DNA of 32,000 nucleotides from positions 840,001 to 872,000 of the forward strand of contig NC_000916.1 in NCBI RefSeq assembly GCF_000008645.1, read 5' to 3'. This stretch comes from Methanothermobacter thermautotrophicus str. Delta H. GTDB taxonomy: Archaea; Methanobacteriota; Methanobacteria; Methanobacteriales; Methanothermobacteraceae. The notes beneath the pieces are model-generated. The model did not search any database, was not told the origin of the DNA, and saw nothing but the letters and a program-made list of their open reading frames with translations. Positions 1 to 32,000 of the stretch are shown here, piece after piece. The position numbers were made by a program, and so were the translations under genes. Position 1 is the first letter of the stretch, and every line of letters begins with the position of its first letter.

Positions 1-26
1 GTCTCCAAATGTCTCGTGAAGTTTCC

Positions 27-451
27 TTACAAACGCCGGTTGAAACCCAAGCAAAGCAACTCTGTCATATCCCAGCAATTCAAGGTAATCTGAAAGTAAT
101 TCAGCACACCTTTCAGGAGCGTTTCCAGTGCAGTGAACTGTCCTATCAATGAAACCCTTTCTTCCTCATGAGTGCATTGAAAGTAGCTATCAAACACGAT
201 TGTTTCCCTTTTACTAAAAGTTCCCCGAGGGTTCCTCTGAAATGAGTGGGAGTAGCTGTGAAGCACTCCCCTACAGTACCATCTTCAAGAGTCGCTCTGA
301 GCATGACCTCTCTCCCCTCAACAAGAGGATAATCCTTGATGGTTGATGTATCAAGGAGAGGGTTCTTCACAGAGATCTCGACATATGTGGACTCCATGGC
401 TGACGAATGTATCAGATAGTTCATTTTATCCCTGATAAACTCATGTATCAT
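27..451 (-). CDS. Hypothetical protein. Two overlapping minus-strand ORFs (146..451 and 27..266) lie in different frames and may be one gene with a frameshift near 255-270
   Basis: ORF track only. ATG at 449-451 lies 21 nt after the modA-like stop on the same strand. No motif was recognised. Confidence 0.3.
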
Positions 452-472
452 GGTATCAGATCCTGGTTTAAA

Positions 473-1255
473 TCAGAAAATGACTTTGAACCCCCATTTT
501 TCCCATATAACCCTGGCCTCATCTGATTTAATGTATTCAACGAATTCTTTTGATGTTTCAACGTTTCCTGAAATTGAAGTGACCGCTGCGGGTATTGTCT
601 GGTTCTTTGCTCCCTCGATTTCAATCATTTCCAGCTTTGATTTACTGTTGTTCCATGTCAACATGTCCTCCCATATTATAACTGCATCTACCTGTCCTGA
701 GAGGATGTATGTTAAGAGCTGATTAACTGTCGGAGTCTTCGCAACTAAATTTTCATTTATATTTACGCCCTCTTTATCAAGCATTTTCTGGGCGACTTTG
801 CCTATCGCGCATGCCTTGGGATCTCCTATCGCAACTCTCACGTTTTCTTTACCCAGATCTTTAAGGGAGGTTATGTTCTTCGGATTTCCCCTTTTAACGG
901 CTATGACGGGTTTATGTGAGGTCACATTCACAATGGTATCATTGATTATGTAACCCTTTTCTTTTGCCTTGTCCATTGTCGTATATTCGCCTGTTATGAG
1001 TACATCGCCCTTTTTTGATGTCATCAGTGTTGCAAGAAGTTCTCCTGAACCCCCATACTGAACATTAACCTTTTTTCCTGTCTTTTTCTCAAAATTAGTT
1101 ATTATCTCATTCATTGGTTTCATGAGCCCTGCCCCTGCAAGGACTGTGATCTCTGATCCCTTCATAGTCTTTGAATTTCCTGTGATAAGATACGCTCCTG
1201 TAACCGCTGAAAGGATCAGCAACCCTATTACAAACGCCATTATCTTCTTATCCAT
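473..1255 (-). CDS. modA: ModA-family molybdate/tungstate-type ABC transporter substrate-binding protein, membrane-anchored
   Basis: 260 aa. N-terminal hydrophobic anchor MAFVIGLLILSAVTGAYL. ModA-like segments VLAGAGLMKPMNEI and VQYGGSGELLATL. GGAGG lies 9 nt upstream of the ATG, which is 2 nt after the upstream stop. Mo versus W specificity cannot be read from the sequence. Confidence 0.8.
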   Translation of the reverse strand: MDKKIMAFVIGLLILSAVTGAYLITGNSKTMKGSEITVLAGAGLMKPMNEIITNFEKKTGKKVNVQYGGSGELLATLMTSKKGDVLITGEYTTMDKAKEKGYIINDTIVNVTSHKPVIAVKRGNPKNITSLKDLGKENVRVAIGDPKACAIGKVAQKMLDKEGVNINENLVAKTPTVNQLLTYILSGQVDAVIIWEDMLTWNNSKSKLEMIEIEGAKNQTIPAAVTSISGNVETSKEFVEYIKSDEARVIWEKWGFKVIF

Positions 1256-1257
1256 GA

Positions 1258-1968
1258 TCAGGCCTCCATTACCCTGTAGATTATTCCTCCATCTTTTTCA
1301 TGTAACATGCCCTCATTGAACCTTATTTTCTTTAGAATATTAACAGGATCAGTTATTTCAACCCCTGCAATCATATCAACCCCGTATTCAAAAAAAACAT
1401 CTGTCATTGGCGTTGTGGGTCCTATGATAGCCACAAAAGCATCAAGTTCTGCCAGTGCAAGGTAACGTTCTGTGCTGTGATTGACCAGTGTGCTGCCAGT
1501 CACTGCAAGTACATCAACCCGGGGGATAATCTGTTCAGCCGCTGTTTCAGGAAAAACACCCCTTTTAGGATTGACCTTAAATGGATTGATCTCCAGAATA
1601 TAGAACTCGTCCGAAACCGTCCTTATCCTGTCAGTGTAGCGGCGTGGGAATTCACCCACCATAGCGATTTTTCGATTTCGGCATTCCTCCATCAGTATAT
1701 CAAATGCATTGCATCGTTTACCACCTCCCTCGATCACTGAGTTAACAGTAGCAATTCCCAGGCTGGAATAAAATGGGTCCCATGACCTTGAAAGTTCAAG
1801 TAATTCATGAGTCATCTCTGGAATTTCAAAATCTCTGATGAATCCATTATTACTGGCTATACCGCAGGAGCTGCTCCAAACAGCCGTCCATGATCTGCCT
1901 ATGGCCACATCCCTTACTCTGATTTCAGGCATGTTCTCAATCTCATCCAGTATATCATCAAGTATCAT
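1258..1968 (-). CDS. DUF364/DUF4213-like protein (putative heavy-metal chelation domain family)
   Basis: Rossmann-like C-terminal half (KIAMVGEFP, VAIIGPTTPM, DMIAGVEI) is recalled as typical of DUF364. The ORF is open to the ATG at 2037, but that start overlaps the polyferredoxin by 37 nt. The ATG at 1966-1968 (MILDDILDEI) is preferred. Confidence 0.6.
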   Translation of the reverse strand: MILDDILDEIENMPEIRVRDVAIGRSWTAVWSSSCGIASNNGFIRDFEIPEMTHELLELSRSWDPFYSSLGIATVNSVIEGGGKRCNAFDILMEECRNRKIAMVGEFPRRYTDRIRTVSDEFYILEINPFKVNPKRGVFPETAAEQIIPRVDVLAVTGSTLVNHSTERYLALAELDAFVAIIGPTTPMTDVFFEYGVDMIAGVEITDPVNILKKIRFNEGMLHEKDGGIIYRVMEA

Positions 1969-2000
1969 AATAGCACCAGTATAATGGCAATTTCGGGCAT

Positions 2001-2999
2001 TTATTTCTGGAGTGCCGTCTTTATGATGTGTTCCCATGCCACTGACTTTAGATTCCTGATCCTTAGTTCAGACCTTTCAATAGAGAGGAGTCCATCGGGA
2101 CAGACACTGGAGCATGCTCCGCAGAATACGCAGAATTTCTCATCGATCCGGGCAGTACCATTTATTATACTGATTGCATTACAGGGACAAACATCCACAC
2201 ACGCGTGGCATGACTCACCCCTGCATCGCTCATCTGCCTGGCTTATGGTTCCTCTGATGGGTTTTTTAACGGTGATCGCATTTGCCGGGCATATTTCCAT
2301 ACACCAACCACAGTGAGCACATCTTTCATCAATTGTTATGACAGCACCCTCAACAGTGGCCTTCAGTTCCTCATTATACATGCATGTCAGACAGCTCATA
2401 CGGATGGCGCCAACAGGACATATCCTTTTGCATATGCCACAGTAGAGACATTTATCCTCATCCACCCGGATTCCATCGGCTATCGCCATATTTGATGAAT
2501 CCGGGTCTCTCCAGCTTATTTCAATGGCTGATGCAGGACACATAGCTGCACATTCACCACAATAGATGCATTTTTCCATTGATACATTTATCTCCCCTTT
2601 TACAAGGGATTTACGTTCAGGAAGATCCCTGATGGTTAAGAGTGCATTCCTTGGACATGCATCGGCGCAATTACCGCATAAAAAGCATTTTTCGTCATCA
2701 ATTTCAAGTTTAAAGTCCCAGAACGGATATTCATCGGCGCCCCTTATGCTTTTACCATCCTTCTGGAGATCTATGGCTCCGAAGATGCATACTGAAGCAC
2801 ATAACCCACATAGAACACACTTCTCCTTGTTGAAGGACACTCTGTTCATTTTGATTAAACCCCTCGCTATTGGGAGAAGAGGAGCTCTATCTATAGCGTT
2901 CACAGGGCATGTCTCTGAACATAACCCACAACCCGTGCATAGATCCGGATTGTAATTCAATGTCCTCCTTTCAGAACCCATCCTTTCATTAACCAACAT
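2001..2999 (-). CDS. Polyferredoxin with eight [4Fe-4S]-type Cys motifs (FwdF/MvhB-like)
   Basis: 332 aa. Eight motifs counted by eye: CTGCGLCSETCP, CVLCGLCASVC, CFLCGNCADACP, CIYCGECAAMCP, CLYCGICKRICP, CAHCGWCMEICP, CRGESCHACVDVCP, CVFCGACSSVCP. Confidence 0.9.
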   Translation of the reverse strand: MLVNERMGSERRTLNYNPDLCTGCGLCSETCPVNAIDRAPLLPIARGLIKMNRVSFNKEKCVLCGLCASVCIFGAIDLQKDGKSIRGADEYPFWDFKLEIDDEKCFLCGNCADACPRNALLTIRDLPERKSLVKGEINVSMEKCIYCGECAAMCPASAIEISWRDPDSSNMAIADGIRVDEDKCLYCGICKRICPVGAIRMSCLTCMYNEELKATVEGAVITIDERCAHCGWCMEICPANAITVKKPIRGTISQADERCRGESCHACVDVCPCNAISIINGTARIDEKFCVFCGACSSVCPDGLLSIERSELRIRNLKSVAWEHIIKTALQK

Positions 3000-3222
3000 C
3001 AGTATCTACCTCAGAAATAGCGCCGTTTGGACAGTTAGAGATGCAAAGCCTACAATTATCACATTTATCATTTATCACAAGGGGAAACCCGTTGTCCTCA
3101 ATTATTGCATCCTTTTCACAGATGAGAATGCAGAGGCCTTTTCCCGCGCAGTTTTCAACACCGCTACATTTCTCCCTATTGATGACTATCATAGACCAAC
3201 CTCGAAATGTAATTTTTTGCAT
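2989..3222 (-). CDS. Small ferredoxin, two Fe-S cluster motifs (FwdG-like size)
   Basis: One canonical motif (CDNCRLCISNCP) and one atypically spaced motif (CSGVENCAGKGLCILIC). It overlaps the polyferredoxin start by 11 nt. Two starts are possible: ATG 3222, leaderless relative to the TATA at 3244-3251, or ATG 3192 preceded by GAGGT. Confidence 0.8.
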   Translation of the reverse strand: MQKITFRGWSMIVINREKCSGVENCAGKGLCILICEKDAIIEDNGFPLVINDKCDNCRLCISNCPNGAISEVDTDVG

Positions 3223-3240
3223 ATCGTATATTCCACAGGT

Positions 3241-3253
3241 CCATATATAAATC
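3241..3253 (-). promoter_or_regulatory. Archaeal TATA box for the ferredoxin-polyferredoxin-DUF364-modA gene string
   Basis: The minus strand reads GATTTATATATGG (core TTTATATA at 3244-3251). Its centre lies about 26 nt upstream of the ATG at 3222. Confidence 0.45.
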
Positions 3254-3342
3254 TTTCTTAATGGACCTCATGAAAACAGTACTGTTTTACATGGCAGCTG
3301 AGGACCCCCGCAGTTATAATGGATATCCTCACGTATTTCCTG

Positions 3343-3355
3343 AAAAATAAAAAAA
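3343..3355 (-). terminator. Oligo-T terminator after the CobN-like gene
   Basis: The minus strand reads TTTTTTTATTTTT beginning 7 nt after the stop codon at 3362-3364. Confidence 0.45.
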
Positions 3356-3361
3356 TTGAAA

Positions 3362-6300
3362 TTAATCTGTTCTTCCAGGTCCAAAGAAGTACCCCAGACC
3401 TAGAAGGCCCACTATCGCCACTATACCAACTATGGCATAGACAGGTAGCCCGGTCTCCGGGTTAGCTGAACCTGAGGCGCTGCTGACCTCATAGGCCTTA
3501 CCCTGGTTTTCGCCCGCTGAGGAATGAGTTGCTGCCTCCACTCCAGGTGCTGATGTTGAAACATCTGAATCCTGTGATTCCTCGTGATGTGGCTCCCCGT
3601 TGTCTGCTGATGTACCCGGTGCCTGTGGCTGTCCTGGATTTGATGGTGCTGTGGGTGTGGATCCTCCATCGGAGGATGGTGCGAATGCTGAGCTCTTTGT
3701 GGCAGCGTAAAGCTTCTCCCTGACCCTTGAGAGAAGGTCCGGGTTCAGGTACTGCATGGCCCATTCCATCATGGCGATGTTGCCGCAACTGCAGTCACAG
3801 CATGCCACACCATTCTCTGCTATTGCCTGGGCCCACGTGGTGGCTATGAGACGCTTTGTGGCATCATCGGGGTTCCAGTATCCTCGGTGTATCGCTGTGA
3901 GCATCGTCCCTGTCATGCTTATCATTGCATAGCTGTTCCTACCCTGGGATAACCAGTCCTTAACTCCAAGTCCATATCTATCCCTTATGTATATGTCCAC
4001 TGTCTCCTCCCACATCCAGTCCGAGATTGTCTCGGGGCTCATTACATTCCAGCCCCAGAGGTTGGCCACGAAGTTGTTTGAGATCTCCCTTGCACCTGCG
4101 TATCCACTCTGCATCATTGCCTGTATCCATCTTGGGTTGTAGTAGCGTGACTGGAGCTCCCTGTAGAGGAACTGGTTCAGTGTCTCTATTCTGGCATTTG
4201 AGGGATTCACCTGGTTTATTATGTACATACCAGGGACCCTGCCGCCTGCCGCCTCAACTGCAAGCCTGAAGCCACCCAGGAACTCAAAGTTATGGTCCAC
4301 GTCCACGACCCCGTAGAGGTTGGTTGATCTTGAGTGGTACACACCCTCAACGTCCCTGAGTCTCATAGTGAGGACCTCCTCAAGGCTCACTCCCCAGCCA
4401 TCCTCACTGAGGGCATACTTCATGCTGTCAATGTACAGTCTTCCAAGCTCTGTCCTTTCCTCCCAGGTCCAGTCCTGCTGGACTGCCTCAGGAAGCCTTG
4501 TACCGTAGTTACCCAGTGATGGCCCAAAGAGCCTGGATATGGCTGCAATTCCTGCATCCTCTGGTTTCATGCCGAGTTTAATGAGCTCCTTAACATCATA
4601 TAGCCAGTGCCTTGCAATGGGGTTCCTGTCAAGGGGATCACTTCCCGGTATGAACAAACCTGCCTTCTGTATACTTGAGACCGAGGCGTTGAGTGCTGCG
4701 AGGAGCATGGTCCTGTTCTCTGCTGATTCCTGGTTTATGGCAGCCATCAGGGTATTGAATGATGCTGCCAGCGCCACCCTTGATGCCCTGTCCAGGAGGA
4801 CTCCCAGCAGCGGGAAGGTTTCCCTGAATATCCCTGATGTGGTCATGAGGACATCGACCCTTGACCTGTTGAGGACTGTCAGTGGTGTTGCCCTCACACC
4901 CATGACTGAACCTCCGAAGCCATAGATTGGTTCGAGTCCCATGAGCCTCAGGATGAAGGCAACCGTAGCACCCTTATCGTTCTGTGTCTCAGTCGCCCAT
5001 ATGACAACACCGAGCTGTTCGGGTGTTGCATTGTATGCTCTGAGCGCCTCATCAGCAAGCATGGAGCCCCTTATCCATGCGGCCTGTGTTGGAAGAAGTG
5101 AAGGATCCTCACCGTAGAGGTTTCCTCCCGTTGGAACCGCTGCTGGGTTCCTGATTGGGTCTCCCCCAGCTATGGGTGGTATGTAGCCACCTGCAAGGGC
5201 CTGAAGGAGCATCTGCCTCTCCCTTGCCCCTGAGCCCTTGATGTTCAGGACATCATTGAGGGTCATATTCAGGGCTGTTATCTCTGTTGCTGTGAGGTTT
5301 CTTCCGAGAACTGCCTGGAGCTCCGCCATGAGGGTCTGAAGTGACTTTCCACTGTAAAATTCTAGTATAAGATCTTCCACGGTCCTGTTTATTCCTGAGA
5401 GTGCCTGTGTCACCGAGAGGAAGGTGTTGTTACCGGCGCTTATCCTTGGAACACTGGCCATTGATTTTACCATGATGGTAAGCTGTGTCTGGTTCAGGTC
5501 CCTTCCAAATACGTAGAGACCAAGTGGCATCATTGTGCCCTCAAGTTCCCTTATGTAGTCGTCGATTCTATCAACCAGTTCATCCGGGTCAAGGTTGAGG
5601 TCAATGATGGTATCAAGGTGGAGCTGGACTGCCTTCTCCCTTATGAGCCTTATCTCCTCTGACCTGTTGCCTGGAGCTGCATGGTACTGGTCTATGAGCG
5701 TCTTGAGTGAGGCAATGTCCCCGTAGATTTCTGTTGCCTCGAGTGGTGGTGTCAGGTGGCTTATGCTCACAGCAAGACCCCTTCTCTTGGCGTGTATGAC
5801 CTCCCCGACACCATCCATGATGTAGATGTAGATGCTTGGAATGCCTCCAAGGCATATGTCAGGGTAATCTGCACCGGATAGTGCTGATTCCTTCCTTGGG
5901 AGCCACTCATAGGTGCCATGCCGTCCGAGGTGTATCATTGCATCTGCGCCGAACTCTGTCTGAAGGTATGCATAGAAGGCAAGGTACTGGTGGTGGGGTG
6001 GCACTATCTGGCTGTGGTAGAGTTTATCCACGTCGCCTTCCCATCCTCGCTGTGGCTGAGGACCCACAAAGACGTTTCCATAGAACATGCCAGGTATAAC
6101 AAGGTACCTCTTACCGTTCCTCTCAACCGTCATTATGTTTCCTGGTGGTGCTCCCCATCCACAGAGTCCCGGGACCCTGAGGGCCAGGAATGCTGATTTT
6201 GCACTGTAGAAAACATCCCACTGATTCAGTCCACTGTAAATATTCTTGAGGGCATTGTAGGCCCTGTTAACCTGGTTCTTTGCCTCTGATCCGTTGCTGA

Positions 6301-8362
6301 TCTGCATGTCATCTATCGTTGTTATCAGTGAACTCTGCCACCTGTCCAGTGTTTCGAGGAGTTTCGGGTTTTCAGTGGAGTACCTGAAGAGTGCTTCGAT
6401 GTAGCCGAAGGGTCCCTCCTCGATTTCTCTCCTTGCAAGCTCAGGTAGTCTGCTGTACCATTCCATGTACCTCTCTACGTCCCATAGTATGGTTGAATTT
6501 GCAAGCCTCTCAAGTTCACCGGGAGCCCAGTTTGCAATGTTGAGTCCCCTCGCCATCATCTCTGTGAGGAGATCATCAACACATGAAGGTGCTCCTCTGA
6601 CGGTGTAGTTGTTTTCCTGCAGAAGGCCCAGTATCTCAAGTATTGATGAGGGACCATCCAGGTAACTTGCACCTGCAAGGTTCTGCTTCCCTGGTGGATA
6701 GTTGTAGTAGATTAGGGCAACCTTCTTATCTGCATTTGAGAGGAACCTTAACCTCAGCCAGGAGTATACCCTGTCTGCAAAGGTTTCTACGCGCTCATCA
6801 ATGGGCTGATAGCATTCAACCTCCAGACCGGTTACGGTATCTATGGTCTTACGGGTCGATGCTGTTACCATTGTGAGTATCTGGCCCTGGAACTCCGGGA
6901 GCACGATCTGGCTTGTTATGCTTGTAAAGTCCATCCCTGAATCTGAGATGTACCATGTTTCCTCACTGTCGGAGACCACAAGTGATCTGAAGACCAGTAT
7001 ATTGTTGTCCATAATCATCCTTTCAGCGATTGCAGCGGTGGCGCCTCCAATCTTAAATGACTGGAGCGTTATGAGCCCCTGAATCCTTGTCCTGTTTTGA
7101 GAGTCAAAGAAGTAGCTCCTCATTGCATTTATGACCGGTGTTCCGTCAACAGGGTTACCCTGAGCTATAGTTGCTATGACATTTATGCCCCTTGACTCCA
7201 TTTCACTGATGAGTCTGTCGAGCATGAGGAGGTCACCGCGCTCCCATGTGAGTGCCATCCATGAGGTTATACCCACCGTGGGTCTTCCAGGCGTTAAGAA
7301 CTGCTCATAGTCTGTGAAGTTGTAGTAAAGTCTGCCGTTGCGGTAGAGGGCATACTTCGGAACTATTACCGGTTCTGTGAAGTTGTAGCCTCTTCCAGGG
7401 AATGCCAGTGCCAGGAGGTACATGAGACCCTGCTCCCTGTTCTCAGGTGATGCTGTGTCTGATGTCTTGTATTCCTGGAATTTAAGGTAGGATGCCATTG
7501 CAGGGTACTGCTGCTGCAGCTCCCTCAGCACCATTAGCGGTGTCTTTGGTGGCACTGCCCTTGAAACTGAATCAAAGATTGCCTGGAGCTGACTGTCTGT
7601 TAGTTCCGTGCCATTGGCATCAACGAACCTCGTATTGTTTATGTTTGTGAGCCTTGTAACCGGAAAACAGTGATATGGATTGGGGTAGGCCGCTATCACC
7701 TTACCATTAAGTTTTCCCTGACTCTTCATTGACATCAGCAGGTCAGGTACAGGACCGCTTGGACCGTTTGTTGTCTGTACGTTGCTTATGTAGACTATAT
7801 CAGCCCATTCTATGAGCTGTTCTGTCTCTGTGAGGTTCATCCTCGTCTGGTCAGTGTTTCTCACCTTTATGGTTATCTCAGGGTGCTTCTGCATTATGTT
7901 TTTCACTGGCTGGATGAGCTGCCCTGCCTCTGTTGGCCAGGATATTATTAAAAACCGTATCTCCGGCGGATCAAAGATACTGACACCGGCCAGTGGCTCG
8001 TCTCCATCATCAAAGATGGTGTTGTCGTTTAAATCTGCATAGAGCCTCCCTGTTATCTTCGAATCACTGAGGGATGCTTCAAGAATCATTTTTCCGCTTC
8101 TTGCAGATGCATTTGATGATGCTGACACTGTTACCCTGAGCATGTCATCGAATCTGTGCCTTTCAGGTAGTGTCCGGCCATCAACCCAGACAACATGACT
8201 GTCGCCAGTCACATTTTCAAATGCGAATCTCCCCTCGCTGTCTGTGATGTTGAATGGGGTTCCTCCTTCACCTCCATCAATCTCTGCAGCCATGCTTGAT
8301 CCCTGTAGCATGAAAACGAAAACCACTGTTATCAGTAGAGTAACACTTCGTTTTCTAATCAT
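3362..8362 (-). CDS. Giant CobN/BchH-family chelatase-like protein with N-terminal signal peptide, beta-sandwich domain, low-complexity stalk and C-terminal TM anchor
   Basis: CobN/Mg-chelatase H hallmark HLGRHGTYEWLPRKE and long collinear CobN-like body. Signal-like N-terminus MIRKRSVTLLITVVFVFMLQGSSMAAE. SdrD-B-like signature GRLYADLNDNTIFDDGDEPLAGVSIF. C-terminal S/T/P/G-rich tract followed by LPVYAIVGIVAIVGLLGLGYFF. The track start at 8368 is GTG and lies inside the SD GGAGGTGA (8365-8372), so the ATG at 8360-8362 is preferred. Confidence 0.9.
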   Translation of the reverse strand: MIRKRSVTLLITVVFVFMLQGSSMAAEIDGGEGGTPFNITDSEGRFAFENVTGDSHVVWVDGRTLPERHRFDDMLRVTVSASSNASARSGKMILEASLSDSKITGRLYADLNDNTIFDDGDEPLAGVSIFDPPEIRFLIISWPTEAGQLIQPVKNIMQKHPEITIKVRNTDQTRMNLTETEQLIEWADIVYISNVQTTNGPSGPVPDLLMSMKSQGKLNGKVIAAYPNPYHCFPVTRLTNINNTRFVDANGTELTDSQLQAIFDSVSRAVPPKTPLMVLRELQQQYPAMASYLKFQEYKTSDTASPENREQGLMYLLALAFPGRGYNFTEPVIVPKYALYRNGRLYYNFTDYEQFLTPGRPTVGITSWMALTWERGDLLMLDRLISEMESRGINVIATIAQGNPVDGTPVINAMRSYFFDSQNRTRIQGLITLQSFKIGGATAAIAERMIMDNNILVFRSLVVSDSEETWYISDSGMDFTSITSQIVLPEFQGQILTMVTASTRKTIDTVTGLEVECYQPIDERVETFADRVYSWLRLRFLSNADKKVALIYYNYPPGKQNLAGASYLDGPSSILEILGLLQENNYTVRGAPSCVDDLLTEMMARGLNIANWAPGELERLANSTILWDVERYMEWYSRLPELARREIEEGPFGYIEALFRYSTENPKLLETLDRWQSSLITTIDDMQISNGSEAKNQVNRAYNALKNIYSGLNQWDVFYSAKSAFLALRVPGLCGWGAPPGNIMTVERNGKRYLVIPGMFYGNVFVGPQPQRGWEGDVDKLYHSQIVPPHHQYLAFYAYLQTEFGADAMIHLGRHGTYEWLPRKESALSGADYPDICLGGIPSIYIYIMDGVGEVIHAKRRGLAVSISHLTPPLEATEIYGDIASLKTLIDQYHAAPGNRSEEIRLIREKAVQLHLDTIIDLNLDPDELVDRIDDYIRELEGTMMPLGLYVFGRDLNQTQLTIMVKSMASVPRISAGNNTFLSVTQALSGINRTVEDLILEFYSGKSLQTLMAELQAVLGRNLTATEITALNMTLNDVLNIKGSGARERQMLLQALAGGYIPPIAGGDPIRNPAAVPTGGNLYGEDPSLLPTQAAWIRGSMLADEALRAYNATPEQLGVVIWATETQNDKGATVAFILRLMGLEPIYGFGGSVMGVRATPLTVLNRSRVDVLMTTSGIFRETFPLLGVLLDRASRVALAASFNTLMAAINQESAENRTMLLAALNASVSSIQKAGLFIPGSDPLDRNPIARHWLYDVKELIKLGMKPEDAGIAAISRLFGPSLGNYGTRLPEAVQQDWTWEERTELGRLYIDSMKYALSEDGWGVSLEEVLTMRLRDVEGVYHSRSTNLYGVVDVDHNFEFLGGFRLAVEAAGGRVPGMYIINQVNPSNARIETLNQFLYRELQSRYYNPRWIQAMMQSGYAGAREISNNFVANLWGWNVMSPETISDWMWEETVDIYIRDRYGLGVKDWLSQGRNSYAMISMTGTMLTAIHRGYWNPDDATKRLIATTWAQAIAENGVACCDCSCGNIAMMEWAMQYLNPDLLSRVREKLYAATKSSAFAPSSDGGSTPTAPSNPGQPQAPGTSADNGEPHHEESQDSDVSTSAPGVEAATHSSAGENQGKAYEVSSASGSANPETGLPVYAIVGIVAIVGLLGLGYFFGPGRTD

Positions 8363-8380
8363 TTTCACCTCCTTTATAGT

Positions 8381-8718
8381 TTTTACAATTGTGGATATGG
8401 TATGAAGATTATTTAAGACTTTTTATTAATTTTTTTATTACATATTCTTGCTCTAATAAAAATTAAGTAATAATTATATGAAAATTTAATACATTCATCA
8501 CGCGTTATTGCATAATTAATGAATATTTTATCTGCATTTATGTATTACCGATGTATGTAACTCAAGAAATTAAAAATTTTTATAAATATAACGGCAAGGT
8601 TAAAGCCCTTTAAACGTTTCAGAAAAATTCTGAATCGATCAATCAACTGAAGAGGCCATTTAGTGCCATTCAACGCACCTGTATGTAATAATTATAGTTA
8701 ATAAATTAATCACAGGGG
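8381..8718. promoter_or_regulatory. Extremely AT-rich spacer containing the EEP gene terminator and the CobN-like gene promoter region
   Basis: Hand count gives 9/60 GC for 8401-8460 and 11/60 for 8461-8520, against about 50% in the flanking genes. There are many T-runs and repeated ATTAAT/TAATTA strings. Confidence 0.5.
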
Positions 8719-9414
8719 CTAGATCTCCAGCGTTACCATGAGGGGTATATGATCAGATAACCTTGGCCTGGTCTCTATGATTTCACCTGCCGGGGGGTGC
8801 CAGACGTCAAGGATCTTCACTCCTTCCGGGACAAAGAGGTAATCAATCTGGTATTTCCCCCCGTTAGGTGTCATGAATGTGAATGGATCTTCCTCCTCCC
8901 TGAGAACATCCCTGAATCCAAGTTCAGAGAGTCTTCCGGTCATCTCCTCAGCAAGGAGTGCTAACCTCCTCAGGGATGGGCTGAAGTTTTTATTGATGTT
9001 GAAATCACCGCCAATTATGATCAGGTCCTCTCCCTCCTCAATGTAGTTATAGAGGAGGTCAAGGAACTCAGAAAAGTCACTATCTGCTGGCCCAATGTAA
9101 TTGTATATGCTAAAGAGGGAAAGACTATTTCCTCCGATTTCTATTCTGCAGGAAACATAAAAATCTTCTATACAGTGGTTGTCTGAGATTTCAAGGTAGT
9201 TCCTTTTCATGGAATCCAGCATGAGATCCTTATGAAGAAGTAATGTGTTCATCTCCCCGCGGAAGGTATGGTAATTCCACCTTACCTCATTGGGTATCAT
9301 GTAGACCTCCTGGAAAAATCCTGCATCAAATTCCAGTTCCCCCATATAACTCCAGAGTTTCCTCCGCCTGTAGGATGCCCGGTTCAGGTTCCATGTCAGA
9401 ACCTTAAGTTCCAT
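8719..9414 (-). CDS. Endonuclease/exonuclease/phosphatase (EEP) family protein
   Basis: 231 aa with LKVLTWNLN near the N-terminus, IIIGGDFN in the middle and LSDHIPLMV at the C-terminus, which are classic EEP motifs. SD GGGGGTGAT lies upstream of the ATG. Confidence 0.85.
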   Translation of the reverse strand: MELKVLTWNLNRASYRRRKLWSYMGELEFDAGFFQEVYMIPNEVRWNYHTFRGEMNTLLLHKDLMLDSMKRNYLEISDNHCIEDFYVSCRIEIGGNSLSLFSIYNYIGPADSDFSEFLDLLYNYIEEGEDLIIIGGDFNINKNFSPSLRRLALLAEEMTGRLSELGFRDVLREEEDPFTFMTPNGGKYQIDYLFVPEGVKILDVWHPPAGEIIETRPRLSDHIPLMVTLEI

Positions 9415-9457
9415 TCAATCACCCCCAGGTTCAGGTTCCATGTCAGAACCTTAAGTT
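9381..9457. repeat. Perfect 30-bp direct repeat (9381-9410 and 9428-9457, period 47 bp) straddling the EEP start codon
   Basis: GGTTCAGGTTCCATGTCAGAACCTTAAGTT was read twice in the plus-strand text. Confidence 0.95.
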
Positions 9458-9506
9458 ATCCTATAGAAAATTGTGATGCCCATTAACTTAAACACAACCG
9501 GAAACA

Positions 9507-9514
9507 TTTATATA
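9507..9514. promoter_or_regulatory. Consensus archaeal TATA box (TTTATATA) in a divergent intergenic region
   Basis: ACATTTATATAGG lies between the EEP gene (minus) and the membrane/MarR gene string (plus). It could serve either direction. Confidence 0.5.
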
Positions 9515-9520
9515 GGAAGA

Positions 9521-9556
<36 letters not shown>

Positions 9557-9573
9557 TAGGAGTTTTTGAGAAG

Positions 9574-10397
9574 ATGAAAATAAATAAGATCCATACACTA
9601 ACAGCCCTCATAACACTTATGGGGCTCTTTGCAACACTATCTGGCCTCCTGGACCAGAACACATACATCAACGACTCATTATCAGCAACTGCACAGATGA
9701 TGGGCCAGGACCTCGTGACACTCACCACAGGGATCCCCCTCATAATCATTTCAGCATACCTTAGCCGTTCCTCGGCCAAAGCCAGGCTGCTGTGGATGGG
9801 TGGAATGTTCTACTTCACCTACACCTATGCCTCCATGGCCTTCCTCGCATCCTACAACAGTCTCTTCCTCCTGTATGTGGGCATACTTGCCTTATCACTC
9901 TACGGCCTCATGGGAGAGCTGTTCACAACCACCTACAGGGTTAATGTTGATGATAAAAAATCAGGCTTCACAGCCATCTACCTCACCCTCACCGGATTAA
10001 TGCTGGCAGCCATGTGGATCAAGATGATCACAGATTCCCTGATAACCGGCATGGCCCCGGGGCCTTGAGGGCTACACAACCCTCGTCATACAGGCACTCG
10101 ACCTCGGCGTCGTGGTTCCAGCGGCCCTCCTCACATCATACTTCCTCCTGAAGAGAGAAGTGTGGGGCTACGTCCTTGCACCGGTATTTCTTGTCAAGGT
10201 ATCATTACTGGGAACAGCCATACTCTCAATGGTGCCTTCATGGCCATGGAGGGGGTCCCATTCAGCTGGGGGCAGGCTGGCTTCTTTATGGTCCTCACCT
10301 TCACAGGCCTGGCGTCACCGGGATTTTCTACCGGGGAATGGCAATCACATCAGGGAGGTTGACACTGGATGAAGGATATGCAGGCAATACGGGATGA
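9574..10397 (+). pseudogene. Polytopic membrane protein gene interrupted by at least two frameshifts
   Basis: Hydrophobic, protein-like translation continues from frame 1 (9574-10068) into frame 2 (10067 to about 10230). It then returns to frame 1 (about 10228-10362) and possibly moves to frame 3 (about 10314-10397). The first switch lies at the tract GGCCCCGGGGCC. Confidence 0.55.
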
Positions 10398-10866
10398 ACA
10401 CCGGGAGACAAGGGAGTCCATGGAGAGGTACATACTGGTAGCCCTCTTCCTCATCGAGCAGCGCTGGAGCTACATAGTGAGCCGCGAGTTCCGCGAAGAT
10501 GGCATAACAGCAAAGCAGTGGCTCTTCATGGTGATCCTTGGAAACGTCTTTGAAAGGCCCCCCTCAATGCAGGAGATGGCTGATGCCATGAGCAGCACCC
10601 ACCAGAACGTCAAGCAACTTGCAGTTCGCCTTGAGGATAAGGGACTCCTGAGAATAAAACAGGACCCTGAAAACAGGAGGATGCTGCGCCTCGAGCCAAC
10701 AGGGAGGTTCCATGAGTTCTGGGCTGGCAGAGATGAGAGAGACGCCGCCACCCTGAAATCCCTCTTCGATTCACTTGACGATGAAGAGGTCAAAATCCTG
10801 TTTAACGTATTTTCAAAGCTTGAGGAAGCCTCAAAGCAGCGCTATATGGAATACCGTGCGAGATGA
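10369..10866 (+). CDS. MarR-family winged-helix transcriptional regulator
   Basis: 165 aa with ITAKQWLFMVIL...PPSMQEMADAMSSTHQNVKQLAVRLEDKGLLRIKQDPENRRMLRLEPT, the HTH plus DP-x-D/N-RR wing. SD GGGAGGT lies upstream. Confidence 0.9.
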   Translation: MKDMQAIRDEHRETRESMERYILVALFLIEQRWSYIVSREFREDGITAKQWLFMVILGNVFERPPSMQEMADAMSSTHQNVKQLAVRLEDKGLLRIKQDPENRRMLRLEPTGRFHEFWAGRDERDAATLKSLFDSLDDEEVKILFNVFSKLEEASKQRYMEYRAR

Positions 10867-10870
10867 TCAG

Positions 10871-11602
10871 ATGCTAAGAAAAAGATTTGAAATGGAAGTT
10901 AGAGAAGAACTCAGAAAGGTTCATAATCTGAATGAGAGGGAACTGCCAGGGTTACTTGCAGGATACCTTGAATCCTCCGGTCTCCCCCATGACCCTCAAA
11001 ACCTCCTGATCAGGTGGGCTGACTCAAAAATAAGGAGAGGACCCCGCTGGATGAATGTGGACATGACCCAGATCAACACTCCAGCACCCTTCAGGAGCGT
11101 TTACATAAAGGGCCGTTTTTTAGGAATACCCCTTGAGGGCCTTGACACGTATTCCGGAGGCCATGGAGAAATGACCATCAGGGCCCTGAAATTTCTGAAG
11201 GTCGCAGAGGAGCGTGGAGATCCTATGGACGTGTCGGCCCTTGTAACTCTACTCTCAGAGGCCCCATTTCTACCGTCCCTCTTCCTTGCAGAGTGTACGG
11301 AATGGTCACAGCTGGATGATGAAAGGGTTGAGGGTAGAATCAGGGACCATGGCATCACTGCCAGTGGTCTGTTCACCTTCGATGAGCATGGAAGGTTCCT
11401 GAAATTCTATACAGAGGACAGGTACTGTGCAGAGTTCAACATGGAGCAGCACCCCTGGAGTGTTGAGGTGCTATCATACAGGGATACCGGGGGTTTTATC
11501 TATCCCACGGAGTGCACCGCAACATGGCACCTACCGGAGGGTGACCTGAAGTACTTCCATGGAAGGATCGGAGACGCAAGGTTCAACATAAGGACGCTTT
11601 AA
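10871..11602 (+). CDS. Hypothetical protein, translationally linked to marR
   Basis: The ATG at 10871 lies 4 nt after the MarR stop. The track start at 10775 would overlap MarR by 92 nt. 243 aa, soluble-looking, no motif recognised. Confidence 0.65.
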   Translation: MLRKRFEMEVREELRKVHNLNERELPGLLAGYLESSGLPHDPQNLLIRWADSKIRRGPRWMNVDMTQINTPAPFRSVYIKGRFLGIPLEGLDTYSGGHGEMTIRALKFLKVAEERGDPMDVSALVTLLSEAPFLPSLFLAECTEWSQLDDERVEGRIRDHGITASGLFTFDEHGRFLKFYTEDRYCAEFNMEQHPWSVEVLSYRDTGGFIYPTECTATWHLPEGDLKYFHGRIGDARFNIRTL

Positions 11603-11678
11603 TTTGTCCGGATCACTCCATGGATTGAAGAAAATTCAGGGCACTTTAAATATATTATGAAACATAGGATATACTGTT

Positions 11679-12410
11679 ATGAAAGAACTCTATCCATTCA
11701 TTTTCAGAAGAAAGTCCACTAGAAAGTACAGGGGCCCCGCATCAGAGGATGAACTCAGGGAAATTGAGGACCGCCTTGAGAAAATTGAACCCCTCCTGGA
11801 GGATTTTGATACCGAATTCATGCTCCTGGAGAGGGATGATGTGAGGACCCGGATGCAGCGGCCGGCCCCCCACTATATAGCAGCCTTCTCAGATGGCTAT
11901 GTGGGGAAGGTGAATGTGGGATTCATGCTCCAGCAGATGGACCTCAGAATCTCAGGCATGGGCCTCGGGAGCTGCTGGCAGGGGATCCCGAAGCCAAGGG
12001 GTCATGTGAAGTCTGAACTTGATTTTGTCATACTCCTGGCCTTTGGTGCTGCAGCTGAACCCGTCCACAGGGAGCACTCCGAGTTCAGGAGGAAGCCCCT
12101 CAGTAAGATAACGGACATAGAGGGGCTGGATGATGTCCTCGAGGCTGTGAGACTTGCACCCTCAGCTGTTAACAACCAGCCATGGTACTTCACCGGTGGA
12201 AATGGAAAGATCCATGCCTACTGCCAGGTGCAGAGCCCCCTCAAGAGGCGCCTTGTGGGGAGGTGGAACCCCATAGATATGGGGATAGCCCTTGCACACC
12301 TCAGGATCTCACTTGAATACCACGGGTACCGGTCTGAATTCAGAATCCTTGACGGGGTGGATGAGCTTAAAAACTACACCTACACCGGTACATTCATCTA
12401 TGGGGAGTGA
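11679..12410 (+). CDS. Nitroreductase-family flavoprotein
   Basis: N-terminal RRKSTRKY and later LAPSAVNNQPWYF, the nitroreductase FMN-binding signatures. TTTAAATATA at 11645-11654 lies about 26 nt before the ATG, so the mRNA may be leaderless. Confidence 0.85.
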   Translation: MKELYPFIFRRKSTRKYRGPASEDELREIEDRLEKIEPLLEDFDTEFMLLERDDVRTRMQRPAPHYIAAFSDGYVGKVNVGFMLQQMDLRISGMGLGSCWQGIPKPRGHVKSELDFVILLAFGAAAEPVHREHSEFRRKPLSKITDIEGLDDVLEAVRLAPSAVNNQPWYFTGGNGKIHAYCQVQSPLKRRLVGRWNPIDMGIALAHLRISLEYHGYRSEFRILDGVDELKNYTYTGTFIYGE

Positions 12411-12412
12411 AA

Positions 12413-12856
12413 ATGAAGAATAAAGCTCTGGTGGAATTCCTGGGGGATAAGGAATTTAGAAACTCTGAGTTCGTGGCTGGCATTGTAGCCAACCTCGTCC
12501 TCATCTACATCATAAACAGTGTGATGAACTGGGATATCTCCTTCATTGCAGATTCCTTCAGGGACCTTATACCATTATTAAATGCTGTGATAGGAGCCAA
12601 TCTGGCTGCGAATGCCTGTTTCCTCATCTACAGGAGGCAGTGGTTCTGGACGTTCATGCAGATCATCCTGAGTGCACTGGGGTACCTTATGGTCTCATCC
12701 CTTTACAGTGTATTCCCCTTCACCTTCAGGAACCTCTATGTGTTCTACTCTGTCAGGTTCGCCCTCCTTGTTGCAATGGTCGTCCTTGCGGTTGCCGTAT
12801 TCCTTCATGGCCTCAAATTTGTGCTGAAGTTCGTCCTGAAGATTGACCTGGAATAG
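12413..12856 (+). CDS. Hypothetical integral membrane protein (about 4 TM)
   Basis: Hydrophobic segments throughout. The ATG at 12413 is preceded by GGGGAG, 2 nt after the nitroreductase stop. The track start at 12407 is a GTG inside the SD. Confidence 0.65.
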   Translation: MKNKALVEFLGDKEFRNSEFVAGIVANLVLIYIINSVMNWDISFIADSFRDLIPLLNAVIGANLAANACFLIYRRQWFWTFMQIILSALGYLMVSSLYSVFPFTFRNLYVFYSVRFALLVAMVVLAVAVFLHGLKFVLKFVLKIDLE

Positions 12857-12866
12857 AATTCGGGAA

Positions 12867-13157
12867 TCAGTCCCTGAATATGGCTGAGGCCGTGTTCATT
12901 GCAGAGCCGGCCCTTATCAGTGCCGCCACCGCCGCGGCCTCTGCCAGTTCCCCCTCTGTTATACCTGCCTCAAGGGCCTCCTCTGCGTGTCTCCGTGTGC
13001 ATGCATCACACCTGACTGCAACCGAACATGCCACTGATATGAGAAGTTTCTCCCTCTCCGTGAGTTTACCCTCAGATCTAACTGCTTCCCTGAAGTTTTT
13101 GAATGATTCCGCAACTTCAGGTAGTTCCTCAAGAAATCTGTCTGCTCCTGTCTTCAT
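12867..13157 (-). CDS. Carboxymuconolactone decarboxylase / AhpD-like family protein
   Basis: 96 aa with VACSVAVRCDACTRRHAEEALEAGITEGELAEAAAVAALIRAGSAM, a CxxC within the typical CMD helix pair. Confidence 0.85.
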   Translation of the reverse strand: MKTGADRFLEELPEVAESFKNFREAVRSEGKLTEREKLLISVACSVAVRCDACTRRHAEEALEAGITEGELAEAAAVAALIRAGSAMNTASAIFRD

Positions 13158-13190
13158 GTTCCTTAAGCTGACATCATCCCTTAAATACCT

Positions 13191-13586
13191 TCAGGGTATG
13201 GGTATGCCGTGGGGGCACCTTGCCGGGTTCCTCAGGTACCTCATGAGTGCCAGCTCTGTTTCCCTGAAGAGCTCGTGCTTCATGCGGGAGGCCTCCTCAT
13301 AGGATGAGTCGAGGTCCATTCCAAGGACGTTGTGGAAGAAGCACTCCAGGATCATGTGCCTCCTTAGAACCATCTCTGCAATCTCCCTTCCCTCATCTGT
13401 GAGTTCAGCCCCCAGGTATGGGTGGTAGATGACAAGGCCCATTTCATGGAGTCTCTTGAGCATCTGGGTTACACTGGCTGGTCTGACGTTCATCCTTGAT
13501 GACAGGTCAGAGGTTTTAACGATCCCGTGACTACTTAACCTGTATAATGTCTCGAGGTAGTTTTCCATGCTCCTTGTGAGTTCCAT
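13191..13586 (-). CDS. DtxR/MntR-family metal-dependent transcriptional repressor
   Basis: MENYLETLYRL...TSDLSSRMNVRPASVTQMLKRLHEMGLV...LTDEGREIAEMVLRRH...CPHGIPIP. The ATG at 13586 is preferred over the TTG at 13613. Confidence 0.85.
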   Translation of the reverse strand: MELTRSMENYLETLYRLSSHGIVKTSDLSSRMNVRPASVTQMLKRLHEMGLVIYHPYLGAELTDEGREIAEMVLRRHMILECFFHNVLGMDLDSSYEEASRMKHELFRETELALMRYLRNPARCPHGIPIP

Positions 13587-13597
13587 AAAGACACCAA

Positions 13598-13613
13598 TTG
13601 AATATATATTCAA
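13598..13613. promoter_or_regulatory. Perfect 16-bp palindrome TTGAATATATATTCAA in the divergent dtxR / TIGR04076-like promoter region
   Basis: Read directly and self-complementary. It lies 12 nt upstream of the dtxR-like ATG and about 40 nt upstream of the plus-strand ATG at 13653. Confidence 0.5.
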
Positions 13614-13652
13614 AACCTATTTAAGTTTTGTCATTTATATTCATGAAAGGTG

Positions 13653-13952
13653 ATGGATGTGCTTGAGATACGCGTGCATGAGATAAGGGGTAAGTGCCCG
13701 GTGCACCGGGAGGGGGACCGGATAACAGTTGACGACCATGAGATAGACCTTGAAAGGACAGACGCCCTCTGCACACACGCCCTATCCACGATCCTGCACT
13801 ACACCACAATCCTTGAGAGGAACTGGTGTCCTGTGGAACTTGGACTCACAGTGGACGGCGACGAGGAGCACGCCTACATGCAGTGCGTGGACCCTGGCGA
13901 ACCCTACACAGATGGCGGCACAGTCATATTCCAGGTTAGGGGACTCAGATAA
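13653..13952 (+). CDS. Small Cys-containing protein resembling the TIGR04076 family
   Basis: About 99 aa with GKCPVHREGD, ALCTHAL, NWCP and MQCVDPG. The layout is recalled as TIGR04076-like and needs HMM confirmation. SD GGTGAT lies upstream. Confidence 0.6.
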   Translation: MDVLEIRVHEIRGKCPVHREGDRITVDDHEIDLERTDALCTHALSTILHYTTILERNWCPVELGLTVDGDEEHAYMQCVDPGEPYTDGGTVIFQVRGLR

Positions 13953-13967
13953 GCTGGAAGGGAAACC

Positions 13968-14303
13968 ATGTTCTCAGACTGCAGATTCGGCTCCGTGACC
14001 TACAGGGGACGTGAATACAGATCAGACATCGTGGTGCACGTTGATGGGAGTGTGACACCAAGGAGGAAGGAGATATCAAGGAGGAAATACGGGACATCCC
14101 ATGTCATGGCAGAGGAGGAACTTGAGGAACTCCTGGAAGAGAAACCTGAATCCATAATCATAGGCTCAGGGGTCCATGGAGCCCTTGAAACCGGGTTCAG
14201 ATCAGATGCAACAGTTCTTCCCACCTGTGAGGCCATAAAGAGGTACAATGAGGAGAGGAGTGCCGGTAGGAGGGTTGCGGCCATAATACATGTGACCTGC
14301 TAA
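13968..14303 (+). CDS. Mth938-domain (DUF498) protein
   Basis: 111 aa with YRSDIVVHVDGSV...PESIIIGSGVHGAL...EAIKRYNE, matching the Mth938-like fold family named after the M. thermautotrophicus ORF. Confidence 0.85.
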   Translation: MFSDCRFGSVTYRGREYRSDIVVHVDGSVTPRRKEISRRKYGTSHVMAEEELEELLEEKPESIIIGSGVHGALETGFRSDATVLPTCEAIKRYNEERSAGRRVAAIIHVTC

Positions 14304-14866
14304 TCGACAAGGCCCTCCATGTAAAGCCGGGCCCAGTAGTACCTCAGCATCCTCCTCCTTTCGGTGCAGTCCGGCATCTCAGATTCGAGGATACCCCAGA
14401 ACCTCGGGCTGTGATTCATCTCCCGGAGGTGGGCCAGTTCATGGAGCACCACGTACTCCACCATCCTGTCCGGGAGATGGGAGAGGAGGGTGTTGAAGCT
14501 CAGATTGCCCCTGGAGCTGCAGCTACCCCAGCGGGACCTCATCCTCCTGAAACGGACCCTCCCATATTCGACGCCCAGGACATCAGAGTAATGGTCCAGG
14601 AATCCGCTGACCAGTGATCTCAGTTCCTTATCCCGCCGGTACTCCAGTTCCATGTCAGATGCCCTCTCAAGCATCTCATGGAACTCATGGATCTTCCTCT
14701 GGATCCAGTCACTCCTGGATGATAGAACCTCCATGGGGTCCCCGGTGAAATCTGCGGGGAGTATCAGACGCAGGCTGTCGAATCTCAGCTCAATCCTCGG
14801 GTTCTTAACCCTCCTGTATATGACCTCACATCTAACCTCCAGGTCCCCGGCCATGAATCTGTCCAT
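14300..14866 (-). CDS. YgjP-like / DUF45 zinc metallopeptidase-fold protein (HExxH)
   Basis: VLHELAHLREMNHSPRFW near the C-terminus. The ATG at 14866 lies 4 nt after the hsdR stop; the track start at 14887 is TTG. Its stop overlaps the Mth938 gene stop convergently. Confidence 0.85.
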   Translation of the reverse strand: MDRFMAGDLEVRCEVIYRRVKNPRIELRFDSLRLILPADFTGDPMEVLSSRSDWIQRKIHEFHEMLERASDMELEYRRDKELRSLVSGFLDHYSDVLGVEYGRVRFRRMRSRWGSCSSRGNLSFNTLLSHLPDRMVEYVVLHELAHLREMNHSPRFWGILESEMPDCTERRRMLRYYWARLYMEGLVD

Positions 14867-14870
14867 TTTA

Positions 14871-17800
14871 TCACTGATACCTCTCAAATATTTTCATAAG
14901 ATCTTCCTGTGCTTCATCGGCGATCTGCCTTCTTTTGGGCGCATCCTTCGGGAGGTTCCTCAGGAGGAAAACCCTTATGATTCTCATAACATTCCTCTTA
15001 ACGCTCTCCTGGGACGTCCATCCAGGGAATATGTTCCCATCAACCTCCTCTGTAAGGGCAACAGCATATTCCTTCAGTTTATCCTCTGGTATACCTCTAC
15101 CCCTGAGGGTCATCAGGACCGCGAACTCCTTCTCGTCAAGACCGAGCTCCTTCATTCTGCGCTCCTCCTTCCAGATCTCTCTTATGATGGCAGCGCCCTC
15201 CCTGTAGAGTTCCTCGTAGTCCATGGTTTTCTCCCTCCACTGTTCCAGGAGGCGTTCAACCTTTTCAGCCACCGATTCATAGATGGGGTTCCTTGTGCCA
15301 TTCCTGAGGACATATGAGTTGAGTGTGTAGACTGTTAAGGCAGCCTTATCCCTTATATCCCTGACCTTCCTGAGGTTTTCAAAGTAATCGGAGTCAAATT
15401 CTATTACCGGGAGTTTACTTTCTATTTCCCTGAACTCTGTGGTCCTGTGGATGTATTTGAGGGTTTTCTGGTAATACCTTTCAGTTTCGGCTTCAACTGA
15501 TGGTTTCCTTGATACGACTCTCTGATAGTATGTGTAGATGACCGTGAGCCACCTGTAATCCTTGAGGCCATGCCTTATGAAGGGCTGGTCAGAGAGCAGC
15601 TCGAAGAGCCTTCTGAGTTCACGGTAATTCTCTGTGAATTTCTTTTCGAGTTCTTCATCAGAGGTTATGAGTTCAACCGCGTCGGAGAGGACCTCAATAT
15701 CCATCCCATCCCATTCAAGGTCGCTGAAGATCCTGAGGGTCTCCCTGAGTAGCTCCTCGTATTCCCTCTTCATGGATTCCATATCGTATACTGCGCCCTC
15801 ATACTCCTCCTTACTGTAGAGCTCAAATGCGCGCCTCAGTTCCGCCCCCATGACTCCAATGTAATCTATTATGAGGCCTGCCTCCTTGACGTCCCTGTAG
15901 GGTCTGTTTGTTCTTGCAACTGCCTGCAGCAGTCTGTGTTCCTTCAGTGGCTTGTCGAGGTACATGGTCTGGAGTATGGGTGCGTCGAATCCTGTGAGGA
16001 GCATATCCGTCACTATGAGTATCCGGGGGTTCCTATCAGGGTCCCTGAACCTTTCCAGTACCAGGTTTTTAATCTCATGGTGGTTCCTGCCATGGTATTT
16101 ATCCATGAGTTCCTCATCATAGGCCCTTATTATCTCCTCGTCCCGTGGAGTGTAGGTCATTACGATCTCAGAGTACTCTGGTGGGAGGTGCCTGTCGAGT
16201 TCCCTCTTGTAGAGGACGCATGCCCTTCTGCTTGGAGCCACAACCATGGCCTTGAATCTTCCATCGATGTTCTCTTTGAAGTGTTTCGCGATGTCCTCTG
16301 CTATTAGCTCTATCCTGCGAGGGTTCTCGAGGATGGTTTTTATGGTGTCCAGTTTCCTTTTAACAGATTCCTCAACGTCCTTCCTTATGGATTCTGGCAG
16401 TTCCTCGAATTCCACACCGATGAATGCCTCCAGGTGCTTCCTGTCAAGGTGGACGTCACCTGCGAGTCTCGGCTGATAGGTTATCTTCACGGTGAAGCCG
16501 TCCCTTATGGAGTCTGTTATGAAGTACTGGTGGATGTATTTCTCTTCGGGGGGGTATGCGAACCTATCATAGGTGTCGCGTTCCCTCTTTGATATGGGTG
16601 TTCCTGTGAAGCCGAAGAAGAACGCTGATCTCAGCATGTCCTTCATCTGGGCTGCCAGGAGGCCATACTGACTCCTGTGGGCCTCATCAATGAAGACTAT
16701 GACGTTCTTCCTGTCCATTATGGTTTCTCCTCCATGTTCCCTGAGTTCGGCTGTTATATCATCAAGTTTGTCTGTGAATTTCTGTATGAGTGTTATGAAT
16801 AGGCCCCTCTTTCCCCGGTAGTCATCGCTGGCTATTGTTCTCTTTAATTCTGCTATGGATTCTATTCTTTCAGGCTGGTGGATTTCCAGTGCCGCGAGTT
16901 CTGCGTATAACTGTTCCTCAAGTTCTCTGCGGTCCACTATGAAGAATACTGTTGGGTTCTCCAGTTCCTTCATCCTGTAGAGTTTACTGGCCGCGAATAT
17001 CATTGTCAGGGTTTTGCCTGATCCCTGCCAGTGCCATATGAGGCCCCTGTTCCTTTTATCTTCTCCCCTGATGTTCCTAAGGACCCTTTCAACTATCCTC
17101 TCAGCTGCATGGTACTGCATGTGCCTTGCTATGACCTTGGTTGTTGATCCGAACTCTGTCCTTATGTAGATGTAGTTCCTGATGAAGTCGAGCACCCTTT
17201 CTGGTCTGAGGAGTGGGAGTATATCTGCGGCCGGGAGTCCTGTGTGGTGCTCATGGCCCTGTTTTCTGGATTTTTGAGGGAGTTTACCATCCGTCTCCCT
17301 CCACTCGAAGGTGGGGACCTCATCAAGCCAGGGAACTATCGGGAAGTACCTTGCAAAGTCTTCAGCAGCGACACCCATCTGTACGTACTTGTAGAGTTCC
17401 GGCACTGTCTTCTCATAGTCCTTTATCTGCCGGTAGGCGTCCGCCCATGTCTCTGACATCCCCACGGGGTTTTTGAGTTCTATGTTCACGAGGGGGATGC
17501 CGTTGATGAAGAGCATTATGTCTGTCCTTATGGTCTGGTCACCACGACGGAATACGACCTGCCTTGATGCTGTGAATGAGTTGTGGCTTGGGGTATCGTG
17601 GTCAAGGATTTTGACCTTCCTGGGTTCCCCTGTTGTGGCAGATTTTATGTAAACGCCATTTTTAAGGTATTCAAGTATCGATTTGCATCCCTCAATGCTT
17701 GCTGCTTTACCCCGGAGCTCTTGGATGACCTGCTGTATATCATCATCCTCTATATACTGGTTGATCCTTCTTATGGAGTCTATCAGCTCAGATTCTATGA

Positions 17801-17912
17801 GGGGGTTTTCAGGGTCATCCCTCCCAAGTTCGGCGGCCGGTATATCATTCCAGCCCATTCCCCTCAGTTCCTTCATGAAGTAGTCTTCAAGGGCCTCCTC
17901 ATTTAATTTCAT
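14871..17912 (-). CDS. hsdR: Type I restriction enzyme R subunit
   Basis: 1013 aa. Nuclease D...ELK (DIMLFINGIPLVNIELK). Helicase motifs WQGSGKTLTM, FIDEAHRSQ, FTGTP and QAVARTNR. Confidence 0.95.
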   Translation of the reverse strand: MKLNEEALEDYFMKELRGMGWNDIPAAELGRDDPENPLIESELIDSIRRINQYIEDDDIQQVIQELRGKAASIEGCKSILEYLKNGVYIKSATTGEPRKVKILDHDTPSHNSFTASRQVVFRRGDQTIRTDIMLFINGIPLVNIELKNPVGMSETWADAYRQIKDYEKTVPELYKYVQMGVAAEDFARYFPIVPWLDEVPTFEWRETDGKLPQKSRKQGHEHHTGLPAADILPLLRPERVLDFIRNYIYIRTEFGSTTKVIARHMQYHAAERIVERVLRNIRGEDKRNRGLIWHWQGSGKTLTMIFAASKLYRMKELENPTVFFIVDRRELEEQLYAELAALEIHQPERIESIAELKRTIASDDYRGKRGLFITLIQKFTDKLDDITAELREHGGETIMDRKNVIVFIDEAHRSQYGLLAAQMKDMLRSAFFFGFTGTPISKRERDTYDRFAYPPEEKYIHQYFITDSIRDGFTVKITYQPRLAGDVHLDRKHLEAFIGVEFEELPESIRKDVEESVKRKLDTIKTILENPRRIELIAEDIAKHFKENIDGRFKAMVVAPSRRACVLYKRELDRHLPPEYSEIVMTYTPRDEEIIRAYDEELMDKYHGRNHHEIKNLVLERFRDPDRNPRILIVTDMLLTGFDAPILQTMYLDKPLKEHRLLQAVARTNRPYRDVKEAGLIIDYIGVMGAELRRAFELYSKEEYEGAVYDMESMKREYEELLRETLRIFSDLEWDGMDIEVLSDAVELITSDEELEKKFTENYRELRRLFELLSDQPFIRHGLKDYRWLTVIYTYYQRVVSRKPSVEAETERYYQKTLKYIHRTTEFREIESKLPVIEFDSDYFENLRKVRDIRDKAALTVYTLNSYVLRNGTRNPIYESVAEKVERLLEQWREKTMDYEELYREGAAIIREIWKEERRMKELGLDEKEFAVLMTLRGRGIPEDKLKEYAVALTEEVDGNIFPGWTSQESVKRNVMRIIRVFLLRNLPKDAPKRRQIADEAQEDLMKIFERYQ

Positions 17913-17926
17913 GTTCTATCCCCCCC

Positions 17927-19150
17927 CTATGATGTTATTCTGACCCTCCTTTTACCTGTCAGGAGGTCGTTCATGAGCCCCCTCTTTATGTTTTCAAGTT
18001 TAACCTTCCTCTCCGTGAGGAGCTCGAGCCTTCTGTCCACATCCTGGAGTATCTCTGAAATCCTTTTCTGCTCCTCAAGAGGAGGGAGGGGAATTTTTAT
18101 TTTCCTCATTATTCCCTGGTTTAACTTCTTTCTTGTGGATCCAACGACATAATGAGTTAAATCTAAATAAATAAGAATATGGAGTAAAAATCTATTAGTT
18201 ATCTTAGAAGGTAACGCTTCGATAACATGTGCATGATTATTAACCCAAAACTTACCATTCATTATATATGCAGAGCTCCCAAAGGATGAATAATCACCTC
18301 CATCCTCAGCTAAAAGTACAAATTCCCCATTAAAAATATAATCATTGATATAATCAATTATGCCGTTCGCTCCACAATATGGATAATCACCTTTCATCTT
18401 AATTCTTTCTTTTTCACTAAGAGGTATTCTTTTATTATCATGAATCTCAACAACATCCTCCAAGTTAACAACATCCCAATCCACAGGAATCCTGCCAACA
18501 TGAGAATCCTTGAATTCCGTGTGGTTGATGCCCTCCATCAGAAGCCTCTGCATGAGACCCCTCTTAAGTTTCTCTGTAACCCCTATCTCCTTATTAACCT
18601 TCTCTATCGCACCATCAACATCCTGGAGTATCTCTGAAATCCTTTTCTGCTCCTCAAGAGGGGGTACCGGTAAATAAATTTTTTCCAAAGTTTTTTTATT
18701 GAGTTCTTTGAACGTGCTGCCTCCGCTGAGGTCTTGCAGGCGTTTTTTATTTATTAATAGATAATATGCAAAATATCTCGTGTCAACATGTGATTTAGGG
18801 ACTAGTGCTTTGCATCCTTGATTAAACACACATTCAACCGTATTCAATGCAACGTATCCAACTGGTGCTCTTGTTGAGATGAGAATGGAAAGTTTAGGGA
18901 TAAGATTAAGATTTGTTCTTTTCAGCGCCTTCACAGTAACCTTTCTTTCGCTGTCTGCTATCATAATCCCGTTAAGATTACTCATATCAGCAGGTGTAAC
19001 CCAAACAACATCACCATCATCCCAGAACTCATCTATTTTAGTTGATGGTGTAGTTCCAGTAAAAACATCAAAAACTTCCGAAACTCTGGAAACACCCCAA
19101 TCCACAGGAATCCTGCCAACAGGAGAATCCTTGAATTCCACAGTATTCAC
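17927..19150 (-). CDS. hsdS: Type I restriction-modification specificity subunit
   Basis: 407 aa with two target-recognition halves. Each is preceded by EFKDS.VGRIPVDW and followed by PPLEEQKRISEILQDVD. The GTG start overlaps the hsdM stop (GTGA). Confidence 0.95.
   Translation of the reverse strand: MNTVEFKDSPVGRIPVDWGVSRVSEVFDVFTGTTPSTKIDEFWDDGDVVWVTPADMSNLNGIMIADSERKVTVKALKRTNLNLIPKLSILISTRAPVGYVALNTVECVFNQGCKALVPKSHVDTRYFAYYLLINKKRLQDLSGGSTFKELNKKTLEKIYLPVPPLEEQKRISEILQDVDGAIEKVNKEIGVTEKLKRGLMQRLLMEGINHTEFKDSHVGRIPVDWDVVNLEDVVEIHDNKRIPLSEKERIKMKGDYPYCGANGIIDYINDYIFNGEFVLLAEDGGDYSSFGSSAYIMNGKFWVNNHAHVIEALPSKITNRFLLHILIYLDLTHYVVGSTRKKLNQGIMRKIKIPLPPLEEQKRISEILQDVDRRLELLTERKVKLENIKRGLMNDLLTGKRRVRITS
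18039..18661. repeat. Perfect 44-bp direct repeat inside hsdS (18039-18082 and 18618-18661)
   Basis: ACATCCTGGAGTATCTCTGAAATCCTTTTCTGCTCCTCAAGAGG was read twice. It encodes the conserved EEQKRISEILQDV helices. Confidence 0.95.
18475..19139. repeat. 44-bp direct repeat with one mismatch inside hsdS (18475-18518 and 19096-19139)
   Basis: CCCAATCCACAGGAATCCTGCCAACA(T/G)GAGAATCCTTGAATTCC. It encodes the EFKDS.VGRIPVDW segments. Confidence 0.9.
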
Positions 19151-20919
19151 ATTTTCACCCCCATATACCCAAGTTCATCCAGGTAACCCCTTATCCTCTC
19201 ATCAACTTCGGCGAGTTCCTCCTCGATCTCGGAGAGGCGCATCCACTCACCTGCCACATCAATATCCTCGAGCTCCTCCTCAGGGAATGCGTAGAGCGGC
19301 ACGTTCAGATTATAATCATTCTCACGGATCTCATCAAGGTCGACAACCCTTGAGAATCCATCATCACCCTGGAACTCCCTGTAGGCCTCAAGTATCCTCT
19401 CAATGTTCCCGTCAGATAGGATGTTCAGCTTCCTGACCTCAGGGTGCTTCTCATACTCCTCACCTGCATTGATGAAGAGGACCTTACCCCTCCTTTCCTC
19501 ATCCTTATCCTTGTTGAGGATTATTATTGCCCCCGGGGCACCTGTATTGTAGAATAATTTTTCAGGGAGAAGTATAACCGCCTCTATGAGGTCGTCCTCC
19601 AGTACAGCTGACCTTATACTCTTCTCACGGCCACCCCGGAAGAGGCAACCATTATCTATAACCACACCTATCCTCCCGTCATCCTTGGCAGAGGCTATCA
19701 TGTGCTGTATCCATGCCCAGTCAGCGGACTGCTTGTTCACAAATCCGTACCTGAATCTCTCCCTCCAGTAATCTCCCTTCTTGAGGGTGTCCTCACCGTA
19801 ACCATCCTGGTTCCATGGTGGGTTGGCTATCACTACGTCGAACCTCATGATCCCGTCTGATTCCTTGAATTTGGGGTAGAGGAGTGTGTCACCATGGGCT
19901 ATGTGGTGGTCCTTTATGTCATGTATGTACATGTTCATTGATCCTAAGGCCATTGTCTTCCTGTTGACCTCCTGTCCGTAGAGGAAGAGCCTTTCGGCCT
20001 CACCATAGGTCTCCTTAACGTACTTGTGGGATATTATGAGCATGCCATTGGACGCTGATGCCGGGTCGTAGACGCTTTCGCCGGGTTTTGGGTCGAGTAT
20101 CTCGACCAGTAGCCTTATAACCTCCCTGGGTGTGTAGACCTCGCCCTCCTTGGCCTTGGTTGGGGCGAAGTATCTCAGTATCCATTCATAGGCGTCTCCA
20201 AGGATGTCGGGGTCAACGTTTGTGAGTTTCTTCTCACTGAATAGTTCAACGAGCTGCCTGAGTATCTCCCGGTTCTCCTGGCTCTGTGTGAACTCCACGA
20301 AGTCAAAGGCGTCCACCACGTCCTTGAAGGCGGGGTTGAGTTCTGCGAGGTTCTTGAGGGCCCCTGCAAATTTTATGGGCAGGTTCTCAACGTCCTTCCT
20401 TATGTTGTCCCAGAGGTACTCCTCCTTTATGTCAAGGTCATGGTATGCACTGTTACGTGCCTCAAGCCTCGCCTCCTCCTCACTGAGGCCATACTCCTTT
20501 ATGGCATCCTCATATGCCTTCTGGTATTCCATCATCCACTTGTCACTCATCTGTTTCATGAACAGGAGGACCAGGATGAACTTGTAGTCGACCCTTGTCC
20601 TTATGAGGTCTGCTGCCCCCTTGAGTATCCTCTCTATGTCTGCACGGCCAAGTTTATCGTCCTTGAGGGTGAGGTAATCCTGTATGATCTCTGATTTGGG
20701 TCTGAGCATGTAGATCCTTCTTCTCTCATCATCGGGATCCTTTCTTGTCTCTATCCATCCCTTCTTCCTCATCTCGGATATTGCAGCTGAAAGGGACTTT
20801 TCATCAATTAGATGTTCCTTTCCAAGTATTTCAAGGGCCTCGGTGCTCCTGAATTCCCGGTCCTCAAATTTATCCCAGAGGAGGTCATATTTTTCTTCAA
20901 GCCATTTTGGTAGTTTCAT
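19147..20919 (-). CDS. hsdM: Type I R-M N6-adenine DNA methyltransferase subunit with an N-terminal MarR-like winged-helix extension
   Basis: Motif I VYDPASASNGMLI and motif IV IANPPWNQ. An HsdM_N-like region precedes them. The first ~95 aa contain AISEMRKKGWIETRKDPDDERRRIYMLRP. The ATG at 20919 is preceded by AAGGTGATAAT; the track start at 20997 adds 26 implausible residues. Confidence 0.95.
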   Translation of the reverse strand: MKLPKWLEEKYDLLWDKFEDREFRSTEALEILGKEHLIDEKSLSAAISEMRKKGWIETRKDPDDERRRIYMLRPKSEIIQDYLTLKDDKLGRADIERILKGAADLIRTRVDYKFILVLLFMKQMSDKWMMEYQKAYEDAIKEYGLSEEEARLEARNSAYHDLDIKEEYLWDNIRKDVENLPIKFAGALKNLAELNPAFKDVVDAFDFVEFTQSQENREILRQLVELFSEKKLTNVDPDILGDAYEWILRYFAPTKAKEGEVYTPREVIRLLVEILDPKPGESVYDPASASNGMLIISHKYVKETYGEAERLFLYGQEVNRKTMALGSMNMYIHDIKDHHIAHGDTLLYPKFKESDGIMRFDVVIANPPWNQDGYGEDTLKKGDYWRERFRYGFVNKQSADWAWIQHMIASAKDDGRIGVVIDNGCLFRGGREKSIRSAVLEDDLIEAVILLPEKLFYNTGAPGAIIILNKDKDEERRGKVLFINAGEEYEKHPEVRKLNILSDGNIERILEAYREFQGDDGFSRVVDLDEIRENDYNLNVPLYAFPEEELEDIDVAGEWMRLSEIEEELAEVDERIRGYLDELGYMGVKM

Positions 20920-20971
20920 ATTATCACCTTCAGTTAAGGTGGCAGTCCTGCCTGCAATGATCCCGGTCCAG

Positions 20972-21012
20972 ATTATACAAGCTAATTGACTTACCACTTG
21001 TATAATTTATAC
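20972..21012. promoter_or_regulatory. Inverted-repeat cluster in the hsdM promoter/5' leader
   Basis: ATTATACAAG (20972-20981) and CTTGTATAAT (20997-21006) form a perfect 10-bp inverted repeat with a 15-nt spacer. It overlaps the 13-bp palindrome GTATAATTTATAC (21000-21012). An AT-rich TATA-like tract lies at 21014-21028. Confidence 0.45.
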
Positions 21013-21149
21013 CTTTTAATATAAATATCTTTGTGCGGTATGGCGCTGTAAACCCATTACATAGCATGTCATTTCAAGGTCCAGGTTCATTATCCTCATC
21101 ATCATCCTTATATTCCAGTCCACAGAAATATCACCCCGGAGTGTTAAAC

Positions 21150-22601
21150 ATGAAGGTTCCAAGATGCATGAGTACACAGCATCCAGACAACGTTAACCCG
21201 CCGTTCTTTGCAGAAGAACCTGAACTGGGTGGTGAAGACGAGATAAGGGAGGCATACTACGTCTTCTCACACCTGGGATGTGACGAACAGATGTGGGACT
21301 GCGAGGGCAAGGAAGTGGACAACTACGTTGTAAAGAAACTCCTCACAAAGTACCAGGCCTTCTTCAGGGACCATGTCCTGGGTGAGGATCTGAGGCTCAC
21401 CCTCAGGGTGCCCAACCCCACAGTTGAGAGGGCCGAGGCAAAGATACTCCTTGAGACCCTTGAGAGCATACCCAGATCCTATGACACCGCAAGCCTCTTC
21501 TACGGGATGGACGCAGCCCCGGTCTTCGAGGTCATCCTACCCATGACCTCATCAAGCAGCTGCCTCAACCGGATCCACAGCTACTACCTGGACTTTGTGA
21601 AGGGTAAGGAGAGGCTGCAGCTCGCAGATGGTGTGACCGTCAAGGAGTGGATAGGTGAATTCCGGCCCGACGAGATCAACGTTATCCCCCTCTTCGAGGA
21701 CCATGAGGGGATGCTGAACGCCGCCAAGATCACAGGCGAGTACCTTGATGGTAAGGATATCCAGGAGCAGAGGGTCTTCCTTGCAAGGTCAGACCCCGCC
21801 ATGAACTACGGTATGATATCAGCCACACTCCTCAACAGGATAGCCCTCTCAGACTTCCGGGACCTTGAGGAAGAGTCAGGAGTTAAACTCTACCCCATAA
21901 TAGGTATGGGCTCAGCTCCCTTCAGGGGTAACCTCCGCCCCGATAATGTGGAGGACGTTACCTGGGAGTACCGTGGCGCCTACACCTTCACTGTCCAGTC
22001 ATCCTTCAAGTACGACCATGAACCATCAGATGTCATCAGGGGCATAAAGAAACTCAGGTCTGTTAAACCGGGCAGGGCAGCTGAAATCGAGCGTGAAAGT
22101 GTCCTGGAGATAATTTCAGCCTACTGCAGGGAGTACAGGAGGCAGGTCATGGACCTCGTGGACATCATAAACAGGGTTGCGAGGTACGTGCCCGGCAGGA
22201 GGAAGAGGAAGCTCCACATCGGACTCTTCGGATACTCCAGGAGCATGGGAAACGTTTCACTCCCAAGGGCAATAACCTTCACAGCGGCCCTCTACTCGCT
22301 GGGGGTTCCCCCGGAGCTGCTCGGGTTCAACGCGCTATCATCAGGTGACCTTGAATTCATTGAGGAGGTCTACCCGGGTCTTGGAAGGGACCTCCATGAC
22401 GCTGCAAGGTACGCCAACCCTGAATCACCATTCCTCAGCCCTGAGGTTAAATCATCCTTTGAGGAGTACCTTGAACCTGAGTATGATGAGGGACACATGA
22501 AGACCACAGAGGAGATCATAAGGGCCCTCAGAATCAACAGGACAGCCAACCTCCAGGAGCTCATCCTTGAGGCTGCAAGCCAGAGGAAGTTCCTCGGCTG
22601 A
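21150..22601 (+). CDS. ppcA: Archaeal-type phosphoenolpyruvate carboxylase
   Basis: 483 aa from the ATG at 21150 (MKVPRCMSTQHPDNV...), the characteristic N-terminus and size of archaeal PpcA. The track start at 21033 is a GTG that adds a low-complexity extension. Confidence 0.92.
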   Translation: MKVPRCMSTQHPDNVNPPFFAEEPELGGEDEIREAYYVFSHLGCDEQMWDCEGKEVDNYVVKKLLTKYQAFFRDHVLGEDLRLTLRVPNPTVERAEAKILLETLESIPRSYDTASLFYGMDAAPVFEVILPMTSSSSCLNRIHSYYLDFVKGKERLQLADGVTVKEWIGEFRPDEINVIPLFEDHEGMLNAAKITGEYLDGKDIQEQRVFLARSDPAMNYGMISATLLNRIALSDFRDLEEESGVKLYPIIGMGSAPFRGNLRPDNVEDVTWEYRGAYTFTVQSSFKYDHEPSDVIRGIKKLRSVKPGRAAEIERESVLEIISAYCREYRRQVMDLVDIINRVARYVPGRRKRKLHIGLFGYSRSMGNVSLPRAITFTAALYSLGVPPELLGFNALSSGDLEFIEEVYPGLGRDLHDAARYANPESPFLSPEVKSSFEEYLEPEYDEGHMKTTEEIIRALRINRTANLQELILEAASQRKFLG

Positions 22602-22610
22602 AACCCTCCA

Positions 22611-22660
22611 CCATTTTTTGTGCTGAGCAGAGAGCTGCCCCCCATAAACTATTTTTTCAA
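22611..22660 (+). terminator. Oligo-T terminators after ppcA
   Basis: TTTTTT at 22614-22619 and again at 22652-22657, just after the stop at 22599-22601. Confidence 0.5.
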
Positions 22661-22808
22661 TTCTGAAAGCATCCATACACATCCACTGTAAGACCACCCG
22701 GCCTTCCCACGGGTTCTGGCATCAGTCTACCCACTGTTCCTGACGGACCCGCTGATATAGAATTCTGGCATCACCATCCCCACCCTTCCTTACTGACCTG
22801 TTGATACA

Positions 22809-22817
22809 TTAAAATAG
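22809..22817 (+). promoter_or_regulatory. TATA-like box for the heliorhodopsin gene
   Basis: TTAAAATAG is centred about 26 nt upstream of the SD GGGGGTG (22841-22847) and the ATG at 22852. Confidence 0.4.
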
Positions 22818-22851
22818 CTTCACTGACATAACAATAATGTGGGGGTGTTTT

Positions 22852-23676
22852 ATGGACAACATTGAAAGAATTAAAATGATTGAGAAGTCCCCTATAAGTT
22901 TTGAGGGGCTGAGGAAGCTGAACATAGCGGCCGGGTCCCTGCACCTGATCCAGGGGCTTCTGATGGTTGCGCTGGGTTACCTGCTCACATGGGACAGGGA
23001 CATCTACACGTTCTACCTGAAGTTCAAGATACTCTCACTGAATCCGCCGTCATTCCAGGTCCTTCCCAGCCCTGAGGTGGCATTCACCGTGAGCTACCTC
23101 GGGGTGATCCTTGCATCCTTCCTCCTGATATCTGCGGTGGCCCACTTCACAATAGCCTTCCTCAGGAATGAGAGTTACGTTGAGAACCTGAAGAGGGGTA
23201 TGAACCCCTACCGCTGGTACGAGTATGCTCTCTCAAGTTCAATAATGATAGTGATACTGGCCACCTTCGTGGGGGTCTGGGACCTCTGGTCACTTGTGAT
23301 GATCTTCGTCCTCAACGCATCGATGATAATGTTCGGCTACCTGATGGAGAAGATCAACCAGTACACCGAGAAGATCGACTGGTCACCCTACCTCCTGGGG
23401 TGCATCTCCGGCTTCACCCCATGGGTGGTCATTGCAGCCTACTTCATCGCCGCCCTGGGCTCCGCCGAGACACAGCCACCGGACTTCGTCTACCTCACAC
23501 TGCTCATCTACTTTGTGATGTTCAACACATTCTCCGTCAACATGCTGCTGCAGTACAGGGGTGTCGGTAAATGGAGGGACTACCTCTACGGTGAGAGGGT
23601 CTACATCATACTGAGCCTGGTTGCAAAGACCCTGCTGGCCTGGCTGGTGTTCATAGGGGTGTTCTCACCCTTCTAG
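22852..23676 (+). CDS. Heliorhodopsin-family 7-TM protein
   Basis: NPYRWYEYALSSSIMIVIL, NASMIMFGYLMEK and GERVYIILSLVAKTLLAW closely parallel the remembered heliorhodopsin 48C12 segments FRWVEYSLSSSVMIVLIA, NASMILFGWLQEK and GERAYIVLSLVAKSALAW. His residues are conserved in SLHLIQ and AVAHF. Confidence 0.85.
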   Translation: MDNIERIKMIEKSPISFEGLRKLNIAAGSLHLIQGLLMVALGYLLTWDRDIYTFYLKFKILSLNPPSFQVLPSPEVAFTVSYLGVILASFLLISAVAHFTIAFLRNESYVENLKRGMNPYRWYEYALSSSIMIVILATFVGVWDLWSLVMIFVLNASMIMFGYLMEKINQYTEKIDWSPYLLGCISGFTPWVVIAAYFIAALGSAETQPPDFVYLTLLIYFVMFNTFSVNMLLQYRGVGKWRDYLYGERVYIILSLVAKTLLAWLVFIGVFSPF

Positions 23677-23679
23677 TTC

Positions 23680-23700
23680 TATTTTTTAACCCCTTTTTCT
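23680..23700 (+). terminator. Oligo-T terminator after the heliorhodopsin gene
   Basis: TTTTTT at 23682-23687 and TTTTT at 23694-23698, directly after the stop at 23674-23676. Confidence 0.5.
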
Positions 23701-23799
23701 GGAGGCATCCGGGGGTCAGCCACTCACTTTAAGAACCGCAAAGTATTTATAGGGGTTCCATGTAACCTTATCTTGTCGATATGAGCTCTTTTTAAGCAT

Positions 23800-23871
23800 A
23801 GTCCCGTGGGGTAATGGCAATCCTGATGGACTCTGGATCCATCGATAGCGGTTCGACTCCGCTCGGGACTA
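23800..23871 (+). tRNA. tRNA-Gln (anticodon CUG)
   Basis: Hand-folded cloverleaf. Acceptor AGTCCCG/CGGGACT, T arm AGCGG-TTCGACT-CCGCT, anticodon arm ATGGA-CTCTGGA-TCCAT. No encoded CCA. TATTTATAGG at 23744-23753 is a possible promoter. Confidence 0.9.
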
Positions 23872-23939
23872 TCCCCCCATAACACCCCCCTTTTATCGAA
23901 ACCTATTTATGAAGAACATCACCACCTAATAACTGTCAT

Positions 23940-24012
<73 letters not shown>

Positions 24013-24036
24013 CAAACCACTGATTCTGTGTCCAAA

Positions 24037-25161
24037 ATGGAGGAAATACTTGTAATAGGCGTCAACACCCGACCTGTGGTTGAATCAGCCTTCAGGTTAG
24101 GGTACAGGGTCTACTCTGCAGGTTACTACTGCACAGCAGACTTCAAGCACTACACCGAAAGAAGGTGCATACTGAGGGAGCGTAGCGGTGAAAGCTGCGG
24201 GAGATTCCATGAGAACTTCAGTCAGGAGAAGCTCCTTGAAGCAGCCTCAGATTTCATAGAAAGGGCTGATGGTATAATCCCCCTCACAGGCGCACCCCCT
24301 CTCCCAGGGGAGAAGGTCCTCGGTAACTCCAGGGTTGATCACGTGGAGGACAAGTACCGCCTCTACAGGAGGATCAGGAACTCATACCCCACACCCGAGA
24401 CACACCTCATCAGTGACCCTGCCGAGGCGATGGAGATTGTAGCTGCAGGGGAGAAGAAATACATCGCAAAGCCGGTTTCCGGCGCTGGAGGCTTTGGTGT
24501 CACCGAGTTCCGCGAAGGTGATGGGGAGTTCCTCCTCCAGGAGTACATCGAGGGCGTCCCTGTGAGTGCCTCTGTTCTTTCAACCGGAGAGGATGCCATC
24601 ACGGTTCTGACGAGCAGGCAGATCATCGACAGGGGCGTACCTGGATTTGAGGGGCAGTTCGTCTACGCCGGTAACATGACACCAGGGCCCTCAGGGGAGA
24701 TTGAGGATCTTGCCAGTGACCTCATACTTGACCTCTCCCTGCGCGGATCCAACGGCGTCGACCTCATAATGAGGGACTCCGAGCTGTATGTCATAGAGGT
24801 CAATCCCAGGATACAGGGGACCTTTGAGTGTGCTGAAGCCTCCCTGGGAATAAACATGGTGGATGCCCATATCAGGGCATGCATGGGCGAGCTTATAGAA
24901 AAACCGGACCCGGTCAGTTATGCTGTTAAGAGGATACTCTATGCCCCGGCAAGGTGCCGGGTGGGTGAGATAAAAACCATGGGGGTCCATGACCTTCCTG
25001 TCCCGGGAACCATAATTGAGGAGGGTGAACCCCTGCTGACCGTCCTGGCCTCCCATAACTCCATGGAGGCCGCTGAGAACCTTGCATCAAACATCTGCTC
25101 CAGGGTCAAGAAAGAACTCCATTACCTCCGATGCCCCCCACCTCGACCACAGGGAGTATGA
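24037..25161 (+). CDS. ATP-grasp superfamily ligase (carboligase-like, substrate unknown)
   Basis: KPVSGAGGFGV glycine-rich loop, LLQEYIEG hinge and VIEVNPRIQG Mg-ATP motif. The ATG at 24037 is preferred over the GTG at 24028. Confidence 0.85.
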   Translation: MEEILVIGVNTRPVVESAFRLGYRVYSAGYYCTADFKHYTERRCILRERSGESCGRFHENFSQEKLLEAASDFIERADGIIPLTGAPPLPGEKVLGNSRVDHVEDKYRLYRRIRNSYPTPETHLISDPAEAMEIVAAGEKKYIAKPVSGAGGFGVTEFREGDGEFLLQEYIEGVPVSASVLSTGEDAITVLTSRQIIDRGVPGFEGQFVYAGNMTPGPSGEIEDLASDLILDLSLRGSNGVDLIMRDSELYVIEVNPRIQGTFECAEASLGINMVDAHIRACMGELIEKPDPVSYAVKRILYAPARCRVGEIKTMGVHDLPVPGTIIEEGEPLLTVLASHNSMEAAENLASNICSRVKKELHYLRCPPPRPQGV

Positions 25162-25200
25162 GAATATATTGTCAAGAAAGAACTCCATTACCTCCGATGC
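25105..25200. repeat. Perfect 30-bp direct repeat (25105-25134 and 25171-25200, period 66 bp) at the 3' end of the ATP-grasp gene
   Basis: GTCAAGAAAGAACTCCATTACCTCCGATGC was read twice. The second copy lies just past the stop codon. Confidence 0.95.
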
Positions 25201-25418
25201 TGAGAACCTTCTGCTCCATTAAAGAACCCTACTTTAAGGGGACAAACTGCATATCCTAGGGTTAAGAAGAAGGTGGATTTAAGATACCTCTGGAGCAGAT
25301 CCTTAAGGTATCTGCCATGAAATTTGCAGCTGCTTATCCGGCTCTTGCAGTACCCATACTCTTCAATGTCTCTTATATCCTGTCTTTTTGCAGTGTCCAT
25401 GTACTCTCCAGTGCCCAT
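25188..25418 (-). CDS. Questionable 76-aa ORF
   Basis: ORF track only. It has a weak AGGGGAAA upstream and no recognisable motif. Its 3' end runs into the duplicated ATP-grasp fragment. Confidence 0.2.
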   Translation of the reverse strand: MGTGEYMDTAKRQDIRDIEEYGYCKSRISSCKFHGRYLKDLLQRYLKSTFFLTLGYAVCPLKVGFFNGAEGSQHRR

Positions 25419-25521
25419 TTTCCCCTGATATGATCATCTCAGGTGACTGGATCTGGTGTCCTGCACTCAGAACCCTGTGCATGGGTATCCTCCGATAACA
25501 TCAATCACCGCGGGACAGGCA

Positions 25522-25671
25522 TCAGATTATGCCAAGCAGTAGGAGTATCAGTATTATGGTACCTATCGTTATGAGCACCGTGCTCAGAATCATGCCACCT
25601 GTCATTAAAAGGAAAAGTTTGGCCCTCCTATCAGGGTCCTTAAGGTACTCCTTAAGCGGATCCCTGCTCAT
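25522..25671 (-). CDS. Small single-pass membrane protein (49 aa), below the ORF-track length cutoff
   Basis: Hand translation: MSRDPLKEYLKDPDRRAKLFLLMTGGMILSTVLITIGTIILILLLLGII. GGAGG lies 8 nt upstream of the ATG, and the SD overlaps the stop of the upstream UPF0216-like gene (TAAGGAGG). Confidence 0.5.
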   Translation of the reverse strand: MSRDPLKEYLKDPDRRAKLFLLMTGGMILSTVLITIGTIILILLLLGII

Positions 25672-25684
25672 TCCATCAACCTCC

Positions 25685-26092
25685 TTAGAGCTCCCTCACA
25701 AGGAACATGTACTGTGTAACCGTTGGAAACCTCGCCCTCAGCACCCTCATCTCAGGTCTGTAGATGTAGATCTCATCCCCCTCATCATCCCTCTCAAGGA
25801 CCTCCGAGACAACCTTCACCTCAATATCACCGGCGATCCTTGCACCCGAGGTCTCAGATTCTATCTCAATGTATATCGGGAGCCTCAGCCTCCTTGCCTC
25901 ATCCTCAGTCAGCATCCCCCTGAGGTCTTCAAGTTCAGCCCATTTGAACCTGTGCCTGGTGCCATCAGCCCCTGTAACATGGGGCCTGTCCTCCCTGAGG
26001 AGCTCCTCCAGGGTCTTCCTCCTTGAGGGGAGATGACGGTTGAGGTTGAAGATCTCCTTCTTCATCAGCCTGTCTGATCTGTCACCTCTCAT
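25685..26092 (-). CDS. UPF0216/DUF61-like archaeal protein
   Basis: N-terminal pattern NLNRHLPSRRKTLEELLREDRPHVTGADGTRHRFKWAELEDL...LRLPIYIEI is recalled as typical of the archaea-specific UPF0216 family. The ATG at 26092 lies about 26 nt from a TATA element, so the mRNA may be leaderless. Confidence 0.7.
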   Translation of the reverse strand: MRGDRSDRLMKKEIFNLNRHLPSRRKTLEELLREDRPHVTGADGTRHRFKWAELEDLRGMLTEDEARRLRLPIYIEIESETSGARIAGDIEVKVVSEVLERDDEGDEIYIYRPEMRVLRARFPTVTQYMFLVREL

Positions 26093-26103
26093 CCTATTAG
26101 GCT

Positions 26104-26126
26104 ATGTTTTATATTCTATAAAACAT
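26104..26126. promoter_or_regulatory. Symmetric bidirectional promoter element ATGTTTTATA-TTC-TATAAAACAT
   Basis: A perfect 10-bp inverted repeat with a 3-nt spacer presents TTTTATA on both strands. It lies between divergent genes starting at 26092 (minus) and 26151 (plus). Confidence 0.5.
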
Positions 26127-26150
26127 TAATATCTTAGTGGAGGGTGTACC

Positions 26151-26483
26151 TTGGATATCGATATCGAGCAGTGCCGGGAAAATGATAAGATAAAGGAGAT
26201 AATAAGCGGCAGCGGACTCCCCATAAAGTATATAAAACTTCTTTTAAGGCTCTCGGACGGGATATACATAAACGGCGTCAACTACAATGTGAAGATAGAA
26301 GATAACATCGTCTCAGTCATCCTCATATCCTCCAAGCCCGAGAACAGGACAGGGGTTTTCAGGACAGGGGCCCTCACCAACATATTCTACCGTGTACGTG
26401 AAATTGAAAAGGAGCATGAGGAGATAAAGACCGAGACCCGGGCCAGTGGTAACCTCATAGAGTTAAGGATACATCTCCAGTAG
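26151..26483 (+). CDS. Hypothetical protein (110 aa)
   Basis: TTG start 4 nt after GGAGGGTG (26139-26146). No motif recognised. Confidence 0.55.
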   Translation: MDIDIEQCRENDKIKEIISGSGLPIKYIKLLLRLSDGIYINGVNYNVKIEDNIVSVILISSKPENRTGVFRTGALTNIFYRVREIEKEHEEIKTETRASGNLIELRIHLQ

Positions 26484-26495
26484 GGGTGATGGTTG

Positions 26496-26918
26496 ATGGA
26501 TCCTGAGGACTATCACAGGATTCTCACTGAACTTGCAGACTTCCGGGATCTTGACACGTCCACGATAGCCTCCCTAAGGAGTTCCCTGGTGGAACTGAAG
26601 GATAGAAGGGACCAGCTCCTTGAGATCAGAAAGAACCTGAAGAGGGATATCAGGGGCGTTGAGAGATACTACCTTGAGCGGATGGCCGAGGTAAGGAATG
26701 ATGTTGAGGAGCTGAGGGAGGGCTCATCAAGACTCAGAAGGATCATTTCAGGTAACCCCGCCACTGCCCAGGCCAGGGCCATGAAACAGCTGAAGATGAA
26801 CCGTGAAGCACTGGTGGAAACCTACCGGGACCTCCTGGAGTACACAGAGGAACTCACCGAGCACATTGAGGACCTGATGATTGAACTCTATGAGGAAATG
26901 AAAGGCTTCCTGGGATAA
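26496..26918 (+). CDS. Hypothetical coiled-coil protein (about 140 aa)
   Basis: The ATG at 26496 lies 5 nt after GGGGTGA. The sequence is rich in heptad-like charged helices (LVELKDRRDQLLEIRKNLKRDIRGVERYYLERMAEVRNDVEELRE). Confidence 0.6.
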   Translation: MDPEDYHRILTELADFRDLDTSTIASLRSSLVELKDRRDQLLEIRKNLKRDIRGVERYYLERMAEVRNDVEELREGSSRLRRIISGNPATAQARAMKQLKMNREALVETYRDLLEYTEELTEHIEDLMIELYEEMKGFLG

Positions 26919-27120
26919 ACCATTTCTGGAAGAAAGGCCTCAGGATTCATGGGACTCCATCCAGAGAATGGAATTATCTGCACGGCCCAGTATACGAATG
27001 GTACGTTTAACACGACGAAATCTATTCCCTATGCCGAATCCGGATAAGTGTAGTGAAGTGAAAGAAAAATCAGGGGTCACTCATCACATAAAACATTCCC
27101 TGAGCGTGGGAACTGGAGCA

Positions 27121-27136
27121 ACTTTAAAAATAAATA
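27121..27136 (-). terminator. Possible T-run terminator ending the ATP synthase transcription unit
   Basis: The minus strand reads ATATTTATTTTTAAAG immediately after the stop at 27137-27139. Confidence 0.35.
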
Positions 27137-27520
27137 TTAGTGGGTTAATTCAACCGGTAGAATTATGAGGACACCCAGGAGGTCGTTCCTGCTGATTTTC
27201 CCGTCTGCAGCAGCTACGAAGGTGGCATGGTCTGCCTTACGGTCCATGCTTATGGGTAGGGGTGTCTCCTCCCCTGCAGCTATCGGATGACCCAGGGGGT
27301 TCGTGGCGTAGGCACACATGAAGACTATGTGGTTTGCCGGTATACTGACCTCCTTGATCTTAACCGGCTTTGCCTCGCCGGCCCTGACCTCAACGTCCTC
27401 GTCTGCAATGATGGCCCTGAGGTTCCCGTAGACCTCACCCATCCTGAAGTCCACGAGTTCCCGCCTGTATTTCTCCTCGGCCTCGCGGACCTGGCCGAGC
27501 CTTGTGAGTATCCTAACCAT
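27137..27520 (-). CDS. Hypothetical protein, last gene of the ATP synthase gene string
   Basis: 127 aa. Its ATG shares one base with the atpD stop (TGATG). No motif recognised. Confidence 0.7.
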   Translation of the reverse strand: MVRILTRLGQVREAEEKYRRELVDFRMGEVYGNLRAIIADEDVEVRAGEAKPVKIKEVSIPANHIVFMCAYATNPLGHPIAAGEETPLPISMDRKADHATFVAAADGKISRNDLLGVLIILPVELTH

Positions 27521-28161
27521 CACTCCATCTCCATGGATTTTTTGATCATCTTCAACCTGACGAAGTTCTCCCTCTCCATCTCCTCGAGCCTCATCTCAAT
27601 GTACTTGACGGTGTTCTTGAGCCTCGGGATTATGATGTGTTCGAGGGCGTTAACCCTTCGCTTGGTTGATTCTATCTCACCGGCGAGAAGCCTTATGGTC
27701 TTCTCGATCTCACCGAGTTCTATTATGAGTGCCAGGGACTCCTCGAATTTTCTGGCTGCCTCGTCGAGTTTTACTGATGTGTCCACAAGGCCGTATCCAC
27801 GTTCAACCACGGTCCTCTGGGTTGCCCGGGCATCGACCACCGGTACAACGACACCCATTATACTCCTTGAGTCTATGTCGACCTCCACGGACTCCCTCAC
27901 AGACATTGCAGCCCTCTCAACTGCAGTGTCGCCCATGAGTACCTGGGCCTCTGTGAGGTCAGAGAAGGCCTCCTTGAGGTGCTCCTCCACCTTTTCACGG
28001 GAACCCTTAACCCTCTCAAGGATGTTGAAGAACTCCATGATAAGGGCGTTCCTCTTCTCCTTGAGGAGACTGTAACCCTTGACAGCGAGTTTCTCACGCT
28101 GCTTGAGTTTCAGGAGCTCCATCCTTGTGGGGTTGATCCCCTCAATCATTTCCTGTGCCAT
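27520..28161 (-). CDS. atpD: A-type ATP synthase subunit D
   Basis: 213 aa with N-terminal [32 protein letters not shown], typical of A/V-type subunit D. Confidence 0.95.
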
Positions 28162-28196
28162 TGGCTAACTCTCCTGAAAAAGGATGTTGGGGGTGG

Positions 28197-29588
28197 TTAT
28201 TCGGCACCCGGGAGGTACTTGGGTATGTGCTCCTCGCGGACCCTCTTGAGTTCGGACCTCGGGAGGAGTGATAGCAGTTCCCATCCGAGGTTGAGGGTCT
28301 CCTCTATGGAGCGGTCCTCGTCACGTGCCTGGGTGATGAAGCGTTTCTCAAATTCATCAGCGAATTTTAGGAACTTGCGGTCCCTCTCTGTGAGGGCCTC
28401 CTCACCCACAACCGCCATGAGGTCCCTGAGGTCACGTCCCTCGGCGTAGGCACTGTATAGCTGGTCTGAGACACCGCTGTGGTCCTCACGTGTCCTTCCC
28501 TCACCGATACCACCACTCATGAGCCTGGAGAGTGATGGGAGCACGTCCACCGGTGGGTATATACCCTTACGGTGGAGGTCACGGCTCAGCACTATCTGGC
28601 CCTCGGTGATGTAACCTGTCAGGTCAGGTATGGGGTGTGTGATGTCGTCCTGTGGCATCACCAGTATGGGCATCTGTGTGATTGACCCCTCCTTGCCGAC
28701 TATACGCCCTGCCCTCTCATAGAGGCTTGCAAGGTCAGTGTACATGTACCCCGGGTAACCCCTTCGTCCCGGGACCTCCTCCCTTGCAGCTGAGATCTCC
28801 CTTAGGGCCTCACAGTAGTTTGTGAGGTCTGTGAGTATGACCAGGACGTGCATGTCGTGCTCGAAGGCAAAGTACTCTGCTGTTGTGAGGGCCATCCTCG
28901 GGGTGATGATACGCTCAATGGCAGGGTCGTCTGCCAGGTTCATGAAGACCGTAACACGCTCAAGGGCCCCTGTCCTCTCGAAGTCCCTCATGAAGTAGTT
29001 TGCCTCTTCGTGGGTGATACCCATGGCCGCGAAGATAACCGCGAATTCGCTCTCCTCTGCAAGCACCTTGGCCTGCCTTGCGATCTGGGCTGCCAGTTCG
29101 TTGTGTGGAAGCCCTGAACCTGAGAATATAGGCAGCTTCTGACCCCTCACCAGGGTGTTCATCCCGTCAATGGTTGATATACCGGTCTGTATGAACTCGG
29201 CAGGGAACTCCCTTGCAGCGGGGTTCATGGGGCTACCGTTGATGTCGAGCTCCTTCTCGGGTATGATCTCAGGGCCACCGTCTATGGGTTTACCTGTACC
29301 GTCGAATATTCGGCCCATCATGTCCAGGGATACGCCGATCTTCGCTGTTTCACCTGTGAACCTTATCTTTGTTGTCTCTGTGTTGAGGTCACTGGTACCC
29401 TCAAAGACCTGTACGACTGCAAGGTCCTCCCTGACTTCCAGTACCTGTCCCCTTCTCTTCTCACCTGTGGGTGTTTCAATCTCCACTATCTCACTGTAGG
29501 CAACCCCTTCAACACCCTCAACGATCATTAGAGGACCTGAGACCTCTGTGACGGTGGTGTATTCACGGGTTTTGATGTTAACGTTCAT
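28197..29588 (-). CDS. atpB: A-type ATP synthase subunit B
   Basis: Strong A/V-type B signature throughout ([40 protein letters not shown]). The ATG at 29588 is preceded by GAGGTG; the track start at 29594 is GTG. Confidence 0.97.
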
Positions 29589-29590
29589 CT

Positions 29591-31345
29591 TCACACCTCA
29601 CTACATTCCTTGACGATCCTTTCCTGGATCTCCTTGATCCTTGCAGGGAATTCCTCTTCAGGTATGTACTTCATACGCCCGATATCCTCCTTAACAGGGA
29701 GGGATATTATGTCAGCTGCAGGTGCGCCCTTCTCAAGGGCCGCTGTTGCGTTCCTGTGGAACATTATGATTGTCCTGAGCATCTCGAACTGCTTTGATGG
29801 TGAGCAGTAGGTGTCCACCTCATGGTAGGCGTTCTGCTGGAGGAAGTCCTCCCTTATCATCCTGGTTGTCTCCAGGGTTATCCTCTCCCTGTCTGGAAGT
29901 GCGTCGGGTCCGACGAGCTGGACTATCTCCTGGAGCTCTGCCTCCTTCTGGAGGAGGGCCATTGCCTCGTCCCTAAATTTCCTCCATTCAGGGTCCACGT
30001 TGCTGGCCCACCATTCCTGGACACTGTCAATGTAGAGTGAGTAGCTCTGGAGCCAGTCAATGGAAGGGAAGTGACGCTTGTCTGCCAGTGATGCGTCCAG
30101 GGCCCAGAACACCTTACATATCCTTAGGGTGTTCTGTGTGACGGGCTCTGAGAGGTCCCCACCTGGTGGTGAAACCGCACCCACAACTGATACTGAGGCT
30201 ATCTTATCCTCTGATCCAATGGTTGTGACCCTTCCTGCACGCTCATAGAACTGTGCGAGCCTTGATGCGAGGTATGCAGGGTATCCCTCTTCACCTGGCA
30301 TCTCCTCCAGCCTTCCTGAGATCTCCCTCATTGCCTCGGCCCACCTTGAGGTTGAGTCTGCCATGAGGGCGACGTCGTAGCCCATGTCCCTGAAGTACTC
30401 TGCTATGGTTATACCTGTGTACACACAGGCTTCCCTTGCAGCCACAGGCATGTTTGAAGTGTTTGCTATGAGCACGGTCCTGTCCATGAGGGGGTTACCT
30501 GTCTTGGGGTCCTCGAGTTCAGGGAACTCCTTGAGGACCTCGGTCATCTCGTTACCCCTCTCACCGCATCCAACATAGACGATTATGTCTGCGTCAGCCC
30601 ACTTTGCGAGCTGCTGCTGGGTAACCGTTTTACCTGAACCGAAGGGTCCCGGTATGGCTGCTGTACCTCCCTTGGCGACTGAGAAGAATGTGTCCTGCGC
30701 CCTCTGACCTGTTACGAGGGGGACGTCAGGGTCGAGTTTCTTCTTGTAGGGTCGGCCCTTCCTGACAGGCCACTTCTGGAGCATCTGGATCTTTTCTGTT
30801 CCGCTCTCGGTTTCAACCTCAGCTATATCATCAAGGACGGTGTATTCGCCCTGGGGGGCTATCATTGTGAGTTTACCTTCAACGTTTGGTGGGATCATTA
30901 TCCTGTGGGTTATTGAGGATGTCTCCTCAACCTCACCGATTATGTCCCCTCCCTTAACCATCTGGCCCTCCCGGGCTGTGGGCTTGAAGGTCCATTTCTT
31001 ATCCTTTGGGAGGGATGGTACGTCCACTCCCCTCTCTATGTAGTCTCCGGTGAGTGCCTTGATGTTCTCGAGGGGTCTCTGGATACCGTCGAAGATTGAA
31101 CCCAGTATTCCAGGTCCCAGTTCCACTGATAGTGGACCGCCTGTTCTTTCAACGGTCTCTCCAGGCTTTATGCCTGCGGTTTCCTCGTAGACCTGGATTG
31201 TTGCTGTGTCACCCTCAAGTTCAATGATCTCTCCTATGAGCTTGTCTTCACCCACCTTAACCATTTCATACATCTGGGATCCTCTCATCCCCTCGGCGAT
31301 GATAACAGGACCCGCTATTTTTATAATCCTTCCTTCCTGTGTCAT
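29591..31345 (-). CDS. atpA: A-type ATP synthase catalytic subunit A
   Basis: 584 aa with Walker [10 protein letters not shown] and [22 protein letters not shown]. No intein-sized insertion. Confidence 0.97.
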
Positions 31346-31662
31346 TTTACCATCTCAACCCCAATAACTCTTTTAATAAGGTCCCTCAGTGGATCTGTTT
31401 CACGTTCTGAGGGGCCTGTCTTGTCTGGTATCTCTATTATCATTGGCAATGCGCTTGAACTTGTGGTTTCCTCTATAAATTCCCTCAGTTCATCACCAAT
31501 CTTTTCTGTGACGATTATTATGGAGAAGCCATCACGTATAAGGTTCCTTATGGTTTCCTCTGCCTCGTCAGGTGTTTCAACCACGTAGCCTTCCCTGACG
31601 CCTCCGAGTCTGAACCCTGTTACAGTGTCCCTGTCACCAACCACTGCAATATTTGAACTCAT
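31342..31662 (-). CDS. atpF: A-type ATP synthase subunit F
   Basis: 106 aa with [18 protein letters not shown]...IIIVTEKI, typical of subunit F. ATGA overlaps occur at both ends. Confidence 0.9.
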
Positions 31663-32000
31663 GCTAACATCTCCTTAACCATTGCTTCAGGGAAGCCTGG
31701 CTCCCTCTTGCTCCTTGCTATGACCTTGAGGTTCTTCACCTCAACCTCCTTCCTGCTGAGGAATCCGATCATTGGCCCGACACCGAAGGGCTTCTTGAGT
31801 GCGAAGTTCCTTGCCATCCTGTTGAGGTTGTCCTCAAGGACGCGTTCGAATACAGCCACTGAACCCGTTGATGTGTACTCTGAGAGGGCCTCTGATAGCA
31901 TCTGACCGTAGTCTGTACCCTCAAGGCCGCTTACAACTCCACTGACATCCTCTGATTCCATGAGGTCCTTGAGCTTCCATTCCCTGATCTGGTAACCGTG
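31659..32000 (-). CDS. atpC: A-type ATP synthase subunit C, C-terminal part (gene continues beyond the window)
   Basis: The frame is open to the window edge. The C-terminus FLSRKEVEVKNLKVIARSKREPGFPEAMVKEML is typical of A/V-type subunit C(d). Confidence 0.85.
   Translation of the reverse strand, partial: HGYQIREWKLKDLMESEDVSGVVSGLEGTDYGQMLSEALSEYTSTGSVAVFERVLEDNLNRMARNFALKKPFGVGPMIGFLSRKEVEVKNLKVIARSKREPGFPEAMVKEMLA

Follow-up and report, generated by a model that had tools for sequence, protein, structure and literature searches.

The gene on the minus strand at positions 3362–8362 of the window (the whole 32-kb stretch of Methanothermobacter thermautotrophicus DNA that was analysed) is best explained as encoding an extracytoplasmic enzyme of the CobN/ChlH/HmuS superfamily, with a predicted type I membrane anchor, and not the B12 cobaltochelatase. 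Because the protein is predicted to be exported and tethered, and because its gene has a promoter switch in common with a nickel-starvation locus, it is probably a metal-scavenging device that resembles HmuS. The more specific reading, that it is a surface (de)chelatase induced by nickel starvation, with a putative substrate, direction and regulator, is held with moderate confidence. The results argue that the whole clade has been misannotated as 'cobaltochelatase subunit CobN'.

Methanogens have an unusually high need for nickel, and its acquisition under scarcity is poorly understood. The many 'CobN' genes of methanogens have lacked an explanation since the first genome in 1997, and a 2025 study called the function of the archaeal HmuS homologues unclear (PMC12583661). 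The predicted surface placement, the link to an ExbB/ExbD-like module and a metallophore gene, and the operator common to the nickel-limitation locus make nickel/cobalt scavenging a testable role. The new elements are the hmuTUV-like neighbours of the bacterial relatives, the presence of the module in the host's own genome, the palindrome, and the tie to nickel-limitation proteomics.

Gene, transcript signals and predicted topology

The features of the gene and of its product are listed below in the direction of transcription.

8435..8473, no strand: perfect palindrome TTATTAC-N25-GTAATAA, candidate operator, 67 nt 5′ of GTG 8368, which the ORF scan lists as the start
8409..8434, minus: conserved A/T block AAAAATTAATAAAAAGTCTTAAATAA immediately downstream of the operator, probable archaeal BRE/TATA promoter
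8365-8372, minus: Shine-Dalgarno-like GGAGGTGA, 2 nt 5′ of the ATG
3362..8362, minus: coding sequence of a 1666-aa CobN/ChlH/HmuS-family protein, predicted to be exported (ATG 8362; stop codon 3362-3364)
8282..8362, minus: signal-peptide-like N-terminus, residues 1–27, MIRKRSVTLLITVVFVFMLQGSSMAAE, with a basic MIRKR start and a hydrophobic core
7958..8281, minus: N-terminal beta-sandwich add-on, residues 28 to ~135 (all-beta in the AlphaFold model, pLDDT ~90)
3695..7957, minus: class I chelatase body with head, neck and body domains, residues ~136–1556 (PF02514 and Foldseek)
5888..5932, minus: HLGRHGTYEWLPRKE motif, residues 811–825; H815 corresponds to the essential His-538 of HmuS and E819 to E625 of ChlH
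5798..5812, minus: GVGEV motif; E854 corresponds to E660 of ChlH and Glu-577 of HmuS
4292..4306, minus: VDVDH motif; D1356-H1357 align with HmuS Asp-1208/His-1209
3452..3694, minus: low-complexity stalk rich in S/T/P/G and acidic residues, residues ~1557–1637 (from composition)
3485..3499, minus: KAYEV motif close to the membrane, about 12 residues N-terminal to the helix; [AS]-[YH]-E-[VI] is kept in archaeal and Firmicutes relatives
3383..3448, minus: single C-terminal transmembrane helix, residues 1639–1660, LPVYAIVGIVAIVGLLGLGYFF (from hydrophobicity), ending in a conserved G-Y-F
3365..3382, minus: short tail GPGRTD, predicted to be cytoplasmic (GPGRR or RRKR in relatives)
3343..3355, minus: oligo-T run, 6 nt past the stop codon, probable archaeal terminator

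The translated product matched WP_432704105.1 at 100% identity and shared at least 90% with AAB85426.1 of strain Delta H (same 90% cluster), which carries the database name 'cobalamin biosynthesis protein N'. An earlier sequence-only reading of this DNA had described both the Shine-Dalgarno element and the T-run, and both were found; the same Shine-Dalgarno-like element, as AAAGGAGGTGAAA, precedes the paralogue genes too. Because the oligo-T run is a probable terminator, the window gene is probably monocistronic, and the downstream neighbour begins 170 nt further on. The upstream spacer (8373–8718) measured 346 bp, in keeping with the length of about 340 bp given earlier, and its GC content was 24.9% (12–36% per 50 bp) instead of the 15–20% reported. 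A riboswitch in this long AT-rich leader was ruled out by zero Rfam matches at E up to 1; the only Rfam finds in the 32-kb window were two tRNAs. A functional tie to the downstream ferredoxin, polyferredoxin, DUF364 and Mo/W-type ABC genes was rejected because the arrangement is not conserved and the T-run and the 170 nt intervene; in the L008 orthologue, no small ferredoxin-sized ORF lies downstream, judged by ORF sizes alone. The reading that Delta H and M. marburgensis lack the gene was dropped, since the contig scan was non-exhaustive and AAB85426.1 clusters with the window protein at 90%. That scan did not return M. marburgensis, although both search peptides occur in this species, in which no orthologue was encountered.

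The signal-like N-terminus, the chelatase body and the one terminal hydrophobic helix described earlier were all confirmed in the 1666-aa ORF. Only two hydrophobic segments, residues 1–28 and 1635–1663, were present in the whole protein. Signal cleavage is likely at the small residues SMA/AE, and equivalent signal-like N-termini were found in the homologues P0006 and P0008–P0010 and in the L011 paralogue. The 'SdrD-B-like signature' that had been claimed for the region behind the signal fell below threshold in Pfam (SdrD_B, E 0.056; CarboxypepD_reg, E 0.15), while the confident all-beta domain of the AlphaFold model supports the fold; a CarboxypepD_reg match is listed for the L005 paralogue. 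The stalk had the S/T/P and acidic composition attributed to it, with a length of about 80 aa and not about 110 aa, since about 107 aa is reached only by counting the last helices of the body. All full-length relatives carry a comparable linker of different sequence. A known C-terminal sorting signal (PGF-CTERM etc.) was rejected because the models do not match: none of the NCBIfam sorting-domain models (archaeosortase/sortase; PGF-CTERM, LPXTG and others) scored above cut-off on the C-terminus, and the only hit was LPXTG_anchor, below its cut-off (12.5 bits against 15.9; E 0.19).

Orthologues and paralogues from archaea and monoderm bacteria all kept the signal-like N-terminus, the low-complexity linker, the C-terminal helix and the basic tail. 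The full-length homologue search gave 19 matches, with linker words possibly dominating the candidates, and the breadth of the family was taken from a linker-free search of cluster representatives. In that search, 120 of the 150 nearest representatives had a C-terminal segment resembling a membrane helix, and 85 also had a hydrophobic N-terminus. Judged from hydrophobicity, charge distribution and conservation, the chelatase body very probably lies outside the cytoplasm, and the earlier placement of the fold on the cell surface is supported by the architecture kept across the archaeal and monoderm bacterial relatives.

The protein contained exactly 22 N-x-S/T sequons, as counted before, all of them within residues 38–1225. 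Against 5000 shuffles (10.8 +/- 3.1) this is a 2.0-fold excess, at the lower end of the two- to threefold excess proposed; 22 or more were found in 0.08% of the shuffles. The excess was limited to Methanothermobacter members (z 2.6–3.7) and was absent in the Methanobacterium and bacterial homologues tested. It suggests that the exposed body is N-glycosylated.

Chelatase fold and characterised relatives

Membership of the chelatase family was confirmed by a match to PF02514 CobN-Mg_chel at 899 bits (cut-off 24.5, E 6.1e-270). HmuS was the best match both in sequence (E 7.7e-107) and in structure (PDB 9d26, Foldseek of the body, E 5.6e-37), and Foldseek of the N-terminal-half model matched ChlH, CobN and HmuS at E 1e-14 to 1e-17. 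Through these matches the two AlphaFold models (pLDDT 80 and 76) show the head-neck-body fold, and the model of the C-terminal domain superposed on CobN 9fpc at 1.9 A. H815, E819 and E854 occupy invariant columns in the clade alignments A1 and A4 and lie in the stretch of residues ~773–881 across which the body model has a pLDDT below 50. E819 aligns with the residue that is altered in the ChlH E625K structure. At the position of HmuS 1208/1209, where the window protein has D-H, ChlH has S-H, and CobN and the MTH673-type paralogues have D-D. This active-site conservation fits both chelation and dechelation and does not tell them apart.

A CobN homologue with its body outside the cytoplasm is not unprecedented, as HmuS (2025, PMC12583661) and BtuS1/2 (2018, PMC6460266) of Bacteroides are membrane-anchored and face the periplasm. 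The earlier premise that the CobN/ChlH family is cytoplasmic throughout and driven by ATP and AAA+ partners is out of date in view of these proteins and of the 120 representatives with a C-terminal helix-like segment. HmuS, the haem dechelatase of Bacteroides thetaiotaomicron and Porphyromonas, resembles the window protein in having single hydrophobic helices at both termini and an extracytoplasmic body, although the N-terminal segment of the window protein looks cleavable and would differ in detail. Equivalents of the HmuS site-2 residues His-538/Glu-577 and of Asp-1208/His-1209 are present. The two proteins share about 26% identity over the body. The haem ligand His-254 of HmuS (His-Gly-Arg) aligns to Thr-Ala-Ala within KIGGATAAI of the window protein, the region of the site-1 ligand Met-79 does not align, and no Met-rich insertion of the HmuS type (~120 residues) was found, the maximum being 9 Met per 120-aa window, inside the conserved body. 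The window protein is therefore not HmuS proper. It has in addition an N-terminal beta-sandwich, a long stalk and the KAYEV motif, and it comes from a monoderm archaeon that, unlike the hosts of HmuS, lacks an outer membrane, HmuY/HmuR and a haem uptake operon. BtuS1 and BtuS2 (Bacteroides fragilis) are likewise predicted to be exported and anchored, and are needed for using tetrapyrrole-bound metal, but they come from diderm bacteria, their context is iron and haem, and their activity is putative.

The genes hmuS/T/U/V encode, according to the literature, a CobN-like protein, a hypothetical protein, a MotA/ExbB protein and a DUF2149 protein, and the window family, like that of HmuS, is linked to DUF2162-like, MotA/ExbB and DUF2149 genes. 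In bacterial relatives these hmuTUV-like genes adjoin the homologues. They stand beside a Nik-type ABC importer and DUF4198 in Desulfotomaculales, and occur at the homologue on the metagenome contig L004, which is nearly identical to the Ammonifex locus L016. The adjacency was also seen in Actinomycetota, Armatimonadota, Myxococcota, Nitrospirales and Methanothermobacter. HmuY- or HmuR-type genes were found in none of the neighbourhoods examined, and neither they nor hmuTUV-like genes occur within the window.

Candidate operator and the paralogue locus

The palindrome occurs once in the 32-kb window, where no match is expected, and remains single when up to two mismatches are allowed. An orthologue of 84% identity retains both half-sites around a diverged spacer. 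In the L008 orthologue the A/T block AAAAATTAATAAAAAGTCTTAAATAA is preserved but for one base, amid diverged flanking sequence. Every exact match to the palindrome in 773 kb of fetched loci preceded a CobN-like or DUF2162 gene by 65–114 nt, and within the fetched Methanobacteriales loci it recurred only 5′ of such genes. We define the TTATTAC-N-GTAATAA regulon by a site 65–114 nt before the start codon, and the window gene belongs to it. As the palindrome consists of 14 specified A/T-rich bases, chance matches in metagenomes are estimated to swamp the true sites. A literature search of partial coverage returned no archaeal consensus for NikR, the candidate regulator.

About 240 kb away in the same genome (CP194219.1), genes for NAS, an FmdE-like protein, a CobN-like paralogue, DUF2162, MotA/ExbB and DUF2149 follow one another in this order, and the three promoters of the locus carry operator-like sites. 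The earlier statement that no partner genes lie nearby thus holds within the window, but a candidate module is encoded in the same genome, beside the paralogue and under the same operator. The paralogue (L052 3973-9063) is 42% identical to the window protein over residues 399–1664. This MTH673-type protein (MTBMA_c10550-70) likewise has a signal peptide, a stalk, a helix, a GPGR tail, an SYEV motif and a member of the operator family. It differs in having no N-terminal beta-sandwich and D-D in place of D-H at HmuS 1208/1209, and its gene sits downstream of NAS and FmdE-like and directly upstream of DUF2162, MotA/ExbB and DUF2149, whereas the window gene stands apart from its TUV-like module. 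DUF2149 is a small single-helix protein with a helix Asp in an ExbD-like LVDAMLVL context; BLASTP against an approximate ExbD sequence gave a weak match (E 0.011).

The link to nickel comes through the locus of this 42%-identical paralogue in another species, M. marburgensis, in which published proteomics under nickel limitation found MTBMA_c10530 (MotA/ExbB), c10540 (DUF2162) and c10580 (FmdE-like) up 35- to 300-fold, and CobN1 was reported to be induced about 300-fold. Starvation for the metal concerned induces HmuS and, on the methanogen side, the proteins of the paralogue locus; the putative trigger for the window gene is nickel, as against iron for HmuS.

Alternative roles and proposed mechanism

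The annotated role, a cytoplasmic CobN of the cobaltochelatase for cobalamin or else a nickel chelatase for F430, is hardly credible. The annotation and the strong PF02514 match favour it, and a function as nickel chelatase has been put forward for the paralogue MTH673 (Kaster et al. 2011). The protein nevertheless scored below the cut-offs of all nine NCBIfam CobN/BchH equivalog models (NF004645, 774 against 1619; TIGR02257, 524 against 822). No ChlI/ChlD or CobS/CobT-type genes and no cob genes were found among the ORFs of the 32-kb window, nor were AAA+/vWA partners or cob genes found in the 25-kb locus L034. The nickel of F430 is inserted by the small class II chelatase CfbA, and Methanothermobacter makes cobalamin by the anaerobic CbiX route known from the literature. 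CobN of CobNST (PDB 7c6o, 9uk9) and ChlH/BchH of magnesium chelatase (PDB 4zhj) have the fold, the Pfam family and the catalytic Glu/His in common with the window protein, but they are soluble cytoplasmic proteins that act with AAA+ partners and ATP and are encoded in biosynthetic clusters, whereas the window protein has a signal-like N-terminus, a stalk and a C-terminal helix, the predicted marks of export and anchoring. On the evidence of its sequence, the window protein is not the CobN of the B12 pathway, and the sequence-only reading was right that it is no biosynthetic chelatase. That reading preferred a receptor on the surface for capturing tetrapyrroles, corrinoids or metal ions; in its passive form, with neither catalysis nor energy input, we consider this improbable. 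The 32 kb devoid of partner or energy-coupling genes and the long stalk, which would hold the body away from the membrane, are in its favour. The equivalents of ChlH E625/E660 and of HmuS H538/E577/D1208-H1209 are all kept, however, and such invariance at catalytic positions across the clade is unexpected for a mere binder; an enzyme is likelier because these residues are kept. Moreover, the characterised relative of the same architecture, HmuS, is an enzyme, and the genome also holds a candidate motor module behind the same operator.

The reaction could also run forwards outside the cell, with scarce Ni2+ (or Co2+) inserted into an exported tetrapyrrole-type carrier by means of a proton-driven ExbB/ExbD-like module that replaces AAA+ proteins, followed by import of the loaded carrier. 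Insertion by class I chelatases needs energy, the clade is linked to MotA/ExbB and DUF2149 and not to ChlI/ChlD, and the paralogue locus, induced by nickel limitation, holds a metallophore (NAS) gene. An exported tetrapyrrole carrier or its importer is, however, neither known nor seen, and the sole characterised membrane-anchored member works in reverse; HmuS also has hmuTUV neighbours, and therefore the module does not imply insertion. We regard this role as doubtful. A structural or adhesive envelope glycoprotein that merely reuses the chelatase scaffold would account for the adhesin-type beta-sandwich, the sequon excess, the stalk and anchor, and the tandem arrays of paralogues in Methanobacterium. 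It is very unlikely, as conservation of the active site is strict, the gene would be regulated together with metal-uptake genes through the common operator, and the relatives are linked to such genes.

In the favoured role of a nickel-starvation-induced surface (de)chelatase, a candidate nickel-responsive regulator, possibly NikR, would repress the window gene, so that the protein is made when nickel is scarce. At the surface the protein may act like HmuS, binding an environmental metallo-tetrapyrrole (F430-type, corrinoid or porphyrin) and removing the metal for uptake; a forward chelatase reaction is less likely. Energy or gating would come from the ExbB/ExbD-like proton-driven DUF2162/MotA/DUF2149 module encoded elsewhere, and not from an AAA+ ATPase. 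By analogy with ExbB-ExbD-TonB and TolQ-TolR-TolA, the candidate partner module combines a MotA/ExbB-family protein with the small single-helix DUF2149, and the chelatase may be likened to TonB in having one membrane helix and a long Pro/Ser-rich spacer to its working domain. The analogy is imperfect, in that the hosts have no outer membrane or TonB-dependent receptor and the anchor is C-terminal, with the orientation reversed.

A broader and quite tentative proposal is that Methanobacteriales and many monoderm bacteria possess an unrecognised machine, in which an extracytoplasmic class I chelatase would be served by a proton-motive ExbB/ExbD-like motor (MotA/ExbB, DUF2149 and DUF2162) in place of the AAA+ ATPase, with TonB-like coupling by the C-terminal helix, KAYEV and the Pro/Ser-rich stalk. 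Nickel starvation would switch it on through TTATTAC-N-GTAATAA, and nickel/cobalt would be harvested from environmental F430, corrinoids and metalloporphyrins. The window gene would supply a second catalytic head, of the D-H type, sharing the motor 240 kb away. Since the chelatase and the ExbB/ExbD-like module are linked in hosts that have no outer membrane, these data suggest that the chelatase is what the motor serves in HmuSTUV systems generally, either instead of a TonB-dependent receptor or in addition to one. The MTH673-type paralogue is often a pseudogene across many Methanothermobacter genomes, and the system is therefore dispensable in some settings.

Architecture and predicted topology of the chelatase-like protein

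The product of the ORF at 3362-8362 (-) is 100% identical to WP_432704105.1 (chromosome CP194219.1), and is grouped at 90% identity with AAB85426.1/O27011 (the strain Delta H 'cobalamin biosynthesis protein N') and the strain CaT2 copy. The following features of the gene were located:

8362 (-), ATG start codon
8365-8372 (-), GGAGGTGA, ahead of the ATG
3343-3355 (-), T-run past the stop codon
3485-3499 (-), KAYEV motif, conserved in the C-termini of relatives

Hydrophobic segments in the 1666-aa product are limited to two (residues 1-28 and 1635-1663). The protein gives a full match to PF02514 (E 6e-270) and carries 22 N-x-S/T sequons, compared with 10.8 +/- 3.1 expected; at least 22 were reached in 0.08% of shuffles. 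The sequence-only reading had described the ORF, its start, GGAGGTGA, T-run, hydrophobic segments, PF02514 body and sequon count accurately. Its other details were partly in need of correction: the upstream spacer is AT-rich, but at 25% rather than 15-20% GC; the stalk exists, but its truly low-complexity part spans ~80 aa rather than ~110; and the SdrD-B-like signature is sub-threshold in Pfam (SdrD-B/CarboxypepD_reg), although the AlphaFold model has a confident beta-sandwich from residue 28 to ~135. A riboswitch was sought in the leader of the gene and none was found.

The chelatase body was placed by conservation across relatives. The full-length relatives compared came from Methanothermobacter, Methanobacterium and bacteria (Desulfotomaculales, Peptococcaceae and an Ammonifex-like contig). 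In all of those fetched the N-terminus is first basic and then hydrophobic, with small residues at its end. The chelatase body comes next, and after it a low-complexity linker that is unrelated in sequence, an [AS]-[YH]-E-[VI] motif ~10-20 residues ahead of the C-terminal helix, that single helix, and a basic tail. Both hydrophobic segments are flanked on their far side by basic residues, and the body is accordingly predicted to be outside the cytoplasm, as had been proposed. Orthologues from Methanothermobacter have a sequon excess (z 2.6-3.7), as do the paralogues (z 3.0 and 1.7), while the Methanobacterium and bacterial homologues were without one. This distribution fits a genus-level rather than a family-wide trait, and would agree with an exposed protein being N-glycosylated in Methanothermobacter.

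The motif ahead of the C-terminal helix, in the form [KR]-[AS]-Y-E-[VI], is kept from Methanobacteriales to Firmicutes at 10-20 residues before the helix, whereas the surrounding linker is not. Comparison of KAYEV with known sorting signals gave no match.

Relationship to HmuS and the active site

The family is broad. When 1.84 billion cluster representatives were searched in full with HMMER, 4428 related clusters were returned, and among the best 150 of these a C-terminal membrane-helix-like segment was present in 120, with an N-terminal one as well in 85. The premise that the CobN/ChlH fold works only in the cytoplasm and with AAA+ partners is out of date, because HmuS of B. thetaiotaomicron, a haem dechelatase, is predicted to have one transmembrane helix at each terminus (PMC12583661), and HmuS is the top match to the window protein by both sequence and structure. 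In the PDB sequence search HmuS ranked first (E 7.7e-107) with ChlH nearly tied, and in the structure search with the body model HmuS 9d26 was first (E 5.6e-37, TM 0.54), followed by CobN and ChlH. The archaeal homologues were left explicitly unexplained by the HmuS authors (PMC12583661).

Alignments placed H815 of the window protein at HmuS His-538, whose H538A variant is inactive. In ChlH, the positions of E819 and E854 are those altered in the E625K and E660D/W structures; HmuS Glu-577 also aligns here, while D1356-H1357 aligns with HmuS Asp-1208/His-1209. H815, E819 and E854 show no variation across the clade. The pair at the 1208/1209 position is D-H in the window protein, its closest relatives and HmuS, S-H in ChlH, and D-D in CobN and the MTH673-type paralogues (CobN-like genes of a separate locus); this pair is diagnostic. 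Unlike HmuS, the window protein has Thr-Ala-Ala in place of the haem ligand His-254 (HGR motif) and is without the Met-rich insertion. It would therefore follow the HmuS plan without being an HmuS in the strict sense. It also scored below every cut-off of the NCBIfam CobN/BchH equivalog models, which bears out the earlier view that it is not a biosynthetic chelatase.

In terms of ancestry, bacterial homologues are 51-56% identical to the window protein, compared with 42% for the paralogue in the same genome, and this suggests that the gene may have been transferred between domains, with thermophilic Firmicutes. Some thermophilic Firmicutes are syntrophic partners of Methanothermobacter.

Tandem arrays of 2-4 secreted CobN-like genes (1450-1720 aa) were also seen in five loci (L005, L006, L001, L007 and L013), all on Methanobacterium-type contigs except L007, which is another metagenome contig. 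In the Methanobacterium-type arrays most of the genes have their own copy of the operator described below. Giant CobN-like versions of 2195 and 3964 aa occur in L017 and L018.

A shared operator, nickel limitation and a candidate partner module

One further element lies upstream of the gene:

8435-8473, perfect palindrome TTATTAC-N25-GTAATAA within the AT-rich intergenic spacer, 67 nt ahead of where the ORF starts

This is the sole match in the 32-kb window (0 expected), and remains so at two mismatches. An 84%-identical orthologue keeps both half-sites intact, although the spacer has diverged; the A/T block AAAAATTAATAAAAAGTCTTAAATAA that follows the operator is conserved there, and is likely a BRE/TATA promoter element. 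In 773 kb of fetched loci, all 28 exact matches were located 65-114 nt upstream of a gene, representing 8 distinct promoters without counting the window's own. The hosts were Methanothermobacter and Methanobacterium, and the genes encoded either secreted CobN-like proteins (spacing 25 or 26) or DUF2162 (spacing 16). One-mismatch sites precede further CobN-like genes, and in the window's genome sites with at most two mismatches precede an FmdE-like gene, the paralogue and DUF2162. By sequence, the TTATTAC-N-GTAATAA sites define a putative regulon.

The paralogue locus in Methanothermobacter has the order NAS (nicotianamine-synthase family), FmdE-domain protein, secreted CobN-like paralogue, DUF2162, MotA/ExbB and DUF2149. 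In the window's own genome it is at 553-574 kb, ~240 kb from the window gene, with an intact paralogue of 1696 aa. The paralogue is split in M. marburgensis and in many M. wolfeii-like genomes, while DUF2162, MotA/ExbB and DUF2149 remain intact and, in M. marburgensis, are still induced under nickel limitation. The loci concerned are:

L052 900-3787 and L029 1041-3944, FmdE-domain protein (930-970 aa) flanked by the NAS gene and the CobN-like paralogue
L028, L030, L038-L040, L043 and L045-L047, MTH673-type gene split into 2-4 ORFs

The FmdE-domain protein gave a weak match to a Shr-like haem-binding domain (E 0.008, below cut-off).

Proteomics of nickel-limited M. marburgensis link this locus to nickel. 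The 'predicted transporter protein' MTBMA_c10530 rose ~35-fold (Nature 2025, PMC12350162, supplement); its name, and its place beside the His_biosynth gene c10510, identify it as the MotA/ExbB gene. The DUF2162 protein c10540 was detected under nickel limitation only, and the FmdE-like c10580 rose ~300-fold, the strongest of its locus, while c10530 did not rise in the dataset taken to be the iron-limitation experiment (PMC12350162). The proteins highlighted for nickel limitation were 'possible metal-chelating proteins', CobN1 and NikR1 (PMC12350162). Since the operator is at promoters of this induced locus, it would mark nickel-starvation-responsive promoters; we infer that the window gene responds likewise and that NikR is the regulator at the operator.

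Partner genes had been reported as missing nearby, and indeed ChlI/ChlD and CobS/CobT genes are absent from the 32-kb window, but the TUV-like module of DUF2162, MotA/ExbB and DUF2149 is present elsewhere in the same genome. Close homologues directly adjoin these genes, as on the metagenome contig L004 (protein P0007, 56% identical), which is near-identical to the Ammonifex locus L016, and in a genome of the Desulfotomaculales that also has DUF4198 and a Nik-type ABC importer alongside. The module is also beside homologues in Actinomycetota, Armatimonadota, Myxococcota and Nitrospirales. In the hmuYRSTUV operon of Bacteroidota, its counterparts are the annotated hmuU and hmuV; hmuT is annotated there as hypothetical only. 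The single helix of DUF2149 has an Asp in an LVDAMLVL context, resembling the essential Asp of ExbD, and BLASTP against an approximate ExbD query gave a weak match (E 0.011). In Bacteroides the MotA/ExbB-DUF2149 pair was suggested to energise a TonB-dependent receptor (PMC12583661). Many hosts of the module are without an outer membrane, and so the pair is not there solely for such a receptor.

Proposed function and neighboring genes

The overall picture that we propose, with moderate confidence, combines surface location, catalysis, a nickel-starvation regulon and metal scavenging. Scarce nickel would lift repression at the palindrome, and the protein would be exported, probably glycosylated, and carried on a flexible stalk above the membrane, held by its C-terminal helix. 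By analogy to HmuS it may then act on a metal-tetrapyrrole complex to remove the metal for uptake, with energy or gating from the ExbB/ExbD-like module. Dechelation is favored over insertion, and a forward chelatase outside the cell is considered unlikely.

The sequence-only reading, a protein that passively captures its ligand, was right in placing the body outside the cell and in denying it a biosynthetic role; however, a precedent exists, partner genes are found elsewhere in the genome, and the residues that are key in characterised enzymes are all kept, so the protein is probably catalytic. We rate the passive binder as improbable, to about the same degree as the forward chelatase. A structural glycoprotein would agree with the sequon excess, and is very improbable given those residues. 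The annotated role, a cytoplasmic CobN, has the PF02514 match on its side and the equivalog scores and predicted topology against it, and is the least credible of all.

Downstream of the chelatase gene (window 473-3192 (-); L034 15170-20460) are a 67-aa ferredoxin, a 332-aa polyferredoxin, two DUF364 'heavy-metal chelation' genes and a Mo/W-type ABC importer (SBP_bac_11, permease, and ATPase with a TOBE domain), abutting fmdBCE and tfx. Judged by ORF size alone, the L008 orthologue is not followed by any small ORF of the size of a ferredoxin, and this arrangement is therefore probably unrelated to the chelatase gene. A DtxR/iron-dependent-repressor family gene (PF01325 and PF02742) is at 13191-13613 (-), ~5 kb from the chelatase gene.

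A 279-aa heliorhodopsin ORF at 22837-23676 (+), with a full-length PF18761 match (E 2e-95), has an archaeal PEP carboxylase gene on one side and two tRNA genes on the other, in this strictly anaerobic, thermophilic methanogen; heliorhodopsin and Methanothermobacter are mentioned together in none of the papers searched. A complete type I restriction-modification system at 14300-20997 (-) encodes HsdM (616 aa), HsdS (407 aa) and HsdR (1013 aa), and is followed by a YgjP-like metallopeptidase gene.

Follow-up and report, generated by a model that had tools for sequence, protein, structure and literature searches.

A conserved heliorhodopsin in the methanogen Methanothermobacter thermautotrophicus Delta H and the question of its retinal supply

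The function of heliorhodopsins has been debated since 2018 and few of their partners are known. Characterised members act on partners that they bind: TfHeR from Trichococcus flocculiformis activates a class II CPD photolyase, and other heliorhodopsins are reported to regulate glutamine synthetase and an ABC transporter. Among the described proteins, TaHeR comes from the Thermoplasmatales archaeon SG8-52-1 (PDB 6is6, 7u55 and 7clj) and HeR-48C12 from a freshwater actinobacterium (PDB 6su3, 6uh3 and 9ljj). Chazan et al. place 48C12 in group A (subfamily 1) and TaHeR in group B. The heliorhodopsins of Thermococcus sp. 2319x1, Mesotoga infera and Dehalogenimonas, whose hosts are anaerobic and partly thermophilic, have been purified as retinal pigments at 530-539 nm (Kim et al. 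2021). Finally, cluster C10 of Bulzu et al. 2021 comprises the heliorhodopsins of "Bathyarchaeia and class Methanobacteria".

We analysed a 32-kb stretch of the genome of M. thermautotrophicus Delta H (hereafter the window, to which all coordinates refer). It carries a heliorhodopsin ORF of 274 codons at 22852-23676 on the + strand, running from an ATG at 22852 to a TAG stop at 23674-23676. The product matches the Pfam profile PF18761 over 241 of its 242 positions (E=1.9e-95, 319 bits compared to a threshold of 26.7) and scores 349 bits against the NCBIfam equivalog NF038020 "HeR", for which the cut-off is 100. The 274-aa form is an exact match to the RefSeq record "MULTISPECIES: heliorhodopsin HeR [Methanothermobacter]", which is also encoded by M. 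marburgensis, by strain EMTCatA1 and by many metagenome contigs. The gene corresponds to MTH944 (AAB85442.1, UniProt O27027), which was labelled "unknown" in 1997 and given a length of 279 aa with a start 15 nt upstream.

Judged by its sequence, MTH944 encodes a true heliorhodopsin, and the gene is undamaged and strongly conserved. A first-pass annotation made from the DNA letters had named the ORF as such and had proposed a profile search and an alignment with 48C12 and TaHeR as checks. The name is borne out by both profiles, by matches to PDB entries and by the fold of the AlphaFold model, with a Pfam match that is full-length and with the Lys and Glu in register. The methanogen background that it had supposed is also correct, the proteins on either side being exact matches to AAB85441.1 (the archaeal PEP carboxylase MTH943) and AAB85443.1 of M. 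thermautotrophicus Delta H. This family assignment is already public: both RefSeq and UniProt name the protein "heliorhodopsin HeR". In our literature search, no paper paired heliorhodopsin with Methanothermobacter and none named MTH944 or O27027.

Compared to the described systems, MTH944 is closer to TaHeR (46% identity over 251 aligned residues, E=1e-57) than to 48C12 (41% identity, E=4e-48). The Lys, the Glu, both His and the Schiff-base serines are identical in TaHeR, and so is the Met at position 231 of MTH944, which corresponds to TaHeR Met210 and to the Gln213 position of 48C12. MTH944 differs from TaHeR by a longer AB beta-hairpin (around 32 residues), a longer N-terminus and a Phe (Phe221) at the lateral fenestration where TaHeR has Ala200; its host also differs in being a thermophilic methanogen. 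48C12 is from another phylogenetic group than MTH944; relative to it, Gln213 is replaced by Met, Ser201 by Ile and Gln247 by Leu. The heliorhodopsins described by Kim et al. 2021 belong to other clades than MTH944 and none is from a methanogen.

The HMMER alignments establish the correspondence of the two hallmark residues with those of TaHeR and 48C12. The Schiff-base lysine of TM7, Lys259 (codon AAG, 23626-23628, + strand), is equivalent to 48C12 Lys241 and TaHeR Lys238 and sits in the motif SLVAKTLLAW (residues 255-264). The counterion Glu124 (codon GAG, 23221-23223, +) is equivalent to 48C12 Glu107 and TaHeR Glu108 and sits in RWYEY (residues 121-125); helix C reads RWYEYALSSS, with the Glu as its sole carboxylate. 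Two histidines belong to the Schiff-base cavity: His31 (22942-22944, +; 48C12 His23) in SLHLIQ (residues 29-34), and His98 (23143-23145, +; 48C12 His80, TaHeR His82) in AVAHF (residues 95-99). A further motif, NASMIMFGYLMEK, spans residues 155-167. The Glu, the Lys and both His thus fall in register with TaHeR and 48C12, just as the first reading had placed them. Neither Lys259 nor Glu124 varies among the 120 closest homologues (the best 120 listed).

We also compared MTH944 with 48C12 at the 44 structurally key residues listed by Kovalev et al. (PMC7049168) and found 36 of them to be identical. The Schiff-base group is shared in full: Lys259, Glu124, Ser255, Ser94 and Ser128, the three serines being equivalent to Ser237, Ser76 and Ser111 of 48C12, with Ser replacing the Asp212 of type-1 rhodopsins. 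All residues of the cavity group are likewise identical (His31, His98, Asn118, Tyr125, Asn24, Glu248, Arg121 and Tyr109), as are Trp122, Met158, Ile159, Trp191 and Phe224 of the retinal pocket. From this conserved pocket and from the relatives that have been measured, we infer that MTH944 binds all-trans retinal, absorbs in the green-yellow and has a slow photocycle in which no ions are transported. Bulky residues, Phe188 and Phe221, occupy the two positions that Kovalev et al. tie to a tighter lateral fenestration, and easy uptake of retinal is therefore not guaranteed.

The AlphaFold model of the product, built on 48 homologues with a pLDDT of 88.8, has seven long helices and a long AB beta-hairpin (strands 49-63 and 66-80). 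When the model is compared with the PDB, the top 10 matches are all heliorhodopsins (best E 1.8e-18; TM-score 0.81/0.90 for TaHeR). The positive-inside count gives 14 Lys and Arg on the N-terminal side compared to 3 on the opposite side; by this count alone, the protein fits the inverted topology with a cytoplasmic N-terminus. An identity as a type-1 proton-pumping rhodopsin or a schizorhodopsin was considered and rejected: there is no Asp counterion/donor motif, and type-1 structures match the model weakly (E of at least 4e-3, 8-17% identity). Other rhodopsins are known in methanogens, the schizorhodopsins of Methanoculleus forming a separate family.

A scan of a genome collection for heliorhodopsin relatives gave no cultured Methanothermobacter genome, and we read the genus distribution from the members of protein clusters. 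Among the matches listed, the nearest relatives at 66-82% identity are found in Methanobacteriaceae, Methanosuratincola and Bathyarchaeia, and the cultured carriers include Methanobacterium oryzae, M. ferruginis, M. petrolearium and M. spitsbergense. A 94%-identical copy is found in a MAG with the isolate name Kamch4336, which suggests an origin in Kamchatka (hereafter the Kamchatka MAG). In a neighbour-joining tree, a Bathyarchaeia group stands apart from a Methanobacteria group that includes Methanothermobacter. Methanosuratincola and a few Bathyarchaeia are nested in the Methanobacteria group, and transfer has therefore taken place in the clade. By its sequence relationships, MTH944 belongs to cluster C10.

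The start codon and the expression signals can be read from what is conserved within the genus. In five Methanothermobacter lineages (Delta H, Marburg, the Kamchatka MAG, M. wolfeii and THM-1), the ATG at 22852, a TATA-like box and a G-run are conserved; the remaining intergenic DNA is not. The candidate archaeal TATA box TTAAAATA lies at 22809-22816 (+), around 36 nt 5′ of the start codon, and an A/T-rich box (TTAAAATA or TTTATATG) is found at the same position in each of the five lineages, which would be consistent with a promoter function. The ribosome-binding site GGGGGTG (22841-22847, +) ends 4 nt before the ATG and its GGGG core is invariant in the five lineages.

The 1997 annotation used an in-frame ATG further upstream, at 22837-22839 (+), which is absent from Marburg, the Kamchatka MAG and M. 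wolfeii. Because this ATG is not conserved among relatives, 22852 is the better start. The upstream ATG also lies just 5′ of the ribosome-binding site, which would then be inside the coding sequence, and the homologues are 274 aa long. We conclude that 22837 is probably not the true start.

Archaea terminate transcription at oligo-T runs. A T6 run (23682-23687) and a T5 run (23694-23698) follow the heliorhodopsin stop and form a candidate terminator of this type (23682-23698, +), and two T6 runs (22614-22619 and 22652-22657, together 22614-22657, +) follow the stop of the upstream gene ppcA. These T6 runs and a gap of 250 nt set the heliorhodopsin gene apart from ppcA. A promoter and terminator scan of the bacterial type found no hairpin-type terminator in this archaeal DNA. 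Its sigma-70 promoter matches were set aside as bacterial signals that are irrelevant in an archaeon, and we relied instead on how well the TATA box and the ribosome-binding site are conserved. In an Rfam scan of 22400-24200 only two tRNAs were found, with no regulatory RNA upstream of the heliorhodopsin gene. Within the genus the genes keep the order ppcA, heliorhodopsin, tRNA-Gln(CTG), tRNA-Gln(TTG), ATP-grasp, and the GC content of the heliorhodopsin gene is like that of its surroundings. The TATA box, the Shine-Dalgarno sequence and the T-runs on both sides, all reported at first pass, were found in place, and a monocistronic MTH944 with its own promoter is a reasonable reading of this layout.

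Next, we estimated selection from pairwise Nei-Gojobori dN/dS. The heliorhodopsin gene has a dN/dS of 0.046 between Delta H and the Kamchatka MAG and of 0.086-0.098 relative to the THM-1 and M. wolfeii-type alleles. For the same genome pair, both flanking genes have higher values (0.196 for ppcA and 0.165 for the ATP-grasp gene). The comparison of Delta H with Marburg was discarded as uninformative, with only 4 synonymous differences in the gene and 98.8-100% identity over the whole 12-kb region. These ratios indicate that the gene is under strong purifying selection. The earlier view of a functional protein, argued from the retained Lys and Glu, gains support from dN/dS values of 0.05-0.10.

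Of the Methanothermobacter lineages sampled, all but M. wolfeii carry an intact ORF. In M. wolfeii, the loss of 1 nt from codon 120, immediately ahead of RWYEY, splits the gene into ORFs of 130 aa and 143 aa. The split is identical in independent ENA, NCBI and JGI assemblies, and the collection searched has 99 blocks that index the 130-aa product. The frameshifted allele differs from the intact metagenomic allele P0002 by two substitutions and the deletion; because this difference is so small, the loss is taken to be very recent, after a long period of purifying selection. The first-pass annotation had named relaxed selection, with pseudogenes in relatives, as evidence that would count against a functional protein. 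A frameshifted copy does exist in M. wolfeii, but the lesion is very recent and gives no sign of selection relaxed over the long term. Such a frameshift is what one would expect if the gene can be spared in dark digesters; it does not point to general decay.

The window offers no visible source of retinal. Among its ORFs of at least 100 aa that were judged to be genes, we found no carotenoid or retinal gene; the genes present encode a CobN-type chelatase, a polyferredoxin, an ExoIII-like nuclease, a MarR protein and a type I R-M system, in addition to ppcA, the heliorhodopsin, the ATP-grasp protein and A-type ATP synthase subunits. The paradox of an opsin without a route to retinal thus holds for the 32-kb window. 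As a special case of this methanogen, it does not hold: the pattern is on record for the whole family. Among 381 genomes with a heliorhodopsin as their sole rhodopsin (heliorhodopsin-only genomes), a complete retinal pathway was found in 1 (Bulzu et al.), blh is rare in heliorhodopsin genomes (Chazan et al.) and the same puzzle is discussed by Pan et al. for sediment Bathyarchaeota. The puzzle is thus real, but it had been described before and extends beyond methanogens. Capture of exogenous retinal has been proposed by Shihoya et al., as cited by Bulzu et al. Scavenging, which had been suggested at first pass, becomes the leading explanation, since heliorhodopsin-only genomes mostly have no pathway of their own.

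The paradox had also been sharpened by the statement that these methanogens come from dark habitats, which is too strong in view of the 94%-identical copy in the MAG whose name suggests Kamchatka. Kiener et al. in 1989 and Yasui et al. in 1994 are reported to have purified a light-dependent class II DNA photolyase from M. thermautotrophicus, and Olson et al. in 1991 reportedly found the organism to be sensitive to blue light. Both points weaken the premise of a dark habitat.

Genes next to heliorhodopsins can point to partners. We found no linked partner in Methanothermobacter, where the neighbours are ppcA, the two tRNA-Gln genes and the ATP-grasp gene. A functional link with ppcA was rejected since the adjacency is confined to the genus and T-runs and a promoter lie between the two genes. 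Across the wider clade, a divergently transcribed gene for a SOUL heme-binding protein adjoins the heliorhodopsin gene in 28 of 79 loci, and within cluster C10 it is present in 20 of the 41 Methanobacteria-type loci, Methanothermobacter being without it. Neither the window nor the Methanothermobacter loci examined gave a top-ranked tblastn match to SOUL. Other recurrent neighbours in the clade are an AhpC/TSA peroxiredoxin, a PNPOx-like protein and a radical-SAM/SPASM protein, and one Bathyarchaeal locus has a class II CPD photolyase around 600 nt downstream of the heliorhodopsin gene. SOUL and other neighbours of heliorhodopsins that are linked to oxidative stress and light have already been reported by Chazan et al., and we therefore do not count the SOUL neighbour as a new observation. 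TfHeR belongs to the same family and is a plausible model for the regulation of a partner through the cytoplasmic loops; no photolyase gene lies beside MTH944.

For a protein whose family is established by profile, alignment and fold, we infer the source of the chromophore, the partner and the physiological purpose as follows. By analogy with its relatives, MTH944 is probably a slow-cycling light sensor that uses scavenged retinal and signals light, and with it oxygen or photodamage, to a cytoplasmic partner. All-trans retinal would be held as a protonated Schiff base on Lys259, stabilised by Glu124, Ser255, Ser94 and Ser128, and next to the Schiff base His31 and His98 would line a cavity filled with water, as the conservation of these residues suggests. 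The host is almost certainly unable to make retinal, so the opsin would depend on scavenging, with neighbouring organisms or detritus as the source of retinal or of a closely similar molecule. Green light would isomerise the retinal and give a long-lived photoproduct with no movement of ions. The photoproduct may then shift the cytoplasmic loops and thereby modulate a partner protein. For a strict anaerobe, light would mean nearby oxygenic phototrophs and photosensitised or UV damage, and a warning signal is the most likely use. Such a sensor would raise repair or antioxidant functions, and the partner with the best precedent is a class II photolyase. The gene would be idle in digesters that are always dark, consistent with the recent frameshift in M. 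wolfeii. Counting against the sensor reading, sewage sludge is the origin of the type strains and their mineral growth medium is free of retinal, yet the gene is intact in many digester-derived genomes.

Several other readings have to be weighed against the light sensor. The first-pass annotation had allowed for a light-independent role (structural, chaperone-like or regulatory) or for another ligand such as a lipophilic aldehyde or a polyene. Such a role would be compatible with the missing retinal route in the window and generally in heliorhodopsin-only genomes, and with an ORF that purifying selection keeps intact in strains whose source assemblies include a biogas-fermenter metagenome. Nevertheless, the Lys, the counterion and the pocket for the polyene and the beta-ionone ring are as in retinal-binding structures, the invariance of Lys and Glu throughout the best 120 homologues would be difficult to account for if the chromophore were not of the retinal type, and the heliorhodopsins of other strict anaerobes do bind retinal. 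The frameshift in M. wolfeii further argues that the gene is dispensable in digester populations. With the whole pocket conserved we disfavour this reading and consider it unlikely. Synthesis of retinal or an analogue by the host itself, through a novel O2-independent pathway from its abundant isoprenoid precursors, would explain the strong conservation in organisms grown without retinal. We regard it as quite improbable, since no candidate gene was found at any of the 79 related loci and the neighbours are not carotenoid enzymes. Every known cleavage of carotenoids to retinal requires O2, and no methanogen is known to make carotenoids. A pathway other than the known ones has been argued for by Chazan et al. 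in some bacteria that carry a heliorhodopsin, for example Aurantimicrobium minutum.

A light-driven or light-gated transporter of protons or other ions would have a precedent in the viral heliorhodopsin V2HeR3, which PMC12873467 reports as a proton transporter. MTH944, however, groups with TaHeR and the 48C12-type prokaryotic heliorhodopsins, in which no ion translocation was seen (PMC7049168). The interior of the extracellular half of 48C12 is completely hydrophobic (PMC7049168) and most of the key residues are kept in MTH944, which makes transport very unlikely. It is harder still to see the gene as a decaying, non-functional relic of horizontal transfer. Transfer does occur in this clade, as the nesting of Methanosuratincola and some Bathyarchaeia in the Methanobacteria group indicates, and M. 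wolfeii does carry a frameshift; but the dN/dS of 0.05-0.10 is below that of the flanking housekeeping genes, the ORF is intact in the other lineages sampled, the promoter and ribosome-binding site are conserved and the GC content is like that of the surroundings. We consider decay extremely unlikely. Taking the more unusual outcomes together, there is a small chance that MTH944 is not an ordinary retinal photoreceptor, either because its chromophore comes by an O2-independent route or its ligand is not retinal, or because it is a "light means oxygen danger" sensor with a methanogen-specific partner.

The slow-cycling light sensor with scavenged retinal is therefore the reading that we retain. 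The gene, the family, the clade (class Methanobacteria together with Bathyarchaeia) and the pattern of the missing pathway were already on record, and MTH944 is an ordinary, already-annotated member of its family: a good lead, not a discovery, with modest value through its host as a cultured test organism. A canonical heliorhodopsin in a well-studied laboratory methanogen that is grown in mineral medium with no possible source of retinal provides a clean experimental handle on a family with few known partners. Should the chromophore source or the ligand prove to be unusual, or the partner to be specific to methanogens, Delta H, which is cultured in defined medium, would offer the cleanest setting for finding it.

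Among the 120 closest homologues listed (P0001-P0120; loci L011, L013, L015, L022, L025-L028, L030, L031, L033-L036, L038, L039, L042, L045 and L047), the two Schiff-base-cavity positions occupied in the Delta H protein by His31 and His98 covary: the pair is His/His in 81 proteins and Leu/Leu in the other 39. Within this set the Leu/Leu heliorhodopsins form a single subclade found in Methanobacterium/Methanobacteriaceae only. Both cavity types can be found in the same metagenome-assembled genome, PtaB.Bin024, which carries a His/His protein at one locus (L017) and a Leu/Leu protein at another (L035). Chazan et al. tied low M-intermediate accumulation in a Chloroflexi heliorhodopsin to missing cavity histidines.

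We also found a broken heliorhodopsin gene in M. wolfeii (L091 6001-6824, also L092 and L093; matching window ~23209). One nucleotide is deleted at codon 120 (AACCCCTAC to AACCCC-AC), which splits the gene into ORFs of 130 and 143 aa, the latter with Met132 as its new start. Index entries for the 130-aa product occur in 99 blocks of the genome collection, and an intact allele only two substitutions away from the frameshifted gene is present on the metagenome contig L095 (protein P0002).

Comparison of Methanothermobacter genomes reveals two variable defence-island sites flanking the heliorhodopsin gene (window 14871-20997, minus strand; L094 3843-6825). Upstream of ppcA, genomes of the Delta H/Marburg type and the M. 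wolfeii-type contig L095 carry a type I R-M system (hsdR/S/M), with an hsdS that varies in length between 384 and 407 aa; M. wolfeii and THM-1 have no such system at this site. Directly 3′ of the Delta H heliorhodopsin gene lie tandem tRNA-Gln(CTG) and tRNA-Gln(TTG) genes (window 23799-23874 and 23939-24013, plus strand) with their own TTTATA box (23746-23751), which are kept in Marburg, M. wolfeii and a Kamchatka MAG. In THM-1, their place is occupied by a BREX island (BrxL, PglZ) starting 18 nt past the heliorhodopsin stop codon.

Window ~19150-29600 and the M. marburgensis locus L083 (CP001710.1) share 98.8-100% nucleotide identity over at least 12 kb, and the ATP-grasp gene is identical at 1125 of 1125 nt. 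Such identity seems higher than two separately named species would be expected to show, and could reflect either a recombination tract or simply a closer relationship between the genomes.

Further away, a 1668-aa CobN/Mg-chelatase-family protein (window 3362-8368, minus strand; PF02514, E=6e-270) is encoded next to genes for a polyferredoxin, a DUF364 "heavy-metal chelation" protein and a solute-binding protein. This neighbourhood is a tetrapyrrole or metal-insertion cluster with no relation to heliorhodopsin.

In 28 of 79 related loci, spanning Methanobacteriaceae and Bathyarchaeia, a SOUL heme-binding gene (PF04832, E=2.6e-38) is divergent from the heliorhodopsin gene; it occupies position -1 in 26 loci, for example L039 9311-9883 and L002 9107-9760 (both minus strand). 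By tblastn, the window and the Methanothermobacter loci gave no SOUL homologue among the top-ranked matches. Heme use is not known from Methanobacteriales. In a single locus of the same heliorhodopsin clade, the Bathyarchaeal L073, the heliorhodopsin gene is followed after ~600 nt by a class II CPD photolyase gene (11401-12750, plus strand; E=5e-114 against M. mazei 2xry). The SOUL association is already known, having been recorded by Chazan et al., and the heliorhodopsin/photolyase adjacency resembles the published TfHeR-photolyase partnership.
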